Of a stretch of 64,000 bases of DNA, positions 1 through 64,000 are shown in pieces. The notes beneath the pieces were generated by a model. That model searched no databases. It saw nothing but the letters and a program-made list of their open reading frames with translations, and had not been told where the DNA came from. Every line of letters begins with the position of its first letter. The first letter of the stretch is position 1. Source of the DNA: Heptranchias perlo. Lineage: Eukaryota. Position numbers and translations under genes: made by a program. Location: the NCBI RefSeq assembly GCF_035084215.1, contig NC_090336.1, positions 39,060,001 to 39,124,000 on the forward strand. The letters run 5' to 3'.

Positions 1-345
1 TGATAGGGTTGATGTAGAGATGATGTTTCCACTTGTGGGGGAGACTAGAACAAGGGGCCATAAATATAAGATAGTCACTAATCAATCCAATAGGGAATTC
101 AGGAGAAACTTCTTTACCCAGAGAGTGGTTAGAATGTGGAACTGGCTACCAGAAAGGGTAATTGAGGCGACGAGCATAGATGCATTTAAGAGGAAGCTGG
201 ATAAATACATGAGGGAGAAAGGAATAGAAGGATATGCTGATAGGGTTAGATGAAGTCGGGAGGGAGGAGGCTCGTGCAGAGCATAAACACTGGCATGGAC
301 CTGTTGGGCCGAATGGCCTGTTACTGTGGTGTACATTCCATGAAT
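1..345 (+). mobile_element. CR1/HER1-type LINE 3' end (ORF2 C-terminus and 3' UTR)
   Basis: ORF 20-253 has the CR1 C-terminal motif TRGH-K...RRNFFTQRVVRMWNWLP...FKRKLD, followed by the 3' stem-loop 'gggccgaatggcct'. Confidence 0.9.
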
Positions 346-659
346 AATGTGGCAATTCAGGTTACTCACAGGCTTGTTGTTGACAGCTACAATTCTAATC
401 TCTTTCTTTCTATTTTGTGTCAATATTTCATCTCCCAAAGCTGGGAGATTGTGGCAGGTTGCCAATAGCACACGTGCTTTGCAAGTGGTGAATGGATCGC
501 AATCCAGATTGCAGTCTATATTGGGCTGCTCAGCCAATCTCCGGTGCTTGGTTAATTTTAGTGGTGCATTTTGTAGTTTGTTTATTTAGATACATACTGG
601 TGTGATTCTGAAGTGTTTTAGAGTCAGAATTGGTGGTTGTAATGCATAACTGCTTCTTA

Positions 660-2122
660 ACCCCCTGGAGGCAATGCTCATCTTGACCTGGCATTGGTTA
701 ATAATCTAGAAAATGTACAAAACATGGAAGTCATAGCACCTCTGGGAGTCAGTGACCACAGAGTGATAAAGTTTAACATTATCTGGGAGTCAAAATTCCT
801 AAGATCAGGAGCTAGGCACATATTTAAAAGAGTTAAATTCAATAAAATGCGGGAACAACTAAAGCAAATAAAATTAGGGGAGGTTGTTCAACAGCTCTTC
901 AGAGGAAGACAAATCACCTTTTTTTAGAAAGAAAGATATAGAGGGTAATTTTCACCTTCAACACCTGAGCTGTAATCATGCCAGTCCTTTGTAGAACCCT
1001 TCCGATTTTCATCCCATTAAAATCTGGCCACGCTAGATTATCACCCAAGCAGTGAAAGTGAAAATAGCCTGTTCGAACCTTGAGGAGAGAAAGGAGGGCC
1101 TCACTGGGAATAATACGAAAAAATGCAGAAACGTGTTAAAAGGGTGATTAGAAGGGCCAGGAGAGACCTGGAAAGAGAAGTAGCAGCCAAAGCTAAGTTT
1201 AACAATAAAAAGTTATTTCCAAAGTATAACAGCAAGCGGGCAGTAGGAGGAGAGGTGTAAACCGTAAAAGAACAAATGGACTTGGAACTCAGGATGAGCA
1301 TAAAATAGTAAATATTATAAATGAATATTTCCTCCAAGTATTCACAAGGGAAGACATGAGCAACATGTCCTCTCCAGAAAGGGATATCTCAAGCAAAATC
1401 AATGACTTCCTTATGAATGAGATGGAATCCTAGACATGCTAATTGAGCTCAAAACAAATAAATTCCCAGGGATAGGTAGTAAGTATTTATCCCAGATTGT
1501 TAAGAGAGACTAGGAAGGAAATTGTGAGGCAGTGATGATCATTATAAAGGAGTCAATGGACAATAGGAAGGTACCAGTAGATTGGAAACAGTCTAATGTT
1601 GCACCCATAATCCAAAAAGGATGATACAGGCAGCTATAGACTGAATAGCGTTCCTTCCATTCCATGTAAAATAATGGAATTGATTATCAGGAGTAACCTT
1701 TAAGGATCAATATAACAATAGCCTTGTTAACAGCAGTGAACATAGCTTCAAAGGGGAGCGGTCCTGCCTGACCAACCTCCTCAACTTCTTTGACAAAATG
1801 ATAACCTAAGTGGATTGTGATGAGCCCATGATGTGGTGTACCTCGTCTTCCAAGAGACTTTTGATAAAGTTCCACATGAAAGGCTATTAATTAAACTCAA
1901 ATCTGTGGGGATTCGGGGTAAACCTTGGGAATGAATAAGAAACTGGCTGAAAGGCAGGAAACAACTAGTATTCATTAGAGGAAGTATGTCAGTCTTGGGT
2001 GGGGGGAGCGGTACAGAGTACCGAGAGCCATTGCTGGAACCACTACAGTTCCTAATTAGCATAAATAACTTGAATTCAGAAACCCTGTGTAAAGTTGTCA
2101 AATTTACAAATGTTACCAAACT
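660..2122 (+). mobile_element. Highly decayed CR1-like LINE ORF2 fragment (end of endonuclease to RT)
   Basis: PLGVSDH (endonuclease SDH motif) in ORF 694-927. Downstream DNA resembles CR1 RT ('gattggaaacagtctaatgttgcaccc', 'tcctgcctgaccaacctcc', 'tttgataaagttccacat', 'aaatttacaaatgttaccaaac') with many stops and frameshifts. Confidence 0.75.
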
Positions 2123-3159
2123 TTTGATGGGGGGGGGGGTTGGGGGAGTGTGTAAATAGAATGTAGGAAGACAGGATTCTAATTAAACTTGGTTTGTATG
2201 GTATCATTTTTCTGGTGTGGAATTAGTCTTTGAAAATGGTGAGGTAACTCCACACAACCATTACAATTGTTTACAGAGAATACTCTTTCACCTAACACAA
2301 ACTTTCATAGAGATTTGCTTTCATGTTGAGGAGAGCCAGTGGTTAGCATTATTGTGTTGGAAATTACTGAGCTAAAGAAACAGAAGCTTTCTCTGAATTC
2401 CTGGCTCTTTATGTGTAGCAAAATTTTATTCACCAATGTGTTTGTCATTTAGCTTCTATTTGGTTACACTGCTTTTATTTCTTTTTGACTGAAAATATAA
2501 CTCTTATTTGGATATGTTGGGCAGGGTTCTCTGCAGCCCAGCGTAACCACAGCAGACATAGGTGGGAAATCCACTTAATGTCTTTCCCCTCTGCCCTTAC
2601 CCATACACTAATTGACAAGGGATGTAAACTACATCCACCCCAATATGGGCAGGCAATTCCAAATTCAATGCAAATAATAGGAATGAATTGTATAATCATT
2701 TATGCTGGAACCTTGGCATTCAGGATTGCGATGATGGAGGTTAACTTTTGTGCTTAACTGGAACAGACTACATTAACTTTCTAATCCGGGATGTGTTGTT
2801 GAGCGAACAACTGAGTGATACAGAAAGGGAGTGACATTGAAGGGGCAGTTAGTTACCATGTATCACACTTAGGCAACCTCCAGCATCCAACATAAAAGCA
2901 ACATTGCAGAGATCTGGAGCATGATTTTTACTTGGAGCCGGGAATTGAGGGGGTGGGTAGATTACCGGGTGGAAAACCCAGAAGTAAAGCGTGTGAGTCG
3001 GAATCTGCGATCGCAACTCAGTTGAAAGCAGTTATTTTTGCTTCCGGTTTTCCTGGGCGATAGCCAGCCAGATTGACAGGCTGCTGTCTATTGGGAGGGA
3101 AAGCAACGGGGGAGCGAATGCCAGGTAGATCCAAGATCGGGGGTGGGGTGGGGGGGGAG

Positions 3160-3277
3160 GTGCTCAGAGACATTGCCGGTGGAGGGGGGTGTCAGAGACA
3201 TTGCTGGCGGTGGGGGGAGCTCAGAGACATTGCTGGCGGTGGGGGGAGCTCAGAGACATTGCCGGTGGAGGGGGGTC
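3160..3277 (+). repeat. G-rich ~30-bp tandem repeat (about 4 copies)
   Basis: Repeated 'tcagagacattgc(t/c)ggcggtgggggg'. Confidence 0.85.
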
Positions 3278-3469
3278 GGCCATCGGGGCAGGATCTCAGA
3301 GTGAATGTTGGTTTAAATCCTAACCAGCGATTTCTGAGATGGGAGCGGTTGGGGTTGAATGAGAATTTGTGATCCTATGGCAGAATTTCTGTTCAGGGGT
3401 GGGGAGGAGAAGGTTTGTTGCCCTATCCTGGAATTTCTGCTATGTGTTTGTGGTCCAATGCTGTGGGGA

Positions 3470-3630
3470 TGCATTTGGACTTCTTTTTCGGATACAAAAA
3501 GAATCAAGGGATGTGGGAACGGGGCAGGAAAGTGGAGTTGAGGTAGAAAATTAACCATGACCTTATTGAATGGCGGAGCAGACTCGAGGGGCCGCTTGGC
3601 CTACCCCTGCTCCTAGTTCTTATGTTCTTA
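3470..3630 (+). mobile_element. CR1/HER1 3' tail fragment
   Basis: 'aagggatgtggg...gcaggaaagtggagttgaggt...gaatggcggagcagactcgaggggcc...tggcctacccctgctcctagttcttatgttctta', matching other CR1 tails in the window (e.g. 60580-60695). Confidence 0.85.
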
Positions 3631-3912
3631 TGGGCATTTTTTGAGGGGGTTGTTCTTGGATATATAGTCATTTGCTTGGTTCCAGATTTTTGCCGAGTGA
3701 GTGGGGTTTGATTTGTTTTTTTTTACTTCGTTGAATGGGGCCACATTTATTATTCTACCAGGGGATGTAGAAGGTGATGCAATGGTGGTGCTGCGGGGGA
3801 GAGATTTATTTTCATTGGTTGCAGTTTTGCCAGTTGATCTCCCATGGCATTGCACACGGGGAGTCAAAACCAATGAAACTTTTCAGGTCAACCAAGGGAG
3901 ATAATTGAACCA

Positions 3913-4200
3913 AGACAGGGAGGGGAGGGGTGAGAGAAAGGGAGAGGGTGAGAACAGTGAAGGCAGACTGAGTGAGGGGGAGAGGAAGGGTAGGGAAGGA
4001 AGAGGCAGCGAGGGGGAAGAATGGGGAGGAGAGTAGAGAGCGGAGAGATGGTGAGGACAGGACAGGGGTGGGGTGAGGGAGAGATGAGGGGAGAGGAAGG
4101 TGGTAAGGGAGAGGAGAGAGGGAAAACGAAAGAGGAGGGGAGGAATAGAGGGAGGAGGAGAGAAGGGGGAGAGGGGGACGTGTAGAGGATGGGGCAATGA
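3913..4200 (+). repeat. Purine-rich (GA/GGA) low-complexity tract
   Basis: Almost entirely G and A; this explains the Pro/Ser/Leu-rich minus-strand ORF. Confidence 0.85.
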
Positions 4201-7106
4201 GACAGGAGCTTGAAGTATATCAGATTTCTGGATGGGGTGTCTTGGTGCTTCCCAAGAACTCAGCAACAAGTCCGAATGGTAGTTTCCTCGGCAGGTTGGA
4301 AGTTTGCCCAGCTATTTGCAGGACACAAACACCTGCCGCCAGCCACAAGTGGATTTCAAGTCGATTTGCTAACAAACTTTTTCACTCATTTTTGGTTGAC
4401 TTCTGTGTTTCACGTTATTTGGGATTTATTCTTTGGGATCGCCTATTGCTCTGAGGATTCTACTGTTGATTCTGTCTGTTTCCACCATCCTGGATTTCCA
4501 CGGACGTTTGCTCTTTGCAGGTTGCACATCTTGCTGTACTTTTACGGTATTCTACACTTCCTTATGTTTACAAAGAACTTTAGGTTTTTTATTACTGACC
4601 GTTCGTTGGTGGGGAGAAGCCGGCAGACCAACATATACCAATATTAAACAAGGAAAGACTTGCAGTCAACATACTGAAGTTGAGTAGGGAATCATTGGGA
4701 GCCACCAGCACTTCGCACCCGCTGCAGTACATGCCAGTCTGCATTGAGGCTGCACGGGGAGGAGGGCGTGAAGAGTTGGCTCCAGATTCAGACCAGGAAT
4801 AACGAACATATACCAGAGTGAGCAGGAGAGAAGTGATTGGATTATCAGTGCAATATAAGTACCATTCATATTTTGAACTCCCTAACAGCACCAGCACTAG
4901 CATTAGCATTAAAAGATGAAAAGCACAACAGATGACCCCGGCAATTATTTTCTGTTGCATGTGGGAAATGTGGTGGATTCAATCCAAGGGCCTGTCAACC
5001 ACTGCTGAGGGAAGACTCAGCTGAGGAAAAAGAAGGACCTTTAGGAACTCTGGTGTGGAAAGTAGATTTATTATTGGAGCTGGTTTGCGGTCGTGCTGAA
5101 AAAAGCTGATATTTTAACCTCTCACCCGCCCTCAACCCACCCATTCTTTGGGGTTAAAATGACCCCCTGGAATCAGATTGCCTTTCTGCTTCTGGTTTGA
5201 AGGATGGTTATTTGGGGTAGGATGAAACTTTTTATTAGAATGAAGTATGAATAAATATGTTATTGTTCAATACTTCGATTTGTTGAACAGACTTCTCATA
5301 TTTTTTGTTTTGTTCAGTTTGTTAACATGCTATTTCAGAAATTGACAATGCACTTGAGTAGATGCATGAGCCACTGAGGGCTTTGTGTTGCATTGTGTTT
5401 GAGTTAATGTAGCAGGAACTGTAAAATATCCCAGCTTCTTACTCTTTGTACTCAGTGCATTCATAGAATATGTAATAGTAATTCTTTCCTGGCAGTATGT
5501 TATTTCTGTGCAATTTCTATGCATTGTTTAAAACTTCTTTCTGAAGAGATTTAAAAAAGTGTCTGGTAAATGTTTTCTAAACTGTGGAGAAAATGCCTTG
5601 TGATAGGAATCCAAGGACATAGAGAGGCACAGATTAAATCAGTGTTTCTAATTCAGTTCTGTGAGATAGCAAGCAGATCATTTCTAGGTCATTGAAATCT
5701 TTAGATATTTCGAGTATAATCATTTAAAATAATCTTTCACCCTTTTGCCCGATCACATCACTAAGCAATCATACAAGGTAATCCTTTTCCATTCTGCTGT
5801 CCGCAGATACAGATGAGGAGGTTATAATATAGTTTTTCTTTATGAAACACTGAATAATGAATGGATTTGTAGACAAATCAAATATTACATATTCCAAAAC
5901 CACAAAATTGCTTCCCTGACTTTACATTATCAGCAGGAAGTCGCAGGCTGTACTTTCCATATCTTCATCTGAAATGATTGTTTCCACAAAATTATTACTT
6001 TGAGAGCTCTTAGGATGAAGATCATATGGTTGAGGAGCCGAGAAAATGAGTTTGCTGTTTTGTATCGGAGAGTGAAGGCTTTTTTGCTCACATGTGCGCA
6101 GGTTAATGTGGGAGATCTTATAGGCTCCGCTGTGTGATACAGTGGTTATCAAACATTTGTGGGTTGTACCATAATTCATGTGCAGGTTATAAAGAAATCT
6201 GAAAATGTTTTATATTGAGATCTGTGTAAGAGACTAGATGTACAGCACTTTTTCAAGTACTGTATTGGAGTTCATCAAGTTGATCATGATAGGGAGGTTT
6301 TAAAATTTGTGCCAGCAGTGAAACCACTCAATTGTTCAAGACAATGAATGTGAAGATGAACAGCAGTGGAATTTCTTCAGTAACCGCATACTAATCCATA
6401 ACATGCCATGAATAACTTCTAGAAAACAATGCCCGCTCATTGTATAATGAGAGTAAATCAATAGAATAAGAGCCACATACCACTTCCACTGGGGCTGCAT
6501 TAATACAGTTCTTCTCTTACAGAGACAAGGTGCAAACAGTGTGCTGTCATGGACACTCCCCCCAAAGGCACGGGTGTCAGTAGCTATATCAACAGCTGTG
6601 ACTTATGTTGATCCATGACATAATGAATATGCACCGTTGAAGTATGCCGTACTTATCTCAAAGATGCTTCTGTCCTCTGGACTCTTGGTCTTACTAATTA
6701 TTTGCATGGTAACATCTTGTCACTTTTTCTCCTCGTTCCCCTCTTGCCCCAACCCCCAAAAAGAGCTTTAACATTTTTTCAGTAACCTAATCAGTCCAGC
6801 TTTGCACCGGAATTAAAATATTGGAGGAGATTTTACGATTGTTTATGGAAATTCATTTAAAGAGCCCTATTGTAAGATTAGTAGCAGCATTTTGAGGCTA
6901 TTTCTCAATCTTTGCACTTGCCTTTTTTTTGTTAATTTCCTGTTTCCACTTAGTTGGTCTTTTTCTTCTGGTGAGCTGTCAATCTGAAGCCTGATATGTG
7001 CTGAGAGTTTTTCATGTAAATTAAGCTGACCCTGCAAAATCAGGCAGGATCAGCATGTACTGTTAATGCCTGTTTGGAGGCTTGATTGGAAAATCAACCC
7101 TATTAA

Positions 7107-7296
7107 GTGCCTTTGTGGTTGAGTTGGTAGCACCCTCACCTCAAAGCTGTGGGTTCAAGCCCCATTACCAGCTTGACAGGCTGACACTTCGGTGCACTCC
7201 TGAAGGGGTGCTGTATTATCAGAGTTGCCATTTTTTTTTGGATGAGACGTTAAACTGAGCCCCATACGCTGCTCAGCTGGACGTAAAAGATCACAG
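7107..7296 (+). mobile_element. tRNA-derived Deu-domain SINE (SacSINE1-like), 5' part
   Basis: A-box-like 'tggttgagttggt', B-box 'ggttcaagccc', then Deu-domain-like 'ggatgagacgttaaactgagcccc...ggacgtaaaagatc'. It continues at about 10470. Confidence 0.75.
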
Positions 7297-7851
7297 GGGT
7301 AATTTTAACCCTACCTGCCTGGAAAAAATTGGGCAGCTGGATGTTAAAATTGTCCTGGTCACTTATCGACCTTGGAACCGCTGGAAGCTGACCTATTTTA
7401 ACCTGCTGCACTGAGCGAGCGGTGAGGACACCTGCCCAAAGCCAGCGAGGTCCTTTTTAACATGTGTCCTGATGATATGATCAGGATCTGAATGCAATTT
7501 TTATTAGACCACAGCAGGAAGCAACAGTGAGCTTCCAACTAGGCCAACCCACTGTGGCAGTGGATCGAGGCCCGAAAAGATCAATTAAAATGTTTTCTTA
7601 AATTTCGTCTGCAGGCAGTGCAGGAGTACTCCTCCAGGCCACACAAGGAAATCATAGCCCCCCCCCCCTCCCCTCCCCGATCGTGGGAACCCCACAGGAT
7701 GACTCTGCAGCTGATCCCACCGCTTACCTGCTTCGAGGGTGGCTTCGGGGCCGCGCAGATTTCCACCACTTCCCACCAAATTCCCTCCCAGAATTGGTGT
7801 GAATTGGGATAGAAAGCATGAAATGAGGCCTGGGAGTTTAAAAAAAAAGTC
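7297..7851. mobile_element. Harbinger-type MITE inserted in the SINE and itself interrupted by a LINE
   Basis: Starts 'gggtaattttaacc'. The subterminal 'atgaggcctgggagtttaaaa' resembles 63393-63420, and the terminal '...ttaaaaaatgtccc' lies after the LINE at about 10468. Confidence 0.5.
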
Positions 7852-10452
7852 ATAAGAATAAAACTGGACGGACCACTAGGCACCGGACAGGATAACGGCA
7901 AACCAAGCCCAGTTGACCCTGCAAAGTCCTCCCCACGAACATCTGGGGACTTGTGCCAAAATTGGGAGAGCTGCAACAGCCTGACATAGCCATACTCACA
8001 GAATCATACCTTTCAGCTAATGTCCCAGACTCTTCCATCACCATCCCTGGGTAAGTCCTGTCCCACTGGCAGGACAGACTGACCAGAGGTGGCGGTACAG
8101 TGATATACAGTCAGGAGGGAGTGGCCCTGGGAGTCCTCAACAATGACTCTGGACCCCATGAAATCTCATGGCATCAGGTCGAACATGGGCAAGGAAACCT
8201 CCTGCTGATTACCACCTACCGTCCTCCCTCAGCTGATGAATCAGTCCTCCACCATGTTGAACACCACTTGGAGGAAGCACTGAGGGTAGCAAAGGCACAG
8301 AATGTACTCTGGGTGGGGGACTTCAATGTCCATCACCAAGAGTGGCTCGGTAGCACCATTACTGACCGAGCTGGCCGAGTCCTGAAGGACACAGCTGCCA
8401 GACTGGGCCTGGGGCAGGTGGTGAGCGAACCAACACGAGGGAAAAACTTACTTGACCTCGTCCTCACCAATCTACCTGTCGCAAATGCATCTGTCCATGA
8501 CAGTATTGGTAGGAGTGACCACCGCACAGTCCTCGTGGAGACGAAGTCCAGTCTTCGCACTGAGGATACGAGCCAACGTGTTGTATGGCACTACCACCGT
8601 GCTAAATGGGATAGATTCAGAACAGATCTAGCAGCTCAAAACTGGGCATCCATGAGGTGCTGTGGGCCATCAGCAGCAGCAGAATTGTATTCCAGCACAA
8701 TCTGTAGCCTCATGGCCCGGCATATTCCTCCCTCTACCATTACCAACAAGCCAGGGGATCAACCCTGGTTCAATGAGGAGTGTAGAAGAGCATGCCAGGA
8801 GCAGCACCAGGCGTACCTAAAAATGAGGTGCCAACCCAGTGAAGCTACAACAGAGGACTACATGCATGCTAAACAGCGGAAGCAACATGCTATAGACAGA
8901 GCCAAGTGATTCCACAACCAAGGGATCAGATAAAAGCTCTGCAGTCCTGCCACATCCAGTCGTGAATGGTGGTGGACAATTAAACAACTAACGGGAGGAG
9001 GAGGCTCTGTAAACATCCCCATCCTCAATGATGGCGGAGTCCAGCACGTGAGTGCAAAAGATAAGGCTGAAGTGTTTGCAACCATCTTCAGCCAGAAGTG
9101 CTGAGTGGATGATCCATCTCGGCCTCCTCCCGATATCCCAACCATCACAGAAGCCAGTCTTCAGCCAATTCGATTCACTCCACGTGCTATCAAGAAACGG
9201 CTGAGTGCACTGGATACAGCAAAGGCTATGGGCCCCGACAACATCCCGGCTGTAGTGCTGAAGACTCCTGTTCCAGAACTAGCCGTGCCTCTAGCCAAGC
9301 TGTTCCAGTACAGCTACAAAACTGGCATCTACCCGACAATGTGGAAAATTGCCCATGTATGTCCTGTCCACAAAAAGCAGGACAAATCCAATCCGGCCAA
9401 TTACCGCCCCATCAGTCTACTCTCAATCATCAACAAAGTGATGGAAGGTGTCGTCGACAGTGCTATCAAGCAGCACTTACTCACCAATAACCTGCTCACT
9501 GATGCTCAGTTTGGGTTCCGCCAGGACCACTCGGCTCCAGACCTCATTACAGACTTGGTCCAAACATGGACAAAAGAGCTGAATTCCAGAGGTGAGGTGA
9601 GAGTGACTGCCCTTGACATCAAGGCAGCATTTGACTGAGTGTGGCACCAAGGAGCCCTAGTAAAATTGAAGTCAATGGGAATCAGGGAGAAAACTCTCCA
9701 GTGGCTGGAGTCATACCTAGCACAAAGGAAGATGGTAATGGTTGTTGGAGGCCAATCATCTCAGCCCCAGGGCATTGCTGCAGGAGTTCCTCAGGGCAGT
9801 GTCCTCGGCCCAACCATCTTCAGCTGCTTCATCAATGACCTTCCCTCCATCATCAGGTCAGAAAAGGGATGTTTGCTGATGATTGCACAGTGTTCAGTTC
9901 CATTCGCAACCCCTCAAATAATGAAGCAGTCCGAGCCCGCCTGCAGCAAGACCTGGACAACATCCAGGCGTGGGCTGATAAGTGGCAAGTAACATTCGCG
10001 CCAGACAAGTGCCAGGCAATGACCATCTCCAACAAGAGAGAGTCTAACCACCTCCCCTTGACATTCAATGGCATTACCATCGCTGAAGTGGCTGCAGTGT
10101 GTACCATCCACAGGATGCACTGCAGCAACTCGCCAAGGCTTCTTCGTCAGCACCTCCCAAACCTGCGACCTCCACTACCTAGAAGGACAAGAGCAGCAGG
10201 TACATGGGAACAACACCAACTGCACGTTCCCCTCCAAGTCACACACCACCCCGACTTGGAAATATATCGCCGTTCCTTCATCGTCGCTGGATCAAAATCC
10301 TGGAACTTCCTTGCTAACAGCACTGTGGGAGAACCTTCACCACACGGACTGCAGCGGTTCAAGAAGGCGGCTCACCACCACCTTCTCAAGGGCAATTAGG
10401 GATGGGCAATAAATGCTGGCCTTGCCAGCGACGCCCACATCCCGTGAGCGAA
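7852..10452 (+). mobile_element. APE-RT LINE (CR1-clade-like, family distinct from HER1), near full length, with stops, frameshifts and an internal 3' deletion
   Basis: Endonuclease motifs TYRPP, WVGDFN, LDLVLTN and SDH (8100-8909); RT motifs KAMGPDNIP, NYRPISLL, QFGFR, ALDIKAAFD, GVPQGSVLGP and FADD. The 3' UTR ends 'gggatgggcaataaatgctggccttgccagcgacgcccacatccc'. Similar flanks 'tttaaaaaa..gtc' on both sides suggest a TSD. Confidence 0.93.
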
Positions 10453-10468
10453 TTTTAAAAAATGTCCC

Positions 10469-10610
10469 AGGCCTCTTTGCTATTCGATGAAGAGCAGAGA
10501 GCTCTCTGTGTCCCATCCAATATTCTTCTCTCAAATAACACCACCCAAAACACGTTACTTGTTTATTCATCGCATTTACTGTTTGTGGGACCTTGCTGCA
10601 AATTACCTAG
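10469..10610 (+). mobile_element. Deu-domain SINE, continuation of 7107-7296
   Basis: 'ctattcgatgaagagcag...tgtcccatccaatatt...ctgtttgtgggaccttgctg' is colinear with the intact minus-strand copy at 19935-20293. Confidence 0.7.
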
Positions 10611-11423
10611 CTTTCAAGAGAACAGCGTCCACGACACCACACAACCCTGCCACGGTAACCTCTGCAAGACATGCCAGATCATCGACACAGATACCACCAT
10701 CACACGAGAGGACACCACCCACCAGGTGCATGGTTCATACTCCTGTGACTCGGCCAACGTTGTCTACCTCATACGTTGCAGGAAAGGATGCCCCAGAGCA
10801 TGGTACATTGGCGAGACCATGCAGACGCTGCGACAACGGATGAACGGACACCGCGCAACAATCGCCAGACAGGAGGGTTCCCTCCCAGTCGGGGAACACT
10901 TCAGCAGTCAGGGACATTCATCCACCGACCTTCGGGTAAGCGTACTCCAAGGCGGCCTTCGAGACACACGACAATGCAAAATCGTCGAGCAGAAATTGAT
11001 AGCCAAGTTCCGCACCCATGAGGACGGCCTCAACCGGGATCTTGGGTTCATGTCACGCTACACGTTACCCCACCAGCGAACAAATGTTATCTGTTTTTAA
11101 TATAACGGGTCAGTTGCTGTCTTTTCTATGTTTCTACCTCTCTATCTCTGTTTTTTTTTGTTTGTTGTTTTTTTTTTGGTGATTTGTATATTCTGAGACC
11201 TTGCAGGTAACACCTGTCTGTCTGCACACTGATTGCCTTGGCAACGGGCAGTTGAAAAAACTGTCTGTAATCACCAAGCATTGTTCTGTGAATTATAAAT
11301 GCGATTTCATTTCGAGGATTTCATTTCGTTCACCTGAGGAAGGAGGAAGCCTCCGAAAGCTTGTGAATTTAAAATAAAATTGCTGGACTATAACTTGGTG
11401 TTGTAAAATTGTTTATAATTGTT
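10611..11423 (+). mobile_element. Penelope-like element 3' fragment: GIY-YIG endonuclease plus terminal repeat with hammerhead
   Basis: Translation shows C-x4-CKTC, then VVYLIRC-x2-GC...WYIGET...LRQRMNGH...VGEHF...GH...E-KLI-KF-T...GLN, typical of PLE GIY-YIG domains. Stop at 11100, then a 3' UTR with a hammerhead core. Confidence 0.92.
11329..11367 (+). ncRNA. Minimal type I hammerhead ribozyme (PLE-associated)
   Basis: ttcac-CTGAGGA-a-ggagg(aag)cctcc-GAAA-gctt-gtgaa: stem I ttcac/gtgaa, stem II ggagg/cctcc, intact core, palindromic AAGCTT in place of stem III. Confidence 0.8.
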
Positions 11424-13094
11424 ATAGGTTCTGGATGACAATGAGAGAGATCACAGACTGAGCAAATTGTTTGATTTCTTTGTTTAAATCAACAGAAGAA
11501 AAATATTTTTTCCTCTAGGTTTCCTTTTGTTTAGTTTTTTTTTGGAGTGAAGGCTCAATGATCAATTATCTGTAGCACTTTAATCTATTATTCAGATAAA
11601 GCAAGCTATGAATTAATCAGCGTGCAGTGTGCACTGTGACCCAGATTTATGTTGCACTATACCCATTTATACAGATCACCTGCTTGGACAATTGTCTGAA
11701 ACAAGCCATATCAATTTTTCTTTTTCAAAATGCAATATAAGGTATTGTTTCAAAATACAAATCATTAAAGCTTTGAGGAAAGAGGAGGTTCCTTGACATT
11801 TTTCTATGTCGTTTATTCATGACGAAAGACTGTTTGACTGTTTCGGCAGGGATGCACTCTGAACTGTATTAGAAATCATAACTGACCTGAATTTGCTGTA
11901 ACAGAAATTTATCACAGTGAAAACTTTAAAAGCTGGTCCAAATGGCTCTGTCTGATATTCATGTGGGCTCATTCACAATGTGACAATGGAGTGCAACCTG
12001 AAGTCCAAGCATTCCTGTGAAGGCCTAGCTGAAGACTCCCTATTTGTGCACATGTGGAAATCTATTTTGCTCCCAATGTGTGTAAAAGCTACATTGTTCG
12101 AATCTGTACACGTGTATTAATAATACCATTAGCTTCACCACTGGGAGAAAATGTATTTTTAAAAAATCGATGGCAGAAGAAAAAAGCCCTGCTGTAGAAG
12201 CTGCTCTCTCACTCCTTGTGATTGGCTCAGATTGCCCTTAGTGGAGGCTAGGGGCAGGTTCCTCGCCCTCCATATGGAGATTGCCAACAGTAGGCGATAT
12301 TGGCTGCAAGGGATAGTGATAGAGCAGTTCTGTGGTAAATGATCCTAAGGTGTCAGACTCCCCATAGAGCACAAGAATGATGTTTCTCTGCAGTTATTAA
12401 ATAATAGTTAGGTTTGGTCTGCTTCCAGTAAGAGCCACCCACCTCAACAGCCATCTAGTGGTTGTATTTGTGGGAAAAATTGGCACAGGGTATGCCCAAG
12501 GTAGGAAGTTACAACTATTTGATGTAAGAAGACCAGCAGGACAGCATGGTATATACAGGCATTCATTAATCCTGGGGTAGCCTGAAATATAAATTTCTGT
12601 CATCACTATGTGTGGTGAATCCTAACTTGAGAGTTAAAACATGACAACAGCAGAAGATTAAATGGTAAAATTGCAAATTAGAAGATAGGCAGTTGGCTCC
12701 AGCACTCCAGAGTTAGCAGGCCATTTCCAACGACACTTCCTAATTATGCTATTAGTTACTGTGTCTATCAAAATAAGAATAGCTTCTTGTGAATTTAATT
12801 CCAAAACTCTGCTTTCTGTAGCAGACACCTGTTGGATGGTTATATTGGATGAGATCCGTATTGTCTATAATGGAATCATTTACAAATAGATACAGAAGCT
12901 ACTAGAAAATCAATTGTATAATTGATCTTTTCAATGCTAATAATCCTATCAGTGATCATTTTAAGTCACTTTCTATAAATAAAATTAACTTTTATTCAAT
13001 CTTGCGCTTTACTTTTGTAACAACACAACAGTTCGAATGTGATTAGAGATTACAGATGCATGAACAACTTTTCCATTGGCAAGAATAAACTTAT

Positions 13095-13410
13095 CTAGTG
13101 AGCTGATGAGTTGCACAGACCAGGAAAGTCCCTTTCCTGCGCTGAGTTAGCTGATTTCACCCATGATTGCAACTGGGGTGGTCCTCAATGCCCCTGAATT
13201 AGGAAGGGGCAAAATCTCTCATGGTTCTCACTCCTAATTGCTATTTGTGCCAGAATTGTGTGTGTGTTCGTGCATGCGTTCGTGTGTGTTTGCGCGTGAA
13301 TGTTAGGAGAACTTCTGCTAAAGTCAAATAGCCTACTCACAGCCACTGTCAAGGCACAGTGTTTGTGGAGCAGTACCCCAGCATGGAGTTGACGCCTTCA
13401 TGGGAGAAGG
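13095..13410 (+). mobile_element. Old tRNA-like SINE remnant (related pieces at 30670-30832 minus and 32530-32594 plus)
   Basis: Shared 'accagga(a)gtccc...gctgagttagctgat...cctcaatgcccctg...ggaagggg.aaaatc' between copies. Confidence 0.45.
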
Positions 13411-13761
13411 GGGGAAAAGTGGATAAAATTGGGAGAGAAAGAAATGTGTAAATATGGTGGATGTTCACTTCCTGAAAGCAGAGTGTGTGTTCTATCAAAT
13501 GGAAGAATGACAGAAAAGTTAAATAGCAGTTCTTTAGGCACCTGAGTGATGTTCACCATATACAGTATGAGCCATATTTGATCATTTCTAAAACATAAAT
13601 ATCGTCAACAGATTATTAACTGTGCAATTGCAGCGCATAGCAAGACACGAGAATGAGTTAACAGCTACATTTAGATCATGTGGAATAAGTTGTCATTTTG
13701 TAGGCGCCTTATGTGCACTAGCACTGGAATTTAACAAACTGCCTGGCACAAAATATGTCAT

Positions 13762-14522
13762 GGGCTGGATTTTGCTGTGAGCGGCGAATGAATGGGCCGA
13801 GCCATTCGTTAGACTTGCACCTGCCCGTAGACTTTCTGTGGGATTTTTGCACGACAAGTTCCTCTAAATTAGAGATCTATTCAGCGCGGCGCCCTCTACA
13901 GGGCATCTGGGACCTGTGTGAACAGGGCAAGCAGCTGTGTATCTCCTTAACCAATCAGATTGAAGAATCGTTAATGAGCAGCACAGAGCCCAAACCAGGA
14001 AGTGTAAGTTAGAATAGTGAATTCAATGTCAAGTCAGGTGCAGTAAGCGAAATAAAGAGAGGCAAAAAAAGATTGGATTAAGAGACAGAGATAAAAGAGA
14101 CAAAGAAAAAAATGTTTTAGTTACATTTTTTAAAATATCCAACAATAATTAAAAGCTGAAGGAATGAGACTCTACATTTTTAAAAGTTAATTTTCAGTGC
14201 CAGAGAGGTTGTTTGGCAGTAATTAAGACTTACCACGCTGTTAAAAGGATGTTTAGACTGGAATGGACAAGGCCTAACTTTTTTTGGCAAGTTTGATCTG
14301 TATCTATAAGGTAATTACAGGAACTTCACGCCGCTGGCGAGCCAGACAGCGAGATGCTGTTTTCATGCAGCTTTTGGAGGAGCATCGCATCTTGGACAGC
14401 AACTTCCGGATTTCCGCATTTACCTGCGCATGTGCCGTCACTGGAAGTTACTGGCTGATTTGCACATAAATAACGGTGAGTGCTCTTAGCCTCACCGTTA
14501 TTTTTACAGTAAAATCCGGCCC
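13762..14522. mobile_element. Non-autonomous PIF/Harbinger-type MITE
   Basis: TIRs gggctggattttgctgt / acagtaaaatccggccc, 3-bp TSD CAT on both sides (13759-13761, 14523-14525), no coding capacity. Confidence 0.8.
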
Positions 14523-16134
14523 CATGTTTATGTGTCTAAAAATAATGGTATTACCTGTGCACAAAAATAAAAGTGAGTTTACTCTGTGAATATATCCTTG
14601 GGCTGGGTATCAATTGGAGGGGTTAGTAATGTGCAGCAACAATTTTAGCTCTTCTGCATTTCTCCTGATGTTTTTCTGTATCAGTGATAGGGTGGAGAAA
14701 GCAATATGAACTGACTATGGAAAGGAAAGATAACATCATCCTAATATCATATTTGACGGTCAATCAGCTCCCCCCCCCCCCCAGCCCGTACCTCATGTGG
14801 GACACACATAAATGCACATTTGCATTCTCTGGATGTCATAATGGGTCGGTGATGATATAATTCACTCCACGTATAGATAAGTCTCTGATACAGGCTAGGT
14901 GCAAAGAAAAACTCCCTTTACAATGGTCAAAAGAAGGACCTAACCCCCAACCACAGAAGAGTGTCCCCTACTGCACATGTGGGAGTTACACATTTTTAAC
15001 ACCAATTTCAACATAGGTAGGGTTAATAGCATTAAAGAAACTGGCAATCTATAATTTTGAAATTAAAGTAGGTAACCAATGTGGCTAATTTCAGAACCTC
15101 CTGCAGTGCTAAATTTAGAACGTCAAAAGCATTCACAACATGATTAAGAAATAAACTAATCTTAATATTCTATTCATTTACTTAATCGAATGCCCAGGCT
15201 GGGTGATTGTAGTCACCCACTCAAATTCTGTTCTCAAAATGCTTTGTTAGAACATTCTTGTAGTTGCTCAGCAACAGAGCAGCAATTGACAGTAACATCA
15301 AAACAGTGTGCTTTTTAAATGTTATATTCATACTGTAAATGTATTAGTGGTGAGTACATTAAGAATGTGTGAATACAGTGAAGTGTTGAATTCCTATAGG
15401 CTGGTGAGTATGTATTTTGCCAAATACCAAGAAAAAGCCTATCCAAAAAGGACCACAAAAATGTATTAGCATAATAGGATTTAGAGGATTTTCCCCCATT
15501 TAGCAGTATCCAGTATAGTAAACAAGGTACATATATTTTTACAGTTCTATACAGAACTTGGCAAAAAGCAGCCTTATGGAGTCTAAGGGACTTGAAAAAT
15601 CTGGACACTGGCATAGAAACACAGTGCATTTCAAATTTGAAACATGAAAGGGAGTTGGGCACACAAATTTAGAAAACCTATGTGAAGGAACATGCTTCGT
15701 ATATTAGACGGGATAAATTATTTCTTCAAAAAGCTTTAAATCTTAGAATTAATGCACTCTTTCGCAAAGTTTTATTTTAATATATTAGATATATTTTAAA
15801 ATCTTTATTCCGTCCCATCCACCTGTTTAAGTCCTTTCATAGGCCACATGTGATTCCCTGCCTCAGAGGGCATGCAATGGTTGGGAACTGTGAGATGTGA
15901 AGAGACCTGACGGTTTCTCATTGAATATAAGGAAGTGTTTGGCCTCATTTTGCTACTTCCCCATGCAGTTTGATGCACTCTAGTTTTACGATACATTTAA
16001 CAGCCTTCAAGCTTCAGTTTTCAGACCGTTCCAGTATCCCTGCAGGTACTCTAGATTTGAAGAGTCAAAGCTCAGGAAACGTTCCCAGAATGTGAAATAA
16101 AAAGAAGAGAACTACAAATAGTGGAAATTTGGCG

Positions 16135-16345
16135 TAAAAACGGAAAATGGTAGAGCTGCTCTGCATTTCCCTCAGTATCTGTGACGAGAAAAAGACAGGT
16201 TTACATTTTGGGTATAGGATGTTCATCTGACTGTCAGAATTAATTTGATTTCTGACAAAGGATCTACACCCGAAACAATAAGCCACCTTTTCTCTTTACA
16301 AATGCTGACAGATCATCAGTGTATTTCTCAAATTCCCTGCTTTTA
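16135..16345. mobile_element. Old fold-back element with decayed hammerhead core (family B)
   Basis: Imperfect inverted arms 'taaaaacggaaaatg...atctgtgacgagaaaaag' / 'cttttctctttacaaatgctgac...ctgctttta'; core 'ctgacaaaggatctacacccgaaac' at 16252-16276. Homologous to 52229-52409. Confidence 0.6.
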
Positions 16346-16671
16346 ATCCTATAATGTAGGATTATGTCAACCAGTATTTATGAATTGGTGGCAGCACATT
16401 TTCCATTGGCTGTATTTGTTGTGCAAAATCTGTGAAGTCAGCCCCCCACCATCCAAATTTATAATTGAATTTCATAGCCTTGTACACTGAGTTCAGAAAA
16501 TATTTAAGTTTCAATGTTGATGTTTGTTGGGGTACCTCCCTGCCCTCATTCACCTCATGGTTGTTACTGAGATGCTGTTTGTACAGAATAGATGCCATAT
16601 TTGCCTATAAAACTGCATTTCAAAAGTATTGATCCCTTTGAGTTGTTTCAATGTGAAAGTAAACCACATTC

Positions 16672-17140
16672 ATTATAATCCAGCTTTAGAGAGGAAAAAA
16701 AAACACAACAACTATAGTCCAGCTTTAGAGAGAGAGAAAACCACACAAACTTATAGTCCAGCTTTAGAGAGAGAAAACTACACAAACTATAGCCCAGCTT
16801 TAGAGGGAGAGAAAACTACACAAACTATAGCCCAGCTTTAGAGAGAGAGAAAACCACACAAACTATAGCCCAGCTTTAGAGAGAGAGAAAACTACACAAA
16901 CTATAGCCCAGCTTTAGAGAGAGAGAAAACCACACAAACTATAGCCCAGGTTTAGAACTACCTCACAAACTATGCTCTGGTTTTAAAGAAAGAGAGAGAG
17001 AATTGCACTAACTATAGTCCAGCTTTAGGGAGAGAACCTCAGTGGCTATTGTCCAATTTTAGGAGGAGAGAACTGAATTAACTGCTGTCCAGCTTTATTG
17101 AGACAAGAAAACTGACACACCCTTCTCCAGTTTTAGAGAG
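16672..17140 (+). repeat. Minisatellite, ~36-40 bp unit, about 12 copies decaying toward the 3' side
   Basis: Unit 'aactatagcccagctttagagagagagaaaac(c/t)acaca'. Confidence 0.95.
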
Positions 17141-19934
17141 AATGAGAATAACCTTACTATCCTGAGCTGTCAATGCTGGATGAATCCTAGCTGTGGGATT
17201 TTCAGTTGCAAGTTGCATACCTGAGGTGTAACCTTTTACCTAAAATATAAATATGTGGCTAAGAACAACAAACTACATTTGTCACATGGGCTAGAAAGGA
17301 TGGCCAAGTGGTTTTAATATATTATCTTCTCTCCCCTTTTTTATTCTTTTTCCCTTTCTTTCTATTCTTTTTCTCTTTTACCCTATCCCTCTTCACATCC
17401 AGTCTGGCTATGAGGTGTGGAAAAGTTTTCCCCTGCCTGCTTTCATTGGAGAGTGATAGAAACAAAGAACAGGCATGGAGGCACATATATGCCAGAATTC
17501 ATAGCAGTTATGCAAGTCCTCTATTAAAACCATTGGGGCTACTTTTTATTAGACTTTTGCTACCACAATAAATGCAGTGATACCTTGCTTTCTCTCACGT
17601 TGCATTCTGCATGACCTCCCAGATTCTGCAGTTGAGGTCCAGTCTTGAGACAGGAGATCATGCAGAACTCAGGAGAGTCGTTGACTTGTTCACATATGTG
17701 CAGCTTTGGGGACAGAGAGCGTAAGCAAATCTCTTCCAGAGCACAAGGCATTTTTTTCTGTAAAATGTAGGAAAGTTTCCCTTCCATGTACAAGAGAAAG
17801 GGAAGGATATGAGGAATGTTTCAAATGTAGAATACTCTGCCAGAATAAGCAAGTAAAAAAAAGTCATTTAAAAAAAAAATATATATTTTGTTGGAAATGT
17901 TCAGATTTTATTTAATTTCCAATCTCTAAACTCAGCAGGGACCCGACATCAGCCACATGACCCATCAGCAAGTTTCTCCATTAATGTGCAATGCTGATTG
18001 ACATCAGTTCCAATTCTAATCACCAATTTGGGAAGCAGTTGGCCTGGAATTTTTCAAATTTAAATTTCCTATACCCACAGCTGAGCTTTTATAATATTTA
18101 CAGTTTTTTATTGAGTTTTCCCAAATGTTGGCATTAACAGCTGACTTAAATGAAACATCTGATTTTGAGGTGCTTTCAGCAGCATTTGACATTGTAGGGA
18201 ACTCCGTTAATCCTTGATGATCTGCCAGCATTGTGTTATTGCTAAATCAGTCAGTTTCACTCTTCTTTTGTTGCTTTTGGTAGTTGTGGATTGTCTGAGT
18301 TCAGTGAAATATTGCTTTAATAAAACAAGCAGATTTCTGGACTCTCAGTGCTGCTGTTTTCACCTGGGCCTGAGCCGATGAATTTTTCTGATTTCTTTAG
18401 TAGTTCACATTTGTTAATCTTATAACTTCGTATAATGGAAAGGAAGAGGACTGGCCAGGAAAGCAGCTCACTCCACAAGCACCAGTGTTCTAGCTATTAT
18501 ATCAACACTGGTGCTCTGTTAGATCGAGATTTTATATCTTACCCAGTGACAGATTCAAGAACAATAATAAAACAAACTGCCCTACCACCTGCCCACACTG
18601 AAGCTTATCTCTAAGGATACCATTTCTGTCTCGCATGCACATTCCATATGGGCGAGCAATTTCTTTCACATGTCTTTACTTCTGCCTTGGTACAACTCAA
18701 AAGTAAACACTCTGTCTCCCACGCAGTGATATACTAATAAGATTTTTGAACATCTCAATCAATGCAACCATTTGGATAATACATCAGCACCTGTTGTTCT
18801 TCCTGCCATCATTGCATAAAAACTGCTTTTTATTATTCCTTTTCTTTGTGCTTGAAACAATTGAGAATGACCAAAAACTTATGGTAGTGGTTTCCAGAGC
18901 ATGTGGGCCATTATGTGAACTGACCATAGGTGCAATCTAGTTGCATGAGTTCTGCCTTATTTAACAATTGTCATTTGAAGGTGTGCTTGACATGAGTGTG
19001 ATCAATTGCATATCTTACCAAAAGCAGAGAGGGGCCTGAGAGGCATCACTTTTTAAGAAGGACATAACAAGGACCCATTCAACAGCTCTAAATATCTACC
19101 CCTGTGCTATTTTGACCTATCATTTGTTCCCATGGTTATGCCGTTGATTGGTAAAATGATACTTTGAATTCCAGTATTACTGCACCATCGAATGTTGCAT
19201 TCCTCTGACAGAAGGCTCTTTATACATGATACAATCTGATCCGTGATACCTGTTGCTATTATCAGACTCAGTCATTGCAATTATACTAAACTAAAAGGTA
19301 CAAAATCAAAAAAAAATTGTGCATAAAAAATTCCCACAGCCTTTTTTCTAATTATTCATAAATATCTATATTTTTCTTTAATTTACATTTTTTCACACAC
19401 TGTCTGCCACAATTGGCTCGCCCGCTACCACATTCTACCAGAATCCTTCTATCACCCTCTGTTGTCAACATGACTGAGGCCATATCATTAATCAATCTTT
19501 GCTGGTCCGGCTAATGAAAACATAGCTAAGTTGTAAGCACTCCGAAAGCATCTTATTGTAATAAAATATGAAACTGCTTTTTCAAATAAATTAAGGTGTG
19601 ATAAAAATGAAGCCTTTTTGTCTATGATGGATTATTATTGGATTAATTCTAGCTGGTTACAGCAATATAGGGTTAAAACTGATTAATGCTATCTATTTCT
19701 GAAAGCTGCAGAAAACGAACATTACAGTCTGGTACGCCAAAGGCACTGATGTGCATGGTTGTTTGCTAGCCATTTTCCTTGGATGATAACTCATCTTGCA
19801 GATTATTCAAAGTGCTTGGAACAGATCAGTGGAGTTCTCAGGAAGAAGGCAAGCCATTCCATTCAATTACAGGACTCCTGTAAATGTCTGACCATTCATT
19901 CATTGGCAGTGCTTTGGGACAGTCAAAAAAGTAT

Positions 19935-20293
19935 TTTTGAAGTGTAGTTATTATTGTAATGTAGGCAAATGCAGCAGCCAATTTGCATACAGCAAAGTCC
20001 CACGAACAGCAATGAGATAAATTACTAGATAATTGTTTTTTTTTGGTAGTGTTGGTTGAGGTATAAATGTAGACTGGGAGAACTCCCCTTCCCTTCTCTT
20101 TGGATAGTGCCATGGGAGTGCAGACAGGATCTTAGTTTAATATCTCACCTGAAAAATGGCAACTTCGACAGTGTTGCACTCCCTCAGCACTACATCAAAG
20201 AGTCAGCCTAGATTATGGGCTCAAGTGTCTGGAGTGGGGCTTGAACACACAAACTTCTGACTCAGAGGTAAGAGTGCTACCACTGAGCCAAGG
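19935..20293 (-). mobile_element. Deu-domain SINE (SacSINE1-like), near full length
   Basis: The minus strand reads tRNA head (ttggctcagtggtagcac...gttcaagcccc), then a Deu-like core 'cccatggcactat...gagttctccc...attgctgttcgtgggactttgctgt', then tail 'cacttcaaaa'. Confidence 0.85.
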
Positions 20294-21624
20294 TTGACAC
20301 TTTTGAGGCTGACTTTATCATAAAGTCCATTACTGTTACATATGTAACTGTTCTTTCCTTTTATCTTTTTAAATAGTTTTCTTCAGCTCTCTGTTACAGC
20401 CTTGTCAGGTTGACCATAGAAATAAACAATCTCCCTAAGAAAGGGAGCTATCTGCATGAGTGATGAACGAAAATCCGTAGTCTCCAGTTAACTGAATAGA
20501 AGTGTCTAATATGAAGGCTGAATCAATATATAGCTTGCCTGTAAAAACTGCAACCATGCATGGATAAATTAGTGGCTTGTCAATTGTGAAAGGTTAAATT
20601 TTATTACGAACCATTGTTTAGTTCTCCTTCACTTGTTCTGTTTTATTAAAATCTACACTCTACTGCCTGCAGGAAGCATGTCAGAAGTGGCCTGATTAGA
20701 CCTGTTTGGCCGCTTTAGTTTATGCTGGATCAAACTTCATATATTGTAACAACAAAGCTCCTTTAATTGGGCAATAAAATAACTGACAAATATTTTTTGC
20801 CACTCTTGAAGGATCCCATTTTATAAGTTTATAAGATAAATGATGAAGATCCATGGATATGACTTACATCCCAAGAATGTCCTGACCTGATAATTCATGA
20901 ATGCCAACTGGAGAGTGAGTTATGGTCAACACCATGATTGGGACATAAAATAAAGCAAGCCATGGGGATCCATAGATTACAGACTGGTTCCATTGATATC
21001 ATCTGTATAAATTTGGAGTTGTCTTACACATCCATTCAATTTGTTGCAAAAAACAGGTGTGGAAATGACTTTTTTAATCAAGTATTGCCTTGAAATTGGG
21101 TTCTTTGAATATTAGCCTATGAATGCTTGGTGCATTCAATAAAATGCCTGTGCCTGGTATTTTAATGGAGGTATTCACCCATATATTTTAAATGGATTAA
21201 TATTTCTGTTAAAATAGTAGACACAGGAATTTCATACAAATGCATTAAGTATTTGCTAATATTTGAAGAGCCTAATTTCCAGCTACATGGATGGGATTGT
21301 AAATTTGTGTAAATATTTAATTATCCTGAAATTCATGTTATTGTAATTAGGAAATGTTATTTTCTTACCAAACACTGACTATTTTAGGTTATAAATGATA
21401 TTGTAAATGTCTGCCTCAGGCTCTTTAAATTAGCCTTCAATCTAATTTGATGTTTGTGATTTTTTAGGGTGACTCTTTACTTTGAACATAGAGTAGAAAA
21501 TAGATAGGAAGGAAGTGGGGGCTGCAAGGTGCCATTAACAATGAGCGCAGAGCTTGAACAGTTTAAATGTGACATCTGACTACTGGCCTGTGTTACTGTC
21601 TTTAATGGCCTCATGCTGATATGA

Positions 21625-22339
21625 AGGCCTCGATTTTCCTGCAACAGCAAGATCGGCAATTTTACACCATAAATTTCACTGTTCAGTGCGCTGATCTTGC
21701 CATCGATAACTGACTCCGTATTTTCCTGAATTTCTAATTAGAGTGTGCTGCAGCGAGCATAGTGGTGAATCAGAAGCTGTGCAGCCATTGGCTACTGTAC
21801 TTTCTATCACTCCATAGACGATTCCTCACACCTTTATTTAAAACTGTCCTGCCCATGCTTGGCTTTGTTTGCCATAGATTAAACATTTGTACACACATCG
21901 ATACGGAATTGTTGAATTGTCTTTTTTAGGCATTTATTTATTCTTGAGGGACCTTTTTAGATAAACAAAGTTGTGAAGTAGCAGATTAGCAACAATAAAT
22001 GCTTTTTAGAAAATAGCACATAGCAATGTTTAAGAACCTGCGTTTCAACAAGTCTCCCGATCAGCAAATACAGCAGTGTCCTGCTCGGCAACCCTATTAG
22101 CACGTCATTTAAATGTAATCAGAGAATGCACTCAAAGTCAATTAATCACACCGCTGCCAGTCTGTAGCGCTATCATTTTTAAATCTAAGTGGCATCGGCG
22201 TGAAAACTGGCGCTAATCATGGAAAATCGCAATCGCCGTTGATTGTAATGGGTCGGGTGGAGCTATGATGATTACCTTCTGACTGTTGTCAGCGACTGTA
22301 ACAGCAGAGCGACGCAAAAGTCCCAGGAAAAAATGGCTT
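21625..22339. mobile_element. Probable Harbinger-type MITE (degenerate TIRs)
   Basis: Ends 'aaggcctcgattttcctg' / 'caggaaaaaatggctt' with CpG-rich subterminal regions; TSD not clear. Confidence 0.4.
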
Positions 22340-23699
22340 GATGTAAGGAATGAAGTGGATCACTTATCCCAAAACAAAAAGAAATGTTCTGGATATCATT
22401 GAAAAAAAAACTCTGAAATTTCTCGTTATTCCACATGTTTTATATAATTCTCGCTGAGGAGGGTATTTCTATCTCTGAAATGGTAAAACATACTTGCTAT
22501 GACCTTGATTTGAATCAGGTGGTATACTGCATTATGTTATTCTTCAGCTCTGTTCTCCCTTACACTTCCAAATTTCTTTCTCCTATAGGTATTTTTAAGT
22601 TTTATAAAGAATACATGATTGTGTAGCAATGTCTTCTCAAACTGTGTCACATCTCGGGGATATCAGATGATGCAGATAAACTATGCAGGTTTCCTTACAT
22701 TACCTGAACCCTTTGACGTCTTATGGCCTGTGTACACTGTGACATTTTCCTGTAACATGCTCTGAAATAAATCTCAGGATCACTGCATTCTGAATGTGTG
22801 GTGCAAGTTCACTTCAATTTGAGTTGTATAATTAAATCACAGGAGCCTGCCATCGGTTCACAATGGAACTTCTCTCTCCTGGGCCGATTCTATTTTAAAT
22901 GATAGGCTACTTTCTCTATGTATATTGCAGAGAAAACATAGGTGGTAAGAATTTGTTTCAAGGCAGCAAAAGATTAAGGGGGGGGCAGAACACTTTATTA
23001 AAAAGCCAAGGCCTCCAACTTGGGGGCTTGTCAGATTATTTGCATGCCTAATATCTGGCTTTTGTGATACATTCCAGCCAATGAACTATCTTCCAGGTAA
23101 CACTCCTATCAATCTATATGGATGTGCAAAATCAAGTGATGGCAGTGCCGTTAGGAGCTATATCACTGATTTGATCTAATGGAAACACTGAGAAACTGCT
23201 TAGATAAATTGCTTAGGCTCATCCTTCTCGCTATAGGGATGAGCTGACGCACCTCAATGGGGAGCCGAGCTTGCAGGAAGCAAATTGAAGCAGACGAAGA
23301 TGGGGAGAGAGCAGAGCAGTGGGATTCATTTCTGATTATTCTAGCAAAGAGTCAGCATAGACGCGCTGATTGGCCTCCTTCTGTGCTGTGAGTCCCTGTG
23401 GTAACTGGCTCACTCTACTATATATGGGGGTAAGATATTTTCTGTGCTATGCTTAGCAAAATTCAAAATGCGTTCTTTAGAACCACATTCACAATTTTGC
23501 TGCACATAACATAGAAAGGAAATCTTATATATACTGCTTTTCATTCTCTTGATATGACCCAACCTGATCAGCTGACTGTCTATCTATAGATACCCTAATT
23601 TTCTACGTTCTATGTATTAACCAGCTCTCTATATAATAACCAGACCAATCTACCATCTATATGTATTAACCGAAGGCAATTTAGTTTTTCTAACACTTA

Positions 23700-24110
23700 A
23701 AGGAACTGGGTGATGCAGTAGATTAGACTTGGGCTTTTACCTCTGCCACCTGGGTTCAAATCCAGCTCGAGCTGATGGAATGGACGTCTCCTCTGTCTGC
23801 TACTTGTAAGGAACCTGTGTGAAATGAGTTTAGACATGGGCCTAAAGCACAAAATTGTCTCTAATTTGGCACTAATTAGCAATCTCCCTCAGAAGGGTAA
23901 GAATATGGCTGGTGTGGGAAATGGAAAAAATGGCACACTGTGCGGTAGGGGTGTTTGAGGTTGAGGCTGAAAAACGTTGTTGGAACAGAGTAGAGAGGCT
24001 TTACACCGCATCTGATTGTGCGATATCTGAGGTGGCAGAACTTGATGTTCACACTGGGTGCCTGAAATAGGAAGAATTCCACTTTCTAGCTCTAATATCC
24101 CTCAACTTGG
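23700..24110 (+). mobile_element. LF-SINE-like tRNA-derived SINE
   Basis: B-box 'ctgggttcaaatccagc', then 'cctgtgtgaaatgagtt' and 'cacaaaa...tttggcactaattagca', matching recalled LF-SINE consensus blocks in order. Confidence 0.55.
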
Positions 24111-25566
24111 TCTAAAAATTTAAGAGGGAAAAAAATTTCTGCCACTAATACGAACTTGAACTAGGGTAAATTCCTCAATTATAAATAATGTGAATTTACA
24201 CCATCTAACGTGAGCTCTTAATAAATGCCCCTTGTGATTATGATCTTTTTTGACAATTTGGCAAGTAAATGTGATCATATAGGGTGTGTCTAACTTGCGC
24301 TGTGTTCAGTATTGTTTTTATCTTAATCTAGTGCTCCCTCGGACTACCAGTATTTTTGTAATTTACTGTTTAGTTTGGTACATAAATTAACAGCGATTTC
24401 TGCTGCTAAAGAGTAAATCGTGCGATTTTTTGAAAAACGGATGGTTTTGTGCCAGCCATTGTTCGTAACTTCTTTTCGGATAAAAGTCCCCGATGTTCAA
24501 AACCTCCTTCGTTCTATTCCTAGTTACAGATCTCCAATCACTCATCATGTCACAGTAATTGCAGCAGAATGCTGGTGTCCATTTAGGCTGCTGTTAGCTC
24601 TAATAGTTATACATGCTTGCATTGCCCAGAGCTACAGCACTAATGAATTTGGGCTGCCAACTAGGAGGATGGGGGGGTTCCCATTTCAGTTTTGACTGAC
24701 AATCTCACTTAGGCTTCTTGTAGTGGCTGAGTTTTGCTCTGTAGCTGGGGGACGGAGGTTATACTGTTCTTTTCCTGCACCGCTCAGCAGTGCCTTCTGT
24801 TGGATTTATTCGGGGAGTACTGCCTGGAAGTAAAACTCTATTGTTCGTTTTCTTTGTACTTGAGACAGTTTAGGATGACCAAATTTATTCTAGCAGTCTT
24901 TAGAGTTTGTGGACCATTGTATGAACTGGCCCTAAATGCAATCTAGTAGCATGAGTTCTACTTTATTTACCATTAGTCATTTAAAGATATGGATGATCAT
25001 GGCTGGATCAAAGTTCCCTCTTTATCAAAAAGAGATAGTATCAACAGCAGAGAAGATTAGGAAGACAGGAAAATTGTAACTGCAAAAAATAATCATCTGC
25101 AGAATATAAGGGATGTATTCCTAAAAGGCTACTCCAAATCTTTGTGAATCTAGACAATGGGCTATAAATTGGGCCACGTAGTGCCCGTTTTCCAGGTGTT
25201 ACGCAGCCTCCAAAGGACCCGGAATGCGCGCACATGCTTCTAGCGTGACGTGCGCCAGACGCCATCTTGGTAAAGGCGTTTGCACATGTGCAGATAAAGA
25301 ACGCCGGCCGCATGTAAAATAAGGAGAACATGCATTAGAATATGCAGTAGACGGCCTGAAGGACCCCCCCTCCCCCACCAGCGCTAATCAAAGAGATCAT
25401 GCAGGTGTTGCAGGTTGGTTGTTTCTGGCTGCTGATACATTTGTATGTGTTTGTTGAAGCTTCCTATACTTGGAGAAAGTTGTATTATATAGAGAGTGGT
25501 CTGGCAGGTCCTGCATTACTGTTGGTGGCATTTACAACAGTGTGCTGAACAAGGTTTCTGCCAACC

Positions 25567-26663
25567 ATGGGTGGCTTGCTAGTGCTCCCGCTAGGCATCG
25601 AACACGACTGGGAGCATGCAGAGAGGCCACGCAGAGCAGGTCAAGCCGCGAGGAGACGCAGGGCACTGAGCAGGAGGCCATATCCAATGAGGGCTTTCAG
25701 GGACCAATTCTCTTACCTCAACGTGACCGAAGATCAGTGCATCCAACAGCTGTGGTTCATGAAAGAGGTTGCGACACAACTGCAGCCTCAGAGTGGGGCA
25801 AAGACAGCATTGCCTGTGGCTGTGAAGGTAAACGTTGCACTGAACTTTTACGGCTCCAGATCCTTTCAGGCCGCTGATGGTGATATGCGCAATATCTCGT
25901 AGTTTGCAGTGCACTGCTGCATAAGGGCAGTCACCGAAGCACTGTACGAGCTGTGCAACAGATTCACAACGTTCCCGCTTGACCGAGAGAAGCAGAATGA
26001 GCGAGCACGAGGGTTTGCTCGCATTGTAGGCTTCCCCATGGTACAGGGTGCCATTGACTGTACGCACATTGCCATGTGTGCTCCACATCTCAACTCGGCC
26101 ATCTTTATGAACAGAAAGGGGTTCCACTCCCTCAATGTGCAGCTGGTGTGTGACCACATGCAGCGCATCATGGAGGTCAATGCCCGCTACCCTGGCAGCA
26201 ATCATGACGCCTTCATTCTGCAGCAGTCCAACGTCCCAGCATAGCAAGTCAAAGGCTGGCTACTGGGCGACACGGGCTAGCCCCTCATGAGGTAGCTCAT
26301 GACTCCAGTCAGGAACGCACGCACACGTACACAGCAGGCCTACAATGAGAGCCATGCGGCCACACGTAACGTCATCGAGCACACCATAGACATGTTAAAG
26401 AAACTTTCCTGCTGCCTGGACCGTTCTGGAGGAGCCCTGCAGTACTCAGCTGAATGGGTGTCAAGATTCGTCGTTGCATGCTGCATGACCTCGCCCTTAT
26501 GAGAGGACAGCCCGTGCTGCCACCTATCCAGCAAGACCCTGAGCCAGAGGAAGAGGAAGTGGAGGAAGAGACGGAGGAGGAAGTGGAGGATGAGGCAAGG
26601 TGGCAACAAGGTGCACAGACCCTGTCTGCCAGGGCTTTGTGTGCTCACCTTATTAATGAGTGA
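25567..26663 (+). pseudogene. Harbinger (HARBI1-like) DDE transposase pseudogene
   Basis: Motifs GFPMVQGAIDCTHIA, NRKGFHSLNVQLVCD, ARYPGSNHDAFIL, LLGD-G, YNESHAATRNVIEHT and ACC, plus an acidic tail; several in-frame stops. Confidence 0.92.
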
Positions 26664-26850
26664 TATCAGTAACCTCAACGACACTTCCCAACTCACCAAC
26701 AGTCCTACACTCCTCACCATTCCTCTCCCACATGACCATCAAATCGTCCTCCTTATGATTACACATTGCTTCCTCCCTCAGCTCATCGCATAAATAAAAA
26801 CCACCACCAACTGCAACTTCAAATACAAATTCATAAACTTACACATGAAA

Positions 26851-28720
26851 TCATGTATACAACATTACTCTGTTCACCCTTGTACATTCCCTCAGTGCCG
26901 TCTCTTCGTGTGTGCCTTTTCCTTTCCTAGTGTTCCTACGAGGTGCATCCCCAGTGGCTAGAGCATGGGTGGTGGAAGGCTGCTGGCTTTCAATTGAGGA
27001 GAGTGCAGATGGCCATGGAGGACGACCTCGAGCAGCTCTAGGCCGGGAGAGCCCAGCTTCAGACTGCACCATCTCAGCCTGGGCTGCAGCAGGGCACTGG
27101 CGGAGTGGCAGGGGTGGGAGCAGGAATGCTGTCATCCTGGGAAAGGACATCAGGTTCAACTGCCATGGTGCCACTGCCACTCTCCCGGGGCGGCGCCTCA
27201 GTAATTCTGGTGATCTGCTGGAGAACAGGTTGCTGGAGTGCTAACACACCCTGGAAGCCCCGTTTCACAGTGGTACCCAGAGCCACGATAGCAGCAGTCT
27301 GAGTCTGGAACGCAGTAGTCTGAGCTTCCAAAGCACCAGTCTGAGCTCCGAAGGAAGCATGCAGACTTTTGAAGTCATCTGTTTGTGCTGCAATGGAAGC
27401 TGAGACATTGGTCATCAGGCGCTGCATCATGGTGGGTTACACAGGTGTCCTGATAGAGGTGACCATATGGGAAAGGATGGGCTCCAAGCTCTGCGCAAAG
27501 CCCTGTGCCAAGTTGGAGCTGGACTCTTCCATGACCATTGGCATTGTGCGTAGGTTTTCTGGCAGGCTTTCCAGTGCCTCCAGCATTTGGCTGTGTACGC
27601 CCATCAGCCACCTTCTGTAGCCTGGCCCATTGAAGTCGTCACCTGACTCCTCGGCAGCAGTACTAGTGAGCGACCTCACCCTCCAGTGAGCTGGAACCTG
27701 TGGTATCCGCTCCCCCCACCCCGGCTCCTGCGCACTTGTGCCTGGTGTCTCACCATGTGCCGATCCCTCCTCTATCCTAGCCTCTACACTACGCACAGTT
27801 TCAGTATCTGAGCTGGTGGATGCAAGTCTCAGACCGAGTGACGGTGCGACTTCATTGTCAGTGTCTTCCTCCTCCTCCACCTCGGACGGTGCCGGCTCCA
27901 GGTCTTGGGTACCTGCAATGACAAAGGGACATGGGTTGAATTGTGGAGCGGGTGTGGAGAAAGAAAGACATGCGTGCTGACACCATCTGCAGCACGTGAG
28001 TCAGAAAAGATGAGGGAGATGTGGGAAACGAGGAAGAGGATCAGGTATGTCAAGACCTTCATTGTCAGGACCTCCAGAACCGCCAGTGGCCACGGCCACA
28101 GCGATGGCTCGCCCAATGATCCCCAGCACTGTCTCCTCCATGGGGGTGAGGACGTGTAGGCGTGCTTGTCCTCCATTCGTTCTTCCCTGCTGCTGGCTGT
28201 TGTGCGCCACCTTCTCCTGCAAGACAGAGGGAAGTGTGTCAGTGAGTGTCCTGCAAGATGTTTGGGTGATGTGCCTGTCATGGTTGAATAGCTGCCAGTG
28301 TGTGTGACCTGTGAGTTGAGGGCGTGTGGATTGCCAGAGTGGTACTATGTTAGGGTGAGATGCAGCATCCAAAGTGCAGCGTTGCGTACGGGTGGGTGAC
28401 GGGGAGATGTTGTGCATGGAGCAGTGGTACAGTTGGTAGGATGTGCCACTTGACAAACGCATTCACTCACCTTGACCATTCATGTCAAATCATTGAACTT
28501 TTTCTTGTACTGCATCCACGTGCGTGGTGCAATGCTCCTGTCGTTCACGTTCACCTCCAGGGCCACTTCCTCCCACTGCCTCCACAGCTGGTGTTTGGAG
28601 GGTCTCCTGCCAAGCTACGGATAAAGGACAGTCCTCTGTGCATCCACCTCCTCCACCAAGGTCTCCAGTGCATCATTGGAGAACCTCGGTGCACGCTCTC
28701 TTGCAGGTCCAGCCATTCCA
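26851..28720 (-). pseudogene. Harbinger Myb/SANT-like DNA-binding protein pseudogene, three exons
   Basis: Exon 1 (~28720-28471) reads APRFSNDALETLVEEV...WEEVA...RTWMQYKKKFNDLT and ends at a GTGAGT donor. Exon 2 starts at 28216 after ttgcAG (EKVAHN...TNGG...LTPMEE). Exon 3 starts at about 27912 (acidic, then coiled-coil-like). Confidence 0.8.
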
Positions 28721-30012
28721 CTTGTCTTCCTCCACCGATTGCATTGACAGTGCACCCCCCCCCCTTTAATAGGTGCAGGCTGCCTTTAAGTAGTGCTGGC
28801 CACACCCCATATTGGGCCCTCTGCTGGTGCGTGCAGGCAATCAGCAGCGCGGGTAGCACTGGCTGCACACAGAAATTGGGTAAATGACCAGGCAGCATGA
28901 ATCGCACATGCTGTCTGCATCGCAACGACCGGGCGCGGGTTAATCGCGCACTGCGACCCCCACGTCCGAATTCAAGGGTTATCGAATTTAACCCCCAATA
29001 TGTCGAAGTACTTCATTGGTATGTAAAGATTGTAAGGAACATAAAATGTGATTGTGATTCTGAGTTTGTAATCCGCTGTGATATTTAGTTCCCTTGTCCA
29101 TGGTAAAAAAAACTGGAGCATATTCCATTTATATCATGGTGTAAATGTTGTGTTGTCCCTCGAAAGCACTCACAATGCTAAGGCACATTTCTGTTGCAGA
29201 ATTGATTGATAGTTGCCACTTTGAACATCATCTATTGGAAGGTACTGACTATGGGAGAGACAGACGATGGGTTCATTAGAAAACTGCTGGAGGCTAAGAG
29301 TTCTGATCATTTTGAAGCTGTGTTTTCTAGCAAGGCTTTATTAAGCATATTACTGTCACTAAGCTGTCAAATTCTTTTACCCGAGTCACCTGTCCTACAA
29401 GGTAATGAAACTTCTGTGCCACAGTATTTGTTGCTGTATCAGTCACTTTACCTTTCACAGAACCTTGTGCTGGCTGGTGCACAGAGTATGAATAACAAAT
29501 TTTAGTAGAGGTGCAAGCAAACATTGAACTTTGTTTTATCGTCTTTTGGGGAAGGGAAGAATAATTAATAATTCAAATATGTTTTGTTAACCATAAATAA
29601 AAAATATTGAGAGAGCATATGAAACACGCAAGTTGCTATATGTTAGCTTCTATTTAAAGTTACCTAATTTAAAGTGAGGTAAAATTACTTGGAACTAGGT
29701 TGGCTTAAGACAAACGAATTGTATGGCACAAATTATGTGATTGTGCCTGTGATTGTAACCATACTGGGACTGCTGTTCTTGAAGCATTAGCCTACCTGCA
29801 CCCAAACAAATTAACATTGTACCATAATGCAAGGCTAACTTAATTACCTATTTTAGTGGTGCTTCTGCTGCATAGATGCATAGAGCAAGATATAGAGGGA
29901 GGATTTCATTAGCCATGTATAAATGTCTGGTGTACAATGCCACCATTTTATTTTTTGCATACCATGGACAACAATGTCTTTGTTGAAAAAACTGGCCACT
30001 GCTGACCAAGTT

Positions 30013-30227
30013 ACAAATGTAAGGAATCTTACAACACCAGGTTATAGTCCAACAATTTTATTTTAAAATCACAAGCTTTCGGAGATTATCCCCTTCGTCA
30101 GGTGAATCACGAAGGGGATAATCTCCGAAAGCTTGTGATTTTAAAATAAAATTGTTGGACTATAACCTGGTGTTGTAAGATTCCTTACATTTGTCCACCC
30201 CAGTCCATCACCGGCATCTCCACATCA
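30013..30227. mobile_element. PLE-derived fold-back element with hammerhead (family A, copy 1)
   Basis: Perfect 86-bp inverted arms 30013-30098 / 30109-30194, 10-nt spacer, tail ccaccccagtccatcaccggcatctccacatca, TSD tgaccaagttaca (30003-30015, 30228-30240). Confidence 0.9.
30069..30105 (-). ncRNA. Minimal hammerhead ribozyme in fold-back copy 1
   Basis: Minus strand: tcac-CTGACGA-a-gggga(taa)tctcc-GAAA-gctt-gtga; core intact. Confidence 0.75.
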
Positions 30228-31600
30228 TGACCAAGTTACAGAGAGGGTTGTAGTTAAAGCTAGCCCTCTAACAAAGAGAGGACCACCCAGGAATAAACCT
30301 TTACATTTTTAGAATGGGCCTCCTTCCGTTCCAAATGGCCCCCCTCAGTGACTAAAATGCTACTCAGGCACTCCAGTCAAATTAGGGGATGCCCCCTAAT
30401 TCAAATAACTTATTAAACCTTATGAGCCTTCCACACGTTTAATGTACAGGCTCCCAGCACAAGGACCGCATTGAGGCTCTAGGTGAATCGGGCATAGAGT
30501 ATGCCTCAGTGCCCAATAATACATGGTGCCTGTCATCGTATTATCCACCGCTATTTATACTGACTAAATAAGGAACAAAATGGGACTTTGGAACTAATTG
30601 CTTCTATTAGAATTTTTCCCAGAATTTGTTAACATCAGTATTGCCTGAAAATGAACTTGAATCTCGTCATCAGGATTTTTTTCCCCTTATGTAGGCCAGG
30701 AATACTAACACCAATTGTAGCAGTGCTACCACTGAGATCAGATAACCCAGCACAAGCTGGGGACTGAACATGGGACTATCCCAGTCTATATAGCTTACTT
30801 CCACACTAGTCAGTTCACTTACCAATGTAGCTAGTGGAAAAACACAGAGCTGTTTTTTGATAAATGGTTTGCATGATATCAATGGTAATCACTTAGCAAC
30901 TACAACAACTTCCAACATGAATAGTACACAAGTATATTGTCATTGTGCAGCACGCAGACTAAAAATGACAATGGAGCAACATTCAAAAACCTGCAGAGAT
31001 AAATCACATGACATTCCAAAACATGTCTGTCATAGCCTCTGAATACATCCACAGTACCAAGTCTACTCAAGATTTACAAAAATACTGAATAACAACCGCT
31101 GTATAAACTTTATTTAATTGCAGAAACCACTAAAAACAGTGTAAATGGATTGTACATTAGGAAACAATGGTTTAGAAAATAAACCACCTATTACGGCTGG
31201 CATAATTAAATTGCCACTTTTGGAATATACAGCCTTCATCATTCAGTCGTTGCATGATTTGCATCCTCTACCGAATTTACTAAGAAAGACTTATTAAAAA
31301 GTTTTGATTTGATAAAGAATATTTTTTTCTATGCTAGGTCGCATAAGAAGCTGACACTAAGCCGAGTCAAGAATATCATGGAGCAAAAAGAAAAAATAGT
31401 TCATGGTGGAGTTTAGCACTGCTAAATGAATATTCAAAACCACATTGAATATTACATTTTATATTTATAGCAGATTTTACCAGGAACAGCCAGGAGGAAT
31501 GAACATAAATTACAATGTGTTCAATCTGCAATTCTTTACAGCTGATGGACTTGGCATTTTTTTTAAGTTACAATTAAAAACACTAACAATTTGAGCTCTA

Positions 31601-32500
31601 ATCATAGAATCATAGAAAGGTTACAGCACGGAAGGAGGCCATTCGGCCTATCGAGTCCGCGCCGGCTCTATGCAAGAGCAATCCAGCTAGTCCCACTCCC
31701 CCGCCCTTTCCCCGTGGCCCTGCCAATTTTTTCCTTTGAAGTACTTGTCCAGTCCTCTTTTGAAGGCCATGATTGAATCTGCCTCTATCACCCCCTCGGG
31801 CAGTGCATTCCAGATCCTAACCACTCGCTGTGTAAAAAAGTTTTTCCTCATGTCACCTTTGGTTTGTTTGCCAATCACCTTAAATCTATGTCCTCTGGTC
31901 CTTAACCCTTCCGCCAATGGGAACAGTTTCTCCCTATCTACTCTGTCCAGATCTTTCATGAATTTGAATAACTCTATCAAATCGCCTCTCAACCTTCTCT
32001 TCCAAGGAGAACAATCCCAGCTTCTCAAGTCTATCCACGTAACTAAAGTCCCCCATCCCTGGAATCATTCTAGTAAATCTCTTCTGCACCCTCTCTAAGG
32101 CCTTCACATCTTTCCTGAAGTGCGGTGCCCAGAACTGGATACAATACTCCAATTGTGGCCGAACCAGTGTTTTATAAAGGTTCATATGACTTCCATACTT
32201 TTGTACTCTATGCCTCTATTTATAAAGCCCAGGATCCCGTATGCTTTTTTAACCGCTTTCTCAACCTGCCCTGCCACCTTCAACGATTTGTGTACATATA
32301 CCCCCAGATCTCTGTTCCTGGACCCTTTTAGGGTTGTGCCCTGTAGTTTATATTGCCTCTCCTCGTTCTTCTTACCGAAATGTATCACTTCGCATTTTTC
32401 TGCGTTAAATTTCATCTGCCGTGTGTCCGCCCATGCCACCAGCTTGTCTATATCCTCTTGAAGTCTATCACTATCCTCCTCACTGTTTACCACCCTTCCA
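31601..32500 (-). mobile_element. CR1/HER1 LINE, 5'-truncated
   Basis: ORFs with WQMKFN-like, LYKTLVRPQLEYC and RKNFFTQRVVRIWNALP motifs; (atcataga)n tail at 31601. Confidence 0.93.
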
Positions 32501-32597
32501 AAAAATGATTCATTGAATGTGTTTCCTGGTGAGTTACTGAGCCATGCAAACCAGGAAGGTCCCAGGTTTGATCCCCTGTCTATACTAAGTTAGCTTT

Positions 32598-35310
32598 GAT
32601 AAGAACATAAGAAATAGGAGCAGGAGTAGGCCAATTGGCCCCTCGAGCCTGCTCCTAACCTCAAATCTAAAGAACACAAGAAGTAGGAGGAGGACCCGGC
32701 CACTCAGCCCCTAGGCCCGCTCCGTCACCCACAGGGCATTGACCGATCCGAACTCAGCTTCATGTCCAATTTCCTGCCTGCTCCCCGTTACCCCTAATTC
32801 CCTTTACTTCGAGGAAACTGTCTATTTCTGTTTTAAATTTATTTAATGATGTAGCTTCCACAGCTTCCTGGGGCAGCAAATTCCACAGACCTACTACCCT
32901 CTGAGTGAAGAAGTTTCTCCTCATCTCAGTTTTGAAAGAGCAGCCCCTTATTCTAAGATTATGCCCCCTAGTTCTAGTTTCACCCATCCTTGGGAACATC
33001 CTTACCGCATCCACCCGATCAAGCCCCTTCACAATCTTATATGTTTCAATAAGATCGCCTCTCATTCTTCTGAACTCCAATGAGTAGAGTCCCAATCTAC
33101 TCAATCTCTCCTCATCCCCGAGATTAACCGAGTGAACCTTTGTACTGCCTCGAGAGCAAATATGTCTTTTCTTAAGTATGGACACCAAAACTGTATGCAG
33201 TATTCCAGGTGCAGTCTCACCAATACCTTATATAACTGCAGCAATACCTCCCTGTTTTTATATTCTATCCCCCAGCAATAAAAGCCAACATTCCATTGTC
33301 CGCCTTGATCACCTGCTGCACCTGCATACTAACGTTTTGATTTTCTTGCACTAGGACCCCCAGATCCCTTTGTACTGCAGTACTTTCCAGTTTCTCACCA
33401 TTAAGATAATAACTTGCTCTCTGATTTTTCCTGCCAAAGTGCATAACCTCACATTTTCCAATATTGTATTGCATCTGCCAAATCTCTGCCCACTCACCCA
33501 GCCTGTCTATATCCCCTTGTAGGTTTTTTATGTCCTCCTCACTCTCCACTTTCCCTCCCATCTTTGTATCAGTGGAATATATTTTTTTTGAATGTTGTAA
33601 AATAACTCTTTAAATGAACACAACTGCTCATGTATCATCTTACCCTTTAATCTATTTTCCCAGTCCACTTTAATCAATTCCGCTCTCATACCATCATAGT
33701 CTCCTTTATTCAAGCTCAGTACGCTTGTTTGAGAACCAACCTTCTCACCCTCTAATTGGATATGGAATTTAACCAGGTTATGGTCACTCATTCCAAGGGG
33801 ATCCTTAACTAGGACATTATTAATTAATCCTGGCTCATTACACAGGACCAGGTCCAAGGTTGCTTGCCCCCTTGTAGGATCAGTTACATACTGCTCAAGA
33901 AATCCATCTCTAATACACTCAATAAACTCTTCCTCAAGGCTGCCCTGCCCAATTTGATTTGTCCAGTTAATATGATAGTTAAAATCCCCCATAATTATAG
34001 CTGTTCCCTTATTACATGCCCCGACTATTTCCTGATTAATACTTCTTCCAGCAGAGTTGCAACTATTAGGAGGCCTAAATACTACGTCCACTAGTGTTTT
34101 TTTTCCCCTTATTATTCCTTATCTCTACCCAAACTCTTTCATTATCCTGATCCTTTGTCCCAATATCATGTCTCTGTATTACAGTGATTCCTTCCCTTAT
34201 TAACATAGCCACCCCACCTCCCCTTCCTTCATGCCTGTCCTTCCTGATTGTTAAATACCCTGGCATATTTAATTCCCAGTCGTTGTCACCCTGCAGCCAT
34301 GTTTCTGTAATGGCCACACGATCATACCCATACGTAGTTATTTGTGCCGTTAACTCGTCCATTTTGTTATGAATGCTACGTGCATTCAGATAAAGAACTT
34401 TCAAATATGTTTTGTGACACTTAGTTCCTGCTTTTTCCTTTTTTAACACTTTACCTTTTACTCCATACCTTCTGTCCTTTCCTGACACGCTTTCCTCTGT
34501 CACCTTGCTCAGGTTCCCAACCCCCTGCCACTTTAGTTTAAACCCAGTGATACAGAAGCACAGTACATTAGTGATTCAGCACCCTGTCGTGGACTAAGAT
34601 TTAGGCTCATGCAAACAATTGACACAGATTTCTGATGATAACTATGGTGCTAGGGGTAGGGTCCACGCAAAGGAAACTTAACCATAGGGAGGGACGATTA
34701 GAGAAAGTGTCATCCTGCATTGCTTTTCCCCAGCTCTTGGCCTGTAATCAGCTGGGTTACAAAGTGTCACTAGCAAACACTCCTCCTAGGACAGCGGTCC
34801 CGGCCCTGCCCAGGTGCAGACCATCCGGTTTGTACTGGTCCCACCTCCCCCAGAACCGGTTCCAATGCCCCAGGAATTTGAATCCCTCCTCCTTGCACCA
34901 CTCCTCTAGCCACATATTCATTTGAAATATCCTCCTATTTCTACTCTGACTAGCACGTGGCACTGGTAGCAATCCTGAGATTGCTACCTTTGAGGTCCTA
35001 TTTTTCAATTTACCTCCTAACTCCCTATATTCTGCTTTGAGGACTTCATTCCCTTTTTTACCTATATCGTTGGTGCCTACATGCACCACGACAACTGGCT
35101 GTTCACCCTCCCCCTCCAAAATGTTCTGTAGCCACTCTGAGACGTCCTTGACCCTTGCACCAGGGAGGCAACACACCATCCTGGAGTCTCGGTTGCGGCC
35201 GCAGAAACGCCTGTCTATTCCCCTTACAATTGAGTCCCCTATCACTATAGCTCTTCCACTTTTTTTCCTCCCAGCCTGTGCAGCAGAGCCACCCATGGTG
35301 CCAGGAAGTT
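32598..35310 (-). mobile_element. CR1/HER1 LINE with ORF1 esterase, endonuclease and RT C-terminus; internally deleted
   Basis: ORF1 SGNH esterase (IVIGDSIVRG, CLPGARV, VHVGTND, DGLHL; 34772-35296), endonuclease (YLNARSI, AITETWL, IMGDFN, SDHN) and RT C-terminus. The RT core is missing at a junction near 33571. Confidence 0.93.
34547..34771 (+). repeat. 225-bp copy of 36139-36363 inserted in CR1 ORF1
   Basis: Appears identical to 36139-36363 (gtgatacagaagc...aaagtgtcact); ORFs 34635 and 36227 share the same translation. Confidence 0.92.
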
Positions 35311-36138
35311 GATAGCAGTGGAATGGATAATTGGCTTAGTATACCATGCCAGGGAGGGAGAAAACTCAGAATTTCCTTGACTGTCATACTCCCTGACTCA
35401 CTGTTGAAAAGTGTACATGTGTAAATGTTGGAGGTGACCAGATCTGTCTCAGGTGTGATGCACCACACAGTTGAATAGCCTGAAAATGCTCACTGTTATG
35501 GCCCTTTTGGTGAGGTAATAGGATGGCTGTCATGGAACTGTGCCAGCAAGTGCCCATGGAACTGTATGCCAGCAAGAAATAGTGTTTTCAGGAGAGGGGG
35601 AGATTAAAAAGAGAAAAAATGGAGGAAAATGTATTATAATAAAATAACATATCAAGCAGGATATGTTCCAAAACATGGTTCACATGCTGATATTTTTTTA
35701 GCATATTCCGGCCCACTATGTGTTGCTTCACCTGAGTTCTCCTTCTGTAGAGACCATTTACCTACTAATAATATTAAAATTACTCCAAATTTAAACAATA
35801 TTAAATGGTATACCTATGTAATTGAACAGAATTTGAAAATATAATTTATTTAGCATCCTAAAACCAAATACAGTGTTTGATTGAAATAACATAAGGAGTT
35901 GCATGATGTTTAAGGTTTAAAGACATAGTATAACCAGGTATTTGTATAGGCTGTCATATGCTCCTTAACATTGTTAACTTTTTAGATTTGTGGTTATGTC
36001 CTTGACAAAATTGCTTAGATTTTCTAGAAATAAGAGGTGGAAGAAAAACTGTAATTCTGCACCATTTTCCCTGAGAAATGATTTCAGAATTAAAATTGTT
36101 TGTTTTTGCTTATCGGCGATATTAAAGAAACATTCATT

Positions 36139-36363
36139 GTGATACAGAAGCACAGTACATTAGTGATTCAGCACCCTGTCGTGGACTAAGATTTAGGCTC
36201 ATGCAAACAATTGACACAGATTTCTGATGATAACTATGGTGCTAGGGGTAGGGTCCACGCAAAGGAAACTTAACCATAGGGAGGGACGATTAGAGAAAGT
36301 GTCATCCTGCATTGCTTTTCCCCAGCTCTTGGCCTGTAATCAGCTGGGTTACAAAGTGTCACT
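36139..36363 (+). repeat. Likely donor of the 225-bp duplication
   Basis: Same sequence as 34547-34771, here embedded in unique-looking DNA. Confidence 0.9.
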
Positions 36364-36599
36364 GTTCCTTTTCACTGGAGAACACAAAGGAAAACTGTGC
36401 AGTTGGGACTGAAATGGTGTTTTTACTTTGTACTTAGTTGCAAGAAGAACTCAGCAACTGGTGATGCGCTTAATGATGGTTGGCTCGAGCTGTGACTGAA
36501 GTGCAGTGTGTTTTGTTGGTTGCCAGCTGGGCCACCTGCAGGAAGTGTGACGGGGGCTGAGATCACCAGGATCCACTCTGACTACAATTCTCTGCGCAC

Positions 36600-36927
36600 G
36601 TAGGAACACAGGAACAGGAGTGGGCATTCGACCCCTCGAGCCTGTTCCGCCATTCATTTAGATCATGCCTGATCTGTATCTTAACTCTGCCTTGATTCCG
36701 TAACCCTTAATACCCTTACCTCACAAAAATCTTTCAATCTCAGTTTTGGGATTTTTAATTGACCCCCAGCCTCAACAGCTTTTTGGGTGAGTGAGTTCCA
36801 GATTTGCACTACCCTTTGTGTGAAGAAGTGCTTCCTGACATCACCTCTGAATGACCTAGCTCTAATTTTAAAGTTATACCCCTTGTTCTGGACTTCCACC
36901 AGAGGAAATAGTTTCTCTCTATCTACC
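36600..36927 (-). mobile_element. CR1/HER1 3' fragment
   Basis: VDREKLFPLV...RKHFFTQRVVQIWNSL and a CR1 3' tail. Confidence 0.9.
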
Positions 36928-39174
36928 ACCCACAAACACACTGCACAGGGAGTCTCAAGATTTAATCTCTCAATTGGAAGTGCAGAGTGACAGGAGTCTG
37001 GAGAAGTGGACAGGATGTAATGCAAGAAGGGAAGCAGGCTAAATGCAGGGTGAGCGTCATTGTCTGCAATTTCGATTGCACTGCTATTGGGTCACACCGT
37101 GCCTGACCTGTTATGCCATTCTAAAACCTCTATTAGCATTTTATAACATTTATTTTTTGTAAACCTGGTTGACGAAGAATGTCTTCTTACAGTGCAAGAG
37201 ATAGGAGAGTCTTTGAAAGGATTTTTTTTTCAAGTTTCAGCTGGTGAATTCTAATACTCTGCTGTTAGTTGTCTGTAAGTAAGCAATGTTCCCCTTTAAA
37301 ATGAAGCAACACATTTGTGGAGACAGCTCAGAAAACATATCCACAGCAAATTTAATGCAGCGCATTCTTAGTCTCTACAATTGGTTTTACATCAGGGTTA
37401 TATCAGTTGTTATTGATGCAATACAGCTAGAACCATAGATAATGAAAATGTAGAAATGCATTAAACATAAATGTACTGCCAAAAGTAGGTTCAATAATTC
37501 ATGTCGGAGGATGTATATTTTGACATGGTTTTGACATCCACGTTACGGCTATTTTTATGCATGATGGCTGAAACTGTTCTCAGGGATGCCGTAGCAACCT
37601 CTTTTGGGAACGTGTCTGTGGTGAGAAAAACTTTCCTTTTATCCCATCATTCCTGTCAAGCAGATCCCATTGGGAGTTATATGCCACATGCCTGACAGTC
37701 CTTTACATGTCTAACAATTCAGATCTTTAACCTGTCTCTAACTGGAGGTTTACATTACGTGAAGAGGGTCTATAAGTAACTGACATCCAAAGGTGGGAAT
37801 GTATTTAAACAATATATGGTACATCACACTCGCTGAGAATTAAAGATGCTAAACAATGAAGCCTGAGGCCAAGACACTTATGCAGTGTGTATGAGTCCCT
37901 TTGAGCCTAGAAAGTGTTACTCAAACATTTTTTAAAAAATGTTTTGATGTCCATTTTCAATTGCAACAAATAATGAAAAATTATTTTAAAATTCTTCTAG
38001 GCATATTGTGCTTCTGAAGCCATTAGGTACACACACATGCCAACCTAGAAATCTAACAAAAGCTGACCAACAACTTCAAAACAAAACCTGACAGACCCAA
38101 AAAGCTAACAACTCAAGAATGGTTGTGTATAAACCTCTGACATGCGAAAATGAGTAGTTGCATGTAATTAAGTGGTAAGTATACTCAACATTCTTTCACT
38201 TCTATTGGAGGAAATAAATATGAATATATTTAAGCTCAAAGAGGGAAATACAAATATTGGAGACACAAAATTAGTGGTGTATTTTAGGACAGTCCTATGG
38301 CCATGTTCCCATGGAAATTCAGAATTTTTACTAAAATGATACATTCGGGTTAATTTTGATCACTTTTATATTTCACAACTGATTTTCCTTTTTTTATACA
38401 TAACATATCTAAGTAACGTTTGGATTTTGAACAGACCATCATTTCCCCCAAAAGTTACCTCAAAGCTCACTCTTCTCCATCTAACCCCTCTGCCCCGACT
38501 CAGAGACATTTTGCCCCCTCTTGACCCACTTCAAAGAGCCACTGTACCCAATCCAACTCACCACCCTTTCACAAAGGCAACCTCTCTTCTTCAGTATTCA
38601 GCTCAGCCTTGCACACTCATTTTCCAACCAGTGCAAGTAGACACTCTTCCCTTCAATCTAGTACTCGACCCCCCCCCCCCAACCCAGTTTAAGCTGGTAT
38701 TCTTCTTCCATCCTCCCATTCGAGATGGCACTCTTATTTTTCAGTTCAAACTGAAACTCTTTCCTCTCTCCAACCTGCTCAGTTCAAGCTGGCACTATTT
38801 CCCCCATCTCCCCCCCTCCCCCCCACCCCCTCCAAGTTAATGCTTGCATACTCCTTCCTCCTCCACCCAAAGCACCTCTCCCAGCTTCTCCTCCCCTCTT
38901 TCTCCCTCAGCACCATTCCCACTTCCTGTCCTCTTCATCTCCCCTTTGCTTCTTGCTTTTCATTTCTCCCCTGTCACCCATTTCTCTTCCCCTTCTTACC
39001 TCCCATTGCTATCCATTTCCCCCTTCCCTCTCCCCTCACTACTACTACTACAACCTGACTCCCACGGCTTTAAGTGATTCCGGTCAGCAAGGTTGGTAGG
39101 CGGGAACTTCTGTGCTCATGAGAATTCATGCCTACAGTATGCGAGGTTGGGACCCCTTCCGTTAACAGTAAGAA

Positions 39175-40023
39175 CAGTGCTGAGAGCAAGGGTGGAATTT
39201 GCCTTACGGGGCCCCCTACAAAGGTTCGGTTTGGGGCCCCTACATTTCACTAGACGATGATACTAAATACTACCTACACACATGTATGATCGCGATAAGG
39301 CATATTTACAATAGGCAATATAAAAATTCAAAATGATAAGCGATAAATAACACAAGAATAAATGATATCGAAAGATTAGAAAGGTCTTGAGAGACCAATG
39401 TTATTTCAGTATTTGAGCCGTATGACAACTCAGAAACTAGCTTTTCGAACTTTAGCTGCAGGGGGATTTTGCATAATACCTGAGTAGTCGAGTCGATCGT
39501 ATATTTCGTAAGAACTGAATTTCGTCTTCTCCTTCTCCCACCTCAGCCATGACTGTGGGTTTGGTGAGCAGGCGAGCACTGGGTTTGGAGCCCACTGCGT
39601 GTCCCCTGGATTACAACTCTTCTTACTACCCACTCACTCGTACTTGTTCTCCCGCGCTCACTCACTGACGCACAATCTCTCGCATTCACTCACACTCACT
39701 AACTCACACTCACTCTTCCACTGATTCACACTCTCTCACACTTATTCACTCATTCACAAACTGTCTCATTCACTCAGTTACTCTCACATTCACTCACTCT
39801 CACTCAGGAACTCATTCTCTCCTGTTTACTCTCATACTCTTATGATTGTACCCCAACCTTATAATCTTCATTTTCTTTCTCCCCTCCATCTCTCTCTCCT
39901 GACTTCTCTGACCACCTTGATTCCCCTCCGTCCTCGCCCTTTTTTCCTTTGGACCTCAGAGAGGGACCCCGACACTCTCTAGCAGCACAGTATCAGCAGC
40001 CTTAGAGTGAAAGTCTGACCCTG
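39175..40023 (-). mobile_element. Possible non-autonomous hAT remnant with internal (TCAC)n tract
   Basis: ORF 39430-39633 ends RLDYSGIMQ..AAKVRKASF*, similar to hAT transposase extreme C-termini; subterminal ggggcccc motifs; CAG..CTG ends. No TSD found. Confidence 0.35.
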
Positions 40024-40654
40024 GAATCAATGCCTGGGGCAGACTCCCACCAACTCCCACCACTGGGACCGATACCTGTGATTCTCTTTCCTTTACCAGA
40101 GGCAAATAGTTTTTTAAAATATAAAGGCAAACCAGTAGTAAAATTAAATGACCCTCCTGCTCGGTGCTATACTGCATGTCAGCGTGTCCCATGAAGCATA
40201 GGTTCCGCTGATATCAGCAAATGTTGGCACACAGACTACGGCCCTAAAGCACTGATGTCTGCACGAAGCACTGCTGGTTGGCATGTATGAGTATGAAAAC
40301 TATTAACTGTGTCTGCATTGAATTGAATTTAACAGTAGATAACAGGTGTTATTAACTGAGAATGGAACTGAAGTGGGAATTATGCACTGACAGAATGGTG
40401 AATACTTTTGAATAAATTAGGAGTTTATTCAAGGGTGAATGGTAGATGTAGGGAAACCCAAAAGAACAGTTGATGTGTGGCCCGAGGAGACCTAGAGAGG
40501 GAACGCCTATATAATTATTAAATTGGTATGTCCTGTCACCTATCAATATTCCTTATGAAGATTTCAATGTTAACTGTGCCCACACCTATGTTGCATCTGG
40601 TGATGTCTACTCCTAGCATGTTTTTAATAGGATTTTCCAATTAATGTGACAGAC

Positions 40655-40805
40655 ACATTTAAGGGGAGACTTGATACAGACATGAGGGAGAAGGGAATAG
40701 AGGGGGCCAGGGTGGGAAGAGGCTTGTGTGGAGTATAAACACCAACATCGACTATTTGGGCCCAATGGCCTGTTTCTGTGCTGGAGATACTATGAATGTA
40801 ATTCT
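40655..40805 (+). mobile_element. CR1 3' tail fragment
   Basis: Similar to 180-345 ('catttaagggga...catgagggagaagggaatagagg...gggcccaatggcctgtttctgtgctg'). Confidence 0.85.
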
Positions 40806-41111
40806 GTAATTGTACAATCTGGCCACTGGGTGGCTTCATAAACCAAATCTGAACTCTTTCTCTCAGTTCAGATGCTTTCCTCAATTTTGTGCAAATAAGT
40901 TTTTAAATTGTAATTTCTGTCAACACATATTTGTATTTGATTATTTTTATATTAATAATCATTCTAAAATTTTAATTTAAAAAAAATACTTTTTGTTCCT
41001 ACTGCGCCTCCCATTGGTTTATTTGTTGATCAACCATCTACCTAGCTCCCTTCCTTTGGTCACCTGAATTTCTTCTTCCTGCAACTGAGGTTGTATCCAA
41101 AGAAGCTGGCA

Positions 41112-41175
41112 ATGGGAACCCTAAGCTCAAAGGATCTGAGGCGACCAGGAACCGAGCCAAAAAAGGCCCAAAAAG
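41112..41175 (+). CDS. Candidate first coding exon (MGTLSSKDLRRPGTEPKKAQK, phase-1 donor)
   Basis: Good Kozak context (gcaATGG), strong donor AAG|GTGAGT at 41175/41176, possible acceptor 'ctacctag' at 41045, non-repetitive surroundings. No downstream exon identified. Confidence 0.3.
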
Positions 41176-41901
41176 GTGAGTGTCCTTGTCTTCTTTTTTT
41201 GCAAGGACTGATTGGATCTTTGGGCCTGGGGCCTTCAACAGGCAGAATGCCTCAAGGGTAATGACCAGTCCTGCAGCTGTTGGCCTCTAAACCCTGCAGC
41301 TGAGCTTGTGTTCCTGTCCCTGTTTTGCAGTGCAAGGCCCTGCCTGGTGGTGGGCCTGCACTGCGGGTATGACTGGATCATACTATCCACCCAGTCCACC
41401 AATTTGGACACTCTAAGGCCTGGGCAGGCAGAGCACACTTTGGATGCAATCATCCTGTCTCTCGTCCAGGTAAGGGAAGAGAGAAATATCAGGGCCATTG
41501 TGTCCTTGTCCAACAATCAGCAAGTGAGACAATGGGAAAACAGAAATGAGCAAAATTTCAAAATGGAAAGCCTGATGTAGATGCAGATATGTTTATTTGA
41601 AAGTTTAGGACATAAAGAATTCAGGGGGTTAAAGCAAAAACACTCATAGCTGTACAAAGCTTTGCAGCATCTGCAGAAATTCCATTCCTAAAGATTTCTG
41701 CTGACCACATAGTGAGCTAGTGGGATTGTCCACTTTGAGTTTGTCAATCCTCTCCAATTTAGAAATTTTCCAAATTCCCACTATATTCGGTAAGAATTTA
41801 CAGTCATCTTGTTGCCTCTTTGAGTAGCGTATGATTAGAGTTGCAATGCTTCAAAGGAGAAATTTCCAATTTATTATTCACTGTTTTCATGATGCCATGC
41901 T

Positions 41902-42357
41902 CATAGAATCATAGAATCAAAGAAGTTTACAACATGGAAACAGGCCCTTCGGCCCAACATGTCCATGTCGCCCAGTTTATACCACTAAGCTAGTCCCAAT
42001 TGCCTGCACTTGGCCCATATCCCTCTATACCCATCTTACCCATGTAACTGTCCAAATGCTTTTTAAAAGACAAAATTGTACCCGCCTCTACTACTGCCTC
42101 TGGCAGCTCGTTCCAGACACTCACCACCCTTTGAGTGAAAAAATTGCCCCTCTGGACCCTTTTGTATCTCTCCCCTCTCACCTTAAATCTATGCCCCCTC
42201 GTTATAGACTCCCCTACCTTTGGGAAAAGATTTTGACTATCGACCTTATCTATGCCCCTCATTATTTTATAGACTTCTATAAGATCACCCCTAAACCTCC
42301 TACTCTCCAGGGAAAAAAGTCCCAGTCTGTCTAACCTCTCCTTGTAAGTCAAACCAT
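41902..42357 (-). mobile_element. CR1/HER1 3' fragment
   Basis: ORF 41990-42352 (YKERLDRLGLFSLE...RGNFFTQRVVSVWNELP); (atagaatc)n tail. Confidence 0.93.
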
Positions 42358-44749
42358 TCCCTCCTATTTACCGGGAGTCTACTTTTATTTATATATCCCT
42401 CAATCAGTAAAACCAGTTATGGGGCACAATTAAGTCTTATTTTTATCTGTGCACAAATCCAGCAGATGCTTAGTATGGACCAGAGGGGGGGGTTGGATTT
42501 AAGTGGGGGGGTATGGGGAAAATTACAATGCCATGTTCAAAATATGGACCTCAGCTCCACTTAGAGCTCACCATTTCCCCAGAATCTGCATGGTAACTTC
42601 CTAGCACCTGTGCCAGCCATGGGTGGAACACTGCTGCAGTACAGTGTGTACCGTGTTATTTTTTATTTTCAGAGAAGGCCGTGGTATCATGAAAGCAGTA
42701 AACTAACTGGAGGTTTTCCCTTGTATCAGGGCAGATGGATTGAATATAGGGCACTATCATTTATGGACAGTGGGATTGCCTTGGCTGTATCCTAGTTAAT
42801 TATTTAATTGGCAAGCCATCCAAGTTGTTTCCAATAGAGAAAATGTGTAATCCATTGAGCTGGACATAAGAACTGGAGCCTAGTCTGTATAGGCGGGAGT
42901 CCATAGCGACCCCATTCACCACCTATGAAGTCTGAATGTTCCAGCAGCAGTAGTTCCAATGGCATATTAAACAGTAAGATGGGAGAGTGGGTAACTCTAG
43001 TGAGGATTTTCTCAATTTTCTCTTTGCCAACAACTTTGGAAACTATTTTTTCAATCATTGTATTATCAAGATTATACTGAAAAGTGAGTCTTTCCTTTTT
43101 TAAGGTAGTAAAGGTGTAAATTCCAATATTCCATTTATCATTAAAGCTACTAAGAGGCTAGAGTAACAAATGCTGTTTCGTTATCTCCTTGTAGAATTGA
43201 GATGTGAAGCTGTTGTGCCCTGGAGAATTACCCGACACTGGTTATCAATTGACCCTTCATGTTCCTTTAGTAGAAAGGCCACTTCCTCTTTTCTGCACTG
43301 AAGGGGCCAAGTTGAGAACTACTTTAAAAAAAAAGATTTCATGCCAAATAGCTTAGTGCTGTTCTAAAACCTGTAGATAGTAAAATTTGTTAAATTTAAT
43401 AATGTAGCCTTAGGGTCAATTGAGGTAGTGCCATCTGCCTGCTTTATGTCTGGTAAAACGGAGACACCCTTTGCTTTCACAGCCAATGATTCAGTAGACG
43501 TCCCACTTTCTCCATATGTTCAATATTATTCTATTTCTCTCAGAAGACAGATAACTCCATTTTTTCAGTTAGCAAAGCATTGAGTTACATCCACATCTAC
43601 AGCATGTTAAAATAGCTCATCTGGAATTGTGTTCCTTATACCATTTCTCCCTTCCTCCAATTCAATGATTCATTGCATTTTTTATCTTTGAATGAAAGCA
43701 AAATATGGAAACGGTACTCTATAAATAACTGCAGCCATTATACAATGTTAGATCTAAGAGCTGTGTCACATTTCAGGATTTTTTTTTACCATTTTTCCAC
43801 AAAAGATTTGGAAAGAAAGTTACTTTTAATGCTGGAATTTTAAAAGTAATGTGTATTCATACAAGTTTAAAAGAGGCACCTAGACAAAAGGTGGCTAAGT
43901 GAAAGTTGTTTCTTCCAGAGGCCAAACAATAAGTGATTCAGTGGCTTGTCTGGGTATTTAGGAAACACTTCTCACCCATTCTGTTAGAAATCCCCTTGAT
44001 TCCTGTCAGTCTATGAAACGGGGGATATCATAGGGACATAAGGGAGAAAGTTTTAACACAGCGAAGCTGCAAGAGCAGTCAGTTTTGCTGAAGGGAAAAC
44101 TGAGGGCCTTCACTCAGATGAAGAGATTAGAAATACTGGAGGACAGTTAGGAGACCTCTTGTTGACATTAAATAAAATGATGCATTGGGAAAGTGTGGCA
44201 TGTTCTTTATTTTGTATCATTACACAAATATAAGTTGTACCAATTGAAGTAAGTGTATCTGATCATATCAGCTTACCTTACTGTAGAATAGAACAGCTTA
44301 AAGATTCAAACCCAGCCTTGCCTCACCTAGCCTTTGGTTTGCCTCTGGAGTGATTGAAGAAATGCGCATACACAAGACGTGTATCCAGTCCCATTCACAA
44401 GGGATTGATATTGTTCCATTCCTGTATAGCACGAATAGATATAGGGCAGTGTGGGTCAACTCACATAGAAGTAAGATGCTCAGATCACTTAAGGGAAAGA
44501 CTGATACCACTGAATCTGAGAAAACATCTCCTGCAGACCCGAACTTCTTACATGCTGTTTAGTAATTGTTTAATCTTCCTGGCAGTCCAGTCTGTTTATA
44601 ATTATTGACCATACCTTGAAAGGATCCAGCCAATAGGAAGTTGTTATCAAGGAGGCTAATCTACAACAGAACCTCTATTATCTGCTATAATGGAAAGGGT
44701 CTGCCAGTGGATAATTGAAATTGGCAGATAATCAAGAGTCCCGACATTT

Positions 44750-45100
44750 TGGCTGAGAAGAAACTGATTGAGCTGAGCTTATTTTCATTGGAGAAAAGAT
44801 TGGAATGGACCTTGATCTGGGTATTTAAAATGAGGAGAAGTATGGATTGCATAGGTATATGCAAGTTATTCGACCGTAAACAGAACCGGAGGACAAATAA
44901 AAAAATTATAAAACAGAACTGCAGATCATAAGTACTGCTTTTCCTTCGCAGAGTAATGGATATGTGACTCCCAGCAAATATGAATGATTAGCTCCCTTAA
45001 AAATTAGCTGAATGAATATATGTAAGGAATGGGACTGAAGGGTATAAGAATTTGGTTGGACAAAGATGATTAGATACTCTATGGCATACAATCGTTCCTA
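44750..45100 (+). mobile_element. Very decayed CR1 3' fragment
   Basis: LSLFSLEKRL...LIWVFKMRR motif. Confidence 0.55.
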
Positions 45101-48100
45101 TATTGGGCCCGTGGAAATGATGTGGAATTTCTCACTTATCTTTGGGAGTCAGTGAAAAAATTAGCAGAGTTTTCCCTCGAGATTAAATGGGTCAGGTAGA
45201 GTTTTCAATAGGATTTTTCTGGATCCACACTTGCTTATGATTTGCTTCAGTTACCCTTGTGACCTGTTGGGCAGTATGTATCTGACTAACTTTGTGATTT
45301 AGTTGCTAGGAAGTATGCACTTGATTTCCAATAGTTGATTGGCAATAGTCGTATGTGCCTTTCTTCCCTCGCAACTTGGGGTTGCTCTGTCCACTACTGT
45401 AGGAGTCATTTTTTTTAGAATTTTGATTTAGGCCTTCCTAATCCAAATCCCATGTTAATTGGAATGCCAGGCAGGGTACACTTGATAGTTGCGCCATTGG
45501 CGCCTTGCTTACATTGCACATCAGCCAAATAATCAAGCATCTCTCGAGATACATCGACCTTTGACAAATAAATTCCCTGCCTCTCCATCAACATGCAGGA
45601 ATCATCAGTTTGTCCTGCAATCAGAGATATGTAGTGATGAGAACATTGTCTGTCAAGACGGTGAAATCTAATGCAGTTCTCCCTGTCAGTTTCAGCAGCT
45701 TGCCTGGGCCCAGGAGAGATAGCAGGATTTGTAAAAATGTAATCTCATTTTGCCCATGCTTTTTTTTAAGCCACCAAAACACAAATTGTTCCAGTGTGAC
45801 CTAATCTCTAAATCATTGCTTTGCACTGCCAAATTTTTTAACCTTACCTTCCAGCACAAAGCACGTTGAGTTTCAAGTCACCGTCTTCTTTGTTTTCATT
45901 AATTTGATCCCTCACTGCTCAGAATGGCTGTTCAATTTCCTTTGGAGAGCGCAAAATTTATGATTTAGGATTTAAGTATTGCTTCTGATTGCTTTTAGAT
46001 TCCATTGAAATTTAACTGAGTTTCTACTGATGTATCTAGTAGTGTTTGTACTCAGGTTGTTACACATCTTTGATTTATATCCAGTTCATTGTTTTATGAA
46101 CAAACGCAAAGGTTTATATTTTTAAAATGTGAACAATCGGACTTTGTATTCTTTCTATGCCGTTCTTTCCTCCTCACCCTGCAAAGGAATAATGTTATCT
46201 TGATCTGAAAGCTGATGATATTTAGCATTCTTTTATTTTTTCTTAATTTGGTGAAGTCTATCCAAGTTACATATTTTCTGGCAAATTGAAATTGATCGTG
46301 TGCAGAATTCATAATTGATTATTAAGTTCTAGCGATGCTAATTTTCTGTCACTAGGTTTGGGCTAGAGGGTCATTACAATACATGCTAGAGCCATGACCA
46401 TCATGATGGGACCAAAATGGTAGGACATGGGTTAACTCTCCATCTCAACTGGCAAAGGTACCAACTTCCTCAACATTGCTGTGGGTGCCAAGTGTTTTCC
46501 AAAATGCAAGGAAAGAAAATAGGAGGGAGAGTAATCCTAGGCTGCTACTCCTAGATCACTAGTGGCAGTAAGCAATTTCTCAGGAACTTTCTAACGAGAT
46601 ATTGGGGACTTTGTGGAACTATAAATGAAGAGGGCAGGAAATTGCTGACTCTTTGGTATTTCAAGATTTTTCCACCTACTGAAACTTTCCCCTTAACAGC
46701 GAGGGAATTCATCAGTTTTTTTTTTAACAGTAGATCCAGATGAGATCCCACTTAAGTTGATCTAAGTGATTCTGTTGTTTGTGTTTTTGTGAACTATTCC
46801 TGTTTTTTCCTTTTAATTTTTTCTTTAATTCTTTGTTGCTCATGTGGAAACGATGTGCCTCTTGCTATAAATAAAGGATGCTTTCCCATCCCAGTGGAAG
46901 GGATGCATAATACAAGTATTTCCAGAGGGACTCTGTTAACAATGCAGTGCAAATACTGCCACAATTGAGCAAAAACCAGTTTGTTGGATTGCTGTTTTAA
47001 TATGAAATGATGGGTCAGACCTAACAAATTTGTGTGATTCCTCTGCAATTGATGGCATTACAGCTGTTGGAAGTTGATTTGAAATACAAATTTCATGCGG
47101 CAATCTTTTGCCATTAAATTGATGGATTTACTTTGTGTTTACAAGACACAGGCATGAGTCATAATCAACGAATGACTAACAAATGTGTGAAGTGTACAGA
47201 TCACATTCACGCATACATTATAAAGGGGCCCGAAAGCATACAGCAGTGATTCATTGGGAAAAGAAGTCTCTGAAAGATAGGCAAGTCTGGGGTGCCTAAA
47301 AATAAAATGGTCACCGCTCGATTTGTGACTGCGGAACCACACAGTCTGTTTTTAAAAAAAACACAATAAAAATTGCAGTACCTTAGGTTAAATCGCCTCC
47401 TTCAAAAAACCTAATGAGAACCTAATTTTAAAAAAAAGTGTCTTCAAACACAGCAGAAAATTATTCTAATATCTAATGGAGATACATTTGTTAAAAAGTC
47501 TGGAGAATTTTCATGTTGTGTCACATTAGTTGGGTGGATCATGCGTATGAAGAGGGTTTTGAATTCCTGTATTTCAGATATAGAATAATGTACGCATGTC
47601 CTTTTTGCTGTGTCAGCTAAAGAGATGTGGTTCTGCAGCCCAAGTAACAAGAGTTTTTGATTAAGAAGGAGAAAGCAAGAATGTCATTTACATTTTTTTT
47701 TTGTGAAGAACCCTGAAGTTTATTGATCTATCTAAAGCATTCTCTTGCTGTTCCTTTTATAATCTCACGTAGCAGCATGGGACCAATATGTTGCAGAATT
47801 CACAATAACTTAGGGTTGACTTTAGATGGGTCATTGTGAATGACAAATTTAAATTATCCTTCTACTCAGAAGGGCTGGCATATGTAGATGTGATGGAGGA
47901 AATTTTTATGTTAAATTTAAATCGTCCTGCTACTCAGAAGGGATGACTGTTTGTAAATATGATATCAGAAATTTTTATGGTATTTTACCTCATTCTGTGA
48001 TCGACCAATTTTAGTGTTAAAGGGAGAAACACCTTGTTCAGAGTTTTATGTAATTTAGAAATGGGGGGAGGGGGGGTCAAGTTTCCGCTAGTTATATCTG

Positions 48101-48204
48101 TGTAATCCGGACAGAATCGGCTGAACTAATCCAAAAAAGCAGGGAATTTTAAACATGAGTTACGTCCAAAACCACTTACGCTCGTGTTTTCCACAATCTC
48201 TTAT

Positions 48205-48750
48205 GCTGAGCCAAAGATGGAGATATTAGAAGAGGTTAACAAAGCTTGGACAAAGAGATGACTTTTAAGGAGAGTCTTAAAGGAGGAGAGGGAAGTGAAG
48301 AGGTTTAAAGAGAGAATTCCAGAGCGTGGGGCCTACGCCACTGAAGACATGGCCTCCGTTGGTGGGGTAAAGGGAGGGGGAATGCACAAGAGGCTAGCGT
48401 CAGAGGAACGGAGAGTTAAGGGGGGAGGGTGTTGTAGGGCTAAAGGAAGTTATAGAGATAGGGAGGTGTTGGGCCATGAAGGGATTTAAACACAAGGATG
48501 AGAACTTTAAATTTGAGGCAACATAGGTCAATGAGGACATGAGTATTGGGTGAGCAGGACTTGGTGCAGGATAGAATATGGGCAGCAGAATTTTGGATGA
48601 GCTGAAATTTATGGAGGGTGGAGAATGGGAGGTCAGCCAGGACAGCATTGGAATAGAAGTGTCTGGATGTGATAAATGCATAGATGAGGCTTACAGCAGC
48701 AAAGAGGTAGGGGCGAAGACGGGCATTGTTATGAAGGTGGAAGTAGACAA
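48205..48750 (-). mobile_element. L2-like LINE 3' remnant
   Basis: The minus strand resembles L2 C-terminal coding (KLQLIQNSAA-IL, FKVLILVFKSLHG) and is homologous to 61075-61350. Confidence 0.7.
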
Positions 48751-49149
48751 TCTTTGTGAAATATGGGGTCAGCTAGTACATCTTGTCACAGTGAGTCGGG
48801 TACATAATTACAACAGATGTAGCACATGGCTGTTCTAGTTCTTTATCCAAAAAAAGGGTTTGCCAAATGTCTTTCCCATCACAACAGTGCACCTTTTAAT
48901 TGAAGCTGGTGTACAGCTGAGTGATTTAGTTTCAGTTGTTCTGGCACTGAAAAGTGGAATTAGACATCCCATTATATCTAGGACACATAAATGTAATGTT
49001 ACATTTTATTGATTAGTCATTTTTGGATTTCTTTGATATATCAACATTTTCTGTTTCAGCATTTCTGTTAGTTTATTATTTGTGCACAAAATCCGCTTCA
49101 AAATTCCAGCCTCTTTTTAGTTAATTACACCACTTCTCCTATAATGCAC

Positions 49150-49955
49150 ATGAATTACATACAAGGTACAGCACAGAAGCAGGCCATTCAGCCCAACCGG
49201 TCCATGCCAGTGTTTATGCTCCACACGGTCCTCCTCCCTCCCTACTTCATCTAACCCTATTGGTATATTCGTCTATTCCTTTCTCCCTCGTGTTCATCTA
49301 GCTTCCCCTTAAATGCATCTATGCTAGTCGCCTCAACTACTCCTTGTGGTAGCCAGTTCTAGATTCTAACCAGTCTCTGGGTAAAGAAGTTTCTCCTGAA
49401 TTCCCTATTGGATTTATTAGTGACTGTCTCATATTTATGCCCCTAGTTCTGGTCTCCCCGCAAGTGGAAACATCTTCTTCATGTCTACCCTGTCAAACCC
49501 TTTCATAATCTTAAAGACTTCCATCAGGTTACCCCTTAGTCTTCTCTTTTCTAGAGAAAAGAGACCCAGCCTGCTCAATTATTCCTGATAGGTATAACCT
49601 CTCAGTTCTGGTATCATTCTAGTAAATCCTTTTTGCACCTTCTCCAGTGCCTCTATATCCTTTTTAGAATATGGAGATCAGAACTGTTCACAGTACTGCA
49701 AGTGTGATCTAACCAAAATGTTGGCCAGGGGCTGCAGAAGGTAACCTGAGACGTCAGCTGCTGATACAGAGGCAGGAACGACTTTTGAACTAAAGTAACC
49801 TGAGTTCAGTCCTGACCTGGCTGGCTGAAACCGGTGCCGGTGACCTCCGGTCAACAAAGGTTCTATACAAGTTTAACATAACTTCTCTGCTTTTCAATTC
49901 TATCCCTCTAGAAATGAACCTCCGTGCTTGGTTTGCTTTTTTTATGGCCCTATTA
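49150..49955 (-). mobile_element. CR1 3' fragment interrupted by a 138-bp insertion
   Basis: Reverse complement of the family at 1-345 and its upstream coding region; interrupted at 49719-49856. Confidence 0.88.
49719..49856. mobile_element. 138-bp TG...CA insertion with short terminal inverted repeats
   Basis: Ends tgttggcc / ggtcaaca; splits the CR1 sequence 'ctaaccaa|ggttctatacaag'. Confidence 0.5.
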
Positions 49956-52228
49956 GCCCTTGAGTTAGGGTTGATGTTTTACTGCCTTATGACATTGCTG
50001 ACATCTGGATATTCCCTCTTTCAATATGGGTAGGCTAACCTGAAGCTCACTTTGTGTGTAGCTGGGCACTGAGTCTGACTGATAGGATTCGCTAGTTCAG
50101 GCACCTACTCCATGAACTGATAATTGAATTTGCTGTTATAAACAGCAGTCTAACAATCGGGTGACTGTTCTCTTGATTCAGACCCAGAAATTCCTGACCC
50201 ACAGTGCATGCCATGAATGTGATTACTGTGCTGGATTGATTCCAAAGTATTTATCCTAAAGTTCATGTGTCTTGGGCATATTATCCTAGAGAGGGATGCT
50301 AAAAACAGACTGAATGCCAAACAGTTTTAGGCATGTTTCTGTACGGGTATCTTTATTTATTTCATTTTGGTTACCTCGTGTGTTTTATCAAGTAAAAATT
50401 CTTGTGCTCTGGTCTTGGGTGTTGTTATAAGCGTTTCCTTGCCAGGTGGTGAATCTATGATGAAGTGAGTTCGGCAGACCCCAGTCTCTGGAGTATTACT
50501 CTTAATGTGATTGGTGTTCAGGGCAAAAGCATGAAAACATGGAGAGTGGAAGTAATGATCACTGATTCATAAAGGAAACCTGCATTCAGGCATTGGCTGG
50601 TGTTCTCTGAAACGGTGCTAGAAATAGTGGGTTTGCTTTATTCCTCTATTGCACAGGGGTAAAATCAAACAAAAACAGAGCTGGAAAATAGCGCAGCTCA
50701 AGTCAAGACTAGAATATCTTTCTGTCTGGAATCACACAGTGGTATCTCACCACCCTTGATGGAAATGTCATAACATGTCTCTGCATAATCCTGTGAAATG
50801 TCGCAACACAACTTGACATCACTCTGTACACACATCATTCAAAGATGGAAGGTACTGGTGGGCTGAGCTTACAGTAGCATTAGAGTTCAGATTTTATTTT
50901 CCTCTTGGTTACCACTGTTTGGCAAAACATTTCTAAGAATCAAAGGGACTTCCTGGTTGAAAAGCTGGAATACTTCAAAAAAAATTATCAAACAAATGGA
51001 GAATTTTAATCAAAAACAGCAATGGGGCAACCAGACCCTTAGGCATTAGTTGTCCCCAAATAGAGCAAAAACACCAGTGCTACCCTTTCACAGGAGACAT
51101 CTTCCAGAAAAAGCCTAAGGCCACTCATTAGATAAGGCTGCTTGAACAATTGGCGAGATGGGGCATACTGTGGGTTTAGCATGTGACACAAATATATTAT
51201 TCACTGTTTCATTTTTATTGTAAATGCAATCTTTTCAGTTGGACAATATGCACGGCAGCAGAACTGACAGGAAACATATGATTACAAAAACAACACTGCC
51301 TCTTAAACTTTATTTAAAAAAACATAGATAATGGATAATGGCATTGGCTGCACTAGGCAATCGCGATGTTCAATGCCGTTGCTTTTTGATAATTGCATTT
51401 TGAGAAATGTATCTGTATGAACATTGATTGGAAAGCATCTGAGCAATGTCTTCAGCATTTAATGTCGGCCCTCATACACGGAGCCATTTTCCTGTGATCT
51501 GCATAACAGATGGGGCTGGAAATCTCGTACAGTAATGATTAAATGGCAGGGCATTCCTGATTCATAAAATATTAATATACTTTAGACAGGAACTATGTAT
51601 AGTAATATTGAAAGTTAAGTGAGCCTTACTATGGCCTCGTTATTGTGATCAATCACTTTGAGAGAAAGTAATGCTACTGGTTTTAAATGTATATCATGGG
51701 GGAGATCACAGGGAAATATGTGACTGAAAAGTTGTGCACATTAATAAAACAGAGCATATCCTTTTCTGCATATCTCACCTGTACTTTAATACCATCATAG
51801 TGGGTCACAACATCACATGTTTGCATGATAAATTATATTCAATATGGGATTATTACTATAGGTAGTGATCTTTTCCTGGATTAACTCTTGAATGCTGAAA
51901 AACCTTTACTAGCTTTCAAAACCTGCACCTTATTTCTTGCTACATCACAGATGATGTGAGAATTTCTGAAAATGAGTTTGAGGGGGAAAGAATAGCAATT
52001 TCTGAAAGGCTTTCTTATGATGTCAGTAAGCCTCTGGGCCAATGATGCATTAGTTGCACAAAATTAACACCATTGCTTAAGTTTTACTGATTGGTATTGT
52101 AGAAAGTAAATAAATGTGGATCATTACCATGCATTATACAGCATGAGACTCTGCATTGTAATTGGATGGGATCATATGGATTATTTCCACCGGGTCACCA
52201 AAGTGCTGCACTCTGTAGAAGTGTGAAG

Positions 52229-52409
52229 TAAAAACAGAAAATGCTGGAAATACACAACAGGTCTGCCGGCATCTGGAAGAGAAAAGACAGGTTGTTTCAG
52301 GTAGAGGCCCTTTGTCAAACTTCTGATGGAGGGTCTATACCCAAAACATTAATCCATCTTTTCAGATGCTGACTAATTTGCTTTGTGTTTTGTACATTTT
52401 CTGGTTTTA
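52229..52409. mobile_element. Old fold-back element with decayed hammerhead cores (family B)
   Basis: Arms 'taaaaacagaaaatg...gcatctggaagag...gtttcaggtagaggccctttgtca' / 'ctgatggagggtctatacccaaaac...ttttcagatgc...cattttctggtttta'. Confidence 0.65.
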
Positions 52410-52894
52410 TTTCATATCTACAGCATTGTAATTTTCTTTTTTTTTATATACATCTACTCTGCAGAAATTATATCCTATATCCATCTTATCTTTATCTCAC
52501 TTTTCACCTTGCTGCTCCACATTCCTTAGAGCAGTTGCTCATCTTCACTGATGGAGGAAGGGGAAGGATAGTCTGTGCTGAGGCTTTTCTCTGGAACTGG
52601 CATCAGTACAGACACAGGGTCAACTATTAAGAATTAGTACATATCATGTATTCCAGATATCACTGGTTACAACCTAATTGTCAATGAAAGGGCAGCAAAA
52701 TCGAGCAGTTAGTTGGAGCACCCATGAAATGCACCACAAAATGTGAGCTTGCAGCTACACATTCCCCACGTGGTCAGTAACCTGCTTGTTGTGCCTGCTC
52801 GTACCCAGAGAATGACTTCCAGATCTCAGCCATGGCATCAAGTGGAGGTTAGCTGCTTGAGAAGGGAAGGACATTTTTGTGCCTTCTGCTGATC

Positions 52895-53095
52895 AGTCTT
52901 AGATGAGCAATAATTTCCTCCAGCTAAATATTGGGAAGGCCAAAGCCATTGTCTTTGGCTCCCACCACAAACTTTGTATCTTTGCCACTGACTCCACTCC
53001 TTTCTTAGCCACTACCTCAGCTGAACCAGACTGTTAACAAATTTGGCCTTCTTTTAGCCCTGAGCTGAGTTTCTGACCTCATCCTCTCCATCAAA
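52895..53095 (+). mobile_element. L2 LINE remnant, 5' piece (continues at ~61002)
   Basis: NNFLQLNIGKAKAIVFGS is an L2-like RT C-terminal motif. Confidence 0.65.
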
Positions 53096-53697
53096 AAAAA
53101 ACATAAGACAGAAGAACATAAGAAATAAGAGCAGGAGTAGGCCATCTGGCCCCCCGAGCCTGCTCCGCGATTCAATAAGGTCATGGCTGATCTTCTACCT
53201 CAACACCATTTTCCTGCACCATCCCCATATCCCTCGATGCCTTTAATATCTAGAAATCTATCGATCTCTGTTTTGAATGTACTCAATCACTGAGCCTCCA
53301 CAGCCCTCTGGGGTAGAGAATTCCAAAGATTCACCACTCTCTGAGTGAAGAAGTTTCTCCTCAGCTCAGTCCTCAATGGCCTACCCCCTATTCTGAGACT
53401 GTGACCCCTGGTTCTAGACTCCCTAGCTAGAGGAAACATCCTCCCTGCAACTATCCTGTTGAACCCTGTAAGAATTTTGTATGTTTCAATGAGGTCACCT
53501 CTCGTTCTTCTAAACTCTAAAGAATACAGGCCTATTCCACTCAATCTCTCCTCATACAACAGTCGCGCCATCCCAGGAATCAGTCTGGTGAACCTTTGTT
53601 GCACTCCCTCTATGGCAAGTACATCCTTTCTTAGGAATGGAGACCAAAATTGTACACAATACTCCAGGTGCGGTCTCACCAAGGCCCTATATAATTG

Positions 53698-53910
53698 CAA
53701 ATGTAAGGAATCTTACAACACCAGGTTATAGTCCAACAGTTTTATTTGAAAATCACAAGCTTTCGGAGGCTTTCTCCTTAGTCAGGTGAATGAAGGAGAA
53801 AGCCTCCGAATCTTGTGATTTTCAAATAAAACTGTTGGGCTATAACCTGGTGTTGTAAGATTCCTTACATTTGTATTCCCCAGTCCATCACCGGCATCTC
53901 CACATCATGG
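53698..53910. mobile_element. PLE-derived fold-back element (family A, copy 2)
   Basis: Arms 53698-53779 / 53793-53873 with few mismatches, same tail, TSD ctatataattgca (53687-53699, 53911-53923). The minus-strand core is mutated (CTGACTA). Confidence 0.9.
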
Positions 53911-54067
53911 CTATATAATTGCAGTAAAACATATTTACTCCTGTACTCACATCCTCTTGGAATAATGGCCAACATACCATTTGCCTTCCTAATTGCTTGC
54001 TGCACCTGCATGTTAGCTTTCAGTGACTCATGTACATGGACACCCAGGTCCCTTTGAACATCAACAT

Positions 54068-55543
54068 TTCCAGTACAGCTACAACACTGGCATTTACCTG
54101 ACAATGTGAAAAATTGCCCAGGTATGTCCTGTCACAAAAAGCAGGACAAATCCAATCCGGCCAATTAACGACCCATCAGTCTACTCTCAATCATCAGCAA
54201 AGTGATGGAAGGTGTCATCGACAGTGCTATCAAGCAGCACTTACTCACCAATAACCTGCTCACCGATGCTCAGTTTGGGTTCTGCCAGGACCACTCGGCT
54301 CCAGAACTCATTACAGCCTTGGTCCAAACATGGACAAAAGAGGTGAATTCCAGAGGTGAGGTGAGAGTGACTGCCCTTGAAATCAAGGCAGCATTTGACT
54401 GAGTGTGGCACCAAGGAGCCCTCATAAAATTGAAGTCAATGGGAATCAGGGGGAAAACTCTCCAGTGGCTGGAGTCATACCTAGCACAAAGGAAGATGGC
54501 AGTGGTTGTTGGAGGCCAATCATCTCAGCCCCAGGACATTGCTGCAGGAGTTCCTCAAGGCAGTGTCCAAGGCCCAACCATCTTCAGCTGCTTCATCAAT
54601 GACCTTCCCTCCATCATAAGGTCAGAAATGGGGATGCTCGCTGATGATTGCACAGTGTTCAGTTCGATTCGCAACCCCTCAAATAATGAAGCAGTCCGAG
54701 CCCGCATGCAGCAAGACCTGGACAACATCCAGGCTTGGGCTCAGAAGTGGCAAGTAACATTCGCACTAGACAAATGCCAGGCAATGACCATCTCCAACAA
54801 GAGAGATTCTAACCACCTCCCCTTGACATTCAACGGCATTACCATCGCCGAATCCCCCACCATCAACATTCTGGGGGTCACCATTGACCAGAAACTTAAC
54901 TGGACCAGCCACATAAATACTGTGGCTACAACAGCAGGTCAGAGGCCGGGTATTCTGCGGTGAGTTACTCACCTCCTGACTCCCCAAAGCCTTTCCACCA
55001 TCTACAAGGCACAAGTCAGGAGTGTGATGGAATTCTCTCCACTTGCCTGGATGAGGGCAGCTCCAACAACACTCGAGAAGCTCGACACCATCCAGGACAA
55101 AGCAGCCCTTTTGATTGGCACCCCATCCACCACCTTAAACATTCACTCTCTTCACCACCGGCGCACTGTGGCTGCAGTGTGTACCATCCACAGGACGCAC
55201 TGCAGCAACTCGCCAAGGCTTCTTTGACAGCACCTCCCAAACCCGCGACCTCTACCACCTAGAAGGACAAGATCAGCAGGCACATGGGAACAACACCACC
55301 TGCACGTTCCCCTCCAAATCACACACCATCCCGACTTGGAAATATATCACCGTTCCTTCATTGTCGCTGGGTCAAAATCCTGGAACTCCCTTCCTAACAG
55401 CACTGTGGGAGAACCTTCACCACACGGACTGCAGCGGTTCAAGAAGGCGGCTCACCACGACTTTCTCAAGGGCAATTAGGGATGGGCAATAAATGCTGGC
55501 CTCGCCAGCGACGCCCACATCCCATGAATGGATAATAAAAAAA
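54068..55543 (+). mobile_element. 5'-truncated copy of the LINE family at 7852-10452
   Basis: Near-identical RT translation (MWHQGAL.KLKSMGI...) and 3' UTR; it retains the segment deleted in the other copy and ends in an A-rich tail. Confidence 0.93.
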
Positions 55544-57141
55544 ATCTCTCACCATTTAAAATATACTCTGCATTTCTGTTTTTCCTACCAAAGTGGATGA
55601 CTTCACATTTTTCCACATTATATTCCATCTGCCACATTCTTGCCCATTTACTTAGCCTGTCTTTATCCCCTTGAAGCCTCTTAATATCCCCTTGAAGTGT
55701 AATAATTGACGGAACAAATGGGTATAATCTCGTGACGTGATTGCAAGGTGACCAAGGTTGGGAGCTAAATATTCAGGGTTATTTAACATTTCGGAAGGAT
55801 AGGAAAAAAGGTAAAGGTGGTGGGGTAGCTCTGTTAATAAAGGATGAAATTGGTAAAATAGTGAGAAATGATCTTGGCTCAGAAGATCAAGATGTCGAAT
55901 CAATTTGGGTGGAGGTAAGAAATAGCAATGGAAAGAAATCACTGGTGGGAGTAGTATATAGGCCCCCTAACAGTAGCTACACTGTAGGGCAAAATATAAA
56001 TCAGGAAATAAGGGAGGCTTGTAAAAAAGGTAATGCAATAATCATGGGCGATTTTAACTTTCACATAGATTGGACAAATCAAATTGGTAAAAATAGCCAT
56101 GAGGAGGAGTTCATAGAGTGTTTAGGGACTGTTTCTTAGACCAATACGTCGGAGAAACAACCAGGGAACAGGCCATTTTGGATCTGGTAATGGGTAACGA
56201 AACAGGATTAATTAATGATCTCAAAGTAAAGGATCCCTTGGGAAGCAGTAATCATAACATGATGAATTTCACATCCAGTTTGAGAGCGAGGATCTTGGGT
56301 CTGAAACTACTGTATTAAACTTAAATAAGGTCAATTATAAAGGAATGAGGGCGGAATTGGCTACGGTAGACTGAGTAAAAAGATTAGATGGTATGATGGT
56401 GGATAAGCAGTGGCAAACATTTAAAAAGATATTTTATGACTCGCAACAAAAATATATCCCTGTGAGGAGGAAAGACTCTACAAAAAGGATGAACCAACCA
56501 TGGCTAACTAAGGAAGTCAAGGATGGTATCAGGTTAAAAGAAAAAGCATACAACATGGAAAAGATTACTGGTAAGACCGAAGATTGGGAAAACTTTAAAA
56601 ACCAGCAAAGAATGACTGAAAGAATACTAAAGAGGGAGAAAATAAATTATGAGAGTAAACCAGCAAGAAATATAAAAACTGACAGTAAAAACTTCTACAA
56701 GTACATAAAAAGGAAGTGGGTAGCTAAAGTAAACATTGGTCCCTTAGAGGATGAGACTGGGGAAATAATAATGGAAAACAAGGAAATGGCAGATGAATTG
56801 AACAGATATTTTGTATCTGTCTTCACAGTAGAAGACACTAATAATATACCAATAATAGTAGAAAATCAAGGGGCAAAGGGGAGGGAGGAACTAAAAACAA
56901 TCACTATCACTAGAGAAAAAGTACTAGGTAAACTAATGGGCCTAAAGGCTGACAAGTCCTCTGGACCTGATGGCTTGCATCCGAGGGTCTTAAAGGAAGT
57001 GGCTACAGAGATAGTGGATGCATTGGTTGTAATCTTCCAGAATTCACTGGATTCTGGAAAGGTCCCAGCGGATTGGAAAACCGCAAACGTAACACCCCTA
57101 TTCAAGAAGAGAGTGAGACAGAAAGCAGGTAACTATAGACC

Positions 57142-57349
57142 ATTGTAAACAATTTTACAACACCAAGTTATAGTCCAGCAATTTTATTTTTAATTCACAA
57201 GCTTTCGGAGGCTACCTCCTTCTTCACCTGAGGAAGGAGGTAGCCTCCGAAAGCTTGTGAATTAAAAATAAAATTGCTGGACTATAACTTGGTGTTGTAA
57301 AATTGTTTACAATTGTCAACCCCAGTCCATCACCGGCATCTCCACATCA
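57142..57349. mobile_element. PLE-derived fold-back element (family A, copy 3)
   Basis: Perfect 81-bp arms 57142-57222 / 57233-57313, 10-nt spacer, same tail, TSD taactatagacca (57130-57142, 57350-57362), which duplicates the CR1 NYRP codons. Confidence 0.92.
57223..57261 (+). ncRNA. Minimal hammerhead ribozyme in fold-back copy 3
   Basis: ttcac-CTGAGGA-a-ggagg(tag)cctcc-GAAA-gctt-gtgaa; differs from 11329-11367 by one loop base. Confidence 0.8.
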
Positions 57350-57877
57350 TAACTATAGACCAGTTAGCCTAACATCTGTCATTGGGAAAATGCTAGAATC
57401 CATTATTAAGAAAGTGGTAGCAGGACATTTGGAGACTCATAACACAATCAAGGAGAGTCAACATGGTTTTATGAAGGGGAAATCATGTCTGACAAATTTA
57501 TTAGAGTTCTTTGAGGAAGTAACAGGCAGGGTGGATAAAGGGGAACCAATGGATGCAGTATATTTGGATTTCCGAAAGGCATTCGATAAGGTGCCACATA
57601 AAAGGTTACTGCACAAGATAAGAGCTCATGGTGTTGGGGGTAATATACTGGCATGGATAGAGGATTGGCTAACTAACAGAAAACAAAGAGTCGGGATAAA
57701 AGGGTCATTTTCAAAATGGCAATCTGTAACTAGTGGGGTGCCGCAGGGATCAGTGCTGGGACCTCAACTATTTACAATATATATCAATGACTTGGATGAA
57801 GGAACAGAGTGTCTTGTGGCCAAATTTGCTGCTGATACAAAGATAGATGGAAAAGCAAGTTGCGATGAGGATACAAA

Positions 57878-59893
57878 GGGCCCGATATTACCAGGGTGGC
57901 GGGGGGTAGATTGGGCGCGTGGGTAACGCGCCCAGTGAAATCGGGGTGCTCCGCACACAATCGCAGCTTGATTGAAGGTGCTTACCTTTTGCTTCCGGGT
58001 TTCGCGCTGGAAAGCTGCGCAGCGGGCGGAGTGCGCAGGCGCATCATAGGCTGTCAGCTGGAGGAGCCCTATTTAAAGGGGCAGTCCTCCACTGACTGAT
58101 GCTGCAGAAAATAGGCAAAATTACAGCATGGAGCACCCCAGGGGGAAGGTTGCTCCCAAGTTTAATGATGCCTCACTCCAGGTCTTATTGGATGGGGTGA
58201 GGAGGAGGGGGAGGACAGAGATCTTCCCCCTGGCAGGCGGGAGGAAGTGGCCTGCCTCTGCCACCAAGAAGGCCTGGCTCGAGGTGGCAGAGGAGGTCAC
58301 CTGCACCACCAACATATCGCCCACCTGAATACAGTGCAGGAGGCGGTTCAATGACCTAAGTAGGTCAGCCGAAGTGAGTATACTTACTCATTCCCCTACA
58401 CTCCGTCTGCGACATCACCGCCCCCATCCCACATCTACTTCTGCACTGCCAACACTACTCTATCACGTCACTCCTCACACCCACTCAAACCTCATCCTCA
58501 TCTTACCTGCACTTATTCACCTCGCCAGTACTCATCCCACCACTACCACTCAACCCAATCCTCATATAATCTCATGGCTCTATCTCATACTCACCCTCTC
58601 ATGCATCTCTTTCACGGTCACCCTCACTCAACCTGCCACTACCTGTGCTGCAGCCACAGGGCATGCATCACATATGTGCAGTAGGAAGTGTAAGGCAAAT
58701 GTGTCGTGAGCATGAAGGGGATGCACAAGAGTGTTTCAGGGTTTGTCATGGTTTTTACTTATATTTAATTTCTGATCAACTCACATTACATATTATATTG
58801 GCACCACTACTGCCACGTCTTTGCGAATCTTGTCTGGTTTGTGCAATAATGCCCTTTCCTGAGGATCACTATGAAGACCCACAACTGATGCCACCCATTG
58901 TGTCACTGCAGAGTGGGTGTAGGTGTATTTGCAGGGCTCTTTTGTGCAGACGGCGATGTCCCCGGTGGCACCCTGGAAGGATGCGGAGGAGAGGTTGTTG
59001 AGGGCAGTGGTGACTTTGACAGCGACAGGTAAGAAGATGGTGCTCGGGCCAGCCGGGAGCAGCTTGGCATGAAGGAGGCTGCAGATGTCCACAATTACAT
59101 GTCGAGTGACTCTGAGCCTCCGTGTGCACTGCTGCTCAGAGAGGTCCAGGAAGCTGAGCCTCGGTCTGTAGACCCTGTGCCGAGGGTAGTGGCTTCTGCG
59201 ACGCATCTCTCTCTGCCGTTGCCCTCCCTCCTGGTGTTCAGGTGGATGTGTCACAGCACTGTGTTGTGGAGCTCCACGTGTCAGAGGTGGACGGCGAGGC
59301 TGGTGATGCTGTTCGTCCTCCGAGGAGGTCATGACTGCAGCCATGGCGGCCCCCATCCGGAAGATGTACATCTGAGGGGGTCTGCAAGGTAGGTACATGT
59401 GTCTGGACACCGGGATAAGTGTGCAAGTTGGTGAATTTTATTGTTCGGAGGAGGGTGGTGGAGGCCAAACATTGTCCAAAGTGACAGAGTGGCCTCCTGC
59501 AATGAGTGAGGGTCTCCCCTCCCCCCTTCCCCCCCCCCCCCCCCCCCCGCCCTGCTCCCTCACCTGTCAAATGGACCTTTGCAGCTGCCACAGGCTGATG
59601 GCTGCAACATGTCCATTTCAACTGGGAGTGTTCCCCCCAGTACGGGAAACAGTCCCAGTTGACTTGAAAATCCCACCCCTCCTAAAATATCAGGTCTGTA
59701 AATGACCTTAAGTACGTAGTTTTAATTGCCGGCGGGAGTCCCACATGCTGGGGCTGCGTGTGCATGTAAGCGCGTCACTGAGGAACCCGGAAATGGGGCG
59801 GGTTGGAGCCGGGCTCCGGACCCGCCCCAGGAATCCCCGATTTTCGGAGCCCCCCGCCACAAAAACACCTGCTCAGGTGCGAAAATCGACCCC
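57878..59893. mobile_element. Internally deleted PIF/Harbinger transposon
   Basis: TIRs gggcccgatatt / aaaatcgacccc, TSD AAA, inside CR1 RT. Myb/SANT exon 1 on plus 58128-58373 (APKFNDASL...AWLEVAEEV...QCRRRFNDL|GTGAGT). Transposase N-terminus on minus ~59345-58950 (RVYRPRLSFLDLSEQQC, LPVAVKVTTALN). Confidence 0.88.
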
Positions 59894-61001
59894 AAAACGT
59901 CTGCAAAAGGATATGGACAGGTTAAGCGAATGGGCAAAAATTTGGCAGATGAAATATAATGTGGAAAAATGTGAAGTCATCCACTTTGGGAGCCATACAG
60001 AGGTATCTAGGTGTCCTCATACATGAAACACAAAAACTCAACATACAGGTGCAGCAGGTAATCCGGAAGGCAAATGGAATATTGGCCTTTATTTCTAGGG
60101 GGATGGAGTATAAAAGCAGGAAAGTCATGGTACAAATGTACAGGGTGCTGGTGAGACCACACCTGGAGTACTGCGTACAGTTCTCGTGCCCTTATTTAAG
60201 GAAGGACATACTTGAATTGGAGGCAGTTCAGAGAAGGTTCACCAGGTTGATTCCAGGTATGGAAGGATTGTCTTGTGAGGAAAGATTGAACAGGTTGGGT
60301 CTATACTCATTGGAGTTTAGAAGAATGAGAGGCGATCTTATTGAAACATACAAGATTCTGAGGGGACTCGATAGGGTAGATGCTGAGAGGATGTTACCCC
60401 TCATGGGGTAATCTAAAACTAGGGGGCGTCCATTTAAGACGGAAATGAGGAGGAATTTCTTCTCCCAGAGGGTCGTGAATCTTTGGAATTCTTTACCCCA
60501 AAAAGCTGTGCAGGCTGAGTCATTGAATACATTCAAGGCTGAGTTAGACAAATTTTTGATCAGCAAGGGAGTCAAAGGATATGGGGAAAGGGCGGGAAAG
60601 TGGAGTTGAGGTAAAAATCAGATCAGCCGTGATCTCATTAAGTGGCGGAGCAGGCTCGAGGGGCCGAATGGCCTACTCCTGCTCCTATCTCATGGTCTTT
60701 TTGCATCCTCCTCACAACTCACATTCCCACCTAGTTTTGTGTCATCAGCAAACTTGGAAATTTTACATTTAGCCCCCTCATCCAAATCATTGATATAGAT
60801 TGTGAATAGCTGGGGCCCAAGCATCGATCCCTGCGGTACCCCACTAGTCACAGTTTGCCAGCCTGAAAAAGAGGATAGTGAGTTAGTAATTGGAGAATGC
60901 TATGCCCTCAGGGGACTCTTGCACCACTGCCTGCTCCTCCTTGTCTGTCTGGCAGTCACCCATCCCTCTCTGCCTGCACTCTCATAAGCTGCGGGGTGAC
61001 C

Positions 61002-61350
61002 TACTTCCACCTCTGTAACATCCTAGATCAGCCCGAATGCCACTGAAATGCTTTTGTCACTTGCAGAGTCAACTTCTGCTCACCCAAAACTGTGCTGCCC
61101 ATATCCTATCCTGCACCAAGTCCCTCTCACCCATCACCCAAGTCCTTGTTGGCTTATATTAGCTACTGGTCCTCGAATGCTTCAAGTTTAAAAATCTCAT
61201 CCCTGTGTTTAAATCCCTCCGTGGCCTCAACCTTCCTGTCTCAGTAATATCCTCCAGCCCTAGCAATGCCAGTCACCCCTCATTCTATTCCTCTTACTCT
61301 GACCTCTTGTGCATCCCTCCTCCTTTCACTCCACCATTGGCAGCCTGTGC
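61002..61350 (+). mobile_element. L2 LINE remnant, 3' piece
   Basis: Begins 'tacttccacctctgtaacatc' (YFHL.NI), which continues the 52895-53095 piece, followed by L2-like C-terminal sequence. Confidence 0.65.
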
Positions 61351-62239
61351 CGTCAGCCACTTCAGGTAACTGTGTCAGGTGATAGCTTTATCGAAAGATG
61401 TTTGGTATCACTGATCTGGCAGCAATCGTTTACGACTTTATTTTGTAAACAAGAGCTTCTACAGTTAGTAATTATGTGTGAGCACCTTCTGTTACAATTA
61501 AATTGATTTTTAAAAAAGCTGATTTCCTAATTCATGGTTTCATCTCTCTTTCTGGGAAGTGTTTTGTACAAAGAACATAGATGATGTTAAGTGTTACTAT
61601 TCCAGAGGAGATAGGTGTAATGAGACCTCTCAAGTGTGTGTTCATAAAACAGAAGATGACCTTTTGTGAGTTCCAGGCATACATGATCAGAAGTGAGCAA
61701 GATCAATTGGATGGAGACCAAATTAAGTACATTTACATTGTGATATTCCATTAAATATAAAGTAATTATCACAGTTTTAATTTTGATGCTGAGCATTTTC
61801 AGAATATTAATGTGATATATCATCAGTAGTTTTTCTCAGTGAAACCATTTTCCCCAGGGGGTGAGTGGGAGCTGTGGGTTTGCACAGTGTAGCTAATGCA
61901 ATATACTTTTATTCTGTAGAGGCCATATGAAACCAACCAATGTGGATTTATGCTTTCTTAAAATTGTTTCACTTAATGTGGGTTAAAGTGTTGACAACAA
62001 TCAGATCAAGATCGAAGCAGTAATTTGCTTTGAACTTGAATGATTTGAAGTTTCTTTTACAGGATCTCCATTCTCCTTTTTGCTGCTCTTCTCATGCCAC
62101 ATCTCACTTGCAGCTACCCTGCTACTACTTCTCGACCAACATCTGTGTGTAACAGGCTCCCTTATAGATGGAGCACAAGGCTGGCTGGTGATGGCCAAAC
62201 CTTGTAATTTCTCTCTTTCCCCTTCTTCACCCCTCCCAG

Positions 62240-62365
62240 GGTGGGGGGTGGGGTGGGGGGTGGGTGGGAGGTTGGGGAGGGTGATGTGGGTGGGGGGAGG
62301 TTGGGGAGGGTGATGTGGGTGGGTGGGGGTGTGGGTGGGTGGGTGGGGGGTCGGGGAGGGTGATG
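62240..62365 (+). repeat. G-rich tandem repeat with G-quadruplex potential
   Basis: Repeated 'ggttggggagggtgatgtgggtgggg' with many GGG runs. Confidence 0.8.
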
Positions 62366-63299
62366 GCAACATGATTGCCACCCACCCACACAGCAAAACA
62401 ACTCAAGTTTGGAATTCAACAGGTAAGGAATGAGGAGGGGGTGGGGGAGGGAGGAGATCGCCGGGGTGAACCCATGACCTGCTAGTCCATGATGGAGCCT
62501 CAAAGATCAAGTCACTATCGTGCTGATTCATGGGATCAATTTGAACATAAAGCAGCTCTTTGTACTGCTCTAGAAGATGATATAAGTGCCTTTATGTGAC
62601 TCTGTTCACACTTCCATACATTCCAGTTAGGAATGCGAATGAAACAGAAATTGAAATATTTCAGAATTCCAATCAGACTGCAGTTATTTTTCCTTCTGTG
62701 CATAATTGCATATGCAAAGGAATTTGCATTCATCCAACTCTTCTCTTGCTATCTTGAAAAACATACTATATGTCAAAAATATGCAGTTGTACACATGTAA
62801 TCACGCAGATCACAGTTGCAGAAATACCTGTGAGCTGGAAAATCCTCATTCTTACAGAGCTAGACTTTGTTGGAACTTCAGGTGCTGATGTGTATTGGGA
62901 GCTGGCAGCAATGCTTTAGTTTAAGGGGGTGGGGGACGAGTTGATCTGAATGAAACTCAACTTCAGAACTTGGGCTAGTTGAGATATCCCTATTGCAATA
63001 CATTTGAGAGAATATAGAATAATAGGGCATTTCAGAGCTTCAAGTGTATTTACACTAATTACATTCCATCAAGTAGATGAATAATTAATAGGTCACCATT
63101 AGCAATGATTAGAATTGGGGGAATAGACTGCAATACTAGACCCTTAACAGAAAATGAGCCATCTTGTTAAATACTTAACACAAACCGATTTCCCTAGACA
63201 TGAACGTGGGCAAAGTTTTCAAACACAATGCAATTCCAGTTTATAGCTTAAAAGGTAACTTACTGTGTTTAACTTTCTGCTTTACAGAAATATGACCAT

Positions 63300-63504
63300 T
63301 TCCGTGGGTCCCCGGTGGCGCCCTGACCTCATGCACACCTGCTGTGACGTCATTCCTGCTGGCTTTGGTTGGAACTCCGAGTCAGGCATGCAAATGAGGC
63401 CTTGGAGTTAAAATCTCCCGAGTCTCTCACTCCAGGGGGCCAGTTGGTTCGCACCACTTTGACCTCCACACTCCTGATTCCTGTCCCGAGTTAAAATCGA
63501 CCCC
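63300..63504. mobile_element. Harbinger-type MITE end fragment
   Basis: Ends 'gagttaaaatcgacccc', similar to the TIR at 59893. Confidence 0.45.
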
Positions 63505-63789
63505 ATATTAATTTCATCTTTAATTAAAGATTCCAAAATTTTCCCTATCAAAAATAGATGTTAAACCAACTGGGCTGTAATTACCTGGGCGATTCTGCAA
63601 TTCTCCAGCACGCATCCACTCTCAATAGAACCCTGAAATATAATTTCGAGGGCCTCCACTATCTCTTTCCCCTTAGCATCCTTGGATGAATCCCATCATG
63701 ACCAGGCACTTAGTTTCACGTTATTTATTATAATATCTCTTACCCATTTTTAACCAGTTCAGCATTTACCTCATCTCCAATAAACGGTA

Positions 63790-64000
63790 AAAAGTTAAAA
63801 ACAGTGGATGTCCAAAGGGACTTAGGGGTTCAGGTACATAGATCATTGAAGTGTCATGAATAGGTGTAGAAAATAATCAATAAGGCTAATGGAATTCTGG
63901 CCTTTATATCTAGAGGACTAGAGTACAAGGGGGCAGAAGTTATGCTGCAGCTATACAAAACCCTGGTTAGACCGCACCTGGAGTACTGTGAGCAGTTCTG
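63790..64000 (+). mobile_element. CR1 RT C-terminal fragment running off the window
   Basis: VQRDLGVQVH...KANGILAFISRGLEYK...LYKTLVRPHLEYC. Confidence 0.9.

What the first reader, a model, noticed from the sequence alone, without database searches (positions are those of the whole stretch)
30003..30240. Family of ~210-bp fold-back hammerhead elements with constant 13-bp TSDs (copies at 30.0, 53.7 and 57.1 kb)
Seen: three independent insertions share one layout: TSD, left arm (81-86 bp), 10-13 nt spacer, right arm, a conserved non-palindromic tail (ccccagtccatcaccggcatctccacatcat), then TSD. The direct repeats are 13 bp in all three (tgaccaagttaca, ctatataattgca, taactatagacca), including 1-3 nt of microhomology with the element ends. 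Copies differ from each other, yet each copy's two arms match (perfectly in copies 1 and 3), so the palindrome is either remade at each insertion or fixed per subfamily. Established: Penelope-like elements carry minimal hammerheads in pseudo-LTRs that can be inverted, and non-autonomous hammerhead retroelements (retrozymes) exist. Inference: this is a protein-free, ribozyme-bearing hairpin retroelement, or a stereotyped abortive insertion product, mobilised by a PLE RT and GIY-YIG nuclease with a fixed staggered cut. I cannot tell whether this exact form is already catalogued.
Basis: partly seen in the sequence, partly recalled or inferred. Interest (0 to 1): 0.85.

Follow-up and report, generated by a model that had tools for sequence, protein, structure and literature searches.

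The report
Shark Penelope retrotransposon end-only palindromes
These 210-base hairpins in a shark genome are two back-to-back copies of the end of a known kind of jumping gene, most likely gene-less by-products of its insertion reaction, useful mainly because they record how that reaction cuts and copies DNA.

Summary
The three insertions are real: exact 13-bp direct repeats, near-perfect inverted arms and a one-sided 33-36-nt tail. It is the 3' end of a 5'-truncated Neptune-type Penelope-like element (PLE), whose GIY-YIG protein is 94% identical to a shark RT-endonuclease. The arms are therefore PLE pseudo-LTR ends. The layout (inverted pLTR + pLTR + tail + TSD) is the published PLE terminal structure without the ORF.

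The 'spacer' is the hammerhead core of one arm, so each copy has at most one intact ribozyme: minus strand in copy 1, plus strand in copy 3, mutated in copy 2. Copy 3 groups with the coding PLE, not with the other hairpins, so the palindrome arose at least twice. It is not a retrozyme or MITE.

Best model (inferred): both strands are nicked 13 nt apart, each nick primes a short cDNA from one of two RT start sites, and the cDNAs join at a 3-nt microhomology near the predicted RNA 5' end. A constant 13-bp stagger rests on n=3. No genome-wide, Dfam or Repbase check was possible.

The parts
30003..30015 (.). Copy 1 left TSD (13 bp; last 3 nt also match the element end)
30016..30107 (-). Copy 1 left arm: inverted PLE pLTR end, tail-less, the longer arm; carries the intact minimal hammerhead (30069-30106, core C3 at 30101)
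30109..30194 (+). Copy 1 right arm: pLTR end truncated inside the hammerhead core (base 30108 is unassigned junction sequence)
30195..30227 (+). Copy 1 tail (33 nt, one side only)
30228..30240 (.). Copy 1 right TSD
53687..53699 (.). Copy 2 left TSD, inside an antisense CR1-like LINE remnant; paralogous sites hold it once
53700..53791 (-). Copy 2 left arm (inverted, longer); hammerhead core position G8 is changed
53792..53874 (+). Copy 2 right arm, truncated in the core; 3 differences from the left arm
53875..53910 (+). Copy 2 tail (36 nt), ending in an ATG with A at -3 and G at +4 (putative PLE start codon; inferred, not shown)
53911..53923 (.). Copy 2 right TSD
57130..57142 (.). Copy 3 left TSD, inside a LINE reverse-transcriptase reading frame
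57143..57222 (-). Copy 3 left arm (inverted, shorter, truncated in the core)
57223..57316 (+). Copy 3 right arm (longer) with intact minimal hammerhead 57223-57261; 96.8% identical to the PLE end at 11329-11422
57317..57349 (+). Copy 3 tail (33 nt)
57350..57362 (.). Copy 3 right TSD
10598..11100 (+). 5'-truncated PLE ORF: CX4CxxC linker finger plus GIY-YIG endonuclease with two cysteines between the motifs (Neptune/Nematis-type); 139 of 148 aa identical to shark protein P0001 (RT + EN)
   Evidence: motif definitions from PMC8557442 passages
11294..11327 (+). Predicted promoter of the PLE: TATA box 11294-11299 and initiator-like heptamer 11321-11327 (+1 = 11323, 29 nt from the TATA box); prediction only
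11329..11422 (+). PLE 3' end (pLTR) with intact minimal hammerhead (core C3 at 11334); no tail, no inverted partner, no TSD found; ends where the hairpins' tail-less arms end

Best explanation
The elements are ORF-less insertions made by a shark Neptune-type Penelope-like retrotransposon (PLE), remade from PLE RNA rather than copied from one hairpin master.

Shown: both arms are the last ~85-95 nt of the PLE pseudo-LTR, placed head to head; one arm carries the PLE tail; the whole is flanked by a true target duplication.

Inferred mechanism (twin priming): (1) the PLE protein nicks both strands about 13 nt apart, leaving 3' overhangs; (2) each 3'-OH pairs by 1-3 nt with PLE RNA and primes a first-strand cDNA, one at the outer RT start site (arm with tail) and one at the inner site about 35 nt upstream (arm without tail); (3) both cDNAs end within about 20 nt of the predicted RNA 5' end, just upstream of the hammerhead; (4) the 3' end of one cDNA anneals to the other through a short inverted match (TTC at +3..+5 with GAA at +17..+19 of the predicted transcript), the flap is trimmed and the gaps are filled. 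The hammerhead is a passenger. The product is most likely dead on arrival.
For: PLE origin: copy-3 arm is 96.8% identical over 94 nt to the end of a GIY-YIG-coding fragment. That fragment's protein is 139/148 identical to shark RT+EN protein P0001.

Remade more than once: the arm tree splits PLE+copy 3 from copies 1+2 at 100/99 support; arms differ by 0-3 nt within copies and 6-15 between; the longer, core-bearing arm is the left one in copies 1 and 2 and the right one in copy 3.

Two start sites: all 4 tail-less ends (3 left arms and the PLE end) stop at the same place within a few nt, and all 3 tailed ends stop 33-36 nt further on. In vitro, the Anolis PLE protein cleaves and extends both strands, starts RT at two internal sites that delimit the tail, and is predicted to be a dimer (PMC11167929).

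Priming: 5 of 5 testable outer junctions share 1-3 nt with the template continuation (chance of all >=1 nt about 0.002).

In copies 1 and 2 the tail-less arm is the longer one, so the tail cannot have been copied from it by snap-back. A second RNA-templated cDNA is needed.

Stereotyped centre: long arms reach +6/+7 and short arms +15/+17 of a predicted start site 29 nt below a TATA box (such TATA+initiator pairs occur 9 times among 99 TATA sites in the window).
Against: n=3 hairpins from one 64-kb window; no genome-wide count.

Copies 1 and 2 share the same left-arm end and nearly the same right-arm start, as descent from one hairpin master would also give.

The centre microhomology is clean only in copy 2, and only if its master had TTC upstream as the 11.3-kb PLE does. 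Copy 1 has 1-3 unexplained bases and copy 3 lacks one base against that template.

The start site is a motif prediction found after the fact. The one PLE promoter mapped by reporter assays, in Drosophila virilis, is TATA-less and has an intron (PMC2377424 passages).

That the tail ends at the start codon could not be shown: no shark PLE N-terminus was found.

The in vitro data come from a Poseidon-clade element, not Neptune. The 11.3-kb PLE fragment has no TSD and no inverted arm, so not every insertion follows this route. The literature describes PLE TSDs as variable (8, 9 and 10 bp in Adineta, PMC3846280; PMC8557442).
Confidence: 0.6

Rival explanations
1. Same PLE origin and dead-end status, but the inverted arm is made by self-priming: one cDNA or an antisense RNA folds back and is copied, and the endonuclease resolves the intermediate, which leaves the one-sided tail.
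For: This is the published hypothesis for head-to-head PLE palindromes (PMC3846280), and the tail has been ascribed to EN-mediated resolution (PMC8557442). It predicts identical arms (0 of 80 differences in copies 1 and 3). It fits copy 3, where the tailed arm is the longer, and the small dyad at the centre of copy 1.
Against: In copies 1 and 2 the tail-less arm is the longer one, so snap-back of a sense-templated cDNA cannot supply the tail. The tail-less end also occurs as the plain 3' end of the 11.3-kb PLE fragment, as expected of an RT start site (PMC11167929). The antisense-template version was not testable here.
Confidence: 0.2
2. Read-through copies of a palindrome fixed at the 5' end of full-length master PLEs (inverted pLTR + pLTR + ORF). 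RT starts at the tail, crosses the hairpin and stops at its far end, so each subfamily has its own junction.
For: Full-length PLEs with this 5' structure exist (Pen2a, PMC3846280). Copies 1 and 2 have near-identical centre junctions. Three copies with three arm variants cannot separate 'per insertion' from 'per master'.
Against: It needs RT to cross an ~85-bp perfect RNA stem (predicted -142 to -149 kcal/mol for the whole elements) and to stop at the same base within 1 nt in 3 of 3 copies. No two copies share a junction.
Confidence: 0.1
3. A self-propagating non-autonomous hairpin retroelement (retrozyme-like) that uses its hammerhead and regenerates its palindrome at each cycle.
For: Three dispersed copies of near-equal length with true TSDs in 64 kb. 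pLTRs are sufficient in cis for mobilisation in trans (PMC3846280). Retrozymes derive from PLE pLTRs (10.64898/2026.07.22.740005). Dual minimal hammerheads on opposite strands 100-700 bp apart were noted in Schistosoma (PMC4209133).
Against: Only one core per element, on opposite strands in copies 1 and 3 and mutated in copy 2. Minimal hammerheads were inactive as monomers in vitro (PMC4209133). There is no tandem array. The predicted TATA box is not included in the elements. Copy 3 is closer to the coding PLE (3 of 80 differences) than to the other hairpins (12-15).
Confidence: 0.08
4. A DNA-transposon MITE or foldback element.
For: Short, non-coding, long inverted repeats, TSD.
Against: The arms are PLE ends. 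The inverted repeats are not terminal, since a 33-36-nt tail lies outside one arm, and the tail length varies between copies.
Confidence: 0.02

Closest known systems
EN+ Penelope-like element insertions with an inverted 5' pLTR and a 30-40-bp tail (Pen2a_Av of Adineta vaga; typical layout in Fig. 2 of PMC8557442; D. virilis Penelope with inverted termini)
   Same: Inverted, 5'-truncated pLTR directly beside a direct pLTR; asymmetric junction; tail on one side; TSD around the whole; hammerhead in the pLTR (PMC3846280, PMC8557442, PMC2377424).
   Different: No ORF at all between the TSDs: the insertion is only the palindrome and tail. TSD is 13 bp in 3 of 3, against 8-10 bp reported for Adineta. 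Breakpoints fall within about 12 nt of each other in all three.
Neptune/Nematis-type PLE (CX2-5CxxC linker + CCHH GIY-YIG, C-terminal EN)
   Same: The partner fragment at 10598-11422 has both motifs, and its relatives carry RT before EN.
   Different: Clade assigned by motif only; no RT tree was built. Microsatellite targeting, mentioned for Neptune (PMC8557442), is not seen: the three targets are complex sequence, two of them LINE remnants.
Poseidon PAc of Anolis (in vitro mechanism, PMC11167929)
   Same: Tail delimited by two RT start sites; both strands cut and extended; hammerhead dispensable for insertion.
   Different: PAc starts RT 111-118 nt inside the ORF and prefers an ATT motif. Here the tail seems to end at the start codon and 4 of 6 inferred nicks read CA^G.
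Non-LTR (animal) retrozymes
   Same: Small, non-coding, type I minimal hammerhead, pLTR-derived.
   Different: Retrozymes are head-to-tail repeats with a ribozyme in each unit. These are head-to-head, with one core at most.
L1 twin priming (recalled; seen only as a term in a search listing)
   Same: Inversion made by priming from both target nicks, with microhomology at the inversion point.
   Different: In L1 the second primer anneals internally on the same RNA and inverts its 5' part. Here both arms copy the same segment, which needs two templates or two passes.

Membership tests
EN+ Penelope-like element insertion (derived from) | Sequence is the pLTR of an element coding GIY-YIG endonuclease and RT | tested here: met
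   96.8% over 94 nt to the end of a GIY-YIG fragment; relatives carry RT+EN
EN+ Penelope-like element insertion (derived from) | Minimal type I hammerhead in the pLTR: CUGANGA, extra base before stem II, G10.1-C11.1 pair, palindromic loop 3 | tested here: met
   3 descriptor hits in the window against 1 in 20 shuffles; features from PMC4209133. 41 of 44 cells pair, one two-sided change, not above shuffles (220/500). Rfam found no hammerhead family at E<=1
EN+ Penelope-like element insertion (derived from) | Inverted 5'-truncated pLTR at the 5' side and a 30-40-bp tail at one end | tested here: met
   3 of 3 copies; tails 33-36 nt
EN+ Penelope-like element insertion (derived from) | Target-site duplication | tested here: met
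   13 nt in 3 of 3; empty paralogous sites for copy 2, frame continuity for copy 3
Autonomous PLE | ORF with RT and EN within the insertion | tested here: not met
   tblastn of three PLE proteins hits only 10477-11082 in the window
Neptune/Nematis clade (partner element) | CX2-5CxxC finger before a CCHH-type GIY-YIG | tested here: met
   definition
Neptune/Nematis clade (partner element) | RT phylogeny places it in the clade | not tested
Non-LTR retrozyme | Head-to-tail tandem units, each with a complete type I hammerhead | tested here: not met
   head-to-head, one core at most; none of 17 tandem-repeat rows covers a copy
Non-LTR retrozyme | Self-cleavage and circular RNA | not testable with these tools
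   no RNA data or bench assay
LTR retrozyme | Type III hammerhead in direct LTRs, 4-bp TSD | tested here: not met
   type I motif, inverted arms, 13-bp TSD; definition from 10.64898/2026.07.22.740005
MITE / foldback DNA element | Inverted repeats at both termini, related to a DNA transposon | tested here: not met
   tail lies outside one arm; arms are PLE ends
Catalogued Dfam/Repbase family | Match to a curated consensus | not testable with these tools
Self-propagating non-autonomous family | Copies form their own lineage and share one junction | tested here: inconclusive
   copy 3 groups with the coding PLE; copies 1 and 2 have similar but not identical junctions; n=3

The most novel reading that the evidence does not exclude
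These palindromes are abundant, complete records of a symmetric PLE integration reaction. A dimeric RT-endonuclease cuts a loosely dyad-symmetric site (C|TG-N9-CA|G in copy 1; CA^G at 4 of 6 inferred nicks) with a fixed 13-nt 3' stagger. It primes from both nicks at the two internal RT start sites next to the start codon, and both cDNAs run off the RNA 5' end like a retroviral strong-stop product. [quoted passage not shown]
Probability: 0.3. Interest if true: 0.7.

Novelty: new variant of a known kind. Interest (0 to 1): 0.4.

Why it matters
How PLEs, the sister group of telomerase, integrate is still open: the origin of the inverted pLTR is a hypothesis (PMC3846280) and the later steps are 'yet to be validated' (PMC11167929). 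Each of these elements holds both target junctions and the inversion point in about 240 bp. If three per 64 kb is typical, a shark genome holds a very large number of them (extrapolation, not measured). Tabulating them would give the stagger, the target motif and the order of synthesis, and would separate twin priming from self-priming. In practice they can be mistaken for MITEs or microRNA precursors: copy 1 scored against two Rfam miRNA models, far below threshold. As a new class of protein-free ribozyme retroelement the case is weak.

Tried and rejected
Rfam at E<=1: 3 matches, all generic miRNA-hairpin models below gathering score; no hammerhead family.

Scan of bacterial and archaeal genomes with a 20-nt arm motif: 2 hits, matching only over the 20-27-nt seed, taken as chance.

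Search for the shark PLE N-terminus, to see whether the tail ends at the start codon: the cluster look-up could not be made; 0 of 82 candidates; 4 hits among 2171 candidates, the query itself and three at 30-35% identity, none named as shark; no full-length protein above 65% identity among the best 150 representatives. The question stays open.

Hammerhead covariation on 4 sequences: one two-sided change, not above shuffles (220/500). It is not used as proof of selection.

TSD for the 11.3-kb PLE fragment: best repeats 7 nt, none at both junctions.

Further PLE coding pieces or older arm copies in the window: none convincing. The 38-nt tandem array at 16.7 kb gives only a 23-nt, E=0.04 match and was rejected as unrelated. 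The LINE RT remnants around copies 2 and 3 are hosts, not partners. No tRNA genes.

Ten literature searches listed no paper whose title or abstract describes ORF-less PLE palindromes in sharks; two shark-specific searches returned 0 papers. The library lacks most subscription papers and Repbase Reports. The two supplementary PDFs of PMC11167929 gave only figure labels; bioRxiv supplements were not visible and might list shark pLTR-derived families. Viral and metagenome contig collections stayed unchecked.
Full report
OBSERVATION. The three elements are present as described, at 30003-30240, 53687-53923 and 57130-57362. The longest exact repeat at their ends is 13 nt in 3 of 3; 42 of 200,000 random position pairs give such a repeat under a +-5 nt tolerance. 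The repeats are target duplications. Copy 2 sits in an antisense CR1-like LINE remnant, and 3 of 3 paralogues in the window that match both flanks carry the site once (2 in exact register, 1 off by a base). Copy 3 interrupts a LINE RT frame that reads ...KAGNYRP before and NYRPVSLTS... after the insertion. Copy 1 has no paralogue here. Over 80 shared nt, the arms differ by 0, 3 and 0 within copies and by 6-15 between copies. Tails are 33, 36 and 33 nt beyond the arm end.

WHAT THE ARMS ARE. A fourth arm lies at 11329-11422, 96.8% identical to the right arm of copy 3. It follows a 3' UTR and an ORF remnant with a weak Pfam GIY-YIG match (E=4e-4, below the curated cut-off). The remnant is 139/148 identical to a shark protein carrying RT followed by the endonuclease. 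All of the top named hits are sharks, so the window is shark DNA; I make no species call. The remnant has a CX4CxxC finger before a GIY-YIG with two internal cysteines, the Neptune/Nematis pattern (PMC8557442 passages); no RT tree was made. The arm is thus the PLE pseudo-LTR end. A profile search finds 7 arms in the window, these only, and PLE proteins hit no other place.

THE HAMMERHEAD. A descriptor for minimal type I hammerheads, written with the published features in mind, hits 3 places in the window against 1 in 20 shuffles: the PLE end, the right arm of copy 3 (plus strand) and the left arm of copy 1 (minus strand). All have the extra base before stem II, the G-C closing pair and the palindromic loop 3 described for PLE ribozymes (PMC4209133, results and discussion read). 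Copy 2's core is changed at G8. Pairing holds in 41 of 44 cells with one two-sided change, which is not above shuffles. Rfam finds no hammerhead family. Folding predicts one long hairpin for each element, which would sequester the ribozyme. In the Anolis PLE the ribozyme is not needed for insertion in vitro (PMC11167929, main text read). The motif is real, but here it is most likely a passenger.

MADE ONCE OR MANY TIMES? The arm tree separates PLE + copy 3 from copies 1 + 2 (100/99), and the longer arm is on the left in copies 1 and 2 but on the right in copy 3. The palindrome therefore arose at least twice. Copies 1 and 2 differ at 6 positions in both arms, which suggests a third origin. Against this, their centre junctions are nearly the same, which a shared master with later arm homogenisation would also give. 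Three copies cannot separate 'each insertion' from 'each master'.

MECHANISM (inferred). All 4 tail-less ends, including the plain 3' end of the coding fragment, stop at one place, and all 3 tailed ends stop 33-36 nt further. In vitro the Anolis PLE protein starts RT at two internal sites that delimit the tail, cuts and extends both strands, and models as a dimer. With 3' overhangs, the bottom-strand nick would prime the tailed arm and the top-strand nick the inverted arm. As priming predicts, 5 of 5 testable junctions share 1-3 nt with the template (about 0.002 by chance). The sixth could not be tested because the template beyond the tail is unknown. If those bases belong to the primer, the stagger is 13 in all three; if not, it could be 8-13.

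The inferred nicks read CA^G in 4 of 6 cases, and G follows the nick in 5 of 6 (0.002 raw, about 0.01 by my arithmetic after allowing for how TSD ends are defined; noticed after the fact). The CA may reflect primer pairing rather than nuclease preference.

At the centre, long arms reach +6/+7 and short arms +15/+17 of a predicted start site (TATA box at 11294, initiator A at 11323; 9 such pairs among 99 TATA sites). TTC at +3..+5 is complementary to GAA at +17..+19, a built-in joint. It fits copy 2 cleanly, copy 3 with one base missing and copy 1 with 1-3 extra bases. Snap-back of one cDNA can give copy 3 but not copies 1 and 2, whose longer arm lacks the tail. Copy 2's tail ends in an ATG in good context, and PLE tails lie at or near the ORF start in Drosophila and Adineta (PMC2377424 passages; PMC3846280 main text). 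If so, initiation at the 5' pLTR-ORF junction of an mRNA can only give a 100-135-nt cDNA, which would explain the uniform size. I could not confirm the ATG, and the promoter is a motif prediction.

COMPARISON. An inverted truncated pLTR next to the direct one, a one-sided 30-40-bp tail and a TSD are the typical PLE layout (PMC8557442, Fig. 2 legend and passages; PMC3846280, with 8-10-bp TSDs and palindromic junctions; PMC8969392 passage). Close pairs of minimal hammerheads on opposite strands were noted in Schistosoma (PMC4209133). The elements fail the defining tests for non-LTR retrozymes (tandem units, each with a ribozyme; 10.64898/2026.07.22.740005, parts 1-3 of 5 read), LTR retrozymes and MITEs. 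They work like the ends of a PLE insertion and are not autonomous members. Ten searches of the open library listed nothing that describes the ORF-less, fixed-size form in sharks. Dfam, Repbase and subscription papers were out of reach, so it may well be catalogued.

VERDICT. Real, PLE-derived beyond reasonable doubt, and probably a stereotyped by-product rather than a new self-spreading element. PLE origin about 0.98; twin priming 0.6; self-priming 0.2; master-fixed palindrome 0.1; self-propagating hairpin 0.08; MITE 0.02. It is a new variant of a known kind. A PLE specialist would recognise the layout, but the uniform junctions offer a cheap genome-wide test of an unsettled mechanism. Interest 0.4.

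Noticed in passing
window 10598-11422 (+): 5'-truncated Neptune-type PLE with no tail, no inverted arm and no TSD; its 5' junction lies in a different short sequence just after a LINE.
   Followed up: yes
window 11303-11328: A short tandem duplication just upstream of the hammerhead gives two initiator-like heptamers, 15 and 29 nt below the TATA box.
   Followed up: partly
window 34547-34771 and 36139-36363: Two exactly identical 225-nt direct repeats 1592 nt apart, overlapping the end of a GDSL-esterase ORF (CR1/L2 ORF1-like, 34757-35335 minus). Could be a recent local duplication, a very long target duplication or an assembly artefact.
   Followed up: partly
window 16680-16956: 38-nt minisatellite, 7.3 copies, with decayed copies on both sides; a weak 23-nt likeness to the arm (E=0.04) was judged chance.
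   Followed up: partly
window 7870-10460 and 54070-55545: Two copies (94-96% identical) of a LINE with AP-endonuclease and RT, both with stops; the first lacks about 315 nt that the second has.
   Followed up: no
window 55-345 and 49158-49443: Two inverted, 86-90% identical copies of a LINE 3' end or SINE about 49 kb apart.
   Followed up: no
window 25400-29000: GC-richer stretch with several overlapping ORFs of 100-222 aa; none of the four tested matched Pfam.
   Followed up: partly
proteins P0008, P0009, P0014, P0027: Several shark gene models named as host genes (cytochrome P450, XRCC5, septin 5a, PPP1R12A-like isoforms) contain this PLE's endonuclease segment at 73-96% identity; these are either exonised pieces or annotation errors.
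   Followed up: no

Follow-up and report, generated by a model that had tools for sequence, protein, structure and literature searches.

Within the window, the stretch of 64,000 nucleotides of Heptranchias perlo DNA that was analyzed, the insertion at 57143-57349 is a head-to-head pLTR (end repeat) stub of an endonuclease-bearing Penelope-like element (PLE). This 207-bp insertion is flanked by a 13-bp target duplication; one of its arms carries a minimal hammerhead ribozyme (HHR), and only one side has a tail (Table 1). It forms a near-perfect inverted repeat at 57138-57317, with arms at 57138-57226 and 57229-57317 that are 98% complementary and a folding z of -26.5, none of 200 shuffled sequences being equally stable. 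The surrounding DNA is itself a non-LTR retrotransposon, whose reverse transcriptase (RT) frame is ended by a GC-rich stretch at 57861-58700 that bears a TATA-like motif of its own and, after it, what appears to be a short coding region, and that looks like another insertion. Further copies of the element lie elsewhere in the window, which also holds a 38-bp tandem array at 16655-17148 (about seven copies plus decayed ones), in the unit of which a short stretch looks like PLE body sequence read on the reverse strand, a likeness that may be due to chance. Two identical 225-nt direct repeats (34547-34771 and 36139-36363), located 1.6 kb apart, may represent the two termini of a recent insertion or else a local duplication.

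Table 1. Position of the insertion (copy 3), its parts, its host and its relatives in the window.
Feature	Position	Strand	Remarks
Fourth copy, longer direct tail-less pLTR	11100..11422	+	TATA-like box at 11294, HHR core at 11334; 5' limit provisional
Copy 1, similar hairpin with 13-bp duplications	30003..30240	+	Complete HHR in the tail-less arm only (minus strand)
Copy 2, similar hairpin	53687..53923	+	Core of the longer (minus-strand) arm is CTGACTA, G8 lost
Host non-LTR retrotransposon RT frame	56691..57878	+	Split by the insertion; frames rejoin across the duplication; Pfam RVT_1 E=1.3e-24
Left target-site duplication, 13 bp	57130..57142	+	Identical 13-mer at 57350
Inverted tail-less pLTR arm	57143..57222	-	Runs from the tail base into the HHR core; lacks the stem I 5' strand and C3
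Direct 5'-truncated pLTR arm	57223..57349	+	Begins at HHR stem I, ~12 nt past the predicted transcription start; lacks the TATA box
Minimal type I hammerhead	57223..57261	+	Predicted; layout as described in part in PMC4209133
HHR stem I	57223-57227/57257-57261	+	
HHR core CTGAGGA	57228-57234	+	
HHR stem II	57236-57248	+	
HHR GAAA	57249-57252	+	
Palindromic AAGCTT	57251-57256	+	Predicted cleavage after 57256
AATAAA, candidate polyadenylation signal	57267..57272	+	Kept across subfamilies
PLE tail, 37 nt	57313..57349	+	Between two putative RT initiation sites; stops just 5' of the element's ORF start
Right target-site duplication, 13 bp	57350..57362	+	

The family is large: in the 3.25-Gb genome, a 31-nt tail motif has 28,449 exact matches and a 23-nt body motif has 98,955 of them; few copies occurred in twenty 10-kb stretches. 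Its coding part was found at locus L200, where a 902-amino-acid ORF, open in three loci, begins at the end of the tail and matches RVT_1 (E=3.3e-10) and GIY-YIG (E=4.4e-4, at 20.9 bits slightly below the cut-off of 22.6). This gives the layout of an endonuclease-positive (EN+) PLE, namely, a single ORF, with RT and with a GIY-YIG domain at its C terminus, directly after the pLTR and tail, of which the window copy retains the pLTR stub only; partially tandem pLTRs, the TATA box, HHR and tail recurring 3086 bp apart around the L200 ORF; and a 37-nt tail at one end accompanied by an inverted 5'-truncated copy. Intact ORFs were present at L200:1024-3780, L201:2088-4826 and L202:1802-4558, those of L200 and L201 being 98% identical, and the family is therefore probably still active. 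A search of the PDB returned nothing informative. MITEs and DNA transposons carry terminal inverted repeats at both ends and have one fixed structure common to their copies; this class was rejected, as the repeat here does not include the tail, which sits beyond it on one side, and the centers vary from copy to copy. A non-LTR retrozyme was also rejected, since that class, as defined in the part of 10.64898/2026.07.22.740005 used here, needs tandem direct repeats each with an HHR and the present copies are dispersed single or head-to-head insertions. The endonuclease is preceded by C-X4-C-X2-C, which fits the CX2-5CxxC linker of the Neptune or Nematis clade, as that motif is defined in the relevant passage of PMC8557442.

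The hammerhead was identified by its letters, its stems and the description of minimal type I hammerheads of metazoan PLEs given in parts of PMC4209133, and together with the RT and GIY-YIG domains of the ORF it bears out an earlier note on this DNA, which had recognized a PLE with a hammerhead from the letters. Copies 1 and 3 have the core CUGANGA...GAAA, helices I and II and the palindromic 15.2-16.2 positions. The same note had assigned one complete core to each hairpin, which is right for copy 3 (plus strand only) and copy 1 (minus strand only) and wrong for copy 2, neither arm of which is complete because G8 is lost. No hammerhead was matched in Rfam at the gathering threshold, below which only generic hairpin families appeared. 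Across 16 sequences, 90.6% of the stem cells were paired, versus 22 to 52% when the alignment was slid; a single pair showed two-sided change, and the covariation score was reached by 184 of 500 shuffles. The ribozyme shares with those of PMC4209133 a short helix I, an extra base before helix II and the palindromic 15.2-16.2, and like them it is predicted to act as a dimer, cleavage being a prediction here; in the sections of that paper used here, minimal monomers did not cleave, the Schistosoma monomer giving no product and its dimers little. Cofolding of the dimer predicts other dimer pairings. In subfamily C, which is large and has intact ORFs, stem I has drifted to G-U pairs.

To describe the hairpins at the scale of the family, 129 tail-bearing copies were picked by their tail alone, regardless of their center (98 distinct copies among the first 100 tail-motif matches and 31 from 30 further loci). 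A hairpin was defined by an inverted arm within 100 nt, a condition that retained 65 copies; another 12 with distant or complex inverted arms, one of them a tandem duplicate, were set aside. Thirty loci obtained with an HHR-spanning query are biased, and 29 of these were omitted from the 65-hairpin counts and used in the comparison of arms; the remaining one turned up again in the tail-selected sample. TAACT after the tail, considered as a subfamily mark in the biased loci, was rejected, as it stemmed from the query's own target site. In a further sample, which overlaps partly with the tail-selected one, arms of subfamilies A, B and C were drawn with patterns wholly downstream of C3 of the hammerhead, yielding 196 arms: 79 run through a TATA-like box, 17 stop within the core, and the other 100 are short.

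The earlier note had held that the inversion point always falls at the 5' edge of the hammerhead and leaves one complete ribozyme per hairpin. A single complete ribozyme was found in 26 of the 65 hairpins, with both arms complete in 25 and neither in 14. The clustering itself was upheld, the longer arm ending between -20 and 0 from C3 in 43/65, and "always" was not, both ends lying between -10 and +8 in 12/65; mapped across many copies, ends span from beyond -60 to +86 from C3, yet are clustered. The remark that the inverted arm stops just short of the tail proved correct, as it starts at the tail base, 30 to 38 nt before the tail's end, in 61 of 65 hairpins.

The two arms are not equivalent. 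Of 82 inverted pairs whose selection did not depend on the tail, 81 have exactly one tail; the sole pair with tail sequence on both arms (L352) has one partial tail. In the 65 hairpins, the longer arm is the tail-less one in 35 and the tail-bearing one in 15, the two being equal in 15 (p=0.007), and where the difference exceeds 20 nt the tail-less arm is the longer in 15 cases versus 2. A snap-back of the kind proposed in the earlier note, if of the tail-primed cDNA, cannot give a longer tail-less arm, since a fold-back copy cannot outreach its template. An exact target duplication adjoins the inverted arm in 44/65 hairpins, with a mode of 12 bp and A as the last base in 28 of the 44. At their centers, 12 hairpins have a loop of 0 to 2 nt, 17 have at least five extra letters, 29 have an element-only loop of at least 3 nt and seven are unanchored; a 3-bp microhomology junction at -4/+1 recurs. 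Filler between the arms was seen at L024, L041, L060 and L120, and at L024 and L060 it is visibly copied from flanking target DNA.

A different form of self-priming would have RT run off at the transcription start and the second arm arise by snap-back of one, mostly tail-less, cDNA, the tail coming from a short cDNA of the other target strand. The element-only loops at 29 of 65 centers fit such an origin, as do the arms, which are usually identical, including in 6 of the 14 hairpins with arms unlike those of any other copy in the sample. Self-priming is also the proposal published for junction palindromes in the part of PMC3846280 that deals with them. We nevertheless consider this route unlikely, as the loops of 0 to 2 nt at 12 centers are too tight to fold back, 17 centers hold filler, either arm can be the longer one (35 versus 15), and in one hairpin (L052) the arms differ at four sites, each nearer to another copy, possibly reflecting an insertion from two templates.

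Long palindromes are unstable, and the centers could in principle have been remodelled after insertion by deletion, conversion or inversion of the spacer, in which case they would hold no record of the insertion itself. A few hairpins, such as L108, do have arms closer to one another than to any other copy. Over 56 hairpins, the biased set included, we counted 42 arm-to-arm differences, similar to the 47 and 37 differences of the respective arms from their nearest copies; arms being overall no more alike than nearest copies, later homogenization looks minor. Furthermore, random inversion from a start in which all tail arms are longer would give at most 50%, against tail-less arms longer in 35 of the 50 unequal cases, and non-palindromic solo stubs share the end point of the hairpins described below. 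Remodelling is accordingly the explanation to which we give the least credence.

The position of the arm ends was then related to the promoter-like part of the element. Long copies carry a TATA-like box 36 to 47 nt upstream of C3, depending on the subfamily, and the stubs lack it. The peak of 5' ends, measured from C3, lies at -17/-16 in subfamily A (TATA-to-C3 spacing of 46), at -10 in C (spacing of 40) and at -10 to -7 in B (spacing of 37 to 38), ends within -18 to -14 being found in 11/21 arms of A and 3/37 of B (p=0.0003). Among the 100 short arms, the best 3-nt window held 35 ends in TATA coordinates (+29 to +31) versus 28 in HHR coordinates, shuffled spacings giving a mean of 22 (permutation p=0.0002), and TATA+29 to +33 held 40 ends against five at +24 to +28. 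Agreement was weaker in the tail-selected sample of 129 copies (26 versus 22, p=0.007). Stubs that are not hairpins also peak at TATA+29 to +33 (9/30), and tail-less solo copies occur, some of which end at TATA+31 to +33. In the hit lists, A and B had the predicted difference in the distance between arms (p=0.0017), with medians of 35 (n=23) and 16 (n=15), respectively; the median of C, at 40 (n=15), is not intermediate. Because the subfamilies differ in TATA-to-ribozyme spacing, the promoter can be separated from the ribozyme as a cause.

Transcription starts about 30 nt past a TATA box (the -30 spacing rule). Given this textbook spacing, ends some 30 nt after the TATA-like box suggest that RT ran off at the 5' end of an RNA. 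Of the short arms, 18 of 42 in C and 13 of 37 in B end upstream of TATA+29, which argues against a sharp wall, and the 79 of 196 arms that run through the box require longer, read-through RNAs. In subfamily C, some ends cluster at a local palindrome near TATA+22-23. Homopolymer extension at the arm end was noticed and set aside, the subfamily sample giving it no clear support. A start set by a TATA box is also counted against by the Penelope of D. virilis, which according to the part of PMC2377424 concerned with its promoter has an internal promoter without TATA.

The proximity of ends to the ribozyme had led the earlier note to propose that the hammerhead makes RT stall or snap back. The longer arms ending at most 20 nt upstream of C3, the predicted stability of stems I and II in a single arm and the recurrent -4/+1 junction are all in keeping with this idea. 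Nevertheless, RT moving 3' to 5' meets the 3' foot of the structure first, where only 4 of 157 ends were found; the ends instead lie 5' of the structure, that is, after RT has passed it, their peak shifts with the TATA spacing, and 25 of 65 hairpins hold two ribozymes. Stalling at the hammerhead is thus largely refuted and now very improbable. HHR-cleaved RNA as the template was likewise rejected, as it predicts ends at the cleavage site (+29 from C3), where 1 of 157 was found. A pause of RT on a longer RNA, caused by a weak stem that lies shortly upstream of the HHR and has its 3' foot by chance near TATA+30, is scarcely better placed. Subfamily C does have a 6-bp stem ending at +32 (local -6.1 kcal/mol), and weaker stems are predicted nearby in the other subfamilies, but these stems, at -0.7 to -6.1 kcal/mol, are unlike between subfamilies, and RT passes the stronger hammerhead (about -11).

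We therefore favor, as the probable explanation, that the head-to-head stub is made by RT copying, twice over, a short 5' stretch of the element's RNA and running off where transcription starts, some 30 nt past the TATA-like box and 7 to 17 nt before the HHR, and that the two target-strand-primed cDNAs are joined; as part of this joint explanation, the hammerhead would probably be a bystander in hairpin formation. The position of the box 36 to 47 nt before C3, with the pile-up of ends 29 to 31 nt after it, would mark the RNA 5' end. Target duplications of about 12 bp suggest a staggered cut of the two strands by the endonuclease, from which two 3' ends would result. With one arm beginning at the end of the tail and the other at its base, RT would be primed by each 3' end at an internal site, one of the two that bound the tail, probably on one RNA. 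The tail-side cDNA would displace the other and often stop early; that tails occur so strictly one per pair and that the tail arm tends to be the shorter both suggest such strand displacement on one RNA. Finally, the two same-sense cDNA ends would be trimmed and joined by microhomology end-joining or with filler, leaving zero, one or two whole ribozymes. Priming on both strands followed by end-joining is favored by the longer tail-less arms, the solo tail-less copies, the duplications and the centers, along with the behavior of the anole PLE enzyme, which in the experiments of PMC11167929 considered here cuts and extends both strands from two RT start sites that bound the tail, HHR cleavage not being needed.

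The head-to-head pLTR architecture is already published, and the element itself is ordinary. L1 twin priming, in which both target strands prime on the RNA, leaves the 5' part inverted, with microhomology at the junction, the inverted part being upstream sequence without duplication. In contrast, both cDNAs would here copy the same stretch, giving a palindrome. The general scheme of inverted pLTRs in EN+ PLEs is given in a passage of PMC8557442, and passages of PMC3846280 describe inverted tail-less 5' pLTRs with junction palindromes and a TATA-like motif, and propose self-priming on an antisense template. Pen2a of Adineta vaga, as presented there, shares with the present family the head-to-head 5'-truncated pLTR, a 30- to 40-bp tail at one end, a short target duplication, a palindromic junction and the TATA-like motif; the present family differs in its arms of ~130 nt, its tens of thousands of copies and its ends mapped to TATA+29 to +31, and those passages, in explaining Pen2a by self-priming, draw no link between ends and start site. 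Poseidon of Anolis (PAc), as covered by the relevant sections of PMC11167929, would share the use of two tail-bounding RT start sites. It belongs to Penelope/Poseidon and its ORF begins inside the HHR, unlike the present ORF, which has a Cys-rich linker and begins where the tail ends; in vitro, its start site is alike on both strands, with no strand difference, whereas one tail was found here in 81/82 pairs, and the same sections do not address inverted arms. Among the papers listed in our literature search, which covered open-access main texts, none connects the ends of PLE copies with the start site or appeals to twin priming in PLEs; subscription papers and supplements (e.g., Fig. S2 of PMC11167929) may bear on the matter.

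The earlier note had further suggested that a read-through transcript would sequester the ribozyme, acting as an off-switch or feeding Dicer or ADAR. Such a transcript is predicted to present the antisense arm first, with the ribozyme buried, and the pairing probability predicted for stem I indeed falls from 0.64-0.96 in a single arm to 0.0 in the hairpin. This burial follows from any head-to-head layout, be it with two, one or no ribozymes; a role as an off-switch or in Dicer or ADAR pathways gains no support, and no sign of selection for it was seen. Rotifers are known to have antisense small RNAs directed at PLEs (PMC3846280, in part), and hairpins such as these could contribute to similar RNAs.

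The origin of inverted pLTRs and of one-sided tails in PLEs is an open question in the relevant parts of PMC3846280, PMC8557442 and PMC11167929, to which the present stubs bring a quantified, testable clue to PLE integration. A large family with intact ORFs also offers sharp predictions for the existing in vitro system. More tentatively, and with rather less confidence than we place in the run-off itself, the PLE tail may be the footprint of one enzyme dimer that holds both cut strands on a single RNA 37 nt apart, with both cDNAs racing to the capped 5' end, the outer displacing the inner, so that each insertion would be a pair of strong-stop cDNAs. If true, the transcription start of the element could be read from the tens of thousands of stubs, and the whole class would have an explanation for its inverted pLTR and its one-sided tail.
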